A DNA stretch of 64,000 bases from a virus. Its lineage: Duplodnaviria; Caudoviricetes. A program made the position numbers and the translations under genes. Of this stretch, positions 1 through 64,000 are shown one piece after another. The stretch lies in IMG/VR virus record IMGVR_UViG_3300032216_000903, positions 1 to 64,000 of that record; one strand, written 5' to 3'. How positions within the stretch are numbered: position 1 is the stretch's first letter; each line of letters begins with the position of its first letter. The notes under the pieces are model-generated. The model saw only the letters and a program-made list of their open reading frames with translations, did no database searches and was not told where the DNA came from.

Positions 1-1328
1 AGCCGATGAGCGGACCTACCGGTCTGATCTTCGCGCTCAAGCCTAAGTACACCACCGCGCTGAACACTGGCTCCGGTCAGAGCATTGCGGCTGGCGACGA
101 CGCGCTGTATGGCGGCATCCAGGGCACGACCGGTGCAACCGGCATCACGGTCTCTGGCGTCACCATCGGTGCTACTAACTCGTACTACTCGTCCGCTTCC
201 GGCGTGACCTGCTCGACCACTACGTTGGTCATGACTGGTTCCGCGGCCGTGACTGGTATCGCTATCGGTGACTTGGTCATCGCTCAGGGCATCGTTCCTG
301 GAACGCGCATCACCACGTTCTCGGCTCAGACGATCACCCTGGACACGACTCCTACGTCGTCTGTTCCTACCGGTACGACGATCCTGTTCGCGAACCTGGC
401 TCCGGTCGCTTCGGCGTTCTCCGGTAACGGCTCTTATGCCGGCACGGCTCCGTATACGGTCGGTGTGGCTCTGCCTACGACTACTGGTGAAGCTCTCGGT
501 CAGAGCGGTGGCACTCAGTTCGCTGAAATGGGCTTCGACATCGAGAAGACGATTGTGACCGCGAACACTCGCGCGCTCAAAGCGTCTTACACGATGGAGC
601 TCGCTCAGGACCTCAAGGCCGTTCATGGTTTGGATGCTGAATCCGAACTGGCGAACATCCTCTCGTCCGAGATCCTGTTCGAAATCAACCGTGAAGTCAT
701 CGAGACGATCAATGCGAAAGCCGTCCTCGGCGCTCGTTTTGGTTATTCTAACCCTGGCGTCTACGACGTCAAGACTGACGCTGACGGCCGTTGGGCCGCT
801 GAGCGCTACAAGAGCCTGCACATGGCTATTGAGCTCGAAGCGAACCAGATCGCCAAAGACACCCGTCGCGGTAAGGGTAACTTCATCCTGTGCTCCAGCA
901 ACGTGGCTTCCGCTCTGGCGGCCGCTGGTTCTTTGGATTACAGCCCGGCTCTGAGCACCAAGCTCGAAGTCGACGACACCGGCAACACCTTCGCTGGTGT
1001 GCTTAACGGTCGCATCAAAGTGTACGTTGATCCGTATGCCTATGTCGACTACATCACGGTGGGTTATCGTGGCTCGAACCCGTACGACGCTGGTATCTTC
1101 TACGCGCCGTACGTTCCCCTCACGATGGTCCGCGCCATCGACCCGGCTACGTTCCAGCCGCGCATCGCGTTCAAGACCCGCTACGGCGTGGTTGCGAATC
1201 CGTTCGTGCAGCAGATCAATCCGGCTGCCGCTGGTGCCCAGAACGGTAACGATCGTGGTAACTTCTACTATCGTACCTTCCAGGTCCGTAACCTGAGCCT
1301 TCGCGGTGCTCAGGGTGCTACCAGCTAG
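1..1328 (+). CDS. gp23: Major capsid protein (T4 gp23 family), 5'-truncated by window edge
   Basis: gp23 motifs MSGPTGLIFA, EMGFDIEK, RALKASYTMELAQDLKAVHGLDAESELANILSSEILFEINRE, FYAPYVPL, TFQPRIAFKTRYG. Confidence 0.97.
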   Translation, partial: PMSGPTGLIFALKPKYTTALNTGSGQSIAAGDDALYGGIQGTTGATGITVSGVTIGATNSYYSSASGVTCSTTTLVMTGSAAVTGIAIGDLVIAQGIVPGTRITTFSAQTITLDTTPTSSVPTGTTILFANLAPVASAFSGNGSYAGTAPYTVGVALPTTTGEALGQSGGTQFAEMGFDIEKTIVTANTRALKASYTMELAQDLKAVHGLDAESELANILSSEILFEINREVIETINAKAVLGARFGYSNPGVYDVKTDADGRWAAERYKSLHMAIELEANQIAKDTRRGKGNFILCSSNVASALAAAGSLDYSPALSTKLEVDDTGNTFAGVLNGRIKVYVDPYAYVDYITVGYRGSNPYDAGIFYAPYVPLTMVRAIDPATFQPRIAFKTRYGVVANPFVQQINPAAAGAQNGNDRGNFYYRTFQVRNLSLRGAQGATS

Positions 1329-1356
1329 TCCTTGAGATTAGAATAGTAGTTCCATC

Positions 1357-1391
1357 GAGGGGCTCTCCGAAAGGGGAGCCCCTTCTTCTTT
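1357..1391 (+). terminator. Rho-independent terminator after gp23
   Basis: GAGGGGCTCTCC-GAAA-GGGGAGCCCCTT hairpin followed by a T-rich tail. Confidence 0.85.
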
Positions 1392-1405
1392 GTCCATAAA
1401 TATGA

Positions 1406-1894
1406 ATGATCATGAGCGCATTAACAACTAACGTCAATTTTCTACAGCAGGTCAATTTTAAGTTGACCATTCAGAGACCCAGTTTTACAAATCTTGAGTA
1501 TTATTGTACATCCGTGAATCTGCCATCCGTCACGATGGGAGAGGTCAAGGACAATTACCGTAATCAACAAGGCTATTTTCCTGGAGATACTCTGGCATAT
1601 GATACTCTTCGTCTGAAGTTCATGGTCGACGAGGACATGGCCAATTACACGGAAGCATATAACTGGATGCTCATCAATTCAAATCAGATTCCGAATGGAT
1701 CGATTCCTCCTAGTCGTTCAGATTTGATTCTTTCGGTTCTTACATCGAAGAATACGTTTAATAAGCAATTTCAATTTCGCGATGCTTTTCCAACATCGAT
1801 CGGTGAATTAGCATTCAATTCACAGGCACAATCCGTCGAGTACATCTCTTGTGAGATGACTTTGAGATTCAATAACTTTGTTATCATTTCTTAA
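1406..1894 (+). CDS. gp3: Tail tube terminator / tail completion protein (gp3-like)
   Basis: NFLQQVNFKLTI...SVNLPSVTMG...FMVDEDMANY...FRDAFPTSI; position gp23-gp3-uvsY-uvsW; CATAAATA at 1395-1402. Confidence 0.85.
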   Translation: MIMSALTTNVNFLQQVNFKLTIQRPSFTNLEYYCTSVNLPSVTMGEVKDNYRNQQGYFPGDTLAYDTLRLKFMVDEDMANYTEAYNWMLINSNQIPNGSIPPSRSDLILSVLTSKNTFNKQFQFRDAFPTSIGELAFNSQAQSVEYISCEMTLRFNNFVIIS

Positions 1895-1914
1895 TTATTA
1901 TAAATAAAGCCTAT

Positions 1915-2202
1915 ATGAGTAAAAACTTAATCAGTGAAAGCAAATCCATTCTCTCAGAGAGCAGCGTAAGTTGGCTCTTAAGCGACTATAAGACCAATCC
2001 GTTGCATAACAAAGTCGTTCCGTTCTTCGATGCCGGCAATCCTCTTAATAAGCAACCCTACATCATCCTCACCAGTGCTTCTGAAGACGGTGCGGCAATC
2101 CCGTTGCTGTTTGCGGCCAAGGAAGACGCTCAGGCTTATAAAGATCAGAAGCGTGAAGAGGGCGTTGAGTTCGACGGTCCTTTCAAGCTTACGGCGGCTT
2201 AA
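1915..2202 (+). CDS. Hypothetical late protein, possible internal head protein
   Basis: TATAAATA at 1899-1906; leader MSKNLISESKSILSE; followed by a terminator. Confidence 0.6.
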   Translation: MSKNLISESKSILSESSVSWLLSDYKTNPLHNKVVPFFDAGNPLNKQPYIILTSASEDGAAIPLLFAAKEDAQAYKDQKREEGVEFDGPFKLTAA

Positions 2203-2220
2203 TACAGTATCACCCTATAG

Positions 2221-2252
2221 AAAAGCTCCGCTCGAAAGGGTGGAGCTTTTTT
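2221..2252 (+). terminator. Rho-independent terminator
   Basis: AAAAGCTCCGCTC-GAAA-GGGTGGAGCTTTTTT. Confidence 0.85.
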
Positions 2253-2275
2253 AGTATAAATAAATTCACTACATT

Positions 2276-2725
2276 ATGCTAAACATTGAAGAGATCATCA
2301 AGGAATGGGAATCAGACTGTCAAGTGGATTCATTGGCGCTCGACGATTCAACACTGAAGTTCGCCAAGATTCATGCCAAGTACCTCTCATACATCACGGA
2401 CTTTAAATTAAAGCTTCGCTTGGCAGATTCGAAACTCTCCGAGACTCGACATGCCAAGTGGATGTACTTCACTGGAAAGATGACGAAGGAGGAGATGGAC
2501 GAGAGAAAGTGGCCATATGATCCGTTCAATGGAGGTGCCAAGCCTCTTCGCTCGGATCTGGAAACATACATAGACTCGGACGCGGAGCTTCGAGTACTAA
2601 TAGACAAGAAAACATATTTTCAAACATCGGTCGATGCATTGACGGAGATATTGGATACGCTGAGATGGAGACATCAGCACATTCGTAATTGCATCGACTG
2701 GAGACGATTTACGGCAGGATCATAA
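2276..2725 (+). CDS. uvsY: Recombination mediator UvsY
   Basis: WESDCQVD...KIHAKYL...KWMYFTGK...IRNCIDWRRFTAG; directly upstream of uvsW; TATAAATA at 2255-2262. Confidence 0.9.
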   Translation: MLNIEEIIKEWESDCQVDSLALDDSTLKFAKIHAKYLSYITDFKLKLRLADSKLSETRHAKWMYFTGKMTKEEMDERKWPYDPFNGGAKPLRSDLETYIDSDAELRVLIDKKTYFQTSVDALTEILDTLRWRHQHIRNCIDWRRFTAGS

Positions 2726-2728
2726 CAC

Positions 2729-4246
2729 ATGAGTGCAATACACGTTAGTCAGATCGATCAGGCTCACCTGAGAATTACCTGTGAGGATTCCGGAGTCCTA
2801 CAGGAGCTTTCGGAGTTCTTTTCGTTTCTGAGTCCCGGTTACAAGTTCTCTCCAGCATTTCGCAATCATCACTGGGACGGCAAGGTCAGACTGTTCAATC
2901 TTCGTAATCAGTCCTTGCCCGGCGGTTTGTTATATCATCTGGCACAGTTCTGCGAGTCGCGTAAGCACGAATTGATACTGGCATCAGGGTTGGAGCTTCC
3001 AAGGCTCACAGAAGCTGAACCAGGAGCGCCGGAAGCCATCTATCCGGCTACTGGCAATGACGGTAAGGACCTCGAGATACGTGATTATCAGCAGGCGGCC
3101 ATTGATCGTGCTATTGCGAATAAGAAGGTCCTACTCGTATCTCCGACCGGATCTGGCAAGTCTTTGATCATCTACGAGCTTCTGCGCTGGTATCTGGACA
3201 ACATGAAGGCTCCTACGAAGAAGGCCATCGTCATTGTTCCGACCACGGCATTGGTCGAGCAGATGTACAAGGACTTCTCGGACTATTCTTCGAAGGATAA
3301 GTCATTCGATCCCGAGAAGATGCTCCATAAAATCTATTCTGGTCAGGAGAAGGAGACGGATGCACCGGTCATCATCACGACTTGGCAGTCGGCCATCACG
3401 ATGGGAGCGAAGTGGTTCGAGAAGTTTGGCGCCGTATTCGGTGATGAAGCACATCTGTTCAAGGCCGCATCTCTGACGAAGATCATGAGCTGGCTAAAGA
3501 ATGCTTGGTTTCGTATCGGAACAACTGGTACCCTTCCTGGCGGTGACGATGCCAAGATGAATAAGCTCGTCCTCGAGGGCGCGTTTGGTCCGGTCTTTCA
3601 GGTGACGACGACGGCCGAGCTGATCGACATCGGCACACTGGCTCAGCTCAAGATTCACATGATCGTGCTGAAGTATCCGGAATCCCTGCGTAAGATGTAC
3701 GGAGACCTCGACTATCAGGGCGAGCTCGACTTTCTGACCTCACACGATCCGCGCAATAAGTTCATCACGAACCTGGTCGCGGATCTGAAGGGAAACTCTC
3801 TGGTCCTGTATCAGTTCGTCGAGAAGCATGGCGAGCCCCTCTTCGAGATGATCAAGAAGAAGTTGGCCGGAACCAAGCGTAAAGTTTATTTTGTCTCTGG
3901 TGATGTAGAAGCCGAAGAGCGTGAACGCATTCGTGGACTGGTCGAGAAGGAAGAAGGTGCCGTCATTGTTGCATCCGTCGGCACGTTCTCGACCGGCATC
4001 AACATTCGAAATCTACATAACATCGTCTTTGCGTCTCCGACCAAGTCTCAGATTCGTGTGCTTCAGTCGATTGGCCGTGGACTTCGTAAGACGGAAGATG
4101 ATCGTCCGACGACCGTATACGACATCGCAGATGATCTCTCGAAGAAAGGCAATAAGAACTACACGCTTCAGCACGGCATCGAGCGAGCCAAGATCTATAC
4201 AAAAGAAAAGTTTGACTTTGAGGTGCATGAAGTTCCGATCTCATAA
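2729..4246 (+). CDS. uvsW: SF2 DNA helicase UvsW
   Basis: SPTGSGKS, DEAH, GTTGT, QSIGRGLR; WDGKVRLF N-terminal motif. Confidence 0.95.
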   Translation: MSAIHVSQIDQAHLRITCEDSGVLQELSEFFSFLSPGYKFSPAFRNHHWDGKVRLFNLRNQSLPGGLLYHLAQFCESRKHELILASGLELPRLTEAEPGAPEAIYPATGNDGKDLEIRDYQQAAIDRAIANKKVLLVSPTGSGKSLIIYELLRWYLDNMKAPTKKAIVIVPTTALVEQMYKDFSDYSSKDKSFDPEKMLHKIYSGQEKETDAPVIITTWQSAITMGAKWFEKFGAVFGDEAHLFKAASLTKIMSWLKNAWFRIGTTGTLPGGDDAKMNKLVLEGAFGPVFQVTTTAELIDIGTLAQLKIHMIVLKYPESLRKMYGDLDYQGELDFLTSHDPRNKFITNLVADLKGNSLVLYQFVEKHGEPLFEMIKKKLAGTKRKVYFVSGDVEAEERERIRGLVEKEEGAVIVASVGTFSTGINIRNLHNIVFASPTKSQIRVLQSIGRGLRKTEDDRPTTVYDIADDLSKKGNKNYTLQHGIERAKIYTKEKFDFEVHEVPIS

Positions 4247-4254
4247 ATAATTAC

Positions 4255-4698
4255 ATGACACCGGATCTTAAGCAATATGTCGACTCATTGGACATTCAGG
4301 TATATCGAATGATCGACGGCTCGATTCTCTTGGCCGAAGAACAGCATCGCGACAGCGTGGATGCATATCTGGTACTTCAGCGTCCCTTGCAGATCTGTCA
4401 GGTCATCCTCGAAGAACGCGTCAAGACGGCTTACGTGCCATGGATGCCTGGAACCGGTGAACACGTCAGGGTAAATCTCGATTCCGTCATCGCCGAGGGC
4501 GACGCGACCTTCGAACAGAAGTTTGCTTATTCTCGCTACTACCTCCTCACTCACCTGCAGAAGTACCTCTCGCCCGAAGACTTCAACTCCGTCATGGAAG
4601 AGAATCACCAGGAGCAGAAGGAAGCGAAAGAGATGCCGAAGGTGTCTCCGTATCTGAAGAGCGAACTCTCGAAGCAGAAGCGATTCAATCTGAATTAA
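4255..4698 (+). CDS. Conserved-position hypothetical protein between uvsW and gp55
   Basis: Intact ORF after CATAAATA at 4242-4249. Confidence 0.6.
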   Translation: MTPDLKQYVDSLDIQVYRMIDGSILLAEEQHRDSVDAYLVLQRPLQICQVILEERVKTAYVPWMPGTGEHVRVNLDSVIAEGDATFEQKFAYSRYYLLTHLQKYLSPEDFNSVMEENHQEQKEAKEMPKVSPYLKSELSKQKRFNLN

Positions 4699-4789
4699 GA
4701 TCCCGCAGCCTGCTGCTGTCTGCTTCTGTTAGCCTCAATCTGATCTAGCTTGCCTTGACTATCCCTGTCCTCTGCTGTTGTCTGGATCC

Positions 4790-4817
4790 ATTGTACAGTC
4801 ACTTCAATGGTTGTACA
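4790..4817 (-). promoter_or_regulatory. Minus-strand TGTAC-N17-TACAAT promoter-like site
   Basis: Same motif and spacing as the plus-strand early promoters, reversed orientation. Confidence 0.5.
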
Positions 4818-4863
4818 TGTCCAAATTACAATCGATCTCCCTCAGCGCGTTGTAAAACTTTAA

Positions 4864-4891
4864 TGTACTTTTCAGAAAGTTATGATATTAT
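4864..4891 (+). promoter_or_regulatory. Early-type promoter TGTAC-N17-TATTAT (gp55)
   Basis: Member of the 12-copy plus-strand motif family. Confidence 0.7.
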
Positions 4892-4897
4892 GTCCAC

Positions 4898-5542
4898 ATG
4901 AAAGATAGCATCACGGCAGAACCAACAACTAAAAAAATCAAACCGTCAGAGCGTCCTCACTACGTCAACAACGCCGAGTTCTCAAAGGCGATCGTCGACT
5001 ACGTAATCCTGGCAAAAGCCGCAAAGGCCAAAGGCAAGCCCCTCCCTCAGCTTTCTGAGTACATCGGGACGTGCCTGCTGAAGATCGCCGAGGGCCTCTC
5101 TCGTAAACCCAACTTCGTTCGATACACCTATCGCGAGGACATGGTGATGGACGGCGTCGAGAATTGCATCCGCGCCGTACCCAACTTCAACGTGAACGTC
5201 GGCACTCGTACCGGACTGCCGAACGCCTTTGCTTACTTCACACAGATCTGCTTCTTTGCATTCATTCGTCGCATTCAGAAGGAGAAGAAGTCACAGGACA
5301 TCAAATTGCTTTACATGGAATCGGCAGGTATCGAGAACTTTGCCAACTTCGGCGAGGGCGAGGCCGGTGACTCTCCTGCGGTCGGCGAGGGAATCGTGGA
5401 ACGGGTCCGTCACAAGGTCGAGCAGATCCATAAGCGCGACGCGGCCGTCAAGGCGTTTGGTAAGGCGATCAAGAAGGACAAGAAGAAGGCGGCCAAGAAG
5501 TCGACCACTTCGTCCCTCGAGCTGTTTTCTCTCCTGTCCTAA
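4898..5542 (+). CDS. gp55: Late transcription sigma factor gp55
   Basis: HYVNNAEF...YIGTCLLKIAEGLSRKPNFVRYTYREDMVMDGVENC...NAFAYFTQICFFAFIRRIQKEKK. Confidence 0.95.
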   Translation: MKDSITAEPTTKKIKPSERPHYVNNAEFSKAIVDYVILAKAAKAKGKPLPQLSEYIGTCLLKIAEGLSRKPNFVRYTYREDMVMDGVENCIRAVPNFNVNVGTRTGLPNAFAYFTQICFFAFIRRIQKEKKSQDIKLLYMESAGIENFANFGEGEAGDSPAVGEGIVERVRHKVEQIHKRDAAVKAFGKAIKKDKKKAAKKSTTSSLELFSLLS

Positions 5543-5549
5543 TTACTAT

Positions 5550-6617
5550 ATGCTCATCGCGATAATCAACGACACTCACGCCGGACAGCGCAATGCGTCC
5601 GACATATTCCTCGACTACACGGACAAGTTCTATCGCGATGTCTTCTTTCCATACTGCAAGCAGCACGGCATCAAGACCGTGATTCACTGCGGCGACTACC
5701 TCGATCATCGCAAGTACGTCAACTTCAAGGCCCTCCATCGTACTCGTAAGGCGTTCCTCGAACCGCTCGCTGAGAACGGAATGAACATGATCATCATTCC
5801 TGGAAATCACGACGTGTATTTCAAGAACACGAACGAGCTCTGCGGCCTACGTGAGGTCCTTGGATACTTCATCGAGAACGTCGAGATCGTGATGAAGCCG
5901 ACCGTGAAGCAGATTGGCGGCCTCGATCTGGCATTCCTTCCGTGGATCGCGCCAGACAACTACGCGGAGTCGATCGACTTCATCGCCAAGGCGGCCGCGC
6001 CGATCTTGATCTCCCACCTAGAACTGGCCGGATTCGAGATGATGAAGGGACAGCCGGCGTCCGATCACGGAATGGATGCGGCGCTATTCAAGAGGTACGA
6101 GATGGTCCTATCAGGTCACTATCACACCAAGTCGACCCGCGACAACATTCATTATCTTGGCACTCAATTCGAACAGACGTGGGCGGACTGCGAGGATCCA
6201 AAGTTCTTTCACGTCCTCGATACGGATACTCGAGCGCTCACGCAGGTAAAAAATACCTTTACTCTGTTCGAACGAGTGGTGTATAATGACGAGCGGCAAG
6301 ATCCGGACTCGATCGATGCCTCCGTATTCAAAGGCAAGTACGTGAAGGTCATCGTCGCCAAGAAGGGCAATCCGACCAAGTTCGATCGATTCGTTCAACG
6401 CATTCAGGATGCTGGACCGATCGAGCAGCCCAGGATCGTCGAGTCGTTTGACGAGTTCACATCCGATCGAGTCGAGGATCAGCAGATCGACCTCGAAGAC
6501 ACCGGTAAACTATTACATACATACATTGATGCCACTGAGACGTCGCTCGACAAGGAGCGTCTGAAGTCCATGATGCAGGAACTCTACGTTGAAGCTCAGG
6601 CGGCAGAAAACGCTTAA
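5550..6617 (+). CDS. gp47: Recombination endonuclease subunit gp47 (Mre11/SbcD-like)
   Basis: Phosphoesterase motifs DTH, GDYLD, GNHD, SGHYH; ATG 5550 chosen over the extended ORF start. Confidence 0.95.
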   Translation: MLIAIINDTHAGQRNASDIFLDYTDKFYRDVFFPYCKQHGIKTVIHCGDYLDHRKYVNFKALHRTRKAFLEPLAENGMNMIIIPGNHDVYFKNTNELCGLREVLGYFIENVEIVMKPTVKQIGGLDLAFLPWIAPDNYAESIDFIAKAAAPILISHLELAGFEMMKGQPASDHGMDAALFKRYEMVLSGHYHTKSTRDNIHYLGTQFEQTWADCEDPKFFHVLDTDTRALTQVKNTFTLFERVVYNDERQDPDSIDASVFKGKYVKVIVAKKGNPTKFDRFVQRIQDAGPIEQPRIVESFDEFTSDRVEDQQIDLEDTGKLLHTYIDATETSLDKERLKSMMQELYVEAQAAENA

Positions 6618-6619
6618 TC

Positions 6620-8332
6620 ATGTTAACCTTTCGTTCCGTCTCCTTCAAGAACTTCCTATCGACCGGCGACGTGCCTATCACGATTCGCCTGGATCAAAGT
6701 CCTACGACCCTGATCGTCGGTGCCAACGGCGCAGGCAAATCCACGATGCTCGACGCGATCTGCTTCGGCCTATTCGGCAAGCCCCATCGCGACATCAAGA
6801 ATCCGCAGCTCATCAATTCCGTCAACGGAAAGAACTGCGAGGTCCAGATCGAGTTCACGATCGGCCAAGACAAGTATCGAGTCGTCCGTGGATACAAGCC
6901 GTCCGTGTTCGAGATCTGGAAGAACGGAACGCTCCTGAATCAGGAATCCCACTCGCGCGACTATCAGGCCGTCCTCGAGTCGAACATCCTGAAGATGAAC
7001 AAGAAGTCATTCAATCAGATCGTCGTCCTCGGTGCCGGCAACTTCGTGCCGTTCATGCAGATGCCGGTATGGGATCGCCGCGGCGTCATTGAAGAACTGC
7101 TGGACATCTCCGTATTCTCGGACATGAATACGCTGATCAAGGAGAAGTTGGCCAAGTCCCGTGAGGATCTCAAGGAGACGGAGAATCAACTGGCGATCTT
7201 CAAGGAAAAGGTGAGACTGCAGACGAAGCACCTGAACGACCTCAAGCAGATCGATGCAAACAACACGCAGTCGATTCGAGACGAGATCGCGACCATTGAG
7301 TCTCAGGTCTCGACCAAGCAGGAAGAGGCGAATGAATATCAATCCGTCCTCGATGCCAACACGAAGGCCGTTACGGCCGCGCAGAAGGCGGCGCAGAAGA
7401 AACGCCAGGCCCTGATCGGATATCAGACGCAGATTCAATCCAATCTTACGAGGATCCGTACGGAATCCGAGTTCTATCAGAAGAACGACGAGTGTCCGAC
7501 GTGTCAGCAGAAGATCGAGAGCGACATCAAGGAACGAAGGACCCATCAGTGCTCGACCAAGTCGGCCGAATTCAACGACGGTCTGAGTAAATTGAATGAA
7601 GCACTGACTCAGGCAAATGCGGAACTGGATCAGGCCAATGCTCGAATAAACGAGATGATGAAGGTCCAGTCGTCCCTCTCGACCGTCAACGCGACGATTC
7701 AGTCCCTTCACAATCAGATCGCGGCGCTGAATAAGAAACTCAAGGACGCATCGGCCACGTCCGACACCAAGCAAGCCGAGGACGAGCTGCAGGTCAGTCA
7801 GCAGGAACACCTACGGCTCACTCAGACACGCTCGAATCAAATAGACGAACGTTCTTATCTGGACGTCATTCAAGAGATGCTGCGTGATACGGGCATCAAG
7901 GCGAAGGTCATCAAGCAGTACGTGCCGCTCATGAATAAGTTCATCAATCAGTACTTGTCCGTCCTTGACTTCTTCGTATCATTCACGCTGGACGATTCGT
8001 TCAACGAGACGATCCGATCCCGTCATCGGGACGACTTCTCGTACGCCTCATTCTCGGAGGGGGAAAAGATGCGCATCAATCTGGCGATCCTGTTCACGTG
8101 GCGTCAGATCGCCAAGCTCAAGAATCACAACGCGACTAACCTGCTGATCCTCGACGAGACGTTTGACTCGTCTCTGGACGGCGAGGGCGTCGAGAATCTG
8201 CTTCGAATCCTCAACACGCTGACGGCCACCAACGTCTTCGTCATCACCCACAAGCCGGATGCGATGGCCGACAAGATGGCGGCCAAGCTGGAATTCGCTA
8301 AAACCGGCAACTTTTCGACCCTCAAAGCGTAA
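6620..8332 (+). CDS. gp46: Recombination ATPase subunit gp46 (Rad50/SbcC-like)
   Basis: GANGAGKS, CPTC zinc hook, FSEGEK signature, LILDE, ITH. Confidence 0.96.
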   Translation: MLTFRSVSFKNFLSTGDVPITIRLDQSPTTLIVGANGAGKSTMLDAICFGLFGKPHRDIKNPQLINSVNGKNCEVQIEFTIGQDKYRVVRGYKPSVFEIWKNGTLLNQESHSRDYQAVLESNILKMNKKSFNQIVVLGAGNFVPFMQMPVWDRRGVIEELLDISVFSDMNTLIKEKLAKSREDLKETENQLAIFKEKVRLQTKHLNDLKQIDANNTQSIRDEIATIESQVSTKQEEANEYQSVLDANTKAVTAAQKAAQKKRQALIGYQTQIQSNLTRIRTESEFYQKNDECPTCQQKIESDIKERRTHQCSTKSAEFNDGLSKLNEALTQANAELDQANARINEMMKVQSSLSTVNATIQSLHNQIAALNKKLKDASATSDTKQAEDELQVSQQEHLRLTQTRSNQIDERSYLDVIQEMLRDTGIKAKVIKQYVPLMNKFINQYLSVLDFFVSFTLDDSFNETIRSRHRDDFSYASFSEGEKMRINLAILFTWRQIAKLKNHNATNLLILDETFDSSLDGEGVENLLRILNTLTATNVFVITHKPDAMADKMAAKLEFAKTGNFSTLKA

Positions 8333-8351
8333 GAAAGTGACAAAACTCATG

Positions 8352-8421
8352 CAAGTCGTTGATATTCAACGTGAAAATTCTTTCACTTTTTTGTGTACAT
8401 TTGACTGGCATGGGGTATACT
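8352..8421 (+). promoter_or_regulatory. Early promoter with upstream IHF-consensus box
   Basis: CAAGTCGTTGATA 8352-8364 (reverse complement TATCAACGACTTG = WATCAANNNNTTR), T-tract, TGTAC 8394-N17-TATACT. Confidence 0.75.
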
Positions 8422-8427
8422 TATCTC

Positions 8428-10686
8428 ATGATCGAGCAAGTCAATATGAATCAGCAGGGGATGCTGGCCAAACTCTTGGCCAAGGAGAATCTCCGGATCC
8501 AACACGGCAACTACGCCACGGCGTTCTTTGACACCAAGTCGCGTGTCCTTGGCCTTCCAATCTGGAAGACGTCAGGCAAGAACGTTTATGACTTGCTCGT
8601 CGGACACGAAGTCGGCCACGCCCTCTTCACTCCGATGTCTGGCATTGAAAAGTTCCGTCAGGAACTCCCCGAGGTGCCATTCGACATCTGCAACATAGTC
8701 GAGGACATTCGCATCGAGCGCATGATTCAAGACACGTACCCGGGCCTCGCGACAGCGTTTCGTCAAGCATACGAGACGCTGGTCGCGGACAACTTTTTCG
8801 GTCTCAAAGGCAAGGACATCTCTAAGATGAATTTTGCCGATCGTCTCAACCTTCATGCCAAGGCTGGCAAAGCCGTGGCGGTCAATCTGACGGCCGACGA
8901 GCAGGCGATCTACGACCGCTGCATCAAGGCTCAGGACTTCGACGAAGTCATTCAGATCTGCAAGGACATCGCCCATCTGGTCGGCAAGCGCAAGCAAGAC
9001 GAGGCTGGATCTCCGGCGGCTGGTAAGTCCGAGAGCGACAAGCAGGAGGATGCTCCTCAGGCTCCCTCGAACGATCAGGCCAACGACAGTCAAGACGAGC
9101 AGCAGGAGTCTGGATCTTCCGAAGGATCCGGCGACGACTCCGAGCAGGACTCAAACGACGAAGCGACCGACGGCCAAGGCGACGGTGCCGGCGACGGCGA
9201 GGGTAACGGCAGCGGTCCGGCCGACGAGGAGGCTGAAGACTCCGACAAGCAGGCTCCGATGGCTGGCCCTCAGGCTGGCAACACGACGCTCAAGAGCGAG
9301 CTCACCTCCGAGACGGCCAAGTCCTTCGAGCAGGCTCTCAAGTCGATTCAGCAGACGGACGAGTACGTCCACTTCCTCGCTCCTCGCAAGGAAGCGGTCC
9401 AGAGCGTCATCACTCCCTATCAAAAGATCCTGGAGGCTCGTCAGTCGAAGCCTCGCTACGTGGGTTACATGACTCATCCGGCCACCAAGGCTCACTACAC
9501 GGAGACGAAGGCGTCCGCTAAGAAGTACGTGGCCGGTCTGACTCGCGAGTTCGAGATGCGCAAGGCGGCTCATCAGTATTCTCGAGCGTCCGTCGCCAAG
9601 ACTGGCACGCTCAACATGGCCAAGCTCCATTCGTATCGCTACTCGGAGGACATCTTCAAGTCGATCACCAAGCTGGCCAACGCCAAGAATCACGGCATGA
9701 TGATGTTCGTCGACTACTCGAGCTCGATGACATACTCGCTCGGCCACGTCCTCGAGCACACGGTCAACCTCGTCATGTTCTGCCGCAGCCTCAACATCCC
9801 GTTCGAAGTCTACGGCTTTACGAATCCCTCGGTCGGCAAGCCGCTCGCTGAGACGGCCCACGACGAGATCAGTCTGTCATACCTGTCCCTGATTCAGACG
9901 TTCTCGAGCAAGATGAGCAAGGCCGAGTTTGATCTGGCCATCGAGCAGACCCTCGCGCAGGCTTTCTTTTACAAGGGCGGCGGCCGCTCGGTCGGCTACG
10001 AGCTCGGCAGCGGCAGTTACTGTCCGGTGATGTCGGCCCACGAAGGTCTGTCTGGCACGCCGCTTCAAGAATGCGTCGTGGCCGCTCACATCCTCGTCAA
10101 CGAGTTTCGCAAGGCGAATCCGGTGCAGAAGATGAACGTGGTGTTCCTCACGGACGGCGACGGATCCATGCTTCATCGTCATCAGACTGAAGCCGGATCG
10201 AAAGCCGCTGGATCCAGCTACATGGCTTCCAAGATGAAGGGCAACCTCGGCGGCTGCGAAGTCACTCTGAACGAAGGCTCTTATTCGTACGAGAAACTGA
10301 TTCAGAATCTCCGCAAGGCGACCGGATCGACCGTCGTTGGATTCTTCATTCCGAATTCTCCTCAGCAGGCGATTCGATATGCCGAGCGCGCGATGGAATA
10401 CACTGGCAAGGCGCAGTCGAATGCGATCGCTTGGAAAGATGCCCGCACGACCTATCGCAAAGACAACTGTCTGATCGTCAAGGGTGGATACGGCTTCGAC
10501 GAGTATTATGTGCTGGCCACCGGCAAGGATCTGGACATCGACACGGAAGACGAGTTCGATACGGACTTCGAGGTCGTCGACATCAAGAAGTCTCAAGGCA
10601 AACTGGCCCGCGCCTTCACGGAATTCAACAACACGAAGCGCACTCAGCGCGTGATCCTCTCAAAATTCAGCCAGGTGATCGCCTGA
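8428..10686 (+). CDS. HEXXH metallopeptidase-like N-domain + acidic linker + vWA domain (CobT-like)
   Basis: HEVGH, EDIRIE; MIDAS DYSSSM, GTP, LTDGD; adjacent to a MoxR ATPase. Confidence 0.85.
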   Translation: MIEQVNMNQQGMLAKLLAKENLRIQHGNYATAFFDTKSRVLGLPIWKTSGKNVYDLLVGHEVGHALFTPMSGIEKFRQELPEVPFDICNIVEDIRIERMIQDTYPGLATAFRQAYETLVADNFFGLKGKDISKMNFADRLNLHAKAGKAVAVNLTADEQAIYDRCIKAQDFDEVIQICKDIAHLVGKRKQDEAGSPAAGKSESDKQEDAPQAPSNDQANDSQDEQQESGSSEGSGDDSEQDSNDEATDGQGDGAGDGEGNGSGPADEEAEDSDKQAPMAGPQAGNTTLKSELTSETAKSFEQALKSIQQTDEYVHFLAPRKEAVQSVITPYQKILEARQSKPRYVGYMTHPATKAHYTETKASAKKYVAGLTREFEMRKAAHQYSRASVAKTGTLNMAKLHSYRYSEDIFKSITKLANAKNHGMMMFVDYSSSMTYSLGHVLEHTVNLVMFCRSLNIPFEVYGFTNPSVGKPLAETAHDEISLSYLSLIQTFSSKMSKAEFDLAIEQTLAQAFFYKGGGRSVGYELGSGSYCPVMSAHEGLSGTPLQECVVAAHILVNEFRKANPVQKMNVVFLTDGDGSMLHRHQTEAGSKAAGSSYMASKMKGNLGGCEVTLNEGSYSYEKLIQNLRKATGSTVVGFFIPNSPQQAIRYAERAMEYTGKAQSNAIAWKDARTTYRKDNCLIVKGGYGFDEYYVLATGKDLDIDTEDEFDTDFEVVDIKKSQGKLARAFTEFNNTKRTQRVILSKFSQVIA

Positions 10687-10694
10687 GGCGTGTG

Positions 10695-10764
10695 CAAGTC
10701 GTTGATATTCAACAAGAAAATAGTTTCATTTTCTTGTGTACATTTGATAAAAACAGTTTAGAAT
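10695..10764 (+). promoter_or_regulatory. Early promoter with upstream IHF-consensus box
   Basis: CAAGTCGTTGATA 10695-10707; TGTAC 10737-N17-TAGAAT. Confidence 0.75.
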
Positions 10765-10785
10765 AGTAGCATAGTTGAATACATT

Positions 10786-12000
10786 ATGAAAAACGTGATC
10801 AAACAGACCATCGAAAAACTCCACGAACGCTCTCCCGGCCAAAACGTCTGGCAGCGCGACGTCATCGCCGACACGGCCCGATCCCTCGGCGCCTCGTGGA
10901 CGGACATCAACGACAACCTGCTGGCCCCTCATGTTCGATGCGGCCGCGGTCAGTATGACATCTCGCGAGCCGGCTCAGCCCGATCCGTCGGCGCCATCAT
11001 GCCCGTGGCCGTCGAATCGGCCGCCGAAGCTCCCTCCGAGCCCTCAGCGAAGCCGGTCCAGACTCCGACTGCGGTCTTCAAGCTCGCTCAGGCCGTCACC
11101 TCGACCATGAACGACGACGCTTACGTCCCGGACGTGGATCCGACCTTCGTCCGCTGGGGCGAGTACGACACGGTCCTCAAGGCCATTCAGTCCGGCCTGT
11201 TCTATCCGATCTACATTTCCGGTCTGTCCGGCAACGGTAAGACCACGATGGTCGAGCAGGCGTGTGCCAAGCTCAAGCGCGAGTACATTCGAGTCCAGAT
11301 CTCGCCCGAGACGGACGAGGACGACCTGATCGGCGGCTTTCGCCTGCTCAACGGCGAGACGGTCTTCTGCAAGGGGCCGGTCCTCAAGGCGATGGAACGC
11401 GGGTGCATCCTGCTCATCGACGAGATCGATCGCGGCTCCAACAAGATCATGTGCCTGCAGGGCATCCTCGAGGGCAAGCCGGTCCTCGTCAAGAAGACCG
11501 GTCAGGTAGTCCAGCCGGCGGCCGGCTTCAACGTCATCGCGACGGCCAACACCAAGGGCCGCGGATCCGAGGACGGTCGCTTCGCGGCCGCCACGATCAT
11601 CGACGAGGCATTCCTCGAGCGATTCGTAGCCACCATCGAGCAGCCCTATGCCGCTCAGGCCGTCGAACGTAAGATCGTCGTCAAGCACATGGAGAAGTTC
11701 GGCAAGCTCGATGAGGACTTCGCGGACAAGCTCGTGGCTTGGTCCACGGTCATTCGCAAGACCTTCGAGTCCGAAGCGATCGAGGAAGTCATCTCGACTC
11801 GCCGCCTCTGTCACATCGCTCAGACCTTCGCGATCTTTGGCGACCGTGCCCGTTCGATCCAGCTGTGCATCGCGCGGTTCGATACGGACACTCGCAACGC
11901 GTTCCTCGACCTGTACTCCAAGCTCGACGCGTCGATCGTTCCTCCGGCTCCGGCCGCTGAAGCGGCTCCGGCTGCGACCACGAACGAAGCTCCGTTCTGA
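10786..12000 (+). CDS. MoxR/CobS-like AAA+ ATPase
   Basis: GLSGNGKT, LLIDEID, ATANTKGRG, AFLERF, STRRL. Confidence 0.92.
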   Translation: MKNVIKQTIEKLHERSPGQNVWQRDVIADTARSLGASWTDINDNLLAPHVRCGRGQYDISRAGSARSVGAIMPVAVESAAEAPSEPSAKPVQTPTAVFKLAQAVTSTMNDDAYVPDVDPTFVRWGEYDTVLKAIQSGLFYPIYISGLSGNGKTTMVEQACAKLKREYIRVQISPETDEDDLIGGFRLLNGETVFCKGPVLKAMERGCILLIDEIDRGSNKIMCLQGILEGKPVLVKKTGQVVQPAAGFNVIATANTKGRGSEDGRFAAATIIDEAFLERFVATIEQPYAAQAVERKIVVKHMEKFGKLDEDFADKLVAWSTVIRKTFESEAIEEVISTRRLCHIAQTFAIFGDRARSIQLCIARFDTDTRNAFLDLYSKLDASIVPPAPAAEAAPAATTNEAPF

Positions 12001-12137
12001 GTCGTAAAATAGATAAACTTTCCGGTGTACAAGCGACACGGAGCAGTTTATTATATCCAACAATCTCTTCGATATGGGCGACCAAGTATCGGAGCGAATC
12101 ACAACAAAAATTGGTCGCATTGAAAGTAACACACAAC

Positions 12138-12395
12138 ATGAGCAAGACAGCCATCAAACAACTGACCAAGAATTACAAAGCCACCGGCACCCAGCGCGGC
12201 GCGATCCTCGAGACGCTCAGCGCAGGCACTCAGTTCTCGGTCTCCGATGCCCGCAAAGCTGGTATCGCTAACCCGACTGCCGTCATCGCCAAACTGCGCG
12301 AAGAAGGCTTCGAGATCTACTCGAACCCTTGGTCCCGCCGCAGCGAACGCAAAGTCGCCGCTGGTACGGTCAATCAGTACCGCCTCGTTGCCTAA
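12138..12395 (+). CDS. Small winged-helix DNA-binding protein
   Basis: ILETL...FSVSDARKAGIANPTAVIAKLREEGFEI...YRL; own TGTAC promoter at 12026. Confidence 0.65.
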   Translation: MSKTAIKQLTKNYKATGTQRGAILETLSAGTQFSVSDARKAGIANPTAVIAKLREEGFEIYSNPWSRRSERKVAAGTVNQYRLVA

Positions 12396-12412
12396 GCTAG
12401 GCAAATAACTCT

Positions 12413-12450
12413 GGTGCCGGATCCGCTCGATCACGGCAGGGTCCGGCACC
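12413..12450 (+). terminator. Stem-loop, probable terminator
   Basis: GGTGCCGGATCC...GGGTCCGGCACC followed by T-rich sequence. Confidence 0.55.
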
Positions 12451-12463
12451 GAGTTTCACTTTT

Positions 12464-12811
12464 ATGAGCGTCACAACAACAAGATCCAATATCACCGGCA
12501 TGAAGTTCGATGCCGGCAAGCCTCAATACGGGCTCTTTCCTCCGTTCGCTCTGGAGGAGGTCGCCAAGGTCCTGACCTACGGCGCCAACAAGTATACGCC
12601 AAACAACTGGAGGCACGTTGAGAATTCCTCCAAACGTTACTTCGATGCGGCTCAACGACACATGTGGGCCATCGCTCGAGGCGAAGTCAACGATCCTGAA
12701 TCTGGCTTTCCTCATGCGGCTCACGCGGCAACGTGCCTCTTATTCCTGATGGAATATCAAATGGGCACATCACAAAAGACGGTAGACTTTCTTAAATCCA
12801 CAAACAAATAA
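12464..12811 (+). CDS. dATP/dGTP diphosphohydrolase-like protein (DUF5664 type)
   Basis: KFDAGKP...VLTYGANKY...NNW...AAQRH...DPESGFPHAAHA. Confidence 0.85.
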   Translation: MSVTTTRSNITGMKFDAGKPQYGLFPPFALEEVAKVLTYGANKYTPNNWRHVENSSKRYFDAAQRHMWAIARGEVNDPESGFPHAAHAATCLLFLMEYQMGTSQKTVDFLKSTNK

Positions 12812-12817
12812 ATCATC

Positions 12818-13489
12818 ATGCTTAAACTATCCAAATTCACGGTCGACGTTCTGAAGAACTTCGCCTCCATCAATCCCAACCTCGTGATCAAGGAGGGCTC
12901 GACCTTCTCGACGATCGCTGAGGCAAAAAACATCATGGCGTCCGTCACGGTCCCCGAGAACTTCTCTCGCACCTTTGGCGTGTACGACCTGAACGAGTTC
13001 ATCGCCGCCTTGAGCCTTCTGGAAGATCCGACGATCGACCTGCTGGAAGACTCGGCGATCCTCTCGAACGACTCCACGACGGTCAAGTACCGCTTCGCGA
13101 ATCCGACCGTCCTGACCACTCCGTCCAAGGAGATCAAGATGCCCTCGACCGACGTGACCGTCAAGCTCACCAACGACCTGCTCGGCAAGGTCCGTAAGGC
13201 GGCAGGCGTCTTGGGCCACTCGGTCGTCGCGCTGAAAGGTACGTCGTCCGGAGCCCTGAGCCTCGCGGTCCTCGATCCGAAGGACTCGTCGGCCAACACC
13301 TACACGGTCGCTCTGACCGAGAAGCACACGCTCGAGAAGGACTTCTCCTTCGAGTTCCTGATCGACAACCTCAAGGTCCTCTCTGGTGACTACACGGTCG
13401 CTGTCTCTTCGAAGCTGATCTCCGAATGGACTCACGCGGACTTCAAGGTAAATTACTTCATCGCTCTGGAGAAGACCTCAACCATCTGA
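12818..13489 (+). CDS. gp45: Sliding clamp gp45
   Basis: LKNFASINPNL...FGVYDLNEF...GDYTV...YFIALE. Confidence 0.95.
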   Translation: MLKLSKFTVDVLKNFASINPNLVIKEGSTFSTIAEAKNIMASVTVPENFSRTFGVYDLNEFIAALSLLEDPTIDLLEDSAILSNDSTTVKYRFANPTVLTTPSKEIKMPSTDVTVKLTNDLLGKVRKAAGVLGHSVVALKGTSSGALSLAVLDPKDSSANTYTVALTEKHTLEKDFSFEFLIDNLKVLSGDYTVAVSSKLISEWTHADFKVNYFIALEKTSTI

Positions 13490-13503
13490 TCATACATACT
13501 AAC

Positions 13504-13746
13504 ATGAAGCCGCTAAGCAACAACGTCATCTTTCGTAAACAGACATCATACGCCTCTCAGAAGAGCTCCGTCATCATGACGATCGAGCCCGAGGTGGAAT
13601 TCATCGCTGAACACATCGGCTCGCAGGTAGAGAATGTGAAGGTCGGAGATCGCCTCGTCATTCCTGCTGGTAAGGCAAAGGCAATCAATTCCGATGACAA
13701 GTTCATGATCTCTGAAGACGATATTCTAGGCATCTATACAAAGTAA
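13504..13746 (+). CDS. GroES-like co-chaperonin
   Basis: MKPLSNNV...VKVGDRLV...EDDILGI pattern of the GroES family. Confidence 0.75.
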   Translation: MKPLSNNVIFRKQTSYASQKSSVIMTIEPEVEFIAEHIGSQVENVKVGDRLVIPAGKAKAINSDDKFMISEDDILGIYTK

Positions 13747-13747
13747 C

Positions 13748-14689
13748 ATGAACGAATTCCTCTGGGTTGAAAAGTATCGTCCCAAGACGATCGACGAGTG
13801 CATCCTTCCGGCTCCACTCAAGAAGACGCTGAACGAGGTCGTGAAGTCCGGTCAGTTGCAGAACATGCTTCTGACCGGAACGGCTGGACTTGGCAAGACC
13901 ACGGTCGCTCGAGCCCTGTGCGGCATGCTCAAGCTCGATCACATTCTCATCAACGGCTCAGAGGAATCAGGTATCGACGTCCTTCGAAACAAGATCAAGC
14001 AGTTCGCTTCGACCGTTTCGTTGGACGGCACCGGCTCGTACAAGGTCGTAATCCTTGACGAGGCCGACTATCTGAATCCGCAGTCGACTCAGCCAGCCCT
14101 TCGTGCGTTCATCGAGGAGTTCTCGGCCAACTGTCGATTCATCTTCACGTGCAACTTCAAGAATCGAATCATCGAGCCTCTTCATTCTCGATTGGCCGTC
14201 GTTGAGTTCAACGCGACCAAGAAGGAACTCGTCGGCCTCGCTGGTCAGTTCCATGAACGTCTGAAGAAGATCCTCGATCTCGAGAAGGTCAAGTACACGG
14301 ACAAGGTTCTGGCCGAGCTTATCATCAAGCACGCGCCCGACTGGCGTAGAATCATTAATGAGTGTCAGAGGCATTCTTCGTCTGGTGAGATCTCGGCAAA
14401 TGCCGTGGTTGGTCTGTCCAACTCAAACATTCAGGCTCTTATCAAGGCTCTGAAGGAAAAAGACTTTCGAACCATGCGCGCTTGGGTGGTCAACAACAAC
14501 GACGTCGATCCGGCACAGGTATATCGATCGATCTATGACTGCATCACGGAAGTGGCTAAGCCTGAATCCGTGCCACAGGCAATCATCATTCTGGCGGACT
14601 ATCAATATAAAAACAGTTTTGTAGCGGATCGCGAATTGAATACGGTCGCGGCTCTCACGGAACTCATGTGTAACGTCGAATGGAAGTAA
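13748..14689 (+). CDS. gp44: Clamp loader ATPase gp44
   Basis: LWVEKYRP, GTAGLGKTT, ILDEAD, PLHSR. Confidence 0.96.
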   Translation: MNEFLWVEKYRPKTIDECILPAPLKKTLNEVVKSGQLQNMLLTGTAGLGKTTVARALCGMLKLDHILINGSEESGIDVLRNKIKQFASTVSLDGTGSYKVVILDEADYLNPQSTQPALRAFIEEFSANCRFIFTCNFKNRIIEPLHSRLAVVEFNATKKELVGLAGQFHERLKKILDLEKVKYTDKVLAELIIKHAPDWRRIINECQRHSSSGEISANAVVGLSNSNIQALIKALKEKDFRTMRAWVVNNNDVDPAQVYRSIYDCITEVAKPESVPQAIIILADYQYKNSFVADRELNTVAALTELMCNVEWK

Positions 14690-15084
14690 AATCTAAAAAG
14701 TTATCTTTCTTCGATTGCCTCAATTCGATCAATGAGGGAGCTCGAGGCAAGGATCTATTTGAGAATCCATTGATGGAGGAGAAGACCTACGTTCCATTCA
14801 TGTGCAATCGTGGACTCAGCTGGTTCTCTGACACGATCTTACTTGCCAATGAGATGAATCGTAGGCCTACGGTTCCAGTCAAGGCTCAGTACAACTTTCT
14901 TCGTCTATCCATTCGTCCACGCAAGCGCTTCTCGAAGTGGCTCAAGAACGAAGAGTCGGACGACATCGAACTCATCAAGCGAGCATATGGATACTCGTCT
15001 GAGAAAGCACGTCAGGTTCTTTCGCTCTTTTCATCGGATTCATTGAAAGCCCTGAGGCTCTCGCTCGATACCGGTGGAAAATAG
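14680..15084 (+). CDS. gp62: Clamp loader small subunit gp62
   Basis: YVPFMCNRGLS...ANEMN...RKRFSKW...YGYSSEKA. Confidence 0.92.
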   Translation: MEVKSKKLSFFDCLNSINEGARGKDLFENPLMEEKTYVPFMCNRGLSWFSDTILLANEMNRRPTVPVKAQYNFLRLSIRPRKRFSKWLKNEESDDIELIKRAYGYSSEKARQVLSLFSSDSLKALRLSLDTGGK

Positions 15085-15122
15085 CACATGCATAAATAAC
15101 GTCATAATGATTAACCTTTGTT

Positions 15123-15581
15123 ATGACGTACTCAACTTCAGAAATTTCTAACGCCTCTCGTGCTGAGAGTCTCGCACCTTGGTCTCCACAGGACATGCTG
15201 GAGGTCACGCTCAACGAGCCAGACGACTTTCTTAAAGTCCGCGAGACTCTGACTCGAATCGGCGTCGCTTCGAAGAAGGAGATCAACACCCTCTGGCAGT
15301 CGTGCCATATTTTACATAAGCAAGGCCGCTACTTCATCGTCCACTTCAAGGAGCTCTTCATGCTCGACGGTAAGCCCTCGGACTTCACGATCGACGACCT
15401 CGGACGACGCAACACGATCGCTCAGCTCCTCTCGGACTGGGGACTGGTCCACGTCGTAAAGTCTCAGGTCATGACTGAGAAGTCGACCCTTCGTCAGATC
15501 AAGATCATCTCCCATAAAGACAAGGCTCAATGGAACTTAGTCGCTAAATACTCGATCGGTCAGGTCAAGAAGGCAAAATAG
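15123..15581 (+). CDS. regA: Translational repressor RegA
   Basis: DDFLKVRETLTRIGVAS...QSCHILHKQGRYFIVHFKELF. Confidence 0.96.
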   Translation: MTYSTSEISNASRAESLAPWSPQDMLEVTLNEPDDFLKVRETLTRIGVASKKEINTLWQSCHILHKQGRYFIVHFKELFMLDGKPSDFTIDDLGRRNTIAQLLSDWGLVHVVKSQVMTEKSTLRQIKIISHKDKAQWNLVAKYSIGQVKKAK

Positions 15582-15606
15582 AAAATCCTATAAATAGCTT
15601 ACGATC

Positions 15607-16794
15607 ATGAGCGACGAGGCTATCAAACAACCGATTAAGGATAAGGACGTCGCCGTGACGTCTTATCAGATCTACTGCGACATGGACGGCGTCCTCGTCG
15701 ACTTCGACACGGCCATCAAGAAGGTTACCGGAGGCAAGCTCTGGGACGAAGCGGTCCGCGACCTCGGCCTCGAAGAGCTCTGGCGCCTGATCAACCTCGG
15801 CGGATCCGCTTGGTGGGCCGATCTCAACTGGACCAAAGACGGTCAGAAACTCTGGGACTTCCTCCGCGACAAGAATCCAATCATCCTCACGGCCGGTGCG
15901 ATCTCGAGGACCGGCGATCGAGCCGTCAAGGGCAAGAAGGCTTGGTGCCTTAAGCACCTCGGTCCTAAGCCCGAAGTCATCGTTGCCGATCACGGTCTGG
16001 ATAAGAAGTATTGGGCAGAACCCGGACACATCCTGATCGACGACCTAGAGGAAAACATTCGCGCCTGGCGTTCCCGCGGAGGCATAGGCATTCATCACAA
16101 GGATGCTGCCCAGACGATCTCTGAGCTCAAGGAGCATATCCTTACGTTTGCTCCCAATGATGAGCTGGAAGAGGACTGGAGATCACTGGCCGCGGCTGGA
16201 TTGCTCGGTCTATCTGCCGTCAAGGGCATGGCCGCACATAAGGCAGAGATTCCTAAGTCTGGAAAGCCGGCCATCACTCGAGTCGCCCATAAGGTCAATC
16301 CCATGAACGCTTCTTCTCCAGAGCAGGTACTGATGTCTTACGAAAACTCCAAGGACAATCCGAAGGGTGGATACGACAAGGCAAAGGGTCTCTGGTATCC
16401 CCATCGCAGCCTCGAGGGCGGATCGGACACGATCGCCTATGGTCATAAGCTTCAACCCGGAGAGGACTTTTCCAAGGGAATCACGGACGAAGAGGCCGTC
16501 GCTCTCCTTCGTCAGGACATCGCCAAGCGCGAGGTGGCCATTCGAAAGGCCCTTCCTGAATACGACTCACTTCCTCAGTACGTCAAGAACGGCATCGTCT
16601 CCGCATGGTATCGCGGCGACCTTGGTCCCAAGGCTACTCCCAAGACGATGACGCTCATGAAGGCCGGTGACTGGTCTCAAGCCGCGGCCGAGTATCTTAA
16701 TAGCCGAGACTTCAAGACCGGATTCGCCGGCGTCAAGAAACGCATGCAAGACAACGCGGATGCTTTTACGAAGTTCGCTTCAGAAAAAGTTTAG
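15607..16794 (+). CDS. Fusion of HAD-family 5'-nucleotidase-like domain and phage lysozyme-like domain
   Basis: CDMDGVLVDF and LIDD (HAD); SYEN...DTIAYGHKL...ITDEEAVALLRQD (lysozyme-like); TATAAATA at 15589-15596. Confidence 0.75.
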   Translation: MSDEAIKQPIKDKDVAVTSYQIYCDMDGVLVDFDTAIKKVTGGKLWDEAVRDLGLEELWRLINLGGSAWWADLNWTKDGQKLWDFLRDKNPIILTAGAISRTGDRAVKGKKAWCLKHLGPKPEVIVADHGLDKKYWAEPGHILIDDLEENIRAWRSRGGIGIHHKDAAQTISELKEHILTFAPNDELEEDWRSLAAAGLLGLSAVKGMAAHKAEIPKSGKPAITRVAHKVNPMNASSPEQVLMSYENSKDNPKGGYDKAKGLWYPHRSLEGGSDTIAYGHKLQPGEDFSKGITDEEAVALLRQDIAKREVAIRKALPEYDSLPQYVKNGIVSAWYRGDLGPKATPKTMTLMKAGDWSQAAAEYLNSRDFKTGFAGVKKRMQDNADAFTKFASEKV

Positions 16795-16914
16795 TCCATA
16801 CGCGGCTCGTCATATAAATAAATTTGAGTCCAGACGGATTCAATCGACGAATGCCTTCGGGGTTTGTCGACAAAACAACAACAAGTCCCTGCTTAAGTGG
16901 GGGAAAGGAAACAA

Positions 16915-17355
16915 ATGCAAGTCGGTCACTACAGCTACATCCCACGCCAATTCTTCATTGGCTTCGATGATCTCTTCAACCTCCTAGAATCCCAACCTTG
17001 GAAGGCTGAAGCGAATACATTCGGCACATATCCACCTCATAATGTCATTAAGATTGATGAGGATAATTACACCATTGAATTCGCCGTCGCCGGTTTCAAA
17101 CCCGAAGACATCGATCTCGAGGTAATGGACTCCGTGCTACGCATCACTGGTAGCAAGAAAGACGAGCGTGAATACTCCCATAAAGGAATCTCTTCGAAGA
17201 ACTTCTTCAAGACATTCACACTCGCTGATTACGTAGTCGTCACTGGCTCAACCCTCGAAGATGGTATTCTCTCGATTCATTTAAAACGTGAATTACCCGA
17301 GTCAAAGAAGGCTCGTAAGATCTCGATCGGAAAGCCGCAGCTCCTCAAGGGATAG
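16915..17355 (+). CDS. hsp20: Small heat-shock protein Hsp20/IbpA
   Basis: IGFDDLF, YPPHN, IEFAVAGF, HKGIS, LEDGILSI. Confidence 0.93.
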   Translation: MQVGHYSYIPRQFFIGFDDLFNLLESQPWKAEANTFGTYPPHNVIKIDEDNYTIEFAVAGFKPEDIDLEVMDSVLRITGSKKDEREYSHKGISSKNFFKTFTLADYVVVTGSTLEDGILSIHLKRELPESKKARKISIGKPQLLKG

Positions 17356-17469
17356 TTTACTGAAACCGATCGGTTTCACTGGTCAGTAAAAATGTATCCT
17401 CGTAAAATAGGGTCCGTGAGGTAATTTGGTTATGTACTTCACGGACCCTTCATGTTATATTATGTGGAC

Positions 17470-20028
17470 ATGGCTAAACATCTAGACCTTCAGTTCTATA
17501 CTTCCGTTGCTCGTAACATGAACATGCTGCTGGTTCGCGGATATGACCGCGACGGCAAGCGAGTTCAAGAAAAGGTTCGCTTTCGTCCCACGTTTTACCT
17601 CGAAGCCAAGGATAAGACCAAGACGAAGTTCAAGGCGCTCGACGGTACTTCGATCGAGCCTATGCAATTCGACTCGATGTCCGAGTCTCGTAAGTTCGTC
17701 GACACCTACAAGGACGTCCCTTCATTCAAGGTGTACGGCAACGATCGGCACATTCCGGCTTTCATCTACTCGCAGTTTCCCCTCTCCGTTCACTATCAGC
17801 AGTCGATGATTCGCATATGCACTCTCGACATCGAGGTAGGTAAAGAAGCGTGGGGATATTCAGAGGCGTCTGAAGCCAAGAATCCAATCACGGCTATCAC
17901 GGTCAAGAACTCGACGGATAACACATGTCATACGTGGGGCCTGAAGGCATATGATTCTTCCAAGGCCATCACGACTCGCTACTCGATTGACTATCGACAG
18001 TTCAAGACCGAAGGGCAGATGCTCGAGGACTTCCTTCGCTGGTGGATTCATCCGGACAACAATCCCGACATCATCACCGGTTGGAACGTCCGCGCCTTCG
18101 ACGTGCCGTACCTGATCACTCGACTCAGTAAGCTCGGCGGAGAGGAAGCCTCTCGCGTCATGAGTCCTTGGAATCTGATCGAGGCCAAGGAAGTCAAGCT
18201 CAAGGGTCGTCAGCAGCTCCTCTATGAGTTGGTCGGCATTCAGCAGCTCGACTACATGGATCTCTTTCAAAAGTTTGGCTATACGTACGGAGCACAGGAA
18301 CAGTATACGCTGAATCACATCGCCAAGGTCGTCCTCAATGAGAATAAGCTCGAGTATGATGGCACACTCGATGATCTGTATCATGCGGATCATCAGAAGT
18401 TCATCGACTACAACATCAAGGACGTCGAGCTCGTAGATCGTCTGGAAGAGAAGCTCGGTCTGATTCAGCTCGTTCTCATGATGGCTTACATGGGCGGCGT
18501 GAACTACACGGACACGCTCGGCACCACGGCGATCTGGGATTCAATCATCTTTCGTAAGTTGGCCAACAAGAACATCATCGTTCCATTTCAGCCCTCGCCT
18601 CCGTCTCATGTTCCTCAATTTGCCGGCGGCTACGTCAAGGATGTGCAGGAAGGAATGCACGAGTGGGTCCTCTCTTCCGACGTCAACTCGGAGTATCCCA
18701 ATCTCATCGTGCAGTACAACATGTCGCCCGAGACTTACATCGCACACACGAAGATGGAAGTGAATCCGGACCTCATCATCGATCGAGTCCTGAACGATCA
18801 GCCGATCTTCGACGAAGATCCCGAGGTATGTGTGGCCGCCAACGGCGCATGCTTTCGTAAGGACATCAAGGGCATCATTCCGCTGATCGTGGAAGATCTC
18901 TATGAACGCCGCGTGAAGATCAAGAAGGAAGCCGGTACCAACAAGAGGAAGCTCGAGTCTCTGCCCAAGGATTCAGGCGAGCGGCACATGGTCGAGAAGG
19001 TAATCGCCAAGCTCGACACGGAGCAGATGGCCGTGAAGATCCTTCTGAACTCCATGTACGGCGCGATCGGCAACAAGTACTTTCGCTACTTCAACATCGA
19101 GGTCGCCGAAGCCGTGACTCTGTCCGGTCAGACGGCCATTCGCCTCGCTGAAGCTACCGTGAATCGCTACGTGTCGAAGATAGTAGGCATCGAGAAGGAT
19201 CGAGTGTTGGCCGTCGATACCGACTCCGTGTATGTGACTCTGAAGGACGTGATCGATAAGTTCAAGCCAAAAGATCCTATCAAGTTCCTCGACGAGTTCT
19301 ACGAGAAAGGTATCGGCCTAGAACTCGAAGTGGCGTTCAATAAGCTCGCCAAGGCTACAAACGCCTACGTGAATCGCATGATCATGAAGCGTGAGGCCAT
19401 CGCGGATCGTGCCGTCTGGACGGCCAAGAAGCGGTACATTCTTAATGTACTCGATAATGAAGGTGTGACATATGCCGAACCCAAGCTGAAGATGATGGGC
19501 ATCGAGGCAATCAAGTCTTCGACTCCTGCCGTCTGTCGTGGTGAAATGAAGCGCATGTTCAAGATCATCATGACTGGCGACAAGAAGAAGACACAGGATT
19601 CTATCGCCGAGTTTCGTTCTCGCTTCTCGAGTCTGGCGCCGATTGAAGTCGCCTTTCCTCGTGGCGTATCGGATGTAGATGGATGGGAATCTAAATCGAC
19701 TATCTATCAGAAAGGTACACCGATCCATGTTCGTGGCTCACTTCTCTACAATCATTTGATTGCGGCTAAGGGCCTCGAGTCGAAGTACAAGACGATCAAG
19801 TCTGGCGAGAAGATTCGATTCATCTATCTCAAATTGCCAAATGAGATTCAAGAGAACGTGATCTCGTTTCCAGCCGTGACCGATCTACCAAAAGAGTTTG
19901 GCCTACATAATTCTGTCGACTATGACAAGCAGTTCGAGAAGACATTCCTCGAGCCGCTTCAGATCATTCTTAAATCGATTGGATGGACATCGGAAGACTC
20001 TGGCTCACTCGAAGAATTTTTTGGATAA
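17470..20028 (+). CDS. gp43: Family B DNA polymerase gp43
   Basis: Exo motifs [16 protein letters not shown]; polymerase motifs [24 protein letters not shown]. Confidence 0.97.
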
Positions 20029-20031
20029 ACT

Positions 20032-20253
20032 ATGAAAGCAATACTCGAATTCAATTTGCCAGAAGAAGCTGCGGAACATCGCATGGCTATCGATGGCAGC
20101 GACTGGAAATATGTCGTTACAGAGATGGACGAATATTTCCGCTCACAAATAAAGTATCAAGATTTGTCTGGAGAAATAACCAAGGCTCTTCAGGCTGCTC
20201 GAGATAATCTTCATGAACTCTGTAACGACAACAACTTAAACATACACGAATAA
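20032..20253 (+). CDS. Hypothetical protein
   Basis: Intact ORF tightly packed after gp43. Confidence 0.65.
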   Translation: MKAILEFNLPEEAAEHRMAIDGSDWKYVVTEMDEYFRSQIKYQDLSGEITKALQAARDNLHELCNDNNLNIHE

Positions 20254-20257
20254 AACT

Positions 20258-20671
20258 ATGAGTAAAGGATGGGTAGCAGATATCGCACACATGCACGAAC
20301 ACTACGGCGTGAAAGAAGCAACGTCTAAACTTGATTCGAAGAAGCTCAAGGCATATCTTGATTTTCGATTCAACTTTCTACAGGAAGAGATCAATGAGGG
20401 TAAGCTCGCCGTAGAAGTAGGTAACTCCGAAGAGATTGTCGACGCTCTGATCGATCTCTGTGTCGTCGCCATCGGTACTTTGGATGCATATGGAGTTGAT
20501 GCTAATAAGGCATGGGATCAAGTTTGGTTTGCTAATATGGATAAACAAGTCGGCATCAAAGAGTCTCGGCCAAATCCCTTCGGCCTTCCAGATCTTATTA
20601 AGCCTGAAGGATGGCAGCCTCCATCTCATGAAGGGAATCATGGAATCATTCCAAAGGCGTTTGAAGAATAA
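20258..20671 (+). CDS. MazG-like / PRA-PH-like NTP pyrophosphohydrolase
   Basis: EEINE...EIVDALID...ANMDK...LIKPEGW. Confidence 0.85.
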   Translation: MSKGWVADIAHMHEHYGVKEATSKLDSKKLKAYLDFRFNFLQEEINEGKLAVEVGNSEEIVDALIDLCVVAIGTLDAYGVDANKAWDQVWFANMDKQVGIKESRPNPFGLPDLIKPEGWQPPSHEGNHGIIPKAFEE

Positions 20672-20713
20672 GAGTGTACTTGCTCGGATATCATGTTATG
20701 ATATCTACGTATC

Positions 20714-21664
20714 ATGTTGGCACTGACGATATTCAAATCAATCTTCGATAACAAGACCCATCGCAAGATGGAGTTCTCCTCATTCGAGGAGTTCGAAGAT
20801 CTTCTGTATAAGCTATCGAAAGCTCCAGGTTACAAGCCAAAGAAAGACGAGAAGTTCAATTCGAATGCTTCTCCTTTGATTACTCCGGCCACCTTCAAGG
20901 CTGGAACGACTCGCGCTAATGCCAACGTGGAATGCTGGTCTGGCTGGGCGGCGATCGATGTCGACGACTATCCTACTGGAGGATTCGAAGATGCGATCGC
21001 CGCCTTTCGTGTATATCGTCACGTATGTTATTCATCTGCCTCTTCGAAGAAAGAACATCCTAAGTTTCGAGTAGTTCTTCCTCTCACGTGTCCTGTACCT
21101 GCCGAGAAGATTCGGCACTTCTGGTTTGCACTTAACAAGGAGTTCAAGTTCTTAGCCGATCCACAAACCAAGGATCTCTCGCGCATGTATTATGTGCCGG
21201 CTCAGTATCCGAATGCGCATAACTTCATCTTCTCACATCGAGAATCTCCTGTCTTGAATCCTTCGAGTCTGATGGCAAAGCATCCATACATCGAGAAGGC
21301 TTCTACTGGAATCCTTGATAATCTATCCGAGCGCATGCAAAAGAAGATGGAGGAGTATCAGAAGGGTCGTCTGATGAATGGCCATAAGTATTCTTGGACA
21401 TCATATCGTGATTGTCCGTTCGTTAAGCGTGAGCTCGTAAATCAGTATCGCTCTATCTCTTCGACTGGTTGGTATGGCCTGATGTATAAGATCATGTCAT
21501 CCATCGCCGCCACGGCCATTCGTCGCGGCTATCCGATCACGGCCACGGAGATCGCTCAGCTCTGTAAGGAACTTGATAGGGACACAGGATCGTGGTACAA
21601 GAACCGTGGAATGGAAATCGAAGCCGCTCGCGCCATTTCATTTGCTCTAAAGGGTGCTAAATAA
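20714..21664 (+). CDS. Archaeo-eukaryotic primase (AEP/PrimPol)-like protein
   Basis: AIDVDD (DxD), PKFRVVLPL, DPQTKDLSRMYYVP; TGTAC promoter at 20675. Confidence 0.7.
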   Translation: MLALTIFKSIFDNKTHRKMEFSSFEEFEDLLYKLSKAPGYKPKKDEKFNSNASPLITPATFKAGTTRANANVECWSGWAAIDVDDYPTGGFEDAIAAFRVYRHVCYSSASSKKEHPKFRVVLPLTCPVPAEKIRHFWFALNKEFKFLADPQTKDLSRMYYVPAQYPNAHNFIFSHRESPVLNPSSLMAKHPYIEKASTGILDNLSERMQKKMEEYQKGRLMNGHKYSWTSYRDCPFVKRELVNQYRSISSTGWYGLMYKIMSSIAATAIRRGYPITATEIAQLCKELDRDTGSWYKNRGMEIEAARAISFALKGAK

Positions 21665-21668
21665 TTTT

Positions 21669-22361
21669 ATGAAAGTAGCCGTCATAACGCCATACTATAA
21701 AGAAAGTCCCGAAGTGCTTAAACGATGCATGGATTCTGTAGCCAATCAGACGCATGCTGATATCATTCATGTCATGGTCGCAGATGGATATCCTTCGCGC
21801 TATGTCATCAATCGCGCCGAGGGCAATACTAAGATTATGCATATCGTCATTCCTAACTGCGGAGACTATGGAGATACTCCTCGAGCCATTGGAGCCGCTG
21901 TCATTGCCTGTCGAAAGGAATACGACGCCGTTGCATTCCTCGATGCGGATAACTGGTATGAGCCAGATCATATCGAAGAAGCTCTAAAGCATATGTCGAA
22001 ACCTATTGTTACGACCGGACGGAATCTTCGACGTGTAGATGGATCTTTATTGGCTCCATGTCCTGAATCCGATGGCGTCAACTTCTGTGACACGAATTGC
22101 TACGTCATTCATCGAAATGCATTTGGCGTCATTGGCCGTTGGACTTACAAGGAGAATAAGTACGGTATCGTCGGCGATCGCATGTTCTGGCAGAGCCTTC
22201 CAAAGGAACATGTGGCTCGATCGCCAAAGCATACGGTCAATTACACGACTAAGTTTGCCGTTCACTATTTGCATTTCAAGGAGAAGCCTCCGCTCGATGC
22301 CATCGAATTCAAGAACGGACTCGATGGACTTCCAGTAGCGCATAGATATTATCAGTCTTAA
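21669..22361 (+). CDS. Glycosyltransferase family 2
   Basis: VAVITPYY...SVANQT...VADG...FLDADN. Confidence 0.88.
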   Translation: MKVAVITPYYKESPEVLKRCMDSVANQTHADIIHVMVADGYPSRYVINRAEGNTKIMHIVIPNCGDYGDTPRAIGAAVIACRKEYDAVAFLDADNWYEPDHIEEALKHMSKPIVTTGRNLRRVDGSLLAPCPESDGVNFCDTNCYVIHRNAFGVIGRWTYKENKYGIVGDRMFWQSLPKEHVARSPKHTVNYTTKFAVHYLHFKEKPPLDAIEFKNGLDGLPVAHRYYQS

Positions 22362-22367
22362 TCAATT

Positions 22368-23210
22368 ATGAAAATTACTATACTTGGATCCAGCGGTCAA
22401 GTCGGCGCATATCTTACAAAATATCTACGTGATAAGAGTTATGATGTAACTGAATTTGATATCACAAATGGAAAAGAAGAAGACCTTACGATCATTCCGA
22501 ACAATCATCTGGCAAAAGTAATTTGGGAATCTGACTTCGTATTCTTTTTGGCCTTTGACGTCGGCGGATCTCGCTACCTCAAGAAGTATCAGCACACGTT
22601 TCCGTTCATCAATAACAACGCGCGCATGATGGCCAATGTCTTTGGCCTCCTGCAGGAATATGATAAGAAGTTTATCTTTGCGTCGTCTCAGATGAGCAAC
22701 ATGACTTATTCTCCGTACGGAGTATTGAAGAGCGTCGGCGAACTCTACACGAAGACGATCAATGGACTGATCGTTAAGTTCTGGAATGTGTATGGAATCG
22801 AGAACGACCATGAAAAGTTTCACGTCATCACGGACTTCATTCATAAGGGATTGAAGACCGGCACGATCGACATGCTCACGGACGGTCAGGAGGAGCGAGA
22901 CTTTCTGTATGCGGAAGACTGCTGCGAAGCTCTCGAGGTCATCATGAATAGCTATAGTGAATTTACTTCCGACGACAACCTTCACATCACCAGCTTCAAG
23001 TCTACGAAGATCATCGACATCGCTTCCATCATCGCCGACGAATTCAAGTCCATCGGCAAAGACGTCAGAGTGGTTCCTTCCGAGCAAAAAGACACCGTAC
23101 AGATGGACAAGAGGAATCAACCGGATACATATCTCAGTAAGTGGTGGGTGCCAAAGACGTCGATCAAAGATGGAATCAAGAAGGTGTTTGAAGCCGTAAT
23201 TAAAAACTAA
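22368..23210 (+). CDS. NAD-dependent nucleotide-sugar epimerase/dehydratase
   Basis: GSSGQVG, ASS, YGVLK, NVYG, RDFLYAED. Confidence 0.9.
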   Translation: MKITILGSSGQVGAYLTKYLRDKSYDVTEFDITNGKEEDLTIIPNNHLAKVIWESDFVFFLAFDVGGSRYLKKYQHTFPFINNNARMMANVFGLLQEYDKKFIFASSQMSNMTYSPYGVLKSVGELYTKTINGLIVKFWNVYGIENDHEKFHVITDFIHKGLKTGTIDMLTDGQEERDFLYAEDCCEALEVIMNSYSEFTSDDNLHITSFKSTKIIDIASIIADEFKSIGKDVRVVPSEQKDTVQMDKRNQPDTYLSKWWVPKTSIKDGIKKVFEAVIKN

Positions 23211-23226
23211 AAGAAAGGAATTTGTT

Positions 23227-24069
23227 ATGTTAGCATGCAATCAACTCGGTAACAACGGCCGACTCGGCAATCAGATGTTTCAATATGCAGCGCTGAAGGG
23301 CATCGCGCATCGTCGAGGCTTTGAATACTGTATTCCTCCATTCGATCGTGAGTCTATTGACAACTATGGACTCGGTGAAGCCTTTGACATCAAAGCCAAC
23401 TTTGGCACTCCTAATCTTCAACAGATCGGCGAACCATATTTTCATTACTGTAAAGAACTACACGATCAATGCCCTGACAATGTAAGCCTAGTCGGATACT
23501 ATCAGACGGAGAAGTACTTCAAAGATATCGCGAGTGAGATTCGTAAAGACTTTACATTCAAGAAAGATCTTCTTGATTCTTGTAGAGATACTATGAAGCA
23601 ATTTAATGGAAAGCCAGTTATCTTTCTTCACGTGCGTCGAGGAGATCCTAATCTGGTCGATAGACGTGGATTCAAATGGGCATATGTAAATTGCTCAGAT
23701 CAGCATCCAGTTCAAACGCCTCAGTATTATCAAGAAGCTCTTCTGCAGTTTCCTACAGATTATCCTGTCATGGTATTCTCAGACTCTATCAGTTGGTGCA
23801 AAGAGCAAGAGATCTTTAAGTCTCCTAGATTCTCATTCTCAGAGCCGCTTAGCAAATACTCAGATGGAGCGCTGGTGCCTCACGTCGATCTCTGTCTCAT
23901 GACTCTATGTGATCATGCCATCATCGCAAATAGCAGCATGAGTTGGTGGGGTGCCTGGCTAATTCAGAATCCTAATAAACGAATCGTTGCTCCTAGTCGA
24001 TGGTTTGGCCCTGCATATGCTCATAATAATACGAAGGACATCTACTGCGAAGGATGGAAAGTGATATGA
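23227..24069 (+). CDS. Alpha-1,2-fucosyltransferase-like (GT11)
   Basis: GRLGNQMFQYA, HVRRGD, NSSMSWWGAWL. Confidence 0.9.
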   Translation: MLACNQLGNNGRLGNQMFQYAALKGIAHRRGFEYCIPPFDRESIDNYGLGEAFDIKANFGTPNLQQIGEPYFHYCKELHDQCPDNVSLVGYYQTEKYFKDIASEIRKDFTFKKDLLDSCRDTMKQFNGKPVIFLHVRRGDPNLVDRRGFKWAYVNCSDQHPVQTPQYYQEALLQFPTDYPVMVFSDSISWCKEQEIFKSPRFSFSEPLSKYSDGALVPHVDLCLMTLCDHAIIANSSMSWWGAWLIQNPNKRIVAPSRWFGPAYAHNNTKDIYCEGWKVI

Positions 24070-24911
24070 GTATGAAAATTTTCTCAAACTTCATGCCAAA
24101 GGACCTCTACGAGAGGTGTGCTATTCGTAACGAAGCGTTCATTCTGCCCCCTCGAGTGAGGCCCAGTGTGGCAGATAAGTCGATATCGATATTCAATGAC
24201 TACACTCCAAAGATTGACGAGCTATGGCAGAGTTCACGCAACATCCTGGTCATCTTAGAACCCAATCAACTGTTTGGCCTTCATGATTGGGCGATCTTGA
24301 ATCATAAATTCTTTCATGCGATATTGACGTGGAGCGACGAGATCCTTACGAAGTGTCCGAATTCCGTCTTACTTCCGTTTGGCACGTCTTTCTTATGGGA
24401 GACTCCGGACTTCTATAAAAGCATCACGAGTAAAGATAAGAAGTTCAATGTGTCTTTTCTGTGTGGACAGAAGAATCAGATCGAAGGACAGCAGCTTAGG
24501 CATAAGATCTTGGCGAACGGTCCTCGAGTGACCATCGACAAGCTTTGGCTGTATACGTGTCCTCCAGGAGCGGGTAAGAATCAGTGTTGGCCAAGCATGT
24601 TTCACGTCGCCGTAGAGAATTCAAGGAATAAGAACTACTTCACGGAAAAGGTCATCGACGCGTTCTTGACTAAGACCATTCCGCTGTACTGGGGATGTCC
24701 AAACCTCGGCGATTATTTCAACAAGGATGGGTTCATTGCATTTGAAAATGAAGAAGATCTGATTCAAAAGATAAACTCCTTGACGGAAAAAGACTATCAC
24801 GATCGAGCCGCGGCGATAGAAGAAAACTATCAGAAGGCTTTGTACTACGGAGACTTTTTTTACAGATTCAATGAAACCATCGATAAGCTTGTAGATACTT
24901 GGAAATTATGA
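24066..24911 (+). CDS. Fucosyltransferase-like (GT10)
   Basis: VENSRNKNYFTEKVIDAFLTKTIPLYWG. Confidence 0.82.
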   Translation: MSMKIFSNFMPKDLYERCAIRNEAFILPPRVRPSVADKSISIFNDYTPKIDELWQSSRNILVILEPNQLFGLHDWAILNHKFFHAILTWSDEILTKCPNSVLLPFGTSFLWETPDFYKSITSKDKKFNVSFLCGQKNQIEGQQLRHKILANGPRVTIDKLWLYTCPPGAGKNQCWPSMFHVAVENSRNKNYFTEKVIDAFLTKTIPLYWGCPNLGDYFNKDGFIAFENEEDLIQKINSLTEKDYHDRAAAIEENYQKALYYGDFFYRFNETIDKLVDTWKL

Positions 24912-25609
24912 ATAACAATCCAATGGTTAGCATATGCATACCGACGTATGGCATGAAGGGCCGCGGAGTCGAGTACCTCAATCACTCCATGCAAAAGATC
25001 GCTCGACAGGCATTCAAGGACTTCAACGTTATCATATCCGATCACAGCGAAGACTCTGCGATAGAAGACTACTGCAAGTCGTGGAGCGGCAAGCTTGATA
25101 TTCGCTACGTACGAAATGAAGCGGACAGAGGAAACTCTTCGGCAAATGTAAACAACTGCTTCAAGCACGCAAACGGCCAGATCATAAAGGTATTGTTTCA
25201 AGATGACTTCTTTGTCGACGACTCGAGCTTAGGGACTCAAGTATTTCACTTTGCAAACAACACGAATCACTGGATGGCTACGGCGTGTTGTCATTCTAAA
25301 GACGGCATAAATCTTCATAGCGCGTTCTATCCGATGTATCACGATCGAATTCAGTACGGTCAAAACACGATAAGCTCTCCGAGCGTGCTGATGTTTAAGA
25401 ACAAAGACGTGATCGAGTTTGATAGAAACTTGATCTGGCTCATGGACGTCGATTACTGCAAAAGACTCTATGATGCCTTCGGTCTGCCGAGCATATGCAA
25501 CTACGTCACGGTCGTCAATAGGCAGCACGATAATCAAATTTCAAATACTCTGGCAACGGACGAATTGAGAAAGAAAGAGCTCGAATACGTAATACAAAAA
25601 TACAAATGA
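24908..25609 (+). CDS. Glycosyltransferase family 2
   Basis: VSICIPTY...IISDHS...LFQDD. Confidence 0.85.
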   Translation: MNNNPMVSICIPTYGMKGRGVEYLNHSMQKIARQAFKDFNVIISDHSEDSAIEDYCKSWSGKLDIRYVRNEADRGNSSANVNNCFKHANGQIIKVLFQDDFFVDDSSLGTQVFHFANNTNHWMATACCHSKDGINLHSAFYPMYHDRIQYGQNTISSPSVLMFKNKDVIEFDRNLIWLMDVDYCKRLYDAFGLPSICNYVTVVNRQHDNQISNTLATDELRKKELEYVIQKYK

Positions 25610-26499
25610 TCACGACTGAAATATATAATGGCCAGGGTCTGGGCAATCAGCTTCATTGCTACGTGACGACGAGGGTCGTTGCTCTCGATAAGGGACTGCC
25701 CTTTGGCATCATGAATCTTCATAAGTTCAAGTGCCTCGACTTCATGGATCTCGACTTTGGATTGCCGGTGACTGGAGGATCCGGTCCAGAGGGTGGACCG
25801 CCTACGTCTCTACCAGACGGCATCAAGCACTACTTACGTGAGCGCGACGTGCGATATCCAAATGGCAGCGACATTCGTGTAGACGATCCTAAGTTAGAAG
25901 CGATTGAAGACAATACGAAGATCGACGGATGCTTTCAATCCGAGACTCGAATACTCCATCGCAAGGAAGAGATCAAGCAGTGGCTGAAGGTAAAGCCTGA
26001 AAAAGACTGCTACGAATATGCATCCGACGACATCTGCATCTTGAACTTTAGAGGCGGAGACTATGCCGGTATTCGTGACTTCTTTCTGCATCCAAACTAC
26101 TGGATCAATGCGATCAATAGGATGTATGCAATCAATCCTAAGTTCCGCTTCATCGTCATCACGGACGACGTGCCGTTGGCGTCTAGGTTCTTTCCGATGT
26201 TTGAGGTACATCACTTCAGCATCGCCAAAGACTTCACGATCATCAAGAACGCACACTACTTGATCCTCTCGAATTCGAGCTTTGCTTATTTTCCGACCTT
26301 CATCTCGGAACGAAACAAATATATCTTGGCGCCTAAGTATTGGGGTAGACACAACATCTCTGATGGATACTGGTCGTGTGGCTATAACATCTTCAGAGGA
26401 TACAACTACATCGACAGGGAGAACAAACTGTTCACCTTCGAACAGTGCGACGCGGAGTTCAAAGAATATCAGATTAAAAATAAACACCTATGGGCGTGA
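25606..26499 (+). CDS. GT11-like glycosyltransferase
   Basis: GQGLGNQL, NFRGGDY, ILSNSSF. Confidence 0.8.
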   Translation: MITTEIYNGQGLGNQLHCYVTTRVVALDKGLPFGIMNLHKFKCLDFMDLDFGLPVTGGSGPEGGPPTSLPDGIKHYLRERDVRYPNGSDIRVDDPKLEAIEDNTKIDGCFQSETRILHRKEEIKQWLKVKPEKDCYEYASDDICILNFRGGDYAGIRDFFLHPNYWINAINRMYAINPKFRFIVITDDVPLASRFFPMFEVHHFSIAKDFTIIKNAHYLILSNSSFAYFPTFISERNKYILAPKYWGRHNISDGYWSCGYNIFRGYNYIDRENKLFTFEQCDAEFKEYQIKNKHLWA

Positions 26500-27284
26500 A
26501 ATACGATATCTTTACATTCAATAACGAGCTCGACATGCTTGAGCTTCGTTTGAATCTTCTTAATGATCACGTTGATTACTTCGTCATCGTCGAAGCTACT
26601 GAAAAGTTTAGTGGCGAGCCTAAGCCTCTAAACTACTTCTTGAATAGAGAGAGGTTCAAACAGTTTCATCATAAGATAATTCATCACGTCGTATCGGACA
26701 CTCCGAAGTCATTTGACGACTTAAATTGCAATCAAGCCGTCCTTAAGATGGCGTCTGAGAGTTCGAACGTCACGCGCGAGCATCCGTGCTGGTTAAAGGA
26801 GTTCTATCAAAAAGAATTGATCAAGGATGCTCTAATCCATCTGCAAGACGACGACGTGTGCTACGTGTCCGACGTCGATGAGATCTGGAACTTCAATGAT
26901 CGATTTGAAATTGATAACGACCCGATCTATAAGTTTAACATCGAACTCTGCTATATCGAATATCTAAACGTTCGTACAAATGAAAATTGGACTTACTTTA
27001 CCGGTCCTATCGTCACTCGATATCGCAATATCAAGAACGCTTGTCTGAATCACCTTAGGACATATGGTAAGATGAAAGAAGTATATCAGTATCGACCAGA
27101 CGGCGGATGGCACTTCAATGCGCTCGGTGGAGTCATCAAGAAAGTTCAAGACTTCAGTCATCCATACTATTCTTTGAATCATATGGCATCTAGAAGGAAT
27201 GGATTGGCGCTTGAAGAATCTAAGCTGCCTCAATATATTATAGATAATAAGGAAAAATACAAACACTTATTCATTACATCATGA
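26490..27284 (+). CDS. GT17-like (beta-1,4-GlcNAc transferase-like) glycosyltransferase
   Basis: FNNELDMLELRL...VDYFVIVEA...SDVDEI...GGWHF. Confidence 0.85.
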   Translation: MGVKYDIFTFNNELDMLELRLNLLNDHVDYFVIVEATEKFSGEPKPLNYFLNRERFKQFHHKIIHHVVSDTPKSFDDLNCNQAVLKMASESSNVTREHPCWLKEFYQKELIKDALIHLQDDDVCYVSDVDEIWNFNDRFEIDNDPIYKFNIELCYIEYLNVRTNENWTYFTGPIVTRYRNIKNACLNHLRTYGKMKEVYQYRPDGGWHFNALGGVIKKVQDFSHPYYSLNHMASRRNGLALEESKLPQYIIDNKEKYKHLFITS

Positions 27285-27889
27285 CCAGAACACAGATCAT
27301 CAATGGACTTATAGCAAAAAATAACTATAAGAGCTACCTCGAAATCGGTATCAATGAACCGAGTCCGGATACTCGTCAATGGAATTGGACTGACGTGCAG
27401 ATCGAAACTAAACACGGCGTCGATCCGAACGTAGACACGACGTATAGGATGACGTCAGATGAGTTCTTTGCCAAACCCGTCCCACAGAAATACGACATCA
27501 TCTTCGTCGACGGCCTTCACCTCTTCGAGCAGGTACATCGTGACATCCTCAATTCGTTGAACAATCTAAATGAGAACGGCACGATCGTCGTACATGACTG
27601 CAATCCGATTCATGAGATAACTCAGCGTCGCGAGAGGGTCTCGGCGGCATGGCACGGCGACGTGTGGAAGGCGATCTTAAAGCTCAGGATCGAAGAGCCC
27701 TCGATCTCTATCGACACGGTAGATACGGACGAAGGATGCGGCATCATTCGAAGGGGTAAGCAAGAACTGTTGAATCCAGCTGAAATTGCTTCAAGCTTTG
27801 ACATATATGACTTTTCATACCTCGAAAAGCATAGGCAGAAGTTTTTGAATCTGATCAGCGTCGATCAGTTCGTTAAAAAATACCTATGA
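27281..27889 (+). CDS. Class I SAM-dependent methyltransferase
   Basis: YLEIG, GVDP, DIIFVDGLH, IVVHD. Confidence 0.85.
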   Translation: MTRTQIINGLIAKNNYKSYLEIGINEPSPDTRQWNWTDVQIETKHGVDPNVDTTYRMTSDEFFAKPVPQKYDIIFVDGLHLFEQVHRDILNSLNNLNENGTIVVHDCNPIHEITQRRERVSAAWHGDVWKAILKLRIEEPSISIDTVDTDEGCGIIRRGKQELLNPAEIASSFDIYDFSYLEKHRQKFLNLISVDQFVKKYL

Positions 27890-28527
27890 ATAAACCAAAA
27901 GCTTTCATAGTCGTATCGAGGTATAAAGAAGACGTCAATTGGATCAAGGAGTTGACGGATGACTACGTGATCTATAATAAGGGAGAACCCCTGGGCGAAG
28001 GCTTCAATGAACGGATGCTTCCAAACTTTGGCGGCAATCAATACGACATCTTCAAGTTCATACACGACAACTATGAAAATTTACCTGACTTAATTGCTTT
28101 TGTTCAAGGAAATCCATTCGATCATTGCCTAAAAGAAAGGTTCGATAAGCTCATTCATAATACATATTTCACTCGACTGTTTGGTGATAAAAATTATTTG
28201 AATGGTGTGTATTCAGAAGAAAACAATAGCTGGTACATCAATGGAGGAGCACATAATACCGGTAAGCCTCCAAGCAAGTTTTCTTCATTTGGCGAATATG
28301 CCAATCACATATTTGAAGACTACACTCACGTGAACGTGCTAGATTTTCCTCCGGGATCTCAGCTGATAGTCGAAAAGCAGAGGTGCTTGTTCTACAGTAA
28401 AGCATTCTGGAAGAAGTTGATGGACGTCATTCCGAATCAGATCGGACTGAACGGCGGCAGGGAAGCACACATAGTCGAGAGGTCGATGCAGATTATTTTT
28501 GAGAATAGATATAAAGAGCGAATTTAA
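27886..28527 (+). CDS. DUF3431-like glycan-associated protein
   Basis: IVVSRYKEDVNW...IYNKG...FVQGNPFDH...HIVER. Confidence 0.7.
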   Translation: MNKPKAFIVVSRYKEDVNWIKELTDDYVIYNKGEPLGEGFNERMLPNFGGNQYDIFKFIHDNYENLPDLIAFVQGNPFDHCLKERFDKLIHNTYFTRLFGDKNYLNGVYSEENNSWYINGGAHNTGKPPSKFSSFGEYANHIFEDYTHVNVLDFPPGSQLIVEKQRCLFYSKAFWKKLMDVIPNQIGLNGGREAHIVERSMQIIFENRYKERI

Positions 28528-28528
28528 T

Positions 28529-29620
28529 ATGAGTGAAAATAACAGTTTGAAAAACAATATGAGTAATAATCAGCCAGTAGAAGGTCGTTCGTATACGAGT
28601 AATCACGTTAAACTGCTTAAGCACCTTGACAAGCTCGAATTGATTCAAGAAGGCCTAAGCGGCAGCGGAGTGCATCGAGTGCCCTCTCCCGTGATGTTTC
28701 ACATGTCTCCGTGTAATCCGTGCAATCTGACCTGCAGCTTCTGCTGCTTTGCTAATAGGGCGATGAAAGACATGTTGACTCTGGATCAGATGAAGAAAGC
28801 GATCGACTCGTTTGCCAAGTTGGGCGTGACTGGCATGGAATTGACTGGCGGCGGCGAACCCACCCTTCATCCTGACTTCGACGAAGTCATCAACTATGCG
28901 CACTCTAAAGGCTTCAAGATCGGCGTATGCACCAACGGTACTCGACTCAACAAGATCAAGTCTTGGAATAAGGTCACGTGGGTCAGGCTCGGCATGTATG
29001 GATTCACTGAAGGATACACCTATGACTTGAGCGTGTTTGAAGGCCTCGACATCAAGATCAGTGCGGCCTACGTGTGGGACGAACACGTCGAAACTTCTAC
29101 CAATCCAAACATCACCGGTCAGCACGTCGACAAGACGAACAGAAAGGTCACGACTAAGATTCAGAAGACTGAACACTTCAATCAGATGCTGGAATGGGTG
29201 GAGGCAAATAAGATCCCGACTCGTATCGCTTTTAATGCGATTAAGCCTACTTCTGAAGTGATGAAAGACATCGAAACTATCAGAGGGATCATCGCTGGTC
29301 GAGAATTGAAGTATGCTTTCCTGTCAGACTTCAACTATAAAGGAACTCGCAGGAATAACAACTGCTACATGCACATGGTCAAGCCCTGTGTGTTTACGGA
29401 CGGAAACGTATATGTCTGCCCCTCGGCCGAGCTGGCGCCGGAGATGAACTATCAAGTGAATTCCGAATTGAAAATCTGCGACATCGACGGCATCCTTGAC
29501 TTCTATGAAAAGGGTGGAGTAACCCGCCGACATCATGCGTGCTCATTCTGCAAATATGCAATTCAGAATGAACTGATCGACGACATCGTCAGACCGACTG
29601 AACACAATGAATTTGCTTAA
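28529..29620 (+). CDS. Radical SAM enzyme with C-terminal Cys-rich (SPASM/twitch-like) domain
   Basis: CNLTCSFC, TGGGEP, TNG, C...VYVC...CSFC. Confidence 0.9.
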   Translation: MSENNSLKNNMSNNQPVEGRSYTSNHVKLLKHLDKLELIQEGLSGSGVHRVPSPVMFHMSPCNPCNLTCSFCCFANRAMKDMLTLDQMKKAIDSFAKLGVTGMELTGGGEPTLHPDFDEVINYAHSKGFKIGVCTNGTRLNKIKSWNKVTWVRLGMYGFTEGYTYDLSVFEGLDIKISAAYVWDEHVETSTNPNITGQHVDKTNRKVTTKIQKTEHFNQMLEWVEANKIPTRIAFNAIKPTSEVMKDIETIRGIIAGRELKYAFLSDFNYKGTRRNNNCYMHMVKPCVFTDGNVYVCPSAELAPEMNYQVNSELKICDIDGILDFYEKGGVTRRHHACSFCKYAIQNELIDDIVRPTEHNEFA

Positions 29621-29622
29621 TA

Positions 29623-30246
29623 ATGAAAGTAAATTTTGATCAAGACTACTACGAGAACGGAGTGAAGAAGGGCATAAGCGGATACTCAAACTATTCGTGG
29701 ATGCCTACTCGAAGCATTCCAGAAGCGATATCGATCTGTGAAAACATCGAATTCGAATCTGCTCTAGACTTCGGCTGCGCCAAGGGATTTTTGGTTAATG
29801 CCCTTCACCTGATCAGCGGAAAGCCTATCGTCGGAGTAGACATAAGCGAATACGCCCTGAGCACGGCGCTCCCTCAGGTAAAAGATAAACTGTTTCTGTT
29901 GGATAGAGACCTCTCTCAGATGAACCTAAAAGCGGATCTATTGATAGCCAAAGACGTCTTGGAACACATTCCTGAATCAGAGATAGACAAGACCCTTGCT
30001 GAGTTCTATAAAGTATGCAATAAGGCATTGCTCGTGATACCCCTCGGAGACAACGACTCTTTTAGAATTCGTGAATACGAGATCGACAAGACTCACGTCA
30101 CCAAAAAAGATGAAGAGTGGTGGATCAATAAGATCAAAGACTCTGGATTCAAACTGAAGTACTTCAACTACGCCCTAGGCGACATCAAAGAAAAGTGGAC
30201 GGGTGTGTATAAGCACGGCAACGGATTCTTTATCATAGAGAAGTGA
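29623..30246 (+). CDS. Class I SAM-dependent methyltransferase
   Basis: LDFGCAKG, GVDIS, DVLEHI. Confidence 0.9.
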   Translation: MKVNFDQDYYENGVKKGISGYSNYSWMPTRSIPEAISICENIEFESALDFGCAKGFLVNALHLISGKPIVGVDISEYALSTALPQVKDKLFLLDRDLSQMNLKADLLIAKDVLEHIPESEIDKTLAEFYKVCNKALLVIPLGDNDSFRIREYEIDKTHVTKKDEEWWINKIKDSGFKLKYFNYALGDIKEKWTGVYKHGNGFFIIEK

Positions 30247-30317
30247 CTTCGTAATTCAGTTACACTTTGCCGTGTACATTCGATGAATACTTGGTATTCT
30301 TATATCAGAATGAATTT

Positions 30318-30396
30318 GGGCGATGTGGCGGAATGAAAAGACGCGGCTCTAAATAATGAGTCACATTGCAGGTTGAAATCCTGCCATCGCCCGCCA
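30318..30396 (+). tRNA. Atypical tRNA-like element, identity undetermined
   Basis: GGGCGATG/CATCGCCC acceptor stem, T-arm GCAGG-TTGAAAT-CCTGC, 3' GCCA; anticodon loop is 8 nt and non-canonical. Confidence 0.6.
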
Positions 30397-30399
30397 ATT

Positions 30400-30970
30400 T
30401 ATCCCGTTCCTTTGCCGGACGAGTCTCGAGAATATACTAGGCGATACGCCATGGAAAGCTCGAATGAAGTGCAAGTGGGCAAATACTGCTGGATTCCGGT
30501 GGACACTTGCAGCGGGATATTTAGAGTAGTAGCGCAACTGCGTAGCGGAAGCGAGTGAGTGGCCGAATGACTGATGATGCGGCCTTTCGGGTTTCGGAAC
30601 TGGCTATCATCCTACTGCTCTTTTAATTTTGTTGATGGCAGAGATGCCCAAACCTACGGTGAGCAACGTATATGCTCTCGGCCCCAAGGTTGGAACGTAT
30701 GGCCTAACGTTTATCAACACTCAATTAACCGTGTAGATTGCCACGGCCGATTCGTCGGGAAGAGCGTATCTATGGAAAGCATGTTGATCGAGCGTGCATA
30801 ACTCCAAAAGTAGAATCAATAAACCTCGATCATAATTTTGACAGGTACGCATGGATGGATAGGAATATATTAAATCCCCACCGGCTTGTCATACTGGATC
30901 GAGGGAAATGGGGCTTCATGCTCCGTCCCGTAAGATGACGTCCTCTCGACAAGGGCTTACCTCGATTCAG
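30400..30970 (+). ncRNA. Cluster of putative structured non-coding RNAs between two tRNA genes
   Basis: Several self-closing stems separated by T-rich spacers; no credible ORF. Confidence 0.5.
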
Positions 30971-30981
30971 CTTTTAATTTC

Positions 30982-31066
30982 GGTAGTATCGAATAGCGGC
31001 AATTTCGAAGCACTGTAAATGCTTTGCCTTACGGCTACACAGGTTCGAGTCCTGTTGCTACCACCA
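30982..31066 (+). tRNA. tRNA-Tyr(GTA)
   Basis: GGTAGTA/TGCTACC acceptor, AAGCA-CTGTAAA-TGCTT anticodon arm, long variable arm, TTCGAGT T-loop, encoded ACCA. Confidence 0.92.
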
Positions 31067-31070
31067 TTTT

Positions 31071-31895
31071 ATGATGAAAAGATACATGACGTTAGTCCTC
31101 ACCTGCATCACTCTTCTGATGCATGCCGGAATCCCTTCCTCGATCTCCAGTGCTTCTCTCTCCTTATCGATCTACGGCTCTGATGCATTCTACATGCTGA
31201 TTCCCGTAGGATCTGGCAAGTATACGATGATCGATGTAAAGCGAGGTTTTCAAAGTCTAGGCACTTACGACTATCATTACACTAGTCCTACGGCCTCTTT
31301 GCAAGTCACGGACGGCGGAAACGGCCCCCTCGACTTTCAGCTCAGATACGTTCAGGGAGACTCTGGCGCCTTTGATGTAACTAGCCCAGTCTTTCCTGGA
31401 AGCTCATCTGGTGAGTTCCTGGCGCTGCAGGGCAAGGCTCGAGGATCAATCAATGGATACACCCTACAGTTGACCGTGACGGAAGGCACGCGGCCCTTTG
31501 CGACCGGTCGTAATTCGGTCCTCATGTTCAACAGGAACGGCACATACACGGCCGTCGGCTACTTTGCGGGTGCCAACAGCATAGGGACTTACTACTATCG
31601 AAAGCTCAATTCCTCGACGGCCGTGCTGTATCTGACTGACTATGCGTATGGTCACAGCACGATCTACCTTCCATTCAAAGACAACGCCTCTGGGATCTAT
31701 GCGGCCGTTCAAGGATACGACGCGGCATACAACGGCTTCTATTATTATAAGAACAACAAATGGTATTCGAGCGTGAAGTACTTCTATTATGACATCTGGT
31801 ATGGAACTTACTATTACAACACTCGCGATCGGGAAGACTGGGAATGGCATCCGGGATATCAGATCGGTCACTTTGAATTCATTAAATATCAATAA
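31071..31895 (+). CDS. Exported beta-rich hypothetical protein with Tyr/Trp-rich C-terminus
   Basis: Signal-peptide-like MMKRYMTLVLTCITLLMHA. Confidence 0.65.
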   Translation: MMKRYMTLVLTCITLLMHAGIPSSISSASLSLSIYGSDAFYMLIPVGSGKYTMIDVKRGFQSLGTYDYHYTSPTASLQVTDGGNGPLDFQLRYVQGDSGAFDVTSPVFPGSSSGEFLALQGKARGSINGYTLQLTVTEGTRPFATGRNSVLMFNRNGTYTAVGYFAGANSIGTYYYRKLNSSTAVLYLTDYAYGHSTIYLPFKDNASGIYAAVQGYDAAYNGFYYYKNNKWYSSVKYFYYDIWYGTYYYNTRDREDWEWHPGYQIGHFEFIKYQ

Positions 31896-31897
31896 TC

Positions 31898-32155
31898 ATG
31901 AAAGAACAAACTATTCAACTCAAATGCGAGTGTACGGGTGAAGTGCTCGAGATCAGTTATGACATGGAAGAAAACGTCTATTACTTTTCCATCTGGACCC
32001 TCGGTACGAAGGGCGTGCAAGTAGGCTTACTCCATCGTTTGAAACACTGCTGGCACATTCTTCGCTATGGTCATCCGTACGGTGATCAGCTCGTCATCTC
32101 TCAGGTAAATCTAAATAAACTCATGCCGTTCATCAACGATCAATCATCTAAATAA
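31898..32155 (+). CDS. Hypothetical protein
   Basis: Intact, tightly packed ORF. Confidence 0.65.
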   Translation: MKEQTIQLKCECTGEVLEISYDMEENVYYFSIWTLGTKGVQVGLLHRLKHCWHILRYGHPYGDQLVISQVNLNKLMPFINDQSSK

Positions 32156-32159
32156 AACT

Positions 32160-32771
32160 ATGGGAATGTTCGACTACATTACGTGTGAAGCCAAGTTGCC
32201 TAAGATTCCAAATCCGATGGAACTCAAAGGATTTGACTTCAATAAACTTACCTTTCAAACCAAGGACATCTACAATGCGTTCGCGCAGTATCGAATCACG
32301 GCCGACAAGAAGCTGCAACTACGTGACGCGGTACTCGAGCATGTGCCCGGAAATCCAAAGAGCAAGTCCGTGTCGGGCCGCATGGGTCACATGAAGGAAG
32401 TGAGCTCGTCTTGGAAGGACCTTCACGACTTCACCGGCACGATCGACTTCTATGACTCGATTCGCTTTAATAAACATTCTCAATTGAAGAGCGACTACTG
32501 GGTCGAATACACGGCCAAGGTCGTCGCCGGCAAGGTGAAGTCCATTCGCTTGAAAGCCTTCACTCACGAGGACAATACGGAAGCTCGAGCTCAGAATGAA
32601 GCACTTGAAAAACGAATGGAGAATGAGCGTGTATTCTGGACGAAGTGGTACTCTCGATTCCTCATCAAGCCATACTACAATGTGGTGAGTGGAGTGTTTC
32701 GATACTGGCGTAAGCTGAGCGACAAGCTCCCTCGTTCGCATAGGGTCGAGAACTTTTTCAAGCCGTTTTGA
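32160..32771 (+). CDS. Hypothetical phage protein (MGMFDYI N-terminus)
   Basis: MGMFDYITC...FQTKD; intact ORF. Confidence 0.7.
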   Translation: MGMFDYITCEAKLPKIPNPMELKGFDFNKLTFQTKDIYNAFAQYRITADKKLQLRDAVLEHVPGNPKSKSVSGRMGHMKEVSSSWKDLHDFTGTIDFYDSIRFNKHSQLKSDYWVEYTAKVVAGKVKSIRLKAFTHEDNTEARAQNEALEKRMENERVFWTKWYSRFLIKPYYNVVSGVFRYWRKLSDKLPRSHRVENFFKPF

Positions 32772-32772
32772 T

Positions 32773-33237
32773 ATGAACTATACAACAAACAAAGAGAAGC
32801 TTGGTAAGCTGGGAGAAGAGCTCGTCGCTTCGATCCTTGGTGGCAGCCTATCGGAAAACAAGTACGACACGGTCAAAGACATGACGGCCCTCGGCAAGAA
32901 CATCGAGGTGAAGACGCAGAATCGCCATCCGAATGGATCATTCACGGTCAACGCGCAGCATCAGATCAATCTGAAGAAGTGCATGTCCGTCGATCGCCTG
33001 ATCTTCGTGGAATACGATGCCACGTCGGACATCAAGATCTACGAGTGTACGGATCGCGAGGGCTACAACATGGTCTCGACTCGTCCGACTCAATACGAAC
33101 CTCAAGGTCGAGTCATGGTGTGTTGGCCCATCTCCAAGATGACTCACCTGAGGACGGTAAATAACCCAGCGCTCGCTCAGCGAATGCGTGAACTCTCTGG
33201 ATCTAAACTCTATAATGCAAACTCAAAGTACATCTGA
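32773..33237 (+). CDS. Hypothetical protein, possible PD-(D/E)XK fold
   Basis: GEE...KD...IEVKT pattern. Confidence 0.55.
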   Translation: MNYTTNKEKLGKLGEELVASILGGSLSENKYDTVKDMTALGKNIEVKTQNRHPNGSFTVNAQHQINLKKCMSVDRLIFVEYDATSDIKIYECTDREGYNMVSTRPTQYEPQGRVMVCWPISKMTHLRTVNNPALAQRMRELSGSKLYNANSKYI

Positions 33238-33430
33238 TATCTTGAATAAGCTCGAATACTATCACGATACGCTTAAGCGCCTCGAAGAATACATCAAAGA
33301 AGGGGGCGACATGCCGGAGATCAAGTATTGGTCTGGAACAGAATGCTTCTCGGACTTCACTGGCCACTGTAAGGCCGACACGCTAGCTGGATCCATCGAC
33401 CTATACATCGACGGTCAGACGGCTTCGTAA
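33215..33430 (+). CDS. Hypothetical protein
   Basis: Short ORF filling the gap before the TGTAC promoter at 33439. Confidence 0.5.
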   Translation: MQTQSTSDILNKLEYYHDTLKRLEEYIKEGGDMPEIKYWSGTECFSDFTGHCKADTLAGSIDLYIDGQTAS

Positions 33431-33480
33431 TTTAGTACTGTACAAACCATCAATCGCAGACTATAATAATGCCTTAATCT

Positions 33481-33867
33481 ATGAATCAACAAACAGAACG
33501 TGAATCAGTAAGAGCCCTTCGCGAATGCATCGAGTTACAACTCAGCAAGTCGCGTGACTATCAGAATCCTAATTCTCGAATCAAGCAGGCAGAATACTAT
33601 CCGAATGGCATCATCACTCTCCTCGACATCATTCATGCCAAGAAGCTTCGCATGGATTCCGTAGTCGCGGCCATGCAGCATGATCCTGAGTATAAGCCTA
33701 ACTTCGAATCTCTTGAAGACTCGGCTAAGGACATGATTAACTACTGCTCATTCATCGTCTCTTACTGTCGTGGCAAGATGGAAGGTCAGAATTCAGATCG
33801 CGACTTTCTCAATCGTCGCATATCGAAACCATCCAACATCGTGCAGGAACTCTTAAACTTAAAATGA
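33481..33867 (+). CDS. Nucleotide-modification-associated (Nmad1-like) all-alpha protein
   Basis: KSRDYQ...K..R...ESLEDSAKDMINY; first gene of the modification operon. Confidence 0.7.
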   Translation: MNQQTERESVRALRECIELQLSKSRDYQNPNSRIKQAEYYPNGIITLLDIIHAKKLRMDSVVAAMQHDPEYKPNFESLEDSAKDMINYCSFIVSYCRGKMEGQNSDRDFLNRRISKPSNIVQELLNLK

Positions 33868-34556
33868 AAAACAAAAAAATGAATGTGATGGATCTTCAGT
33901 GGCACTTCTTCGAGTCTTTGATGGCCGAAGAATTCGTGACCGATAAGTCTGGCGTAAAGACGATCGAGCTGGTCGGTGCTTCGTTTATTGCCGATGAGCC
34001 TACGATCTTTGGCACGGTCAATGAAGACTACATCAATCGTGAACTCGAGTGGTATGAGTCTCAGTCTCTGAATGTGAATGATATTCCCGGCAAGGTTCCC
34101 GAGATCTGGAAGCAGGTCGCTGACAAGGACGGCTTCATCAACTCAAACTACGGATGGTGCATCTGGTCTCCAATGAACTTCGATCAGTACAAGAAGTGCC
34201 GAGCCGAGCTGATTGCAAACAAGGACACACGTAGAGCCATCATGATCTACACTCGTCCGACGATGCATGAAGATGCCTTTCATAGCGGCCGATCCGACTT
34301 CATGTGCACCAATACCGTGCAGTACCTGATTCGCGAAGGCAAGATGCACTGCGTCGTACAAATGCGCTCGAATGATGTGGTATTCGGATATCGCAACGAT
34401 CGCGCTTGGCAGAAGCACGTCCTCGATACCTTGGTCGCCGACTATAATCGCCTGACTGAATCTAAGATCGAAGCCGGTGACATTCACTGGAACGTCGGCA
34501 GCCTACACATCTACGAGAGGCACTTCAAACTGGTCGAGGACTGGTATAAGCCATGA
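33864..34556 (+). CDS. gp42: dCMP hydroxymethylase (T4 gp42-type, thymidylate synthase fold)
   Basis: INSNYGW, DFMCT catalytic Cys, MRSNDVVFGYRNDRAWQKHVL, WNVGSLHIY; Asp at the cytosine-specificity position (34398-34400). Confidence 0.9.
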   Translation: MKNKKMNVMDLQWHFFESLMAEEFVTDKSGVKTIELVGASFIADEPTIFGTVNEDYINRELEWYESQSLNVNDIPGKVPEIWKQVADKDGFINSNYGWCIWSPMNFDQYKKCRAELIANKDTRRAIMIYTRPTMHEDAFHSGRSDFMCTNTVQYLIREGKMHCVVQMRSNDVVFGYRNDRAWQKHVLDTLVADYNRLTESKIEAGDIHWNVGSLHIYERHFKLVEDWYKP

Positions 34557-34984
34557 GCGACTGGGATTCTAGATTCTTGAAGATGGCTACAGAGGTCGCC
34601 GCGTGGTCCAAAGATCCGTCTCGAAAGATTGGCTGCGTGATCGTCAGGCATCGTCGCATCTTGGCATCCGGCTATAACGGGTTTCCTCGTGGAATCAAGG
34701 ATACGCCCGAAAGGCTTAATACACGTGAACTCAAGTACAAATACGTGGTTCATGCGGAGATGAATGCGATCTACAATGCGATTCAACACGGAGTATCTTT
34801 AGACGGTGCTACGCTGTATGCCATCGGATTGCCCATCTGTTCCGAGTGTGCCAAGGGCATCATTCAGGTAGGCATCCATAGGGTCGTCATTCCTAAACAG
34901 GACATTCCAGAGCACTGGCGAGAATCTTGTGGATTCACGTACAACCTCTTCGACGAAGCTAGTATTCAATACGACATGGTATGA
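34553..34984 (+). CDS. cd: dCMP deaminase
   Basis: SKDPS, GYNGFPRG, HAEMNA, PICSEC. Confidence 0.93.
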   Translation: MSDWDSRFLKMATEVAAWSKDPSRKIGCVIVRHRRILASGYNGFPRGIKDTPERLNTRELKYKYVVHAEMNAIYNAIQHGVSLDGATLYAIGLPICSECAKGIIQVGIHRVVIPKQDIPEHWRESCGFTYNLFDEASIQYDMV

Positions 34985-35382
34985 CAAACGTAACTGACTT
35001 CATCGTCGATCATCGAGCTTCCGATCGAGTCCTTGTGCTGGGCATGTCTCCGGCCAAGAACAATCGGCCGTTCAAGAACTGCTCGCTCAATCGACTGAGT
35101 AAATGGATGAAGATCATAGGTCAAGGAGAGTGGTCGTTTCACAACGTCATTCCAGACGTGCATGGATCGGCCAACATATGCGACGTAGATCCACAGGCGC
35201 TTTACGACGCCGTGAACGGCAAGGAAAGGGTGATCGCGCTCGGCACGTTCGTCTCGAGCGTATGCTCTAAATACGGTATAGAACACCATCGCATCCATCA
35301 TCCGTCTCCGAGGAATAGGTCCCTCAATGATCCTGGAGTCGAGAGGAAGATGCTGAGCACACTGAAAGAATACTTAAAATGA
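34981..35382 (+). CDS. Uracil-DNA-glycosylase-superfamily small protein
   Basis: VLVLGMSP, FHNV, VIALG, HHPSPRN. Confidence 0.7.
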   Translation: MTNVTDFIVDHRASDRVLVLGMSPAKNNRPFKNCSLNRLSKWMKIIGQGEWSFHNVIPDVHGSANICDVDPQALYDAVNGKERVIALGTFVSSVCSKYGIEHHRIHHPSPRNRSLNDPGVERKMLSTLKEYLK

Positions 35383-36590
35383 TTGAACCAACACCATACT
35401 ATCAGGACTTCCTTCGCTACTTCAGGCTCGCCAAGGAACAGCAGGAGAAGTGCAACGTGTCGTTGAATCCTCCGTACGGAATGCTCACGCACGCAGAATC
35501 CAAAATGAACGACGGACTCCTCGAGAACGTGGAACTCTACGACGTCGTCGAGCGTAAGTACGCCGGATTCTCTCAGATCGTAAACGACTGCTTCTATGGA
35601 TGGACTGATAGACATCCGTACTGGAAGAAGATGGAGGCAGGTAAGATCACTCGTCAACGAGATCAGGTCGCCCATGATTGGACCGGTAAGCATGCACACT
35701 TTGGCCTGGCCGAATGGCTCTACATCTTCATTCTCCATCGAGTATGCGGTTCCGGCATCAACTACGCTCAGAAGCCTTCGGGCTATCATAACACTCTGCT
35801 TTTGAAGCTTCATCGAGCCAAGTCGATCGAGGACATGTGTGAGATGGTCAAGAACGAGCAGAACTCCTTCTACACTTCCGTAGGATATCAGTTCCCTGCG
35901 TTTCCTAAGCCTCCGGCTGGATATAAGCGCGGAGGCGACTACTACCTCTGTGAGTTCGCTCCTCGACTGGCTCGTGATCTGGCAGACTGGCTTCAAACAC
36001 CGGCATTTGGAAAGAAAACTCTACGCGGTATCGGCGAGTTCATGCTCGATTGGAATGTCGTAAACGGCCTTCGTCAGTATCACTTTCAATATGCGGCCAT
36101 CATAGCCGACATCGCAGACTGGTATCCTCAATACGTCGATCGCCAATCGATGTTCTTCTATGGATCGAACGCCGAGCAGTGCATCTCGTATCTGGCTCGT
36201 CCTCTCAAGAAGATGAAGACTCAGGCTTTCCTCGACGCCGTGATGGAGATGGCGTGTAAAGATACTAATGAAGTTCCCTACAACATAGAAGACGTCTGCT
36301 GTGACTATATTCGATACTGTACAAATTACGTACGCATGGGCGAGGCATATAATTCCCTCGATCGCGACAAGGTATTCAACTCTTCGAAGATCATTCATCC
36401 GTATGGTCGACAGAAGGCGATGCTCGACCTCGGACTCGTGAAGACGTTCAACGACCCTTCGCAGAACTTCTACTACGACGAGGTGATCAAGGCAAACAAC
36501 CTGACCGAGAGGGAATACATCAAGCTCGTTCAGGATCATCCGAACTACAAGGACTGGATCGGAGTACCAGAAAAATTCCCCACTAAATAA
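35379..36590 (+). CDS. Divergent 5-hmU-DNA-kinase / aGPT-Pplase1-like helical protein (paralogue A)
   Basis: Pattern resembles the family: DGLLENVELYDVVER, ILHRVCG, FQYAAIIAD, YGSNA, NIEDVCCDYIRY; next to gp42 and the PLP enzyme. Confidence 0.55.
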   Translation: MIEPTPYYQDFLRYFRLAKEQQEKCNVSLNPPYGMLTHAESKMNDGLLENVELYDVVERKYAGFSQIVNDCFYGWTDRHPYWKKMEAGKITRQRDQVAHDWTGKHAHFGLAEWLYIFILHRVCGSGINYAQKPSGYHNTLLLKLHRAKSIEDMCEMVKNEQNSFYTSVGYQFPAFPKPPAGYKRGGDYYLCEFAPRLARDLADWLQTPAFGKKTLRGIGEFMLDWNVVNGLRQYHFQYAAIIADIADWYPQYVDRQSMFFYGSNAEQCISYLARPLKKMKTQAFLDAVMEMACKDTNEVPYNIEDVCCDYIRYCTNYVRMGEAYNSLDRDKVFNSSKIIHPYGRQKAMLDLGLVKTFNDPSQNFYYDEVIKANNLTEREYIKLVQDHPNYKDWIGVPEKFPTK

Positions 36591-36594
36591 AATT

Positions 36595-37476
36595 ATGGCA
36601 CACGACGAACACGTAATCGATGGCAACAATAAAGACGTCCCGATGGGAATGTCTTACGAGGAGGCGAAGCAGTACTACCTGAGCCTATGCGAGGGCTGGA
36701 CTCCATACAACAGTTCTCCGATGGTGATCGAGCACGAGGGAGTGCAGGTGGTTCGAGATGACCTGACCGTGGGTACCAAGACTCGAGCCGGCGACCTCCT
36801 CTGCTCAAAGATTCTGAATAAGACCCTCGTGTATTGTCAGCCTCGAGTTGGACTGGCCGGAGTATCTCTATGCGATGTAGCCAAGCGTCACAACAAGGAC
36901 GTAGTCCTATTCATGCCGTCGTCGAAGGAGATCTCGCTCCATCAGGCTTGCTGCATCGAACGCGGAGCCACTCCGATCTTCGAACGCATCGCGGCTATGC
37001 CGAATCTTAACCTCTACGCCAAGAAGTGGGCTGACGAACACAATGCCTGTTTCATTCCTCTGGGTCTGAAGCACGAGCTAGCGACGGCGGCGATCGTGCA
37101 TGCCGCCTCAACGATCCCTGAGCCCGACGAAGTGTACGTGGCTATCTCTACCGGTGTCCTCTCTCGAGCCCTTCAGATCGCTTGGCCGAATGCCAAGTTT
37201 ACCTGCGTCGCCGTGGCTCGCAATCTACAGGCTGGTGAACTTGGTCGTGCTGAAGTCATCTCGGAACCTCTGGCATTTCCACAGTCTGAGAAGAAAGAAA
37301 ATCTACCACCGTTTCCGACCGTTGCCAGTTACGACGGAAAAATTTGGAAATATATTCCCAAGGATGGCAAGAAGCGCCGACTGATGTGGAATGTTGGCCG
37401 TGACCCCATTCTAAAAGACGCATCGATAATTGTAAAGACGGACTCTTATCGTAAATGGAAGAAGGACATGCAATGA
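36595..37476 (+). CDS. PLP-dependent enzyme, fold type II (TrpB/ACC-deaminase-like)
   Basis: VVRDDL..GTKTR (PLP lysine), FIPLGL, AISTGVL, YDGK. Confidence 0.85.
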   Translation: MAHDEHVIDGNNKDVPMGMSYEEAKQYYLSLCEGWTPYNSSPMVIEHEGVQVVRDDLTVGTKTRAGDLLCSKILNKTLVYCQPRVGLAGVSLCDVAKRHNKDVVLFMPSSKEISLHQACCIERGATPIFERIAAMPNLNLYAKKWADEHNACFIPLGLKHELATAAIVHAASTIPEPDEVYVAISTGVLSRALQIAWPNAKFTCVAVARNLQAGELGRAEVISEPLAFPQSEKKENLPPFPTVASYDGKIWKYIPKDGKKRRLMWNVGRDPILKDASIIVKTDSYRKWKKDMQ

Positions 37477-38474
37477 ACGACATTCTATATCCTAACACGG
37501 CTCAGATTACACTCAAGGACGGCAAGCCCAAGGACTCTTGGATGCGCGACTGGACGCATGAGGAGCGCGTGGCGAAGTTCTTTGAGTTCTGTCGTAAGTT
37601 TGACCTTCGTGAGGATAAGCTGCTCAGCGAAGACTATCAGATCTTCTCCCATCGCCTTCACTGGCACGAGCACCCCTTCGTTGAACTCATGACAGGAGTA
37701 AAGGACTCGCGCGATCGCCTCTGGTACGCCCTTGTCTTCTCGTTTACCAATGAGCACTGGGGTACGCTGACTCACCTGATGACGCATGGCATTGATAAGA
37801 CTCGCGAGCACTTTAAGCATAATCGTCATGCTCGATCTGACTTATTTCAGATCTACTATCCCAAGGGTACGGATGTAAAGGAATGGCTCCTGACCGGACC
37901 ATTGAAGGCGGCAAATGCTCTGCATCATCATCTTACAAATGGTAAGAGATACACGATGATGCAGTTTGCCAAGATCCTCGAGGCTCACTTCAAGAAAGAA
38001 CAGAACTTTCGTTCTCCGCTCTATCCGTGTAAGAACACGGCTCGATACGTTGCGATGGCGTTTCCGCACCTCGTAGATCCTGAGTCCGTCCTCTACGGAG
38101 GTACTGGGCATTTCGACGGCATGCATCAGATCTTTCTAGAGAACGTGAATGGCAAGGCTAAGTACGAGATCGATGCGAATGGAGAGTTCGTTCCAAAGAA
38201 TCATCAGGCCAATGTGTGGCTCGCTCAGATGAGTTATCTCTGCGAGCATTCAGATAATCCTATGACTTCTCAGCATTGGTTGAACGTAGAGGATAAGGGA
38301 TGTTTTTTTTACAAACACATTGCGATTACACATGATGTGAAGAGTCCAACGAAGCGCATTCCATACACGTGGATCTTTCCAGAGAATTTCAATCTGGCAA
38401 AGCATCCGGCTGGTAAAGTGATAATCAATGGTAAAACAACTTCACAAATAGATGTACAAGGCTCATTTGACTGA
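37473..38474 (+). CDS. Divergent 5-hmU-DNA-kinase / aGPT-Pplase1-like helical protein (paralogue B)
   Basis: Architecture similar to paralogue A: EDKLL, LVFSFTN, FPHLVDPES..YGGTG, NVEDKGCFFYKH. Confidence 0.5.
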   Translation: MNDILYPNTAQITLKDGKPKDSWMRDWTHEERVAKFFEFCRKFDLREDKLLSEDYQIFSHRLHWHEHPFVELMTGVKDSRDRLWYALVFSFTNEHWGTLTHLMTHGIDKTREHFKHNRHARSDLFQIYYPKGTDVKEWLLTGPLKAANALHHHLTNGKRYTMMQFAKILEAHFKKEQNFRSPLYPCKNTARYVAMAFPHLVDPESVLYGGTGHFDGMHQIFLENVNGKAKYEIDANGEFVPKNHQANVWLAQMSYLCEHSDNPMTSQHWLNVEDKGCFFYKHIAITHDVKSPTKRIPYTWIFPENFNLAKHPAGKVIINGKTTSQIDVQGSFD

Positions 38475-38489
38475 TATAATGTCTACAAT

Positions 38490-38684
38490 ATGACACACGA
38501 GTTCGAGCATCCTATGTGGGTCAAGACTCCACTGGGACATGGATTGGCCGTCATGATTATAGACTACGGTATCCACTTGAATAGCTGCTGGGTGGTTGCG
38601 CTAGAAGATCACGACTGGCAGATAAAGCATTTCGATTCAAATGACATTAAGCTAAATCGTAACGACACCTGGAAGATTCAATAA
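38490..38684 (+). CDS. Hypothetical protein
   Basis: WVKTPLGHG...IIDYG; TGTAC-N17-TATAAT promoter at 38453-38480. Confidence 0.65.
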   Translation: MTHEFEHPMWVKTPLGHGLAVMIIDYGIHLNSCWVVALEDHDWQIKHFDSNDIKLNRNDTWKIQ

Positions 38685-38686
38685 TC

Positions 38687-39793
38687 ATGAAAGCATTAGT
38701 CACGGCACCATTCATTCCGATAGTTCCTCGTTTGGCATCACATAGATCCTCGCAAGGTGTCATCTATGCCGATCAGATTCGACAGACTGGCGAGTATGAT
38801 GTTGTCGATATCAACTGGGCAGGCAATGCTCACGAAGATCATAATCAATACGACGTAGTCTACGTTTACTGGGGATCCGACTGGACCGGTGGCTTGAATC
38901 TCTTTGGTGGAGTGCAATCGTTTCCCTATGCTTGGAACATTCGTAACTTCTCAAAGTTCAAGGGCAAGGTATATTCTTTGGCCGTAGACTTTCCAAAGAT
39001 CGATGAGATGATTGAAGAACGCATTCTAAATGCTTCGAGCAAGAAGAAGGAGATTCAGCCAGAGTGGCTCGAAGTCGATATTCAGAATCTCAAGCGCATG
39101 CGTATTGAATCTACTCGAGTTCGTTTTCCACACATCACGGAGAAGGTGGTCATTGGAGACTCTCATTCAATCTGCATGCATCGTCCGGGATGGACGGTCA
39201 ACTCAGTTCCATTCAAGACTCTGAATGGTGCATTGTCGCTCGGGCTCAATACATTCATCGAAGAGTTCACCTCCATCGATCGAGTATCTTCTGCTGAGTT
39301 CTACTTTGGCAACATCGACGTGCGTCATCATCTCTGTCGTTTGGAAGGTGATTCATTTACAAACACGATGTCTCTGGCTCTTCGATATGTAGAGGCCGTC
39401 GAGATGCTTCCGATCAAGGACGTGTCGATCTACGAACTCCTACCCCTCGAGAACGAGTCTCGTAAGTTACCTAAGACCGGTTACTATAAAGGCAAGCCGT
39501 TCTGGGGAACATGGGCTCAGCGCGCTGAAGTCCGTCATACATTTAATCAGGCCGTCGAGAAGGCCACACGTCGTGCCAAGTTCATTCGCTGGACCGACTA
39601 TCTTCTGAACGACAAGGGCGAGCTCGACTTTAAGTTCATGGAGAAGCCTCATTCGATTCATCTTTCACGCGAGTTCTATCCTCATTGGAATGGAATAGAT
39701 ACCTTCAGCACTCCGAAGAAATTATCTAAAGTGCCGCATAAACCTGAATTATTAGAAGTACCGCATAACTCCCTAGAAACCTTTTTTGAATGA
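38687..39793 (+). CDS. SGNH/GDSL-like protein with C-terminal clamp-binding-type tail
   Basis: VIGDSH, FGNID, SIHL; ends SLETFFE. Confidence 0.65.
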   Translation: MKALVTAPFIPIVPRLASHRSSQGVIYADQIRQTGEYDVVDINWAGNAHEDHNQYDVVYVYWGSDWTGGLNLFGGVQSFPYAWNIRNFSKFKGKVYSLAVDFPKIDEMIEERILNASSKKKEIQPEWLEVDIQNLKRMRIESTRVRFPHITEKVVIGDSHSICMHRPGWTVNSVPFKTLNGALSLGLNTFIEEFTSIDRVSSAEFYFGNIDVRHHLCRLEGDSFTNTMSLALRYVEAVEMLPIKDVSIYELLPLENESRKLPKTGYYKGKPFWGTWAQRAEVRHTFNQAVEKATRRAKFIRWTDYLLNDKGELDFKFMEKPHSIHLSREFYPHWNGIDTFSTPKKLSKVPHKPELLEVPHNSLETFFE

Positions 39794-39812
39794 CTTCGAA
39801 AAATAATTACTC

Positions 39813-39852
39813 AGTCCATGTGCTGGATAGTATAAATACCAGCACATGGACT
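39813..39852 (+). promoter_or_regulatory. Late promoter in the loop of a 14-bp hairpin that sequesters the endonuclease start codon
   Basis: AGTCCATGTGCTGG-ATAG-TATAAATA-CCAGCACATGGACT; ATG at 39846 lies in the 3' arm. Confidence 0.85.
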
Positions 39853-40442
39853 CAATAATCAAATCAGAAGGTTACGTATATCACATTCAAAACCCAAACA
39901 ATCCATCGATAGAAGAAGGATATATCGGTGTCGTAAATGCTAAAAAGGGCATCTATCGAAGATTTCGAGAACATTCTACTGATTGCGATCATATGCGAAA
40001 GCGTATAAGAGAAAATAATGTAACATTTGAAAACCATGTTAAAATAGTATTTCAAGGCTCATTAAAAGAATGTTATATGAAAGAACATGAATTGAGATCA
40101 TCTCAAAAAATAGGATGGAATGTAGCTAGTGGTGGAGCTGGATGGAATTATAAAAGTGATATCAGCGATTTATCTAAATATCGTTCTGATATTCAAAAGC
40201 AAAGAATGGAAGATGAAGATTTGAAACGTCGTCAAAGCGAATCATTCAAAAAGAATTATTATGCTAATGAAGAAGTTCAAAAGCTTCGCAGTGATCGAGC
40301 AAAAGAACATATGTCAAATCCTGAAAAACGCGATAAATGTTTAAATGCGATGCATAAAAAAATTAAGTGCCCACATTGTGAATATGAAAATAATGCAGGA
40401 AACGTGAAGTTACATATTAAAAGAAAACATTCAAATGATTAA
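39846..40442 (+). mobile_element. Free-standing GIY-YIG homing endonuclease (Seg-like) with C-terminal C2H2 finger
   Basis: GYVY...GYIG...RF.EH...E...GWN...GG; CPHC...H...H; markedly AT-rich. Confidence 0.85.
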
Positions 40443-41640
40443 ACATGCCAGTATCGTCCCATTGATTGGTGGTAATACACTAGCTTCTCAAAATATATTT
40501 GGTCATAGACCAGACTATCTTCTATCATATTCACCATTTAAAGCCAATGATTCACATCTTGTAAACTATTATGATAATGAAATGCCATATATTTTATTAG
40601 ATGAAGGTGGTAAGTATCCTCACAAGGTCGATGTTGTTACAACGTGTTGCCCTTGTGCAGGTCTCTCGGCTCTATCGCCTTCCGCGTCTGGTACGAGCGC
40701 GATGAACGAATGGATGTTTCGTTCGGCTGAATATGTCCTTGGCAACATCAAGCCTCGTGTATTCTGGGGTGAGAATGCGCCACGTCTGGCATCAAAGCTT
40801 GGAGAACCTGTGGTAGATCGCCTTCGTAAGATTGGCAAGGAGAATGGATATACGTTCTCGATCTTTAAGACCAAGTCAAAAGTACATGGACTCTCACAGG
40901 TCCGTGAACGTACATTCTACTTCTTCTGGCAAGGAGATAAGATTCCGCTCCTCGAGTACTGCAATCATTCTTCCAATGAACGCATCGAGGATACAATCGA
41001 CATGGCAAAGAATGCGGCCAAGAACGACCCGATGTCTCAGATCCTGGCTTCGAAGAAGGTTCCTTCACAGGATCCTTACTATCGCTACCTTCTCGAAGAG
41101 GTTCATGGAGGCATCTCTCATCGCAAGTTTGCCGAGTCACTCACTCGAACGGCCAACGTGCTTCGCTCGATCGAGGGAGCACCGGGTCACGACTACATGC
41201 GAGTCGCCGCTTGGATGGAAAAGAACGGATTCTCTAAGCTCGCTGAACGATCCAAGGGAATGCATCTGAAGCTAGGCATGGGTGGAAACATTATGCGTAA
41301 GCAGATCGAGGTACCGTGCGACGTCATCGGCGCATTTGTCGGTCACATGCCCACGATGCTCACACATCACCGTCACGATCGATTCCTCAACGTCCGTGAG
41401 TGCCTATCGATCATGAAGATGCCTCTGGACTTTCAACTCCTGAATCCGCTTCGCAATCTGAATCACGTATGTCAGAACGTTCCGGTCACGACGGCCGAAC
41501 ATCCGGCTCGAATGGTCAAGATGTTCCTCGAAGATAAGCTTCCGCTCGATGACTACGCGGACGGATTCTTGATTCAGGACAATGTGCGCCAGTGCGTCAC
41601 GTCTGGAGAAGCGGCCTCACTGGAAACATTTATGGCTTAA
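40435..41640 (+). CDS. C5-cytosine DNA methyltransferase-like protein with degenerate SAM-binding motif I
   Basis: PCAGLS (IV), ENA (VI), QVRER (VIII), RFLNVRE (IX), QNVP (X); motif I reads VPLIGG; ends SLETFMA. Confidence 0.8.
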   Translation: MIKHASIVPLIGGNTLASQNIFGHRPDYLLSYSPFKANDSHLVNYYDNEMPYILLDEGGKYPHKVDVVTTCCPCAGLSALSPSASGTSAMNEWMFRSAEYVLGNIKPRVFWGENAPRLASKLGEPVVDRLRKIGKENGYTFSIFKTKSKVHGLSQVRERTFYFFWQGDKIPLLEYCNHSSNERIEDTIDMAKNAAKNDPMSQILASKKVPSQDPYYRYLLEEVHGGISHRKFAESLTRTANVLRSIEGAPGHDYMRVAAWMEKNGFSKLAERSKGMHLKLGMGGNIMRKQIEVPCDVIGAFVGHMPTMLTHHRHDRFLNVRECLSIMKMPLDFQLLNPLRNLNHVCQNVPVTTAEHPARMVKMFLEDKLPLDDYADGFLIQDNVRQCVTSGEAASLETFMA

Positions 41641-41682
41641 TCGGTGTACAATTAACAATCATCAGTTTATATTATCAGCTCT

Positions 41683-42756
41683 ATGGCAACATCTACATCA
41701 CTACTCGAACGCCTCAAGAAGGCATCTAAGATCGACGGCGCGGAAGTCATGGCGGACTCAAAGCTATTTGGCGTGAAGGAGTTCACTAAGACGGAAGTGC
41801 CCATGATCAACGCGGCGCTCTCTGGTTCACTCGACGGCGGCCTGACCTCTGGCCTGACCGTGCTGGCTGGTCCCTCTAAACACTTCAAGACCTCGTTCGG
41901 CCTGCTCATGGTCGGCGCCTATCTGAAGCAGAATCCGGATGCCGTGTGCATGTTCTACGACTCCGAGTTTGGATCTCCGCAGTCTTACTTCACCTCGTTC
42001 GGCATCGATCCCTCTCGAGTCCTTCATACGCCGATCACGAACGTCGAAGAACTCAAGTTCGATCTGGTCTCTCAGCTCCAGAACATCAATCGCGGCGACA
42101 AGGTCATCATCATGATCGACTCCATCGGCAATCTGGCTTCAAAGAAAGAAGTGGAGGACGCGATCAACGAGAAGTCCGTGGCCGACATGACTCGAGCAAA
42201 AGCTCTGAAGGGTCTGTTCCGCATGGTCACTCCCATGTTGACTCTGAAGGACATTCCTCTCTTGGCGGTCAATCACATCTATATGACTCAGGAGATGTAC
42301 TCTAAGCCGGTCGTCTCTGGTGGTACCGGCATCTACTACTCGGCCGATACGATCTGGATCATCGGTCGTCAGCAGGATAAAGACGGAGACGAGATGAAGG
42401 GCTATCACTTCATCATCAACGTCGAGAAGTCCCGCTTCGTCCGCGAGAAGTCCAAGATCCCGATCTCTGTGTCTTGGGAAGGTGGCATCGAGAGGAACTC
42501 CGGTCTGCTCGACGTTGCGTTCGAGGGTGGATATGTTACCAAGCCTCAGGTCGGCTGGTACGTCGCCCACGATCCGAAGACCAAGAAGGACCTGTCCAAG
42601 AAGCTCCGCGCCGATCAGACCTTCGACGACTCGTTCTGGAATTCCATCTACGAAAAGACTGACTTCAAAGAATATGTTAAGAACCGCTACTCAATGGGCC
42701 ACAAGGAAATGCTTACGTCTCGTCCGAATGCTGGGTCTGAAGAAGATGCCGATTGA
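41683..42756 (+). CDS. uvsX: RecA-like recombinase UvsX
   Basis: AGPSKHFKT, FYDSEFG, DSIGNLASKKE, EKSRFVREK. Confidence 0.96.
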   Translation: MATSTSLLERLKKASKIDGAEVMADSKLFGVKEFTKTEVPMINAALSGSLDGGLTSGLTVLAGPSKHFKTSFGLLMVGAYLKQNPDAVCMFYDSEFGSPQSYFTSFGIDPSRVLHTPITNVEELKFDLVSQLQNINRGDKVIIMIDSIGNLASKKEVEDAINEKSVADMTRAKALKGLFRMVTPMLTLKDIPLLAVNHIYMTQEMYSKPVVSGGTGIYYSADTIWIIGRQQDKDGDEMKGYHFIINVEKSRFVREKSKIPISVSWEGGIERNSGLLDVAFEGGYVTKPQVGWYVAHDPKTKKDLSKKLRADQTFDDSFWNSIYEKTDFKEYVKNRYSMGHKEMLTSRPNAGSEEDAD

Positions 42757-43033
42757 GGACATCGACTACGTGCTGATGACGTCGCCGAACGTCCCCGGTG
42801 TGACGATGGTAAAATTGTTGACCGGGGAGTTTGCCGGCACGCTATATAGCTACGAGTACGTTCGTGTGACCGAAGAGCCGAGCCTCGGCGTGGCAAAGTT
42901 GTCGTTCAACTACACGCTGTACTCTCGATCCGACGTCTCAAATAATCCTAGGTTTCAACACTATGCAGGCGATCTGCTCACAGGAATACTGTCGAGTCAG
43001 GACGCAAAGATTGGAAAATTGAATGGAAAGTAA
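42746..43033 (+). CDS. Small protein in the gp40 position (uvsX-40-41)
   Basis: Synteny; start at ATG 42746. Confidence 0.55.
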   Translation: MPIEDIDYVLMTSPNVPGVTMVKLLTGEFAGTLYSYEYVRVTEEPSLGVAKLSFNYTLYSRSDVSNNPRFQHYAGDLLTGILSSQDAKIGKLNGK

Positions 43034-44420
43034 TCTACAAAAATTAGTACTACAGACGTTTATCAACGACGAGGGCTACTGTCGCAAGGCGATGCCTCAC
43101 GTCAAGCCCGAATACTTCGAGGGAGGCGAGCGCGTGGCCTATGAGCTCATGCTCGAGTTCATCCTCAAGTACAATAAGCTCCCGACGACTCCGGCTTTGA
43201 TGATCGAGCTCGAGAGGTCGACCAATGGCTCGCTCGAGACTCGCAATCAGGCCGCTGAGATCCTTGCAGATCTACAGAAGCCAGAGAAGGTCGACCTCGA
43301 CTGGCTCCTTCATCAGACCGAGAAGTGGTGTCAGGAACGCTCCGTGTTCTTGGCCGTCATGGAGTCCATCGCGATCATCGACGGCAAGCGCAAGGACGTG
43401 GCTCCCGGAATGATTCCAAACATCCTGCAGAAAGCTCTATCCGTCACGTTCGATACCAACGTCGGTCACGACTACATCGAGAACGCGACTCAGCGGTACG
43501 AGTACTATCATAAGAAGGAGACTCGCCTGCCGTTCGACATCGAGATGCTAAACTCCATCACTCGAGGCGGAGTGCCCAAGAAGACTCTGAACATCGTGAT
43601 GGCCGGTGTGAACGTAGGTAAGTCCCTAGTCATGTGTCACTTGGCCGCGTCGTATCTGGCACAGGGAAAGAATGTCCTGTACATCACGCTCGAAATGTCT
43701 GAGGAGAGGATCGCCGAGCGCATCGACGCTAACCTCTTCGACGTTACCCTCGATCAGATCGAAGCCCTACCTCGAGACGTGTTCGATTCCAAGGTAAAGA
43801 AGATCGCCGCGAAGACTCAGGGCAAGCTGATCATCAAGGAGTATCCAACGGCGGCCGCACACTCTGGTCACTTTCGAGCCCTGCTGAACGAGCTGAAGAT
43901 GAAGAAGAACTTCATTCCCGAGATCATCTTCATCGACTACATCGGCATTTGTTCGTCGGCTCGAGTGAAGGGTCTATCCGGATCCGTGAACACCAACTCG
44001 TTCGTCAAGGCCGTGTCAGAAGAGCTCAGAGGGCTCGCCATCGAGTTCAACGTTCCGATCTGGACTGCCACGCAGGTCAATCGTATGGGCATGAACTCGT
44101 CGGATCCGAACATGACGGACATCGCCGATTCATTTGCTCTGACTGGAACGGCAGACTTCATGATCTCTTTGACCGAGACCGAGCAGCTCGAGAAGCTTGG
44201 TCAGTACATGGTGAAGCAGCTCAAGAATCGATACAACAACAAGACGTCAAACAAACGCTTCATCGTCGGAGTGGATAAATCTAAGATGCGCCTGTACGAC
44301 GTGAATGCATCCGGTCAGACGATGATCGACTCAGCGGCTCCTGAACCTGCGGCTTCTTCTGGTCCTAAGCCGTGGGACAAAGGTCGTAAGGTCGTGTCGA
44401 TCGCAAACATCAAAGTATAA
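43023..44420 (+). CDS. gp41: Replicative helicase gp41
   Basis: AGVNVGKS, YITLEM, IIKEYPT, FIDY, ATQVNR, QLKNRY. Confidence 0.96.
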   Translation: MESNLQKLVLQTFINDEGYCRKAMPHVKPEYFEGGERVAYELMLEFILKYNKLPTTPALMIELERSTNGSLETRNQAAEILADLQKPEKVDLDWLLHQTEKWCQERSVFLAVMESIAIIDGKRKDVAPGMIPNILQKALSVTFDTNVGHDYIENATQRYEYYHKKETRLPFDIEMLNSITRGGVPKKTLNIVMAGVNVGKSLVMCHLAASYLAQGKNVLYITLEMSEERIAERIDANLFDVTLDQIEALPRDVFDSKVKKIAAKTQGKLIIKEYPTAAAHSGHFRALLNELKMKKNFIPEIIFIDYIGICSSARVKGLSGSVNTNSFVKAVSEELRGLAIEFNVPIWTATQVNRMGMNSSDPNMTDIADSFALTGTADFMISLTETEQLEKLGQYMVKQLKNRYNNKTSNKRFIVGVDKSKMRLYDVNASGQTMIDSAAPEPAASSGPKPWDKGRKVVSIANIKV

Positions 44421-44423
44421 ATT

Positions 44424-45083
44424 ATGAAGAACACGGTAGAACTAATCGGCCACTACGGCTCAGATCAAATACACGCATGCTCCGCATGGACGTCAACGTC
44501 ACGAGAACTATCAGATGAAAAAGTACAACGCATTCCTAAACTTCTCAAGATGTTGGCTGATCAAGGTCATCACACTCCCTTTGAAAAGTCTAGCCTTCAT
44601 TTTCTGGTCGATTGTGATATTGCTTCTCACATTCACATACTTAAGCATCGGGTTGGCGTTTCTGTCAATGGTGAGTCTGCAAGGTATAAAGAACTTAAAG
44701 AAGACAAGTACTACCTCCCCGAAGACTGGAGAGGAGTAGCCGATTCGGAACTCGCTGAATACAACGTCGAGACGAACTGGGCAAACAATCTGAAGGCATA
44801 CACGGAGAAGGGCAACGAGCTGTACCATCGCTGCATCAAGGATCTGGAACCGGTACTCGGTCGTAAGCGTGCTAAAGAGTCCGCACGATTCTTCAAGACG
44901 TACAACTCGCGGATTCAGGCCGACGTGATGTTCAACTGGCGATCCTTTGCCCACTTCTTGAATCTGAGGAACAAACCAGATGCTCAGCTCGAGATTCGTG
45001 AGATCGCAGCCGAGATGCTTCGTCTGGTCAAGGAGATTCCCGGCAATCCGTACGAGCACACCGTCGCGGCATTTGGACTATGA
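44424..45083 (+). CDS. thyX: Flavin-dependent thymidylate synthase ThyX
   Basis: HHTPFE, KHRVGVSVNGESARY, NWRSFAHFLNLR, AQLEIR. Confidence 0.93.
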   Translation: MKNTVELIGHYGSDQIHACSAWTSTSRELSDEKVQRIPKLLKMLADQGHHTPFEKSSLHFLVDCDIASHIHILKHRVGVSVNGESARYKELKEDKYYLPEDWRGVADSELAEYNVETNWANNLKAYTEKGNELYHRCIKDLEPVLGRKRAKESARFFKTYNSRIQADVMFNWRSFAHFLNLRNKPDAQLEIREIAAEMLRLVKEIPGNPYEHTVAAFGL

Positions 45084-45805
45084 AGATACCGTATCGCATC
45101 GACTTGGCAGGAGGTTGGCTCGATCAGCCCTTCGTCTCTAAGCTGTGTCCCGGGTGCGTACTTGGTATCTCCATCGAGCCGACCGTCGAATTCAACGATC
45201 GATCTGGCATGGCGACGAGCACTCGATATAAAGCCATCGATCTTTGGCAGAATGAAATTCCACAAGGAGATTCAGAGAGACTCGCCAAGATCTTATTCGC
45301 ATATGAGAATCCTCCTGGCACGGTCGAAGTGGCTGGTTCGCAGGACGCGATCAACCTCGTGATGCCTGCACTGAAGCGATTGAATTACACAGGCAACTAT
45401 TGGCCATCGAGCATTGAAGTCATAGATGATGAGGCTACACTCTCTTGGCTCGAATCGTGCTTATATCTCATACCTCTTGAACCTCGAAATGGCGAATATG
45501 ATGTCTTGAGTAATCAGAATGTCACTCAGGAAAATGTAGCCAGACTGGCATCGGCGGCCGATTTATGTTGGAATGCCATTCGAAATCACGATGTAGCTTC
45601 ACTTGGTAAACATATGCGAGAGTCGTTTGAAGCTCAGGTGTATATGTTTCCAAATATGATCAACTCGCATATACAGAAGTTCATAAATCAGTATCAGTCA
45701 CAGGCACTCGGATGGAAGATCTCTGGAGCAGGCGGAGGAGGCTACTTGATATTTGTCAGCGACAGGCCCATAATCAACAGCATTCAAATAAAGATACGCC
45801 GATGA
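45080..45805 (+). CDS. GHMP-family sugar kinase
   Basis: PYRIDLAGG, SGMATS, GSQD, KISGAGGGG. Confidence 0.85.
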   Translation: MKIPYRIDLAGGWLDQPFVSKLCPGCVLGISIEPTVEFNDRSGMATSTRYKAIDLWQNEIPQGDSERLAKILFAYENPPGTVEVAGSQDAINLVMPALKRLNYTGNYWPSSIEVIDDEATLSWLESCLYLIPLEPRNGEYDVLSNQNVTQENVARLASAADLCWNAIRNHDVASLGKHMRESFEAQVYMFPNMINSHIQKFINQYQSQALGWKISGAGGGGYLIFVSDRPIINSIQIKIRR

Positions 45806-45931
45806 CCGAGATCATTGTTACGGACATGACGCTTGACGACCTGTTCATTGCCATGCAGCCCACGGAGGAAGACCGTGAGCAGGCCAGGCACTGGATAGAA
45901 TCCGAACGTCGTATAAATACAGCCAGCACAC

Positions 45932-47452
45932 ATGAAATCATTCAAAAACTACCTCTCTGAAGGCATCTCACCGGCTGGCCTGCACAAGGCAGCCGTGCTG
46001 ATCAAGTCATACCTCCATCGCAAACTCGAGGCCGAGCTGTTTCACTTTCCCGACGCGGAAGAATACAAGAGCGACGAGTACGGCCATGGATACGGCATTC
46101 GATTCTTCATTCCCGCCGGCAATCGCTCGGTCCGCATCAACTGGACGGCGGCGAACTCGATCGGCATGACCGGTGTGTCTTCGGCCGACGTGTGGTTGGA
46201 TTCCAAGACGCCGTATCACGTCAAGTTTGACGCCGAGCAGTCTCTGGTCCAGACCCTTCCGATCATCGCGGACATCCTGACTGGCGACACCAAGTCTGGT
46301 CACTTTCTCACTCCTCCGGCCAAGGTCGACCTGAACGAGTCGCTCGACATGCGCACGGCTTCCCTGCTCATCGAGTCCGTCCATCCCGAAGAGGCCTACG
46401 ACGGCATCGTAGCGATGATCAAGGACAATCGCTTCAAGAAGTACGGACCCGGTTCCGTGTACGATCAGTATCGCAAGACCGGTGAGCTCATCTTCAATGC
46501 ACTGGTCAAGGCGTTTCCTCAGTACATCACGAAGAAGGGTGCAGGATTCATCTGGTCCGGTAAGCCCGAAGACGTCCGTGACTTGGTCATCGCCAAGTCG
46601 AAGATCCTCTCGGACCTCGGATGTACCGGTGCGTCCGTCTCTCGCGGATCGGCCGAAGAGTATCCGGCGGATCCCAAGACGGAAAAGCTGATCGAACGCC
46701 TCCCTTTTAAGACGCAGCTCGCTGACCTCCGTCACCTGATCAAGATGACGATCGGCGGATCCTCGAACGCCCTCTTCGTTGCCGGTCGCGGCGGCGTCGG
46801 TAAGACCCATACGGTCGAGGAAGTGCTGCATGAACTCGGTCTCAAGGACGGCGACGGCTACTTCAAGAACACGGGCACGGCTTCTCCTGCCGGTCTGTAC
46901 ACCCTCCTCTTTCGCTACAAAGACGGCGTGATCCTGTTCGACGACTCGGACGACGCGCTGAAGGATCAGGAAGCACGCAACATCCTGAAGGCGGCGACGG
47001 ACACCAAGAAAGTCCGTAAGCTCGTCTGGAATAAACGTGGATCCAACGTCGTGGATCCGGACGACGACCGTTCGGACGAAGAGATCCTGGACGCCGGTGA
47101 GATTCCTCGCTACTTCGAATTCACGGGCAAGGTCATCTTCATCTCGAACCTGAACATGGACAAACTCGATCCGGACGGCGCCATTCGCACCCGCGCTTAT
47201 ATGATCGACATCAATCCCACGGACGACGAGGTGTACGACTTCATGGAAGAGATTTGCGACAAGGTCCCATTGCAGTCCGGTTTGTCCCTCTCACATAAAG
47301 ATCGCTTGAAAGTCATCTCGATCCTGCGTCAGGGCAAGTCGAAACAGACGGCCAATCTTCGTAAGCTCTCACGCGGCCTGAACATGTATGCGGCGGGCGG
47401 CGCCAATCTGAGCGAGGAAGAACTGGTGCGAATGATCTCGACGTACGCTTAA
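45932..47452 (+). CDS. Late AAA+ ATPase with capsid-targeting-like leader
   Basis: TATAAATA at 45912-45919; MKSFKNYLSE; GRGGVGKT, ILFDDSD, FISN. Confidence 0.8.
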   Translation: MKSFKNYLSEGISPAGLHKAAVLIKSYLHRKLEAELFHFPDAEEYKSDEYGHGYGIRFFIPAGNRSVRINWTAANSIGMTGVSSADVWLDSKTPYHVKFDAEQSLVQTLPIIADILTGDTKSGHFLTPPAKVDLNESLDMRTASLLIESVHPEEAYDGIVAMIKDNRFKKYGPGSVYDQYRKTGELIFNALVKAFPQYITKKGAGFIWSGKPEDVRDLVIAKSKILSDLGCTGASVSRGSAEEYPADPKTEKLIERLPFKTQLADLRHLIKMTIGGSSNALFVAGRGGVGKTHTVEEVLHELGLKDGDGYFKNTGTASPAGLYTLLFRYKDGVILFDDSDDALKDQEARNILKAATDTKKVRKLVWNKRGSNVVDPDDDRSDEEILDAGEIPRYFEFTGKVIFISNLNMDKLDPDGAIRTRAYMIDINPTDDEVYDFMEEICDKVPLQSGLSLSHKDRLKVISILRQGKSKQTANLRKLSRGLNMYAAGGANLSEEELVRMISTYA

Positions 47453-47470
47453 TCACCCAAGCAAGTCACG

Positions 47471-47503
47471 AAGGCCGGATTTCGCAAGGAGTCCGGCCTT
47501 TTT
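47471..47503 (+). terminator. Rho-independent terminator
   Basis: AAGGCCGGATTTC-GCAA-GGAGTCCGGCCTTTTT. Confidence 0.88.
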
Positions 47504-47532
47504 GCTGCACACAATTAGATCATAAACTCATG

Positions 47533-47602
47533 CAAGTCGTTGGTATTCAACTGCGAAATTATTTCATTTTCTTGTGTACATTTTACGAGGGCGTGTTATA
47601 CT
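47533..47602 (+). promoter_or_regulatory. Early promoter with IHF-like box (one mismatch)
   Basis: CAAGTCGTTGGTA 47533-47545; TGTAC 47575-N17-TATACT. Confidence 0.75.
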
Positions 47603-47611
47603 TATCTCAGA

Positions 47612-47992
47612 ATGAAGAACGAATACAGTCAGTCGCAGATCGAACTCAAGGCCCACATCGAAGCCGAAAACGCTAAGGCCGCCGCTTGGGTGGCCGAGGA
47701 TCCGGCCAATCGGTTCTCCGGCATGGTGACATCCAATCCGGACCACTGGGCCACCTACGGGATCTTCACGGTCGAGCAGTACCTGTTTTCGATGGCCAAG
47801 TCCGCCTACTCGGACTCGTACAAGTCCCTCTGGGGCACGCGGCCGGATCTCTCGCGGTTCACGACCCTCGCGGAGATCGAGTCGGCTCAGAAGTCCGTCG
47901 ACTCCGAGATGAAGTCGTCCATGTACGAGGAGGATATTCGTCACGGCGAGGAATTCTCGAAGGAGATGGCCGCTGGATTCGGCTGGATCTGA
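47612..47992 (+). CDS. Early hypothetical protein
   Basis: ATG directly after the promoter. Confidence 0.7.
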   Translation: MKNEYSQSQIELKAHIEAENAKAAAWVAEDPANRFSGMVTSNPDHWATYGIFTVEQYLFSMAKSAYSDSYKSLWGTRPDLSRFTTLAEIESAQKSVDSEMKSSMYEEDIRHGEEFSKEMAAGFGWI

Positions 47993-47993
47993 T

Positions 47994-48061
47994 TGCGAAA
48001 TTCTTTCATTTTCTTGTGTACATTTTACGAGGGCGTGGTATTATTATATCAGAATGAAGAA
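47994..48061 (+). repeat. Near-identical copy of the promoter/start block at 47552-47620
   Basis: Shared TTTCATTTTCTTGTGTACATTTTACGAGGGCGTG and CAGAATGAAGAAC. Confidence 0.85.
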
Positions 48062-48245
48062 CAAAACAACATCTAAGACTAACAAACAACAGGAACTCAA
48101 CGCCTTCAAGGCCGGCATGGACTACGCGGCCCTTCAGATCTTGCCCTTATGCCAAGATCTGGATCATGCTCAAATCAAGATCATGATCAAGACTCTGCGC
48201 CTGAAGAGCATTCCGGCCAATTTCACATCCTTTCACAACTCCTGA
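48054..48245 (+). CDS. Early hypothetical protein
   Basis: ATG after TGTAC 48017-N17-TATTAT. Confidence 0.6.
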   Translation: MKNKTTSKTNKQQELNAFKAGMDYAALQILPLCQDLDHAQIKIMIKTLRLKSIPANFTSFHNS

Positions 48246-48252
48246 TCCCACT

Positions 48253-48678
48253 ATGCTCAAGATCAATTTCGAAGAACCCTTCAACAACAAGAAGGCGGAT
48301 CTGTTCGAATCCTTGACGATCTTTGCCCTGAAGAAGCTGGCTCCCAAGGCTTACTCGAAGATCACGGTCAACTTCGAAATGATCAAGAACTTTGAACGGG
48401 ACGAGGGCCTCGAGGCGCTCATGACGCCGGACATTGACAAGGATCAGTACACGATCTCGCTCGATGCCGGACTCGACATGCGAAAGGCCCTTCTGGCCGT
48501 CGCCCACGAGTTGGTCCATGTAAAGCAGTTTGCCCTTGGTGAGAATCTCGATGCGGAAAAGAAACGCGACTACTTCGACGATCCGCTCGAGATCGAGGCT
48601 TACGGACGTGAGCTCGGACTTTACACACGTTGGTGTGAGAAACACGGACACGCAAAGAAGTACAAGTGGTGCACATAA
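48253..48678 (+). CDS. Small HEXXH metallopeptidase-like protein
   Basis: AHELVHVKQ...PLEIEAY. Confidence 0.75.
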   Translation: MLKINFEEPFNNKKADLFESLTIFALKKLAPKAYSKITVNFEMIKNFERDEGLEALMTPDIDKDQYTISLDAGLDMRKALLAVAHELVHVKQFALGENLDAEKKRDYFDDPLEIEAYGRELGLYTRWCEKHGHAKKYKWCT

Positions 48679-48681
48679 TCT

Positions 48682-48924
48682 ATGAAATATAAAACAACAA
48701 TCACTACAGTATCCATCCACTCAGAAAATGTGAATCCTGTATATGGCGAAGGCGTTACCCATTTATGCATCCAAGACGAAGGCGCTGGGCCGTTTATTAC
48801 GTTGACACAAGTGGGGGAGAATAAGTCTGACTGTATTCGCATCGACATGGAGGAGCTGGAACTGATTACGGCGGAGGCGAAAAAGCTAATTGGACAATTC
48901 CCAAAAGAAAAGAAACAAATATGA
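48682..48924 (+). CDS. Hypothetical protein
   Basis: Intact ORF, atypical composition. Confidence 0.6.
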   Translation: MKYKTTITTVSIHSENVNPVYGEGVTHLCIQDEGAGPFITLTQVGENKSDCIRIDMEELELITAEAKKLIGQFPKEKKQI

Positions 48925-49241
48925 ACTACACCGACAACCAACTTAAAGCGGCATTGGCAAAGATGCTGCCGGATGATTTATACATCACATTGGACGGGAT
49001 ACAATTGCACTGGTCAAATGCCAGCGAAAAATGTTTACGCGAATGGCGTGGATGGGAAGTACGCGACACCGAACTCCTGCACCTGTGCTGGCTAGTGGAA
49101 GAAGAAGTATTTTTTGGCAAATCATTTGAATGCCTAGACGCATTGGATAAAGTCACTTTCTTCAACGACTTTATGCGGACTAATGCAACATGGCAAAATC
49201 GCGTCATCGCATTGGCAAAAGCGAAAGGGATTGAGATATGA
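48921..49241 (+). CDS. Hypothetical protein
   Basis: ATGA-coupled ORF, atypical composition. Confidence 0.6.
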   Translation: MNYTDNQLKAALAKMLPDDLYITLDGIQLHWSNASEKCLREWRGWEVRDTELLHLCWLVEEEVFFGKSFECLDALDKVTFFNDFMRTNATWQNRVIALAKAKGIEI

Positions 49242-49561
49242 AGACAACAAAACTGCAGAATCAAGTACCTCTCGAGATGGATTCGCTCGACATTCCTCCG
49301 GGTCAGGTGAGACGTCGAGTCGGCGACGTGTTTCTATTCTCTCGAGACAAGTACGTCATTGAGTCCGTGTCCGCCTCTCGTGCCGTCGCAAGGTGCCTGG
49401 CTCGTCAGAAGCACATGATCACGGACGGAATGACTGGAACGAAGGTCGAAGCCGAGACGACGCCTACATACATCTCGATCTCTAACTGCTGCGATCGCGC
49501 GGACGTGATTGATCACATTCTAGGATATCAGGCACCAGTGGCCGTCGTCAAGCCTACATAA
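49238..49561 (+). CDS. Hypothetical protein
   Basis: ATGA-coupled ORF. Confidence 0.6.
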   Translation: MKTTKLQNQVPLEMDSLDIPPGQVRRRVGDVFLFSRDKYVIESVSASRAVARCLARQKHMITDGMTGTKVEAETTPTYISISNCCDRADVIDHILGYQAPVAVVKPT

Positions 49562-49565
49562 TTCA

Positions 49566-50402
49566 ATGGCATCAGAAAAGACACATGGGCTCCTGTTCAA
49601 GCAGTCCGGACTCGATAAGTCATATAAGCTCCTCACGCCTGCGGCCTCTGAGCGAGGCACGATGGCATTCATGACTTACGTGAACGGAGAGATTCTGAAG
49701 GCTGGAGGACCCATCACGCTCATCATTCCAAATACGCCGCTCAAGTTTGAGAACGTGTATGGCATCAATCGTGTCTTTGATAAGCAGATAGGGGATCCAG
49801 ATCTGATGACGAAGCCAAGGGCCGACGTCGCGATTGTGGCAATGGTCGGAGGAAAGTTCAAAGAGGTGTGCTATCTGGCCTATGACTGGGTCACGGCGCC
49901 CTCCGACATTCCTTACTACTCGATTCTAAACTTTCGAGCCGATGCCGGAAAGATCGGCGTGGTGTCGAAGGATTCAACGGTCGTGGACTTTCTGTTGAGA
50001 ATCGCCGATCGCCTCGACAAGATCGTAAAGGAGAAGAAGAGTTTCTACATGCTCGTGAAGGATACCAAGCTCATCGGACGCGGAGCCTTTGGTCCATTGT
50101 ATAAGCGCGAATCGAAGAAGAGCAAGGACAATGTGGATGGACGGGCTGAGGGCAAGAGCATTAAACTTGCCAAGGATAAGAATACTACATACACGCTTCG
50201 ATTCTCCGTAGGCTTTCGTCTGAATGATCGAGATCTAAAGGTGTACATCTCGGACTCCAAGCGAAAGGCCGTTCTGTCGGCCGAGCCTATGTCATCGGCA
50301 CGATTCAAGGTGAATGGCAAGGAATATAAAGGCGTTCGAGTTCTACTGAAGCCGATGGCATCCGTCGATCCCAAGGCCGAAGAACTCTCGGCGAGCAAGT
50401 GA
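49566..50402 (+). CDS. Basic hypothetical protein
   Basis: Intact Lys-rich ORF. Confidence 0.6.
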   Translation: MASEKTHGLLFKQSGLDKSYKLLTPAASERGTMAFMTYVNGEILKAGGPITLIIPNTPLKFENVYGINRVFDKQIGDPDLMTKPRADVAIVAMVGGKFKEVCYLAYDWVTAPSDIPYYSILNFRADAGKIGVVSKDSTVVDFLLRIADRLDKIVKEKKSFYMLVKDTKLIGRGAFGPLYKRESKKSKDNVDGRAEGKSIKLAKDKNTTYTLRFSVGFRLNDRDLKVYISDSKRKAVLSAEPMSSARFKVNGKEYKGVRVLLKPMASVDPKAEELSASK

Positions 50403-50420
50403 ATCGTATAAATAAGACAA

Positions 50421-50627
50421 ATGAAACTCCACGAATCGGCTAAGAAAGTGCTAATCACTGAGGCAGAAAAATCATTAGATCAATTATCTTCTGAATACAA
50501 TAAGAAGTACAATCAGATGAAAAGTGGAGAAATCTCGGAGCAGGAATGGTATGATTACTGCGCCGATCTTTTGGGTGATATCCTAGACGATAACAAAGAT
50601 GTCATGGTTCGTCTGAAAAATCGATAA
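50421..50627 (+). CDS. Small late protein, cassette 1 (putative internal head protein)
   Basis: TATAAATAAGACAA-ATG; leader MKLHESAKKVLITE. Confidence 0.75.
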   Translation: MKLHESAKKVLITEAEKSLDQLSSEYNKKYNQMKSGEISEQEWYDYCADLLGDILDDNKDVMVRLKNR

Positions 50628-50636
50628 ATAAGACAA

Positions 50637-50939
50637 ATGAAACTCCACGAATCGGCCAAGAAAGTCCTAATTGCTGAAGCTGAGGAAAGCACTCCTCACA
50701 CCTATGATCTCCTCTCCAAATTTAATGGAGAATCAAGTTTCGACGCATTTGATAATAACAAACTTCGCTCTTATCAGTTCATGGTTCTAGAGAATCTCGG
50801 TTATGATGGCATCACTGAATATGGATTCAAGACTTTGGAAGATGCTCAGGATTACCTGGCCTATTGCAAGCGAGTCAAAGCGACCGGTTACAAAAATCTA
50901 AGCGGCGTATTTAAGCTCGTTCATTCCTACACGGTCTAA
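50637..50939 (+). CDS. Small late protein, cassette 2
   Basis: GATAAATAAGACAA-ATG; leader MKLHESAKKVLIAE. Confidence 0.75.
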   Translation: MKLHESAKKVLIAEAEESTPHTYDLLSKFNGESSFDAFDNNKLRSYQFMVLENLGYDGITEYGFKTLEDAQDYLAYCKRVKATGYKNLSGVFKLVHSYTV

Positions 50940-50998
50940 TAGGAATTTCAGATCATATATATAAAGCCAGTTAATCAACAATAATCAACAAGAATCGA

Positions 50999-51304
50999 AT
51001 GAAACTCAACGAAGCAATCAAGCGGGTGCTTCTCAATGAAGCTTCTGATAAGGCCAAAATTTTTGACGGAAACAATAAGAAGATTGCTTTGAATCCAGAA
51101 GCAATCAAGACAGCGGTCCTCAAAACCGGAGGCGCAAAAGCTGTAACTGGTGAAGATCATGACATTGCCATCTCACAGCGGTATGATGGGGATGAGGATA
51201 TGATTGAAGTTTTTGTTGATGACGAGCAAAAATTTTCAGGTCGTTGGTCGAGCATGGATAAGGCGATTTTGCAATTCATTAAGCTTGTTAATAAGATCGT
51301 ATAA
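50999..51304 (+). CDS. Small late protein, cassette 3
   Basis: Leader MKLNEAIKRVLLNE. Confidence 0.75.
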   Translation: MKLNEAIKRVLLNEASDKAKIFDGNNKKIALNPEAIKTAVLKTGGAKAVTGEDHDIAISQRYDGDEDMIEVFVDDEQKFSGRWSSMDKAILQFIKLVNKIV

Positions 51305-51335
51305 ATAAAGCCAGTAAATCATATAAATAAGACAA

Positions 51336-51524
51336 ATGAAACTTAACGAAGCAATCAAAAAAGTCGTACTCGACGAAGAAGTGATTAAACCTGATTCAGA
51401 TGGTTCTATCAATCTTTCTTCAAGTTATATTAGTCGTATAACTGTAAATGGTAAACAATTAAGTCCTCATCAATTTTCTTTTAATGAAGGCAGTAATCAT
51501 TTGATTATAAATTTAAATGCGTAA
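51336..51524 (+). CDS. Small late protein, cassette 4
   Basis: TATAAATAAGACAA-ATG; leader MKLNEAIKKVVLDE. Confidence 0.72.
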   Translation: MKLNEAIKKVVLDEEVIKPDSDGSINLSSSYISRITVNGKQLSPHQFSFNEGSNHLIINLNA

Positions 51525-51558
51525 TGATTAGATTGGATAATTAAATTCTCCTCTCTTC

Positions 51559-51589
51559 AAACCCACGGATTAACCTCCGTGGGTTTTTT
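51559..51589 (+). terminator. Rho-independent terminator closing the cassette array
   Basis: AAACCCACGGA-TTAACC-TCCGTGGGTTTTTT. Confidence 0.85.
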
Positions 51590-51618
51590 AGTTTTTCAAA
51601 ACGAATAAATAGAAGGAC

Positions 51619-52848
51619 ATGAAAAGCTTTCGTCAGTTCATCCTCTCAGAGGGATCCGGTCACCTCACACACGTAGAAGACTCGGTCCTGTACTCCGGCG
51701 TCTCCGGCGCCAAAAAGGCCATTCAGACCCTCAAATCGGTCCGCGACTCGCTGACCGGCAAGGGAAACAAGCCGGTGTCCGTCACGGTCAAGTGGGACGG
51801 AGCCCCAGCGATCTTCTGCGGCATCGATTCGGCGGACGGCAAGTTCTTTGTCGCCAAGAAGTCGATCTTCAATAAGGTCCCGGAGGTATACAAGACGCCG
51901 GACGACATCGATGCGGCCATCGCTGCCGGAGACCTCAACAACAAGATGCAGGTCGCTCTGGCCGAACTGTCTAAGCTCGGCATTCGTGGAATCATTCAGG
52001 GCGACATCATGTTCACGGAAGACACCGTGAAGCGCGAGACGATCAAGGGACAGGAGTACATCACGTTCCATCCAAATACAATCGTATATGCCGTTCCAGT
52101 CGACTCTGAGATCGGCAAAAAGGTATCGATGGCCAAGATCGGCGTGGTCTTTCATACATCATACACCGGTAAGCTTGGATCTCTCGAAGCCGTTCCTGGA
52201 GTGAATGCCAAGTCGATGAAGCAGGTCCCCTCGGTCTGGTGGCAGACTGCGGATCTCAAGAGCACCATGGCTCCTGACGTGAAACCCGAAGACTTAATGC
52301 AGATCGATAAGCTTCTAAAGCAGGCCGATCAGACTCTCTCCAAGATCTCTCCCAATACACTTAATGCCATCGAGACGAGCTCAGATCTGGCTCAAGAGCT
52401 GGAAACCTATGCCAATTCCAAGGTCCGTTCTGGCCAAGAGATCGGCGATCCGGCCAAGCATGTGGCTGGTCTGATGAACTGGATGAAGGCTCGATTCGAT
52501 AAGGAAGCGGCTGAGAAGAAGACGACTAAAGGCAAAGAAGCCGTTGATGCTCGTCGTCAGGCTCGCATGGAGTTCTTCTCGGGCGACAACGTGAATAACT
52601 TGGTTCTCATCTTTACGCTTCAGCAGATCTTGGTCGATGCCAAGAAGCTCCTGATCTCGAAGCTGAATCAGCTCGGCGGAGTGAATACTTTTCTCAAGAC
52701 GAAGGGTGGATATGAGAAGACCGGACAGGAAGGATACGTGGTTGGCGATCCGATTGGTGGCAACACGGTCAAGCTCGTTGATCGCCTTGGCTTCTCGAGG
52801 GCCAACTTCAGTCCAGACGTCGTTAAGGGCTGGGATCATCAGAAGTAA
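51619..52848 (+). CDS. Ligase-like nucleotidyltransferase-fold protein (DUF6267-like) with capsid-targeting-like leader
   Basis: MKSFRQFILSE; HLTHVED, TVKWDG, QGDIMF, EGYV, VKLVDR. Confidence 0.7.
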   Translation: MKSFRQFILSEGSGHLTHVEDSVLYSGVSGAKKAIQTLKSVRDSLTGKGNKPVSVTVKWDGAPAIFCGIDSADGKFFVAKKSIFNKVPEVYKTPDDIDAAIAAGDLNNKMQVALAELSKLGIRGIIQGDIMFTEDTVKRETIKGQEYITFHPNTIVYAVPVDSEIGKKVSMAKIGVVFHTSYTGKLGSLEAVPGVNAKSMKQVPSVWWQTADLKSTMAPDVKPEDLMQIDKLLKQADQTLSKISPNTLNAIETSSDLAQELETYANSKVRSGQEIGDPAKHVAGLMNWMKARFDKEAAEKKTTKGKEAVDARRQARMEFFSGDNVNNLVLIFTLQQILVDAKKLLISKLNQLGGVNTFLKTKGGYEKTGQEGYVVGDPIGGNTVKLVDRLGFSRANFSPDVVKGWDHQK

Positions 52849-52873
52849 TATCGTATAAATACGTACATATCTT

Positions 52874-53914
52874 ATGGGAAACACGAATAGCTCCATTACG
52901 TTTAAAGATCTTAAAGCCGTCGACTACACTTTCGACAACGTTGATGACGACGGCCTAATCAATCTTCAAACCTTTAAGCGTCATCGTTGCCTTCGCGAGG
53001 TCGGTCTTCCATATCGCAAGGCTAATTCCCGACGAGTGATCGAGCGCGTCAAGCGCCGTGAGTCCCGTCCCTATCTCAGTCTGGCCGGCAACAAGCTCGC
53101 TGAGGCTAAGTCGGCCTTCAACGTCAATGAGCTTGATTCTGAATTTCTGAGCCGCGCTGAAAATAATCCGAGTCTGAATCTACTCGTCGAAGACTTCTCC
53201 AAGAAAAACAATCGTAAGAAAGAAATTCAGTACCTGATCAAGAAGCATTACTTTCCAGACTTCAATCTGTCAGCCACTCTCGATGACGACGACATCACGG
53301 ATGTGGCCGTCAACACTATGATCACCAGACTGAAAAAGGAGAATCCTGAGACTTTCAAGATCCTATTCACCATGCTCGGTGGTCAAGGAATTGGACCCGG
53401 CGAGGCGATGCTGTATTTCATCTACAATAAAGCATACATTCACGGCGGCTTCGGCAAGACTGGCGACATCGAGATCGGCAATAAGATATATGAATGCAAA
53501 GCGATTCAGATTATTGGAGCTAGGCCGAATGAGATAAATGATCTACGTCTGGGTGGTACGGTAGACACGGCGAGCATCGTTTCGCGAATAAAGGCTCTGT
53601 ACAAAAAGCAGATCGATTCGAACTACGAAGTGGGTGCAAAGGGATATGAAGGAGCACAAGGAACGGATCCCATCATTGCTCTCAGAACAAATCCTAAGAC
53701 TCGGGCGGAGTTTAAAAAGATCGAGTCTGACTATCAAAAATTGGCCTATGAAAAGTACTTCGAGCTGCATGAATTCATCTTCTTGAATAATTCTACCAAG
53801 CTCGAAGAGATGGGTAAGATCGTGATGCCCGTCGGAAAGATCAAGCAGAGTTCGATTCAGATCGAGCGCATCACGCAGAATATCTTGAAGCCCGTCATCT
53901 TGAAGAACAAATAA
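52874..53914 (+). CDS. Late protein with PD-(D/E)XK nuclease-like C-terminal domain
   Basis: TATAAATA at 52854-52861; GPGE...GDIEIGNKIYECK. Confidence 0.55.
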   Translation: MGNTNSSITFKDLKAVDYTFDNVDDDGLINLQTFKRHRCLREVGLPYRKANSRRVIERVKRRESRPYLSLAGNKLAEAKSAFNVNELDSEFLSRAENNPSLNLLVEDFSKKNNRKKEIQYLIKKHYFPDFNLSATLDDDDITDVAVNTMITRLKKENPETFKILFTMLGGQGIGPGEAMLYFIYNKAYIHGGFGKTGDIEIGNKIYECKAIQIIGARPNEINDLRLGGTVDTASIVSRIKALYKKQIDSNYEVGAKGYEGAQGTDPIIALRTNPKTRAEFKKIESDYQKLAYEKYFELHEFIFLNNSTKLEEMGKIVMPVGKIKQSSIQIERITQNILKPVILKNK

Positions 53915-53916
53915 TC

Positions 53917-54960
53917 ATGGGTCACATCAAATCATTTCGTCAGTTCCTCGAGGCGACGATCAAGGAGATCACGGTCACGTTTGGCCGCTTCAATCCTCCT
54001 ACGATCGGCCACGAGAAGCTTCTGAACGCTGTGGCTTCAGAGGCGGCTGGTGGTACCTATAAGATCTACGTCTCTCAGACGACGGACGAGAACAAGAATC
54101 CACTTCAGTACTCCGAGAAGGTGAAGCTCATGCGTTCCATGTTTCCTAAGCATGGTCGCAACATCATCGAGGATAAGTCAATCAAGACGATCTTTGATAT
54201 TGCTCAGAAGGCATATAAGGACGGATTTACTCGATTCGTCTTGGTCGTCGGTGAAGATCGAGTCGAGGAGTTCTCGAAGCTCCTGAAGAAGTACGAAGGT
54301 CAGCAACTCAAAGACGGCGGCTTCTACGACTTTCCCGGCGGCATCGAAGTAGTCTCGGCTGGAGATCGTGATCCGGACTCAGACGATGTCGAAGGCATGT
54401 CGGCCTCTAAGATGCGTCAGGCCGTGAGAGATGGAGATCTGGTTGCATTCTCGAAAGGTCTGCCGAGGGGTTACGAAGATTCAATCTCCGTGTTCAATCT
54501 TCTTCGCAAGCGCATGGGATTAAAAGAGACGACGAACTTTCGCGAACACGTTCAGCTCACTCCTCTGTCTTCCATTCGCGAGGCTTATGTTCGCGGAGAG
54601 ATCTTTCGAGTCGGCGACTCCTGTCGTCTGAAGGGCGGAGAGATCATTCAGATCGTCAAGCGCGGTCCTAACTTCTTGGTTACGGACGATCAAAAGAAGC
54701 ACTGGCTTCAAGACGTGCAGCCCATTCATGAGGGATGGGCGACGGATGCTTATAAGAAAGCCGGTGGCAAGGGACTGCTTTATATCGACAAATCAGATGA
54801 ACAGACCGAACTTACCAAGCCTTCAGAGATTAAGGCGGGATTGGCAAATATGGATAAGCTCGATCCAAAGTATGTCGATTCTTTTAAGGTCTTTAAGAAT
54901 CTGAACGGCGCCGTAGCATTCAAAGAGATTGCTTATGTTCCATTCTTTCATCTAATTTAA
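53917..54960 (+). CDS. Cytidylyltransferase-like (HxGH-type) nucleotidyltransferase with capsid-targeting-like leader
   Basis: MGHIKSFRQFLE; FGRFNPPTIGHEKL, VGEDR, MSASKMR. Confidence 0.88.
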   Translation: MGHIKSFRQFLEATIKEITVTFGRFNPPTIGHEKLLNAVASEAAGGTYKIYVSQTTDENKNPLQYSEKVKLMRSMFPKHGRNIIEDKSIKTIFDIAQKAYKDGFTRFVLVVGEDRVEEFSKLLKKYEGQQLKDGGFYDFPGGIEVVSAGDRDPDSDDVEGMSASKMRQAVRDGDLVAFSKGLPRGYEDSISVFNLLRKRMGLKETTNFREHVQLTPLSSIREAYVRGEIFRVGDSCRLKGGEIIQIVKRGPNFLVTDDQKKHWLQDVQPIHEGWATDAYKKAGGKGLLYIDKSDEQTELTKPSEIKAGLANMDKLDPKYVDSFKVFKNLNGAVAFKEIAYVPFFHLI

Positions 54961-54973
54961 TAAATAGAATTCA

Positions 54974-56359
54974 ATGAATCTAACCGAATCAATCAAGCAC
55001 CTCATGTCTGAGGGCAAACTGGAGTGGACGACTACGGATGAAGTCACTGGCGCCGAAGAGGCCACGCTCCCCGATGGATCTAAGTTCGCCATTCATAACA
55101 TCACGGGAACGCTGTCCTTGATGTATGTCGGTAAGGACGGCAAGGGCAACGTGATCTATCGCACTCCGGCTGGTGTTCCCATGGCGTTCAAGAAAGCCAA
55201 GCAGGAAGCCGAGAAGTTCTTGGGCATCAAGAAGGATAAAGATTCGAAGAAGGAAGACGACAAGAAGGCCGATAAGAAGGAAGGCGAAGTCGAGGAAGAG
55301 CTCGGCTCCGAAAACGAATGGGGTACGGACGAGCTGACCGACAAAGAGAAAGCCGTCACTCCCGGTCAAACTCCTAAGAAAGAGGGGCTCGAAGACGCCT
55401 GCTGGTCCGGCTACAAGGCGATCGGTACCAAGGAGAAGGACGGCAAGACGGTTCCGAACTGCGTGCCCGAGTCTACGGACGAAGACCTCAAGAGCCTGCA
55501 GGACCTGCTGAATAATCCTGACGAGGAATTTGCCGTGAAGAACTACGGCTCCGTCGAGCGCTACAAGAAGATGATTCAGTCCAAGATCGACAAGCTGCAG
55601 AAGAACGAAGACTTCTCGGGTGCCAGCTTCTCCGGCGCCGGTCAGACCACGCTGAAGCCTACGGATAAGATTTCGGTGCGATATGGATCGCTCTACGTCA
55701 ACGACCGTCCGTTCGAAGCCAAAGATCCCGATGAAGCCCTCGACTGGCCAAATTCTACGGATTCGAATGGCAATCTCGTCACCTGGTTTAAGGGCGACTC
55801 GAATCAAAAGAGCACTTGGAAACCAGAGCAGATCACCGGCCGCTACACGGACAAAGAAGACGTCGGCATCGAAGAGAAGGTCGAAGTCTCTGAGCGCTAC
55901 GTCAAGACCATGCAGCTCATCACCAAGGAGACCGATCGCTCCATCATCGAAGCGTTCCTCACGGAGCATACGATCGCTGGCCGTGAATCCAACCTCTTGG
56001 CCATCAATACGGAATTCAAACGCTTCAAGAAGCTGCACGAGGCAGAGAATTTTCTGAGCAATGATACAATGAAAGATCTGGTCGATAAGATTCGCCTAAA
56101 GATTAGCAAAGTGATCGATGACGAATGGCATAATACCGCGATCATTCATGATTGGATCAAAGAGAATCCTGAAAAAGTCTCTCATTACATGAGCAGGAAA
56201 AACTGGGACTCTCTTGCTTCTATCGCGGCCGATGAGATCTCTACAAAATGGGAAGAAGATCCAAAAGGTCATTATGGCAAATACCTTGATCATCGCCAAT
56301 ACCTTCATCCGAGCGGACAGACTAGACGCTCGAGCTTATACAAATCGCTGCCCATTTGA
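54974..56359 (+). CDS. Acidic modular late protein
   Basis: AATAAATA upstream; leader MNLTESIKHLMSE; CWSGY...KDGKTVPNCVP module. Confidence 0.7.
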   Translation: MNLTESIKHLMSEGKLEWTTTDEVTGAEEATLPDGSKFAIHNITGTLSLMYVGKDGKGNVIYRTPAGVPMAFKKAKQEAEKFLGIKKDKDSKKEDDKKADKKEGEVEEELGSENEWGTDELTDKEKAVTPGQTPKKEGLEDACWSGYKAIGTKEKDGKTVPNCVPESTDEDLKSLQDLLNNPDEEFAVKNYGSVERYKKMIQSKIDKLQKNEDFSGASFSGAGQTTLKPTDKISVRYGSLYVNDRPFEAKDPDEALDWPNSTDSNGNLVTWFKGDSNQKSTWKPEQITGRYTDKEDVGIEEKVEVSERYVKTMQLITKETDRSIIEAFLTEHTIAGRESNLLAINTEFKRFKKLHEAENFLSNDTMKDLVDKIRLKISKVIDDEWHNTAIIHDWIKENPEKVSHYMSRKNWDSLASIAADEISTKWEEDPKGHYGKYLDHRQYLHPSGQTRRSSLYKSLPI

Positions 56360-56384
56360 TAATCAGATCTAATAAATACTCGAA

Positions 56385-57350
56385 ATGAAATCACTTAATC
56401 AGATTCGCGCGACTCTCATGGAAGCGGCGCAAGACACGGAAGCCCACTTCGTACAGCCTACGAAAGCTCAACACTCGATCGGACCGATGCGTCGTCAGGA
56501 CGAGGAAGAAGTCAAAGAAGAGGGCGGCGATGAAGAGATCGGACCTGGCACTCAGCTCCGTACGTCCGACGGCGTCTACTGTGTGATTGACGAGATCGAC
56601 AATCAGTCGGCCAATTCCGAATACGCTTGGTGCACGGACGAAGACGGCCAAGAGATTCACGTCAATCTGAATACGGCCGACGTGATTCGCTCTCGTCCTC
56701 CTCTTGATCGTGAAGATCAGGACAATTCGATGTATCAAGAAGACATGGATCCTCAGAAGAAAAGAAAGAACCTTGAGATCTCGATGGACTACCTGCATAA
56801 GAAGATCCGCGACGAGAAGGACTTCTATAAGAAGGACGAATACAAGGACGACCTTCGCAAGCTTCGCGCCGAGTACGACGCGCTCGATGAAACTCACATG
56901 GCAGACAAGACTGTAGACGACTACATCAAGGACTATCGCGCGTCTACGGATCCTCGCTTCGAAGGTAAGTCCAAAGCCGAACGCATCAAGATGGCCGTAT
57001 CGGACTTCAACAAAGCAAATCCCGAGAAGACCGAAGGCACGATCGCTGAGTGCATGGACGGCGGACATCAGGTCGAAGAAGTCTCGATGACTCGCCTCGA
57101 GCTCGACGAGGTCGCCGACATGGCCGACGACCTCTTTCACGTGCTTCCCAACTTCGACGAGGTTCCCGCTTGGGTCCAGCATAAAGTCGCGGCCATGCAC
57201 GCTGGACTCCATTCGATCTACGACTACTATCGTCTGAAGGGTATTGAGCGTGATCAGTGTTCTAAGGGTGGATTGGAAGTCATTACGATCGCCACTCCTC
57301 AGAATCCAGTCGTTCAACCGGCTCCGGTCAAACCGGCGCCGATGGACTGA
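56385..57350 (+). CDS. Acidic modular late protein
   Basis: AATAAATA at 56371; leader MKSLNQIRATLME; module shared with ORF 59247. Confidence 0.7.
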   Translation: MKSLNQIRATLMEAAQDTEAHFVQPTKAQHSIGPMRRQDEEEVKEEGGDEEIGPGTQLRTSDGVYCVIDEIDNQSANSEYAWCTDEDGQEIHVNLNTADVIRSRPPLDREDQDNSMYQEDMDPQKKRKNLEISMDYLHKKIRDEKDFYKKDEYKDDLRKLRAEYDALDETHMADKTVDDYIKDYRASTDPRFEGKSKAERIKMAVSDFNKANPEKTEGTIAECMDGGHQVEEVSMTRLELDEVADMADDLFHVLPNFDEVPAWVQHKVAAMHAGLHSIYDYYRLKGIERDQCSKGGLEVITIATPQNPVVQPAPVKPAPMD

Positions 57351-57351
57351 T

Positions 57352-58524
57352 ATGATGCTATTCAAAGACAAACTTACTCTGGCGATTGCTGAAGCGGCTC
57401 AGGCTGTTTTGGATGAATCTGCCTTTGATGATGCGGCATTGAAGTGGGCTGATCAGGCTGATGAGAAAGATATCAAGGGAGCGATTGATTCCTTCAAGCA
57501 ACTCAAGGCTCGCAACACTCTTAAGGGAGCAGAGGCTGATATCAGTCCGTGGATCAAGAAGCCCTTCAAAGATTTTTCTACCTTTGTCGATTCGAAGTCA
57601 GAGGTCTTGCAGAAAAAGGATGTAAGCAAGCAAGCGGAAAAAGACGTCGAGCATGTCTTTGAAAATCAATTCGTTACGATTGTTTCTCCCAATACTTTTG
57701 AAGCTTCGAAGAAGTATGGAGCCGGCACGAAGTGGTGCATCTCCGGTGAAGTAATCAAACATTGGAATGATTATACTGAAAATAGTATTAAGTTCTACTT
57801 CATTCTTCCGAAGTCAGGTACGAAAAAGATGGCTGTCGCCGTATATCCTAATGGAACCGCCAAAGAGTACTACGACGATAAAGATCGCGTGATGCGGGAT
57901 TTAGAATTTCAAGATAGACTGAAGGCTTATAAAATTCCAAAGGAGATCGTACGAGTGATTCATTCGAATGATATCAATTGGGATAAATGGTTGCAAAATC
58001 TTGGAGGAATAAAAAATTCCGATGGAACGGTCGACGTCAAAAATGACGTGCTACTGCTTAATAAAGAATTAAAGAAATTGCCATTCAAATTTAGACACGT
58101 CGATGGAGATTTCAATTGTGCCGGCAATATATTGTCTTCTCTAGAAGGAGCACCCGAAACTGTAGGTGGAAATTTTAACTGCGAACACAACGTTCTTGAA
58201 TCTCTACAAGGAGGTCCAAAGAGTGTGGGTGGATCATACATATGCAATGATAATATCCTGACATCATTGATAGGAGCGCCGAGGACTATCATGGGAGATT
58301 TCCACTGTGATGCCAATGAATTGACTTCTTTGGAAGGAGCACCCGAAAGCATTCGTGGAAGCTTTGAATGTTCAATGAATTCTGATCTAAATTCATTAAA
58401 AGGAGCACCAAAGAGTGTTGGATCAGATTTTTCAGCTGACGGTACAGATTTGTCAAAATCTCAGATTAAGAAAGTGTGTAAGGTCAAAGGCACGATTATC
58501 ACTGACGAAAATGTTGCGTGGTGA
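57352..58524 (+). CDS. Protein with GTKWC domain and about five 22-aa solenoid repeats
   Basis: ASKKYGAGTKWCIS; repeats of type VGGNFNCEHNVLESLQGGPKS. Confidence 0.7.
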   Translation: MMLFKDKLTLAIAEAAQAVLDESAFDDAALKWADQADEKDIKGAIDSFKQLKARNTLKGAEADISPWIKKPFKDFSTFVDSKSEVLQKKDVSKQAEKDVEHVFENQFVTIVSPNTFEASKKYGAGTKWCISGEVIKHWNDYTENSIKFYFILPKSGTKKMAVAVYPNGTAKEYYDDKDRVMRDLEFQDRLKAYKIPKEIVRVIHSNDINWDKWLQNLGGIKNSDGTVDVKNDVLLLNKELKKLPFKFRHVDGDFNCAGNILSSLEGAPETVGGNFNCEHNVLESLQGGPKSVGGSYICNDNILTSLIGAPRTIMGDFHCDANELTSLEGAPESIRGSFECSMNSDLNSLKGAPKSVGSDFSADGTDLSKSQIKKVCKVKGTIITDENVAW

Positions 58525-58547
58525 GTTCGTGAGACTAATCGACTGAT

Positions 58548-58871
58548 ATGCAAGAAGAATTTATATTAACGTTTCGTGAGTTCACGGAGATCGTGGAGGC
58601 CGAGTATCAGGGCCGCACGGTCGAGTTGAACAAGCCCTTTCGTACGCCCGGCGGACCGAAGAAGTTCGCCGTATATGTAACCAACGAGAAGGGCAACGTC
58701 ATCAAGTTGGGATTCGGAGATCCTAACATGGAAATCAAGCGGGATGATCCGGGTCGTCGCAGTAACTATCGCGCGCGACATCACTGTGAGAATCCTGGCC
58801 CTAAATGGAAAGCTAACTATTGGAGCTGCAGAATGTGGTCTTCTAAACCGGTTAGCAAGATAACAAAATAA
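58548..58871 (+). CDS. Conserved basic viral protein
   Basis: KKFAVYV...FGDPNM...RARHHC...YWSCRMW. Confidence 0.75.
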   Translation: MQEEFILTFREFTEIVEAEYQGRTVELNKPFRTPGGPKKFAVYVTNEKGNVIKLGFGDPNMEIKRDDPGRRSNYRARHHCENPGPKWKANYWSCRMWSSKPVSKITK

Positions 58872-58878
58872 CAAGGAT

Positions 58879-59208
58879 ATGGCACCAGAAACAAGCAACT
58901 CTCGTCTCGAGAGAATGGAAGAAAAGATCGATAAGCTCTCAGAGGCTATCGTAGCACTGGCTCGAGTCGAGGAGAAGATCTCCAATCTCGAGCAGACAAA
59001 CTCAGCATTGATGTCACAGATCATTGCGATCGAGCAACGTTCTCATCGTAATGAAGACAACATCAATATAATTAAGTTTGAACAGGCGAAAGATTCGAAT
59101 ACTCTTCAGGGTCTTCGTAAATTCTTCTGGATGTTTGTTTCATCTGTCTTGGCGGCAGGATTCCTTGTCTGGTTCACGGTCCTCACGTCTCACTCGGCTC
59201 CAAAGTAA
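58879..59208 (+). CDS. Coiled-coil protein with C-terminal TM helix (holin/XhlA-like architecture)
   Basis: RLERMEEKIDKLSEAIVALARVEEK; FFWMFVSSVLAAGFLVWFTVL. Confidence 0.6.
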   Translation: MAPETSNSRLERMEEKIDKLSEAIVALARVEEKISNLEQTNSALMSQIIAIEQRSHRNEDNINIIKFEQAKDSNTLQGLRKFFWMFVSSVLAAGFLVWFTVLTSHSAPK

Positions 59209-59246
59209 GAAACCTATAAATAGAATTCACAATCAACTAACTAACT

Positions 59247-61622
59247 ATGTTCTCCGATAAAATCACTAAAGCTATCGCCGAGGCGGCCAAGACCGTCATG
59301 GACACGACCAACGAAACGTGGCCCGATGCGGCGTCGACCTCAATCTACGCCGATAAGCGCGGTAATGCTCCCATCTCGGACACGGAAGGCGGCGCTGATC
59401 GCGTGATGACTCCGGAAAAGATGATCGATGATAAAGAAGACTTCGGTCCAGACAGTGATTATGCACGTGCTTATTATGCAAAGTATCCCAATGCTAAGCG
59501 TCCTCAAGCGAATGAAGCCGCTTCTGGCAAGGTGTCAGCCGAATTCGACTACGTCACGGACGACGACGGCGAACAGTTTGTTAAAAATTCTGCCAAGCGC
59601 CTCGGCTTGACCTTCAAGACCGTTTCTCAAGAGGGTCCTGGCGGCGGCTGGCCGGTCGGCAAAGTTAGCGGCCCCAAAGATGCCGTGAAGAAGTTTTTGA
59701 TCAAGCACTATGGCGATAAGGAAACGGCCGCTGATGCTCATGGCGACATCTTTGAATCCGTGATCTCGGAAGAGGAGATCAACGAGGTGCTCAAGAAGAG
59801 CCAGCCCGCCTCCGAATGGATCGCGGACTTCATCAACTCCGACAATCCCAAGTTCAAGGGCAAGTCCAAGGGCGAGCGCATCAACATGGCTCTCGGTGCC
59901 TACTACGCCGCTCAGCGTAACGAGTCCGTCTCCGAGGGTGTCGAAGAACCCCGCTCTCAGGGAGAGAAGAACTTCAAGGCCGCACACACGATCGTGAAGA
60001 TGGCCGATCCGAATGCGGACAGACAGACTGGCACGGAAGCCATGGATCAGAAGGCTAAGCCGGTTCTGCCTATCGGTAAGACTTTCTCCAAAGCCGACGA
60101 CATCGACGGCGAGAAGTACATCGACAAAGACGTGGCGAACATCAAGTCTTCTGCCACCCGCGCTACGGCTCCGAAGGCTACGGGCGCGGCTAAACTCACC
60201 TATGCTAACGGCTGCGAAGTGTACGATAAGACGGCTTCGTCGATTAAGAAGTCGGCTCAAGGCGCCGCTGCGGCTCCTAAAGCTAGTGGTTCTAAACAAT
60301 CTGGTGCGCAATCGATCGAGAAGGTTTCCAACACGGCTCCGAATGGTAAGCTCTCGGCCGAGTATCCCAAGGCGAATCAGAAACGCCCCGATGCAATGCC
60401 TAAGGGTTTGAAAGAGACGGCGTTGGCCAATCTGCTCGGCGAAGAGAAGATGTCCAACTTCGATAAGCAGTTCGCGGATGACAATGAGAAAGCTCTGAAG
60501 CAGATTCTGGCCGGTCAAGGCACGGACGGCATCGAGTGCCACGGTCAGCCTAAGCAGAAAGTCTTGGTTCAACTGAACAAATACATTGACTCTTATGGCG
60601 ACGAGCTGAAGAAGTACTTCGGCATTCCGATCCAAGAGAAGGAAGTCAATGAAGCTGCTTCGAAGATGTCTCCTGAACAAATCGACGACAAGGTGTCGGC
60701 TATCTTCAAACGCTTTGGCATTCAGGATACCAACTACGAGCAGGATCTCGATAAGGCTATCGAAGATCTCTCCAAGAAGTCCCGCATCGCGGCCGCTCAG
60801 GTTAAATCCCTTCTGAAAGACTCCGTGAATGAAGTAATTGATTCTGCCTCAGATCGTGATGACACTGGAGAATATAAAGGTGGTTCTAAGCAGCCCTACA
60901 CGCCGGAATATCTGGGCACTGGAGAAGAGAAGGCGCTGAATCGAACTGGAGCGACTCGCGCTTCTGATTGGGCCGATGCTTGTGAAGATGCGGCTAAGCG
61001 TGTTGCTGGTCTTGTCAATCGCGATAAGGATACTCCTTTGCAATATCGTCTGACCAGTAAGCTCAAAGCTGCATATAGCATGTTAGCTGATGTGGCTGAA
61101 AAGCTCGATAACGACACTGACGAAGCCACCGAAGTCAATGAAGACCCTACTAGAGCCGAGATTGGCGCCATGCAGCGCGCCGCTTTGGCAGACAAACAGC
61201 GCGCCGCTATGGCAGCGCCGATTACGCGCGCCGCTTTGGCAAAGAGATATGGCCTGCCCGCCAATTCGAAATATGCCGATCCTGAGGATCATGTTTCAAC
61301 AGGATATGACGATAGCGATCTCGTGCCGAATCCTGACTTTGATGCGGAAAAAGGAGAAGAAGCCGGCAATCGTCCATACATGTATGGTAGAAAATCCGAT
61401 TATGTAATGGATGATGTTGCTGATGAAGCTGAAAAGATGGTCGGCAAAAAGACATTTAGACAGATATTTGATTCTGGCACATGGGCCTATCGAGTTAATA
61501 TGGCCATGAAAGCAGGCATCAAAGATCCTAAAAAGATCGCTGCATTGATTGTTCAGGAAATGACCTCAGCTCCAGGTAAGCGTCCTAAGAATTTGCCTTG
61601 GAAGACAGATCGTCTCAATTAA
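59247..61622 (+). CDS. Large modular late protein with repeated VNE/INE linkers
   Basis: TATAAATA at 59215-59222; leader MFSDKITKAIAEAA shared with ORF 57352. Confidence 0.72.
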   Translation: MFSDKITKAIAEAAKTVMDTTNETWPDAASTSIYADKRGNAPISDTEGGADRVMTPEKMIDDKEDFGPDSDYARAYYAKYPNAKRPQANEAASGKVSAEFDYVTDDDGEQFVKNSAKRLGLTFKTVSQEGPGGGWPVGKVSGPKDAVKKFLIKHYGDKETAADAHGDIFESVISEEEINEVLKKSQPASEWIADFINSDNPKFKGKSKGERINMALGAYYAAQRNESVSEGVEEPRSQGEKNFKAAHTIVKMADPNADRQTGTEAMDQKAKPVLPIGKTFSKADDIDGEKYIDKDVANIKSSATRATAPKATGAAKLTYANGCEVYDKTASSIKKSAQGAAAAPKASGSKQSGAQSIEKVSNTAPNGKLSAEYPKANQKRPDAMPKGLKETALANLLGEEKMSNFDKQFADDNEKALKQILAGQGTDGIECHGQPKQKVLVQLNKYIDSYGDELKKYFGIPIQEKEVNEAASKMSPEQIDDKVSAIFKRFGIQDTNYEQDLDKAIEDLSKKSRIAAAQVKSLLKDSVNEVIDSASDRDDTGEYKGGSKQPYTPEYLGTGEEKALNRTGATRASDWADACEDAAKRVAGLVNRDKDTPLQYRLTSKLKAAYSMLADVAEKLDNDTDEATEVNEDPTRAEIGAMQRAALADKQRAAMAAPITRAALAKRYGLPANSKYADPEDHVSTGYDDSDLVPNPDFDAEKGEEAGNRPYMYGRKSDYVMDDVADEAEKMVGKKTFRQIFDSGTWAYRVNMAMKAGIKDPKKIAALIVQEMTSAPGKRPKNLPWKTDRLN

Positions 61623-61627
61623 TTCAA

Positions 61628-62215
61628 ATGGCCCATACCCTCTATCAAACGATTCGAGATACGGTCTTGAATGAAGCCGGCGGCAATGAGGCCGCCGGCG
61701 GAGGGGAAGCCTTTGACAAGTTCGACGAGCTCTATCTCAAGAATCATAGAGATCACATCTCGAAGCTGCAATCCGGTACGGATAAGGAAGAACTCGGCCT
61801 CGATGCTGATAAGGCTGAGGAGATCTTTCAGTTCTACGACATGCATCGTAAGCAGGTCGCGGATCGCCTCAAAGAGGGACTGAACGAGATTCGTGGATAT
61901 GGCGGCTGGCTCTCCCCCTCCGGTAAAGAGTATCCGGTCATATCCGCACAGGCTCACGAGAACGTGGCCAAGAACATCCTCGGCGACGAGTGGGAAGAAC
62001 TTGAGGGTCGAGGCGACGACGCTTCTGGCATCCTCGGCAAGCGCGGGTACGCCCGTCTGGTCCATCAGCCCCATCAGACCTTCGTCGACATGGACACGAA
62101 CTCTCGCCTGTCTTCCCGTCAGCTCTCGTACCTCAAAGACTTAGGCATCGAAAATCAAGTCGACATCTTTCTAGATGTGGGCAACGGCCGTTACATCTAC
62201 AAAGCAGGAGAATAA
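61628..62215 (+). CDS. Hypothetical late protein
   Basis: Leader MAHTLYQTIRDTVLNE; internal LNE. Confidence 0.65.
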   Translation: MAHTLYQTIRDTVLNEAGGNEAAGGGEAFDKFDELYLKNHRDHISKLQSGTDKEELGLDADKAEEIFQFYDMHRKQVADRLKEGLNEIRGYGGWLSPSGKEYPVISAQAHENVAKNILGDEWEELEGRGDDASGILGKRGYARLVHQPHQTFVDMDTNSRLSSRQLSYLKDLGIENQVDIFLDVGNGRYIYKAGE

Positions 62216-62225
62216 ATAGAATCAT

Positions 62226-62495
62226 ATGCGCGCAATAAATTTACAGGGTCAACAAATTCAGCTTCCGACAACCTCGGGAACGGCTATCACGGTCGGCGAC
62301 GCTTCGCTAGTCCGCGTGTCACATGTTTCTGATACTGGCTATCAGATTCTGTATGTGCAGAATTCGGCTGGTACCAATACCAGCTCGATCAGTCTATCAG
62401 CGACTGAGACCGTATACATCAATAAAGAGCCGCTCGATAAGATCTGGGCATCCGACGCTTCTGGATTTGCTTCGCGAGTCGTATTCGTGTATTAA
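62226..62495 (+). CDS. Small beta-rich late protein
   Basis: AATAAATA at 62211-62218. Confidence 0.65.
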   Translation: MRAINLQGQQIQLPTTSGTAITVGDASLVRVSHVSDTGYQILYVQNSAGTNTSSISLSATETVYINKEPLDKIWASDASGFASRVVFVY

Positions 62496-62515
62496 GGATA
62501 TAAATCCTTTTTGTC

Positions 62516-62887
62516 ATGATGAAGCTGTTTGATGAGTTAACGGAAAAGAACTTTGAGGCATACGCGGTCCGCCACTACAACAATCCTCAGTGCCTCTCGA
62601 TCGACGAGTTCTATGAGGACGTGGCCAAGTTTAAGTACGTGAAGCGGTTGCTTCGCAAGTATCGAGATACTGGGGACATTCGCGAGAGGCTCGTGCTGAA
62701 TCACCTGATCGCGATATACAACGTGTTCTCGATTGGAGCGGCCAATCACATGATGTTCTATCGAATAGAGAAGGAACTGTGGGGATCGCTTAAGCCGTTC
62801 CTGGTGTTCTTAAACTACCTGCCGGACGGCATGATGCAGGACGTCGAGTCGGACATGAAGATAGCCAAAAGGTTACAAGACATCTAA
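62516..62887 (+). CDS. Conserved T4-like hypothetical protein
   Basis: YNNPQC...EFYED...FKYVKRL...RERLVLNH. Confidence 0.8.
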   Translation: MMKLFDELTEKNFEAYAVRHYNNPQCLSIDEFYEDVAKFKYVKRLLRKYRDTGDIRERLVLNHLIAIYNVFSIGAANHMMFYRIEKELWGSLKPFLVFLNYLPDGMMQDVESDMKIAKRLQDI

Positions 62888-63054
62888 TGAAGAAGCTCAG
62901 AGACATATTTCCGGTCGAAGAAGACATGGGAGTCGGAGCCATCGGTGGCGGCGGAGTGGGTACTCAGGCCATTCAGAACTTCGATCCGGTCATCTCATTT
63001 AAGCAGAAGGCCGACACGATCAAGAAGAAAAAACGTATAAATAAGACCAAATGA
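62887..63054 (+). CDS. 55-aa hypothetical protein (below the ORF-track cutoff)
   Basis: TAATG-coupled: MKKLRDIFPVEEDMGVGAIGGGGVGTQAIQNFDPVISFKQKADTIKKKKRINKTK. Confidence 0.55.
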   Translation: MKKLRDIFPVEEDMGVGAIGGGGVGTQAIQNFDPVISFKQKADTIKKKKRINKTK

Positions 63055-63449
63055 AAACAGAATCTTTCAAATCCATTTCCGAATCCGTCAAACGTATTAT
63101 GCTCGGCGAAGCCCCCGCGGCTAAGGCTCCCGAAGTCGACATCGACGCGCTGACGGCCGACGCGGCTCCCGCGGCCGATGCGTCTCAACAAAATGTGGAA
63201 CTCGAAGTTCCCGCTGAAGCTGAAGCTCCCGAAGAAGCCCCTGAGGCTCCGGAGGCTGAAGCTCCCAAGAAGGGCAAGGGCAAACCCAAATTTGCCGCCG
63301 TCTGCAACAAGGACGGAGAAGAAGCCGTGTTGCTCCTGAGCAAGGACGACCTCGAAGAATTCATTCACGAAAACGGAGTCAAGTGCATCACGGCTCTCTA
63401 TGAGCTCGGCAAAGAAGCCAAGATTCCTACGGTCAAGGTCAAAGCTTAA
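63051..63449 (+). CDS. Ala/Pro/Glu-rich late protein
   Basis: TATAAATA at 63036-63043; leader MKTESFKSISESVKRIMLGE. Confidence 0.7.
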   Translation: MKTESFKSISESVKRIMLGEAPAAKAPEVDIDALTADAAPAADASQQNVELEVPAEAEAPEEAPEAPEAEAPKKGKGKPKFAAVCNKDGEEAVLLLSKDDLEEFIHENGVKCITALYELGKEAKIPTVKVKA

Positions 63450-63462
63450 TACTCTTTGCACC

Positions 63463-64000
63463 ATGCATCTTCACGAGTCCGCGATGCTCGTCCTGAACGA
63501 GCAGAGGAGTAAGCGTAACAAAGAGATCTTACGTGAGGCTTTTCAGTACGATGTCCGTCGCCTCGAAGAAGCTCGTGCATATGCGGATAATCTTCTTAAC
63601 GAAGGCGTACTGAGCGAAAGCGTCTATCATAGCATCTCGGATGAGTACCTCCTCGACGAGGGCATCTTTGATACGCTGAAGGCTCTGGGCAAGAACGTCG
63701 GTGGCGCGGCGGCTGCAAAGGTCAAGGATAAAGTTCAGGCGGCCGCGGCGGCCGTCAAGAGCAAAGTTCAGACGGGAGTCGACTACGCTAAGGCCGAATA
63801 CGCCAAGGCAAAGGAGCAAGGCAATGCCAAGGAGATGGAACGCCTTCAGTCTCGTCTGGCTCAACTTCAAAAGGGTGCTCCCGCCGCCGCAGCCGCACCT
63901 GCTGCCGCTGATGCTCCTGAGACTCCTGCTCCTGCCGCAGCACCCGCCGCGGCGGCTAAACGTCCCGGTCGTCCGGCAAAAGCTGCTCCTGCGGCCGCTC
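63463..64000 (+). CDS. Late protein, 3'-truncated by window edge
   Basis: Open frame MHLHESAMLVLNE...LLNEG...LLDEGIFDTLK...Ala/Pro-rich. Confidence 0.7.
   Translation, partial: MHLHESAMLVLNEQRSKRNKEILREAFQYDVRRLEEARAYADNLLNEGVLSESVYHSISDEYLLDEGIFDTLKALGKNVGGAAAAKVKDKVQAAAAAVKSKVQTGVDYAKAEYAKAKEQGNAKEMERLQSRLAQLQKGAPAAAAAPAAADAPETPAPAAAPAAAAKRPGRPAKAAPAAA

Follow-up and report, generated by a model that had tools for sequence, protein, structure and literature searches.

Ligands of the phage T4 sliding clamp carry interchangeable hydrophobic and acidic C-termini behind divergent linkers and dock through them at a hydrophobic patch on the C face of the clamp, the late sigma factor gp55 having a conserved hydrophobic and acidic C-terminal clamp epitope (PMC2988020). 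In eukaryotes, the maintenance cytosine methyltransferase DNMT1 is recruited to PCNA via a PIP-box (PMC9690074). Among phages, thymidine hypermodification with 5-HMUDK has been described for ViI, M6, PhiW-14, and SP10 (PMC5889632, PMC8989533), and CmoX of Synechococcus phage S-B43 is a DNA cytosine C5-carboxymethyltransferase (PMC12783734). Searching the literature, we found no publication describing DNA base-modification enzymes as clients of the clamp gp45.

The window, a stretch of 64,000 nucleotides, comes from an uncultured marine T4-like phage whose contig is ~52% complete. Four of its proteins carry an SLExF tail: gp55, the polymerase gp43, a 368-aa SGNH-fold protein, and a C5-methyltransferase-fold protein (MTase). 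The tails of the two enzymes are short hydrophobic and acidic peptides at the extreme C terminus and highly similar to those of the phage's own gp43 and gp55. The latter two served as reference clamp clients: gp43, a family-B DNA polymerase (17452–20028, plus strand) with Pfam matches to PF00136 (5e-26) and PF03104, ends ...GSLEEFFG (tail SLEEFFG, 20005–20025), and gp55 (4898–5542, plus strand; phrog_234, 7e-52) ends ...SSLELFSLLS (tail SLELFSLLS, 5513–5539). The proposed docking platform, a trimeric gp45-type clamp, is encoded by the phage itself (12818–13489, plus strand); it matches phrog_223 (9e-64), and its profile reaches the RB69 clamp (1b77/1b8h; 6.5e-47) and the T4 clamp (1czd; 1.6e-43) in the PDB.

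The pattern SLE.F occurs four times in the 76 plus-strand proteins (19,420 aa), as does [ST]L[DE].F, and all four SLE.F occurrences lie within the last 10 residues of their protein (positional probability 2.3e-6). Per-protein shuffling gave an expectation of 0.005 proteins with a C-terminal SLExF per proteome in comparison with the 4 observed, and none of 2,000 shuffles reached two such proteins. The tails had been pointed out in a sequence-only reading of this DNA; re-reading the sequence returned exactly its positions for all four, and its remark that no other ORF bears the tail holds for the window, where a scan of all C-termini found gp43, gp55, and the two enzymes only. The contig carries a further case beyond the window, a conserved 122-aa ORF (contig 77205–77573) ending ...SSIETFFQ. 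Calling it a gp33 analogue remains a guess, as it has no PHROG, PDB, or cultured-phage match.

The SGNH-fold enzyme (38687–39793, plus strand; ending ...NSLETFFE) consists of a BGT-N-like and an SGNH domain, a linker, and the tail. It has no Pfam match even at E ≤ 10, and its PHROG matches (phrog_13881 and phrog_17781, ~1e-44) have no known function; a database search gave 1,472 homologues at E ≤ 0.001, while megablast of 38000–42000 against cultured phages gave no match. The AF2 model of the whole protein has a mean pLDDT of 87.5. The N-terminal alpha/beta domain (residues 1–145; 38687–39121), with invariant S18-H19-R20, Y61, G63, and D65, reached 90.5 when modeled alone and has no sequence-model match. 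Both structural aligners ranked the N-domain of T4 beta-glucosyltransferase (BGT) first: VIA aligned 108 residues to BGT residues 1–137 at Z 7.3 (below 8; rmsd 2.8 A, 20% identity), the second-best match being at Z 5.9, and Foldseek matched 1qkj with E 4.2e-3 and TMq 0.58. We assign this predicted resemblance moderate strength.

The sequence-only reading had called the protein SGNH-like, and the fold bears this out. Residues 146–335 (39122–39691) have the three-layer alpha/beta/alpha SGNH/GDSL hydrolase fold, matching PAF-acetylhydrolase 1bwq in Foldseek (E 8.7e-6) and, in VIA, GDSL esterases, sialate O-acetylesterases, and OatA/PatB O-acetyltransferases with Z 12.8–10 (9kqz at Z 12.8, rmsd 3.3, 171 aligned; several GDSL esterases at Z ~12). 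Across 47 sequences, G157-D158-S159-H160, G181, G208-N209, and H325 are invariant, giving the block I Ser (GDSH), block II Gly, block III Gly-Asn, and block V His. The block V Asp of DxxH (His-3) is not conserved, position 322 being His here and variable in the family, whose consensus around the block is MEKPxSIH; the invariant E319 could stand in for the missing Asp, a suggestion from the alignment alone. The linker (residues 336–361; 39692–39769) is of low pLDDT (<50 at residues 352–360 in AF2), predicted to be disordered and variable among homologues, and is followed by the conserved tail SLETFFE (residues 362–368; 39770–39790), the predicted gp45-docking peptide.

The second enzyme, encoded in the neighborhood of the first and of 401 aa (40435–41640, plus strand), ends ...ASLETFMA, its tail SLETFMA (residues 395–401; 41617–41637) being conserved in homologues. 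It matches PF00145 with 51 bits (cutoff 22; E 1.9e-13) and carries the catalytic motifs IV (PC), VI (ENx), VIII (QxRxR), IX (RE), and X (xNV); invariant in 41 sequences are PC73-74, EN113-114, Q155xR157xR159, RE321-322, and QNV347-349. In the region of motif I (canonical FxGxG), the family has an invariant P9-L10-I11-G12-G13, with the first Gly replaced. A single-sequence phmmer search against the PDB gave no match, and the family profile reached M.HaeIII, the closest solved structure (7.9e-6), and M.HhaI. Against NCBIfam dcm (TIGR00675), the protein scored 27.5 bits, under the cutoff of 100.65, and is therefore a divergent member of the family. As used here, the label C5-MTase covers the fold and motifs only, and the transferred group is not identified.

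The tails are conserved in homologues of both enzymes. The strict motif is found in 100 of the 120 SGNH homologues and a loose form in 14 more (114/120), and a terminal hydrophobic LxxF[FM] tail, loose forms counted, is kept in 117/120 MTase homologues; loss in orthologues, which could have refuted the initial suggestion, was thus not what we found. In the SGNH homologues, linker sequence and length vary freely while the tail stays constant, and taken together, >95% of the 240 homologues keep the tail although the linker before it varies freely. Judged from these alignments and disorder predictions, the tail would be a typical short linear motif, a retained terminal peptide preceded by a variable linker. 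Close relatives of the MTase end in SLETFM or SLETFF and those of ~57% identity in QL[TD]xFM[VLI], and the gp43 tails of relatives include SLESFF, TLDEFFA, TLEDFFV, and DLSDFFC. Across four related contigs, the enzyme tails resemble the gp43 tail of the same genome. Relative G001 has GSLESFF on gp43, TILEEFFA on SGNH, SSLETFFS on MTase, and SSLEMFLAKH on gp55; in G004, the same four proteins end STLDEFFA, NDLEEFFG, LQLDQFMV, and KLELFMG; and in G005, they end ..ATLEDFFV, ..NTLEDFFV, ..LRLDQFMI, and ..DLSEFMQ, the heptapeptide TLEDFFV being identical on gp43 and the SGNH enzyme.

The tail reaches cultured phages, with tailed homologues present in Aeromonas phages 31, 44RR2.8t, UP87, AS-gz, and 25. 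In Aeromonas phages, the tail persists down to 27–34% identity, the standalone AS-gz homologue (27% identity) ending ..TLELFDI. The MTase tail is absent from the homologue in cyanophage S-TIM5, which lacks a gp45 homologue, and from a ~30%-identical homologue in Pseudoalteromonas phage XG4, in which gp45 is nevertheless present; the tail is therefore not obligatory for the MTase family. The 80 related IMG/VR loci examined hold 2,002 ORFs, of which 213 have the C-terminal pattern L[DESTQN]xF[FMLIVY]; these comprise 76 SGNH, 58 MTase, 21 gp43, ~52 members of a third family, and ~6 spurious cases. The likeness could still be fortuitous, or the peptide some other C-terminal signal such as a degron or packaging signal without a common partner. 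A baseplate-hub protein of the same contig ends ..GLQSFFV (..GLQAFFA in the G001 copy), and structural proteins can therefore fit the loose pattern. Against this reading stand the chance expectation of 0.005, the persistence of the motif behind a varying linker, and its confinement to a few families, and we regard it as very unlikely, with next to no prospect of being right.

We predicted the complex of the gp45 trimer with SGNH residues 329–368, using the SGNH tail only, along with three controls. The tail scored an ipSAE of 0.63 in comparison with 0.00 for the best of the three controls; 58 of 80 solved complexes attain the mark applied, as do 2 of 110 mismatched pairs. Agreement among the runs covered at least 45% of contacts, with a partner pLDDT of at least 41. 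The confident part of the predicted interface is limited to SGNH residues 359–368, anchored by L363 and F366, with contacts on gp45 at 33–40, 104–109, and 199–219 and the pocket formed by residues 33, 36–40, 104–109, 181, 199–201, 214, and 216–219. According to these models, it is the tail alone of the SGNH segment that would occupy the canonical hydrophobic pocket at the C face of gp45. As RB69/T4 clamp-peptide complexes have already been solved, the score may be memory and not an independent test, and this check of the proposed gp45 docking, while favorable, is to be read accordingly.

The tails might instead bind another hub, such as the host beta clamp, gp32, or a different phage scaffold. 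The bacterial beta-clamp binding motif is QLxLF, and the distant MTase tails QL[TD]xFM[VLI] look like it. We give this alternative only a slim chance, as peptides of this class also terminate gp43 and gp55, which in T4 are established ligands of gp45 (PMC2988020), gp43 and the SGNH enzyme share one and the same heptapeptide in a relative, the modeled SGNH tail docks in the gp45 pocket with controls at zero, and the MTase homologue is tailless in S-TIM5, a phage without gp45.

The third tailed family of the relatives is a homologue of the 5-hmdU DNA kinase (PF18723, E 1e-9 to 1e-13), the proteins of five relatives scoring 36.5–51.6 bits against a cutoff of 25. In relatives, this tailed kinase-like gene lies directly upstream of the SGNH gene, and ORF233c of Aeromonas phage 31 and its UP87 homologue are SGNH/kinase-like fusions with one tail, ending ..SLDGLFAI; for fusion residues 384–774, hhalign gave a probability of 100% (E 3.9e-45). 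Searching the window's own ~52% complete contig with the kinase-like profile, we detected no PF18723-type gene, and BLASTP found no counterpart of the C-terminal half of the fusion in the window. A 403-aa neighbor (35379–36590) has PF18723 on 11–36% of the members of its atlas neighbors, but as a relative of the tailed kinase it is a lead only (profile-profile probability 0.3%; Pfam negative on 10 members), and it is unrelated to the 437-aa Inos-1-P-synthase-like ORF of relatives. A 339-aa ORF (37455–38474) matched nothing in Pfam or PHROGs, nor the kinase-like profile. A TS-superfamily gene and a PLP-enzyme-like gene are nearby, and a large glycosyltransferase and sugar-modification island occupies 21.6–30.2 kb of the window; relatives retain the tailed trio of SGNH, MTase, and kinase-like proteins without the sugar island.

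This neighborhood bears on whether the tails could bind gp45 for ends other than modification: as a timing or allosteric switch, in competition with gp43 or gp55 for the control of replication or late transcription, or with the SGNH enzyme acting on a non-DNA substrate at replication sites. No SGNH-fold enzyme is known to act on DNA, the nearest solved SGNH structures are lipid or carbohydrate esterases or acyltransferases, and the sugar island could provide non-DNA substrates. Yet the SGNH family adjoins or fuses with tailed homologues of a DNA-acting kinase, it is partnered here with an enzyme of the DNA C5-methyltransferase fold, the closest structural match of its N-domain is a domain of a DNA glucosyltransferase, and the trio persists where the sugar island is missing. 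Weighing these, we find an end other than modification unlikely, without dismissing it.

Given the motif, its enrichment and conservation, its within-genome likeness to gp43 tails, the folds, and the gene neighborhoods, all of them observed, we think it likely that the C-terminal [ST]LExF[FM] peptides of the SGNH and MTase enzymes are gp45-docking epitopes of the same class as those of gp43 and gp55 and serve clamp-tethered post-replicative modification, though there are no binding data. As both enzymes share the clamp peptide found on the polymerase and on gp55, modification of phage DNA probably proceeds from the clamp on fresh copies, binding itself being unmeasured. Each peptide would hang from a flexible linker, its Leu and Phe side chains fitting into the hydrophobic C-face pocket of one gp45 subunit. 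Clamps loaded at replication would remain on the daughter DNA, so the enzymes would be concentrated on new phage DNA and able to slide, and post-replicative base modification could be fast and completed ahead of nuclease action. The original proposal that the enzymes ride the clamp and act on newly replicated DNA gains support from the conservation, the C-terminus scan, and the docking, and no check that had been suggested for it, whether run as such or approximated, spoke against it; physical gp45 binding is still an inference. Its further claim, that the SGNH protein acts on DNA, acquired three independent supports in the tailed kinase neighbor, the Aeromonas fusion, and the BGT-N match; both the DNA substrate and the chemistry of modification are inferences only.

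The chemistry inferred as most likely is one at a hydroxymethyl-pyrimidine-derived group, either acyl transfer or hydrolysis, together with kinase-like or PLP-type neighbors; this uncultured phage has not been shown to contain a modified base. More tentatively, and with the balance tipped against it, the gp45 trimer might be an assembly line for an entire hypermodification pathway in which up to three enzymes acting in sequence, the kinase-like, BGT-N/SGNH, and C5-MTase-fold ones, each occupy one pocket and jointly work on nascent DNA, with the SGNH enzyme performing O-acyl transfer or hydrolysis on hydroxymethyl-pyrimidine. To our knowledge, such a reaction on hydroxymethyl-pyrimidine in DNA has not been described for any SGNH enzyme.

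If true, clamp-tethered modification would add a third task, DNA base modification, to the replication and late-transcription roles of the T4 clamp "toolbelt" and explain how, despite rapid replication, phage genomes are modified completely enough for nuclease escape. The tail would also be a cheap sequence marker flagging unannotatable phage proteins, such as the SGNH family with its >1,400 homologues, as DNA-acting. As tailed homologues exist in cultured Aeromonas phages, the idea is directly testable.

The enzymes can be compared with described systems one by one. SGNH/GDSL esterases and O-acyltransferases (PAF-AH 1bwq, sialate O-acetylesterases, OatA/PatB) have the fold and the Ser, Gly-Asn, and His blocks in common with the phage protein, but the latter adds the BGT-N-like domain and the clamp tail, and its context points to a DNA substrate. 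CmoX is likewise a C5-MTase-fold enzyme of a marine phage, and the window MTase may similarly transfer a non-methyl group as a handle for hypermodification; however, we identified no CmoA/CmoY partner next to it, its relatedness to CmoX is not established, and the CmoX paper (PMC12783734) does not mention a clamp or tail. The 5-HMUDK pathways are post-replicative and act on a hydroxymethyl-pyrimidine already in DNA, as we propose here, with the PF18723 kinase family represented in our relatives, but as described they lack SGNH-fold and C5-MTase-fold partners, and the papers (PMC5889632, PMC8989533) do not mention a clamp or tail.

The T4/RB69 epitopes of gp43, gp55, and gp33 (PMC2988020; RB69 clamp with the polymerase C-terminal 11-mer, PDB 1b8h) are likewise short, hydrophobic, acidic, and at the extreme C terminus, and the two systems agree in the divergent unstructured linker, the near-identity among the clients of one phage, and the docking, here predicted, in the C-face pocket. 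Whereas the T4/RB69 clamp is known to serve the polymerase, the clamp loader, and the late sigma factor with its co-activator, the clients proposed here are DNA base-modification enzymes. By analogy, the system may be the phage counterpart of DNMT1–PCNA and, if true, would give a prokaryotic-virus parallel to it: in both, a C5-cytosine-methyltransferase-fold enzyme would have a clamp-binding peptide, coupling modification to replication. Unlike DNMT1, whose motif is in the N-terminal region, the phage enzymes would use a C-terminal motif, a gp45 clamp, and an arrangement of independent origin, and in phages, several different enzymes of one pathway have the motif.

The window belongs to an uncultured viral contig of 94.8 kb, ~52% complete (IMG/VR class), and carries replication and late-transcription genes of T4 type, nearly all of them on the + strand. 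In the translated ORFs, we recovered exactly the four C-termini from which a sequence-only reading had proposed that an SGNH enzyme and a C5-methyltransferase-fold enzyme (MTase) ride the gp45 sliding clamp: those of gp43 (17452–20028, +; ending in GSLEEFFG), gp55 (4898–5542, +; SSLELFSLLS), the 368-aa SGNH enzyme (38687–39793, +; NSLETFFE), and the 401-aa MTase (40435–41640, +; ASLETFMA). The identities given to the phage proteins were also borne out, as gp43 matched PF00136 and PF03104, gp55 matched phrog_234 (7e-52), and gp45 (12818–13489, +) matched phrog_223 (9e-64) and, in profile comparison, the solved clamps of RB69 (6.5e-47) and T4 (1.6e-43). The pattern SLE.F, and likewise [ST]L[DE].F, was observed four times in the 76 + strand proteins (19,420 aa), each time within the last ten residues (positional probability 2.3e-6). 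Per-protein shuffling gave an expectation of 0.005 tail C-termini for the whole proteome, and two were not attained in any of 2,000 shuffles; the SLE.F tails of the window exceed chance. A scan of all C-termini, proposed in the same reading and run on the whole contig (all ORFs of at least 30 aa), turned up no other real gene with a strict match.

Two looser resemblances lie on the contig outside the window. A 122-aa ORF (L106:13205–13573, +; contig 77205–77573) ends in SSIETFFQ after a long, probably disordered linker, and its homologue in the related contig G001 (46% identity, E 1.5e-32) has the identical tail FSSIETFFQ. The ORF has no PHROG, PDB, or cultured-phage match; in size and architecture it could pass for a late co-activator of gp33 type, which is a guess. 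The baseplate-hub protein (L107:10968–11684, −; contig 86968–87684; phrog_150, 7e-61) ends in LSGLQSFFV directly after a zinc-ribbon-like CPKCK, without a linker, and the G001 copy ends in LNGLQAFFA. This is probably a structural C-terminus matching the loose pattern by happenstance.

The clamp proposal would have been refuted by a tail unconserved in orthologues, and this was not the case. The SGNH enzyme has 1,472 database homologues, and among the best 120 of these (to 51% identity) we observed a terminal [ST]L[DE]x[aromatic/hydrophobic] in 100 and a loose form in 14 more, while the ~25 preceding residues varied freely in sequence and length. Among the best 120 MTase homologues, 117 kept a terminal hydrophobic tail, which reads SLETFM or SLETFF in close relatives and QL[TD]xFM[VLI] in relatives near 57% identity. 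In the AlphaFold model of the SGNH enzyme (mean pLDDT 87.5), the linker is disordered (pLDDT <50 at residues 352–360) and leads into a short terminal helix.

To compare tails within genomes, we located gp43 and gp55 in four longer related contigs. The endings of gp43, SGNH enzyme, MTase, and gp55 are ATLEDFFV, NTLEDFFV, LRLDQFMI, and DLSEFMQ in G005; STLDEFFA, NDLEEFFG, LQLDQFMV, and KLELFMG in G004; and GSLESFF, TILEEFFA, SSLETFFS, and SSLEMFLAKH in G001. In G002, gp43 ends in SDLSDFFC and the SGNH enzyme in NSLDQFFS, gp55 has no such tail, and an MTase homologue is absent from the DNA examined. Judged by their residues, the tails of one genome resemble each other, and in G005 gp43 and the SGNH enzyme have the very same heptapeptide, TLEDFFV.

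Across 80 related IMG/VR loci, C-termini of the form L[DESTQN]xF[FMLIVY] were found in 213 of 2,002 ORFs of at least 80 aa: 76 belonged to the SGNH family, 58 to the MTase family, 21 to gp43, and ~52 to a third family, with ~6 short spurious cases. The third family, whose gene in most relatives directly precedes that of the SGNH enzyme, is homologous to the 5-hmdU DNA kinase family (PF18723, 36.5–51.6 bits vs. a cutoff of 25), which is tied to post-replicative modification of 5-hmdU in DNA (PMC5889632, PMC8989533). In the related locus L072, the kinase-like, SGNH, and MTase genes, all three tailed, are followed by uvsX. The kinase-like gene was not found in the window's sub-lineage (available contig, ~52% complete), where its place, as in the close relatives L006–L011, is taken by a PLP-enzyme-like ORF (36595–37476), an unknown 339-aa ORF, and a 64-aa ORF.

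The SGNH and kinase-like families are also joined physically in cultured relatives. The 795-aa ORF233c of Aeromonas phage 31 is 34% identical to the window's SGNH enzyme across residues 1–350, its residues 384–774 match the kinase-like family (hhalign probability 100%, E 3.9e-45), and it ends in SLDGLFAI, an ending shared by the 805-aa UP87 fusion. The observed fusion ties the SGNH family in function to an enzyme of DNA-kinase type, and the tail at the new C-terminus indicates that it was retained after domain rearrangement. In phage 31, gp43B ends in NLFDMFDI and gp55 in NLDNFYEDEPET; gp43 is split there into ORFs of 510 and 432 aa (L003/L004; AY962392 19.7–22.4 kb), with the clamp-type tail NLFDMFDI on the second. 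The standalone 348-aa SGNH homologue of AS-gz (27% identity) ends in TLELFDI. Cyanophage S-TIM5 has a tail-less MTase homologue and no gp45 homologue; in Pseudoalteromonas phage XG4, gp45 is present, yet the ~30%-identical MTase homologue is also without a tail. These tail-less homologues mark the tail as a lineage-specific add-on outside the methyltransferase fold.

Binding to the clamp is inferred. Structure prediction of a tail peptide with gp45, as the sequence-only reading had suggested, was run for the SGNH enzyme (residues 329–368) with the gp45 trimer (108-sequence alignment) and supported the proposal in prediction, without binding data: the docking score (ipSAE) was 0.63, against 0.00 for the best of three controls. 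Of 80 solved complexes, 58 met the docking mark, as did 2 of 110 mismatched pairs; at least 45% of contacts were common to the runs, and the partner pLDDT was at least 41. Confident contacts were limited to residues 359–368, anchored by L363 and F366, and faced gp45 residues 33, 36–40, 104–109 (interdomain loop), 181, 199–201, 214, and 216–219. In the model, this site is the hydrophobic pocket on the gp45 face bearing the clamp's C-terminus. Because RB69 and T4 clamp–peptide complexes have been solved, the pass indicates likeness to a known interface and is no independent proof of binding.

Residues 146–335 of the SGNH enzyme adopt an SGNH/GDSL fold, with a Foldseek match to PAF-acetylhydrolase (E 8.7e-6) and VIA matches from Z 12.8 down to 10 to esterases, sialate O-acetylesterases, and OatA/PatB O-acetyltransferases; no Pfam model matched. 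GDSH157–160, G181, GN208–209, and H325 are invariant in 47 sequences of the family, in which the canonical Asp at His−3 is not conserved. Folded alone (pLDDT 90.5), the N-domain (about residues 1–148) had as its top match in both aligners the N-domain of T4 beta-glucosyltransferase (VIA Z 7.3, rmsd 2.8 Å, 108 residues aligned, 20% identity, next Z 5.9; Foldseek E 4.2e-3, TMq 0.58), giving moderate, model-based support for a DNA-facing module. That DNA is the substrate is an inference, as is the chemistry. The MTase is divergent (PF00145, 51 bits), with motifs PC, ENx, QxRxR, RE, and QNV invariant and motif I changed to PLIGG; its sequence places it in the C5-methyltransferase fold, and the group transferred cannot be read from it. 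Such enzymes can transfer carboxymethyl, as phage CmoX does (PMC12783734). The observed neighborhood includes dCMP-deaminase-like and MazG-like genes, uvsX, and a divergent TS-superfamily gene (33864–34556; 46 bits vs. a 327-bit thymidylate-synthase cutoff, and far under every thymidylate-synthase equivalog cutoff), whose product is compatible with a pyrimidine hydroxymethylase, dCMP vs. dUMP being unresolved.

Several neighboring segments vary among relatives. A 198-aa ORF (39846–40442), located between the genes of the two tailed enzymes, matches only C2H2 zinc fingers, and those weakly. L006 has it, L034 has it in part, and L007, L010, and L011 lack it, their MTase gene coming immediately after the SGNH gene; this pattern, the sole basis for the suggestion, is characteristic of mobile insertions, for instance homing endonucleases. 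Upstream of the SGNH gene, window 36595–38684 and L072:7198–9962 represent a module swap, most other relatives having an Inos-1-P-synthase-like 437-aa ORF and the tailed kinase homologue, which suggests differing modification chemistries around a constant SGNH enzyme. A 403-aa ORF (35379–36590) is kept next to the SGNH gene in the sub-lineages of the window (L006–L011, L021, L034, and L045), directly adjacent in the last two; it has no Pfam match and no tail. Its protein-atlas neighbors are clusters with PF18723 on 11–36% of members, and profile comparison was negative for membership in the tailed kinase-like family. Farther upstream, 21654–30246 encodes glycosyltransferases (GT2, GT10, GT11, and GT17) along with an NAD epimerase, a DUF3431 protein, a radical-SAM enzyme, and methyltransferases. 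This cluster has the look of a sugar-modification island, of unknown target, that was inserted; L072 and L020 are among the relatives without it, and there only ~10 kb separate gp43 from the SGNH gene downstream.

In the mechanism we propose, clamps loaded in replication would remain on daughter DNA, and epitope-bearing enzymes would bind the same gp45 pocket as gp43 and gp55. Bound to the clamp, they would be confined to newly made phage DNA and able to slide along it, which would make post-replicative base modification fast and processive. Full-text searches found nothing relevant joining the clamp with hypermodification or the 5-hmdU DNA kinase, and the clamp is unmentioned in key hypermodification papers (PMC5889632, PMC8989533) and the CmoX paper (PMC12783734). 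The docking system itself is already known, gp45 being bound by gp43, gp55, gp33, and the clamp loader (PMC2988020), and the new part is the new clients; DNMT1–PCNA provides a eukaryotic precedent (PMC9690074). The clamp epitopes of T4 gp55, gp33, and gp43 are described as "highly similar" peptides, both hydrophobic and acidic, that can be exchanged freely and stay constant while the unstructured tether before them varies (PMC2988020), and the SGNH enzyme likewise has a fixed terminus on a variable, unstructured tether.

Follow-up and report, generated by a model that had tools for sequence, protein, structure and literature searches.

The window analysed here, a stretch of 64,000 nucleotides of phage DNA, encodes a protein with the fold of the DNA cytosine C5-methyltransferases (C5-MTases), hereafter MTL. 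Its probable role is a new step in the modification of phage DNA and not ordinary methylation, since the family to which it belongs occurs exclusively in phages that make 5-hydroxymethylcytosine (hmC) as well. Judged from its sequence, MTL is best explained as an active enzyme and not as a decayed methylase, and as a member of a phage-only clade that belongs to the hmC DNA-modification island. We favour, with a probability of about 0.37, the reading that MTL is a clamp-tethered enzyme whose substrate is the 5-hmC of new phage DNA, attacked covalently at C6. It might be an hmC transferase or editor, as had been inferred in the initial annotation of this DNA.

The MTL locus and the hydroxymethylcytosine pathway

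The features considered in this work are collected in Table 1.

Table 1. Position of MTL and of the other features discussed in the text
Feature	Coordinates	Strand	Remarks
gp45 sliding-clamp homologue	12818..13489	+	27.5% identity to T4 gp45, E 6e-16; presumed docking partner of the MTL tail
gp43 DNA polymerase	17452..20028	+	Ends ...SGSLEEFFG
ORF upstream of gp42, suspected dCTPase	33481-33867		No PDB match; weak atlas lead to DUF1599
gp42-type dCMP hydroxymethylase	33864..34556	+	~60% identical to T4 gp42
dCMP deaminase	34553..34984	+	After gp42 in 38 related loci
Lineage-specific block, deaminase to SGNH gene	34981..38474	+	ORFs of 133, 403, 293 and 339 aa
ORF	34981-35382		Recurs in few related loci
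SGNH/GDSL-domain protein, 368 aa	38687..39793	+	Directly upstream in the locus; 54/80 related loci
Likely mobile insert, 198 aa	39846..40442	+	GIY-YIG-like by eye, C-terminal zinc finger; 1/80 related loci
MTL, C5-methyltransferase-fold protein, 401 aa	40435..41640	+	ATG start; catalytic motifs IV, VI, VIII and IX intact
MTL tail, ...GEAASLETFMA	41596..41637	+	After a lower-confidence linker; matches own polymerase and T4 gp43/gp55 clamp-binding tails
UvsX recombinase	41683..42756	+	Directly downstream of MTL in 79/80 related loci

Sequence evidence supports the claim of the initial annotation that this phage makes hmC. The gp42 homologue matches the T4 dCMP hydroxymethylase (1B5E) with an E value of 1e-91, contains SDFMC and RSNDVVFGYRND, and has Asp at the three sites equivalent to L143, D169 and N177 of E. 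coli ThyA. The residues that tell hydroxymethylases from thymidylate synthases and 5-hydroxy-dCMP synthases have been defined (PMC13326640), and the presence of Asp, not Asn, at the D169 position rules out a 5-hydroxy-dCMP synthase. No homologue of the gp56-type dCTPase was found in the 94.8-kb contig of MTL (~52% complete), in cyanophage S-TIM54 or in the complete record G037, so residual unmodified C is possible in this phage. In Pseudoalteromonas phage XG4 a homologue of the T4 gp56 dCTPase (E 4e-41) is placed directly after the MTL gene, and the distant viral record G009 carries one too; little unmodified C is therefore predicted to be available there for a methylase. The contig, which is incomplete, gave no match to Tet/JBP (PF12851) in a search whose control genomes were likewise silent.

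The genes usually found next to MTL encode glycosyltransferases, NDP-sugar enzymes or the SGNH-domain protein. The latter has an SGNH/GDSL hydrolase-fold domain at its C-terminus, in which GDSH, GN and DxxHH are invariant, and an N-terminal domain with a weak match to T4 beta-glucosyltransferase, which was not significant in BLASTP (E 0.06). Foldseek matched the protein to 1QKJ with an E value of 4.3e-4, and this structure was absent among the top VIA-align rows. The insert ORF of 198 aa overlaps the start of MTL by 8 bases. As to the lineage-specific block, only 6 of the 80 related viral loci contain its three larger ORFs, as does a single contig from the genome bins, and the ORF of 293 aa carries the PHROG label 'threonine dehydratase'.

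In phage T4 the gene order is 42, b-gt, segA, uvsX, 40, 41, and MTL thus occupies the same slot, between gene 42 and uvsX. The T4 slot holds an hmC-modifying enzyme and the GIY-YIG endonuclease gene segA, the latter in a place equivalent to that of the 198-aa insert. Whereas the T4 enzyme is a GT-B glucosyltransferase, the slot is filled here by the SGNH-domain protein and MTL.

A distribution of MTL independent of gp42, which according to the initial annotation would speak against a role in hmC metabolism, was looked for, and the linkage of the two genes is clear. In all 28 close MTL loci whose upstream flank extends over 7 kb or more, a gp42-type gene lies 2-6 kb away, a co-occurrence that is largely inherited synteny and hence not independent evidence. 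The distant IMG/VR records with MTL were scanned with a narrower family alignment as query (single distant proteins gave few or no loci); a ThyA homologue was found in 24 of 48, including 12 of the 13 records that are at least 40% complete, often 0.3-6 kb from MTL. Within 10 kb of MTL there are 20 ThyA homologues; the N177 site is Asp in every one, and RSND is present in 19. Both groups of cultured phages with MTL, the S-TIM5-type cyanophages and phage XG4, carry a gp42-type enzyme; in S-TIM54 the 'ThyA' located 2 kb from MTL also has Asp at the N177 site. Moreover, 9 of the 11 MTL matches in prokaryote genome bins, all on phage-like contigs, are accompanied by a gp42-type gene, against none of 35 Dcm-type viral records used as control.

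Fold, motifs and conservation of the MTL family

The AlphaFold model of MTL (pLDDT 96) has the two-domain fold of C5-MTases. In VIA-align, residues 1-368 of the model superpose on M.HaeIII (1DCT) with a Z of 25.7 and an rmsd of 3.2 A over 280 residues, and on M.HhaI with a Z of 25.6. The Pfam profile PF00145 matches MTL with an E value of 1.9e-13 (51 bits, cut-off 22) over profile positions 56-304 only, which leaves the part containing motifs I-III unmatched. Similarly, the family profile reaches M.HaeIII and M.HhaI from motif IV onward only. No direct sequence match was found among PDB chains, nor any close DNA relative in the phage collection.

All motifs described in the initial annotation (PC, ENA, QxRxR and RE retained, VPLIGG at motif I and QN at motif X) were found in the ORF. 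Motif IV is P73-C74 followed by Ala (PCA, not PCQ), motif VI is E113-N114-A115, motif VIII is Q155-V-R157-E-R159, motif IX is R321-E322 and motif X is Q347-N348. In the family profile search the residues of motifs IV (P73-C74), VI (E113-N114-A115) and VIII (Q155/R157/R159) are aligned with those of M.HhaI and M.HaeIII, and all of them are invariant or almost so among the 102 relatives described below. The motif I position is V8-P9-L10-I11-G12-G13, and hhalign against E. coli Dcm pairs the motif I Phe with V8, Ala with P9, the first Gly with L10 and the GG pair with G12-G13. Thus V8 and L10 stand in place of the aromatic residue on the adenine and of the first Gly of FxGxGG, and the Gly-Asn of motif X has become Gln347-Asn348, with the Asn retained. 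The motif II region could not be aligned by sequence methods; in the model, strand 2 ends in S31-Y32-S33, where no acid is conserved, and D39, acidic in 99 of 102 relatives, lies within the helix that follows.

Conservation was counted over 102 diverse relatives of MTL, down to ~26% identity. C74, E113, R157 and R159 are each present in 102 of 102. The altered columns are almost as strict: in motif I, P9 is kept in 101, L10 in 100 and G12 in 102 relatives, while position 8 is Val (49) or Ile (47) and never aromatic; in motif X, Gln347 is kept in 101 and Asn348 (Asn304 of M.HhaI) in 97. Strand 2 again ends with no conserved acid, S31 being Ser in 89 and Thr in 10 relatives and Y32 being aromatic, while 83 relatives have an acidic residue at the motif III position. 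H151, K279, H311, N38 and D39 are near-invariant residues specific to the family. The site of Gln82 of M.HhaI, directly after the catalytic Cys, is Ala in 94 of the 102 relatives. The engineered Q82A variant of M.HhaI has a methyl transfer ~16-fold lower, and space is opened beside C5 and the transferred group (PMC3526304).

The SAM motif had been called degenerate in the initial annotation. The residues are indeed altered, but the alteration is not a decay, because the columns xPL(I/V)GG, PCA and QNVP are nearly invariant; on the evidence of this alignment the cofactor pocket of the family is rebuilt and conserved in an altered form, not drifting. A decaying gene or pseudogene is likewise ruled out by the intact reading frame and the very strong conservation. 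The sequence remains compatible with SAM binding, since Asn348 and the GG pair are kept and the residue at the motif III site is mostly acidic.

The MTL family is large and undescribed: clustering at 90% identity gives more than 2,000 clusters (E <= 1e-5) and there are 680 representatives at 50% identity (E <= 0.001), 221 of the latter with E below 1e-30, and our literature search found no paper that describes it. Its members, many of which come from marine sources such as Tara, are confined to phage or phage-like contigs and are everywhere annotated as 'DNA-cytosine methylase'. A scan of 185,579 species found none in isolate genomes or in restriction-modification contexts. Fusions also occur, a CXXC finger or a weak Tet/JBP-like segment being attached to the protein in some of the distant relatives.

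MTL has in common with M.HhaI, M.HaeIII and Dcm the two-domain fold over residues 1-368, the Pro-Cys, Glu-Asn, Gln-x-Arg-x-Arg and Arg-Glu motifs and the Asn of motif X. It differs from C5-MTases by xPL(I/V)GG for FxGxGG, PCA for PCQ, QN for GN and, ahead of motif VIII, HG for YG, and the Glu of motif II is not alignable. Unlike these three enzymes, it occurs in phage dCMP-hydroxymethylase contexts only and has a polymerase-like C-terminal tail.

Two groups of phage proteins can be compared with MTL. CmoX is a phage DNA cytosine C5-carboxymethyltransferase with a changed cofactor (PDB 8YF3; PMC12783734). Like MTL, which it matches in structure with a Z of 23.6, it is a phage C5-MTase homologue and lacks the Gln after the catalytic Cys, and MTL is probably, as CmoX is, repurposed in a hypermodification pathway. 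However, CmoX retains the adenosine-binding residues Phe-25, Glu-47, Phe-48 and Asp-69 (PMC12783734), unlike MTL, and has SPPC and, at the position of M.HhaI Asn304, Arg-350, where MTL has CCPC and Asn348; these defining residues rule out MTL as a CmoX-type carboxymethyltransferase. CmoX also travels with CmoA, whose model TIGR00740 is unmatched in the ~52% complete contig of MTL. The second group is that of the TET-associated phage C5-MT clades III-VI of Burke et al. 2021, which keep the catalytic Cys but have altered motifs, in some cases have no detectable methylase activity, and sit in cytosine hypermodification clusters with glycosyltransferases (PMC8256090). By their description these clades are set apart from MTL, as they accompany TET and their motifs VIII, IX and X are missing or disrupted (PMC8256090), whereas in MTL motifs VIII and IX are intact and the partner is a nucleotide-level hydroxymethylase.

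The C-terminal tail and the sliding clamp

The tail of MTL suggests where the enzyme could work. A C-terminal SL[DE]xF motif is present in only 3 of the 202 ORFs of the 94.8-kb contig, namely gp43, the SGNH protein and MTL; the tails read SLETFMA in MTL, SLETFFE in the SGNH protein and SLEEFFG in the phage's own gp43, to be compared with SLDFLFG in T4 gp43. L396 and F399 of MTL are invariant in 16 relatives. Moreover, across lineages the tails of MTL, of the GT-like protein and of a 334-aa neighbour co-vary with the type of polymerase tail. In contrast, the b-gt and a-gt enzymes of T4 have no clamp-type tail. These shared polymerase-type tails suggest a recruitment of phage DNA-modifying enzymes by the sliding clamp.

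Complex prediction of the gp45 trimer with MTL residues 362-401 gave a score of 0.38 against 0.01 for the best control, which is weak support, passes up to 0.60 being counted as weak. For comparison, 58 of 80 solved complexes attain the mark, as do 2 of 110 mismatched pairs. The runs share at least 68% of contacts, with a partner pLDDT of at least 40. Since a clamp with a polymerase tail has already been solved, this pass may reflect likeness only.

Possible reactions of MTL and their meaning

The favoured reading, that MTL is a clamp-tethered enzyme acting on 5-hmC, draws together the invariant catalytic residues, the altered pocket, Ala75, the linkage with gp42, the modification genes in the neighbourhood and the tails, and we put it forward tentatively. 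The SLETFMA tail would dock MTL on gp45 as the polymerase tail does, and the enzyme would then travel on newly replicated phage DNA. There it would flip a cytosine-type base into the conserved pocket, where Glu113 and Arg157/Arg159 would hold it while Cys74 adds to C6, as the retained motifs indicate. As this base would be mostly or only 5-hmC, the adduct could lose its hydroxyl to give a 5-methylene intermediate resembling those of thymidylate-synthase-type chemistry, and a 5-CH2-X cytosine would result once a nucleophile captures this intermediate. The task of the pocket, rebuilt from one for SAM, would be to bind or place this nucleophile and not to serve standard methyl transfer. That C5-MTases can act on hmC without SAM, as stated in the initial annotation, is documented for the dehydroxymethylation of 5hmC (PMC11347137).

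Several observations point away from the favoured reading. The Rossmann-like subdomain of MTL superposes wholly on M.HhaI and M.HaeIII, and G12-G13, Asn348 (97/102) and the acidic motif III site (83/102) fit the binding of SAM. The CXXC and Tet/JBP-like fusions are most simply seen as a methylase feeding an oxidase. Furthermore, the neighbouring glycosyltransferases of XG4 and of the distant clades can use hmC unaided by MTL.

An unlikely alternative, although the one that survives best, is that MTL is a SAM-dependent C5-methyltransferase with a divergent pocket, carried by the clamp to methylate escaped C or host DNA so that every C bears a C5 group. The complete fold, the intact catalytic motifs and a PF00145 score over the cut-off agree with such a methylase, as do the retained GG, Asn348 and mostly acidic motif III position, and the fusions of distant relatives would suit a 5mC writer. 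Clamp tethering also has a parallel in eukaryotes, DNMT1 with PCNA being a well-known clamp-tethered methylase, and the contig, in which no gp56 homologue was found, leaves room for residual C. However, the aromatic residue and the first Gly of motif I are missing family-wide, the Gly of motif X is Gln, and the end of strand 2 has no conserved acid, whereas CmoX keeps its four adenosine-binding residues. The Ala at the Gln82 position corresponds to the M.HhaI substitution by which methyl transfer is lowered 16-fold. Moreover, a plain methylase would have no reason to occur exclusively with dCMP hydroxymethylases, XG4 and G009 carry a dCTPase homologue, and the scan of species found the family neither in isolate genomes nor in restriction-modification contexts.

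It is quite improbable that MTL is instead a DNA-level one-carbon transferase with a donor other than SAM (methylene-tetrahydrofolate or formaldehyde), which would convert stray C to 5-hmC and so back up gp42. Its covalent C6 chemistry would be the same as that of gp42, its pocket is altered yet conserved with extra room beside C5 given by Ala75, and it would be understandable why the gene is so strictly linked to gp42-type enzymes and to hmC-requiring glycosyltransferases, and why it has a clamp tail that puts it on nascent DNA. C5-MTases can also add aldehydes to C in vitro. On the other hand, we know of no folate-binding member of the C5-MTase fold, and the role would be redundant where a dCTPase is present.

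There is also little to recommend the idea that MTL transfers no group at all and is either a base-flipping helper or sensor of hmC-DNA or an enzyme that attacks unmodified host C, for example by cofactor-free deamination, hmC then shielding the phage: either role would explain the restriction to hmC phages, and cofactor-free C5-MTases do promote C-to-U deamination, but the invariant Cys/Glu/Arg set speaks for catalysis over binding alone, the polymerase-type tail indicates phage replication forks and not host DNA, and Ala75 widens the space at C5 instead of excluding 5-substituted bases.

Returning to the clamp-tethered enzyme acting on 5-hmC, a broader proposal, which we hold as doubtful, is that MTL founds a natural class of replisome-coupled, SAM-free enzymes on the C5-MTase scaffold, which would apply thymidylate-synthase-like chemistry to DNA 5-hmC and produce, by way of the 5-methylene intermediate, new 5-CH2-X cytosines in abundant marine phages. 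As part of this proposal, acylation of the hmC hydroxyl by the neighbouring SGNH enzyme, itself clamp-tethered, may come first in this lineage and turn the hydroxyl into a leaving group.

The S-TIM5-type cyanophages and XG4 are cultured phages with members of the family, which makes the function of MTL experimentally tractable. Present mapping of 5hmC uses engineered methyltransferases and glucosyltransferases, and MTL, if it is a natural enzyme for derivatising hmC in DNA, would be a useful tool for this purpose. Recruitment by the clamp, if true, would account for the ability of modification to keep up with replication. If MTL does not methylate, then the 'DNA-cytosine methylase' annotations of the family are wrong, and a step that is common when ocean phages hypermodify their cytosine is still to be described.

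Gene content and order of a predicted hydroxymethylcytosine locus

The window makes up the opening 64 kb of an IMG/VR contig of 94.8 kb, about 52% complete, which is T4-like and carries homologues of gp55, 47, 46, 45, 44, 62, regA, 43, 42, uvsX and 41. The features considered here, including the C5-methyltransferase-fold protein (MTL), are collected in the following table.

Features of the window discussed in the text
Feature	Position	Strand	Product	Remarks
gp43 homologue	17452-20028			DNA polymerase
128-aa ORF	33481-33867	+	128 aa	directly 5' of gp42; kept in 31 related loci
gp42 homologue	33864-34556	+		about 60% identity to T4 gp42; E 1e-91 to 1B5E
Four ORFs	34981-38474	+	133, 403, 293, 339 aa	no Pfam family for any
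SGNH protein gene	38687-39793	+	368 aa	upstream of MTL
GIY-YIG-like ORF	39846-40442	+	198 aa	N-terminus judged by eye; C-terminal C2H2-type zinc finger, weak Pfam match
MTL	40435-41640	+	401 aa	PF00145 match
ThyX, then directly 241-aa protein	44424-45805	+		241-aa protein with weak GHMP-kinase C-terminal match

The gp42 homologue contains SDFMC and RSNDVVFGYRND, which place Asp at the positions of L143, D169 and N177 of E. coli ThyA. By the residue criteria of Lee et al. 2026 (PMC13326640), in which Asn177 denotes a thymidylate synthase and Asn169 a 5-hydroxy-dCMP synthase, these Asp residues mark it as a predicted dCMP hydroxymethylase; the two other activities were ruled out, as Asp is found rather than Asn177 and Asn169, respectively. 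These signature residues and the identity to T4 gp42 agree with the initial annotation, which had taken this for a phage that makes hydroxymethylcytosine (hmC). A dCMP deaminase gene (cd) lies directly 3' of the gp42 homologue and ThyX is encoded downstream, a flavin-dependent thymidylate synthase and a gp42-type hydroxymethylase thus occurring together in one phage. No homologue of the gp56 dCTPase was found in the 94.8-kb contig, which is not evidence of absence because the contig is incomplete. The ORF directly 5' of gp42 has a PHROG 'hydrolase' match and a weak atlas lead to DUF1599, and could be a candidate for the missing dCTP-removing enzyme.

The gene order in T4 is 42, b-gt, segA, uvsX, 40, 41, and in the window it is gp42, cd, four lineage-specific ORFs, the 368-aa ORF, the small GIY-YIG-like ORF, MTL, uvsX and gp41. 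From these matching orders, MTL occupies the slot held in T4 by the hmC-modifying enzyme, and the GIY-YIG-like ORF, which overlaps the start of MTL and was found in only one of 80 related loci, has the place of the T4 GIY-YIG endonuclease gene segA.

The SGNH protein gene is kept in 54 of the 80 related loci and its product matched no Pfam family. Residues 145-334 fold as an SGNH/GDSL hydrolase domain in the model (pLDDT 85), with Z 14.2 to 2HSJ and 13.7 to a sialate O-acetylesterase, and GDSH, GN and DxxHH are invariant. For the N-terminal domain, BLASTP (E 0.06) and Foldseek (E 4.3e-4) gave no more than a weak hint of T4 beta-glucosyltransferase. We regard the protein as a candidate O-acyltransferase or esterase for hmC-DNA; its unnamed relatives number more than 1,400. 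Among the four ORFs upstream, the 293-aa product has a PHROG 'threonine dehydratase' match, and those of 403, 293 and 339 aa were found only in 6 of the 80 viral loci related to this one and in a single contig from a Bacteroidetes bin (locus L216); the set may serve as lineage-specific tailoring of the modified base. In a more distant clade the recurrent neighbours of MTL are a glycosyltransferase-like protein, an NAD-dependent sugar epimerase/dehydratase, a sugar nucleotidyltransferase and GT1 and GT2 enzymes, together with UvsX/RecA and a family-B DNA polymerase segment. MTL thus recurs as a constant member of hmC-plus-decoration islands, the decorating neighbours of which vary.

Fold and conserved pocket of MTL

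The PF00145 match of MTL (E 1.9e-13 in the Pfam search) covers profile positions 56-304 only, and two PHROG 'DNA methyltransferase' families also match. Every motif listed in the initial annotation was found in the translation, namely VPLIGG (8-13), PC (73-74), ENA (113-115), QVRER (155-159), RE (321-322) and QN (347-348). In a family-profile search of the PDB, motifs IV, VI, VIII, IX and X aligned to M.HaeIII, M.HhaI, DNMT1, MET1 and CmoX, and the first 40-60 residues were never aligned to any chain. Alignment to E. coli Dcm with hhalign places V8 at the motif I Phe, L10 at the first Gly and G12-G13 at the GG pair. The AlphaFold model (pLDDT 96, built on 102 relatives) superposes from residue 1 to about residue 368 on M.HaeIII (Z 25.7, rmsd 3.2 A over 280 residues) and M.HhaI (Z 25.6), by which the cofactor subdomain is structurally present in the model.

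With a cut-off of E <= 1e-5, clusters at 90% identity gave more than 2,000 relatives, the majority of them unnamed, with a length of about 395 aa in many and a marine source for several; 680 representatives at 50% identity were related at E <= 0.001, 221 of them below 1e-30. The motifs xPL(I/V)GG, (C/P)PCAGLS, GENAP, HGxPQxRxRTFYFFW and QNVP recur in 135 representatives, to about 29% identity. In an alignment of 102 sequences, with identity down to about 26%, C74, E113, R157 and R159 are each present in 102. Position 8 is Val in 49 and Ile in 47 and never aromatic, and P9 (101), L10 (100), G12 (102), G13 (101), A75 (94), Q347 (101) and N348 (97) are nearly fixed, as are H151 (101), K279 (99) and H311 (92). 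The motif III position, 56, is Asp in 75 and Glu in 8, and S31, at the end of strand 2 and followed by an aromatic residue, is Ser in 89 and Thr in 10. The SAM motif had initially been described as degenerate: the VPLIGG and QN variants are real, but their columns are near-invariant across the 102 relatives, and the altered pocket is under purifying selection and not degenerating.

Ala75 stands at the position of M.HhaI Gln82, where the engineered Q82A change cuts methyl transfer roughly 16-fold and frees space beside the transferred group (PMC3526304). The one natural C5-methyltransferase homologue known to use another cofactor, CmoX, still has the Phe, Glu, Phe and Asp that bind adenosine, its sole change being Asn304 to Arg (PMC12783734), whereas MTL is the reverse, retaining the Asn and altering the adenosine-side motifs. 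Short metagenome contigs encode longer forms of the family (proteins P0199, P0266, P0204 and P0172; 557-1,462 aa), of which one carries a CXXC zinc finger and one combines C2H2 fingers with a weak Tet/JBP-like segment (22.8 bits, below cut-off).

Linkage to gp42-type genes and polymerase-like tails

In the close clade MTL lies immediately 5' of uvsX in 79 of 80 IMG/VR loci (53-93% identity). Wherever at least 7 kb upstream is available (28 close loci), a gp42 homologue bearing the RSxD...D signature lies 2-6 kb away, a linkage that amounts to about one observation because it is largely inherited synteny. In the distant clade (35-49% identical to the representative P0182), a ThyA-family gene is present in 24 of 48 records and in 12 of the 13 that are at least 40% complete, frequently at a distance of 0.3-6 kb from MTL; a second, canonical ThyA lies elsewhere in several of them. 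The homologues within 10 kb of MTL have Asp at the N177 site in 20 of 20 cases and RSND in 19 of 20.

A scan of prokaryotes (one genome per species, 185,579 species) gave only 11 MTL loci, a result bounded by its search patterns. All are in metagenome bins, most with visible T4-like phage genes, and nine have a gp42-type gene, the remaining two being without upstream sequence. One of them (L211, JBBACR010000001.1), a 425-kb contig labelled Candidatus Pacearchaeota MAG with the two genes about 6 kb apart, probably belongs to a large virus and was binned together with an archaeon; the ten other hits resemble it, L220 being too short for context. No ThyA-family gene was found in 35 viral records with a Dcm-type methylase, a weak control because these are small enterobacterial proviruses. 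A distribution independent of gp42, named in the initial annotation as the pattern that would count against an hmC role, was thus not found in the close, distant or binned loci.

Only two groups of cultured phages carry the family. In cyanophage S-TIM54 (Aurunvirus; OP053362.1) a gene annotated 'ThyA' (locus 9114-9956, minus strand) lies 2 kb from the MTL homologue ('DNA methyase') and reads RSNDMATGVPLD; the residue matching Asn177 of E. coli ThyA is Asp, which predicts a dCMP-specific C5-modifying enzyme and not a thymidylate synthase. Pseudoalteromonas phage vB_Psh_XG4 (PP712099.1) has at 100-7552 an unannotated cluster of eight genes, including in order a gp42 homologue, a HAD phosphatase-like protein, a sugar nucleotidyltransferase/kinase, two glycosyltransferase-like proteins, MTL and, right after it, a homologue of the T4 gp56 dCTPase (E 4e-41). 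From this cluster, a cultured phage seems to encode the whole of a predicted pathway to glycosyl-hmC.

The C-terminal tails of T4 gp43 (SLDFLFG) and gp55 (SLDFLYEAND) bind the gp45 clamp. Among 202 contig ORFs of at least 80 aa, the tail motif is present only in gp43 (SLEEFFG), the SGNH protein (SLETFFE) and MTL (SLETFMA), where it comes after a lower-confidence linker in the AlphaFold model and has L396 and F399 invariant in 16 relatives. In other lineages the MTL tail type shifts along with that of the polymerase: at locus L155 MTL ends in ATLEEFLV and the polymerase in ASLDEFFA, and in one lineage the polymerase ends in TSLF, MTL in KSII or NSTF, a 334-aa neighbour in KSVF and a 168-aa protein in KLF. 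Across loci L087-L167, MTL and the glycosyltransferase-like, SGNH, 334-aa and 168-aa proteins have the polymerase tail type of their own phage. T4 a-gt and b-gt are without such a tail. This co-variation suggests clamp-coupled DNA modification, and we infer that MTL and its partner enzymes would dock on the phage clamp and act on newly made phage DNA.

Possible activity of MTL

With its Cys/Glu/Arg set intact, MTL would attack C6 of a cytosine-type base. Our preferred substrate is 5-hmC in phage DNA, with a chemistry other than plain methyl transfer, a tentative reading to which we give somewhat more than one chance in three (about 0.37). Five features speak for it: the exclusive hydroxymethylase linkage, the dCTPase adjoining MTL in XG4, the clamp-type tail, the additional space at C5 and a pocket reshaped yet conserved. 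The needed reactivity exists in this fold, since, as the initial annotation also states, C5-methyltransferases can act on hmC when SAM is lacking; they are reported to dehydroxymethylate 5hmC (PMC11347137).

Against this reading, the GG pair, Asn348 and the mostly acidic motif III position are compatible with SAM, and the distant relatives with a CXXC finger or weak Tet/JBP-like segment resemble 5mC writers. We consider a divergent SAM-dependent methylase acting on residual C somewhat less likely than hmC-directed chemistry. That MTL is a non-SAM one-carbon transferase patching C to hmC seems to us quite improbable. We give similarly little credence to a role that is not that of a transferase or to one directed at host DNA, which the inferred docking on the clamp at newly made phage DNA argues against as the main target.

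TET-coupled C5-methyltransferases, inactive clades included (PMC8256090), and a 5-hydroxycytosine pathway (PMC13326640) have been described; our literature searches found no description of the MTL family or of clamp-type tails on phage DNA-modifying enzymes. MTL is a strong and testable lead, with two cultured phage groups on hand for testing.
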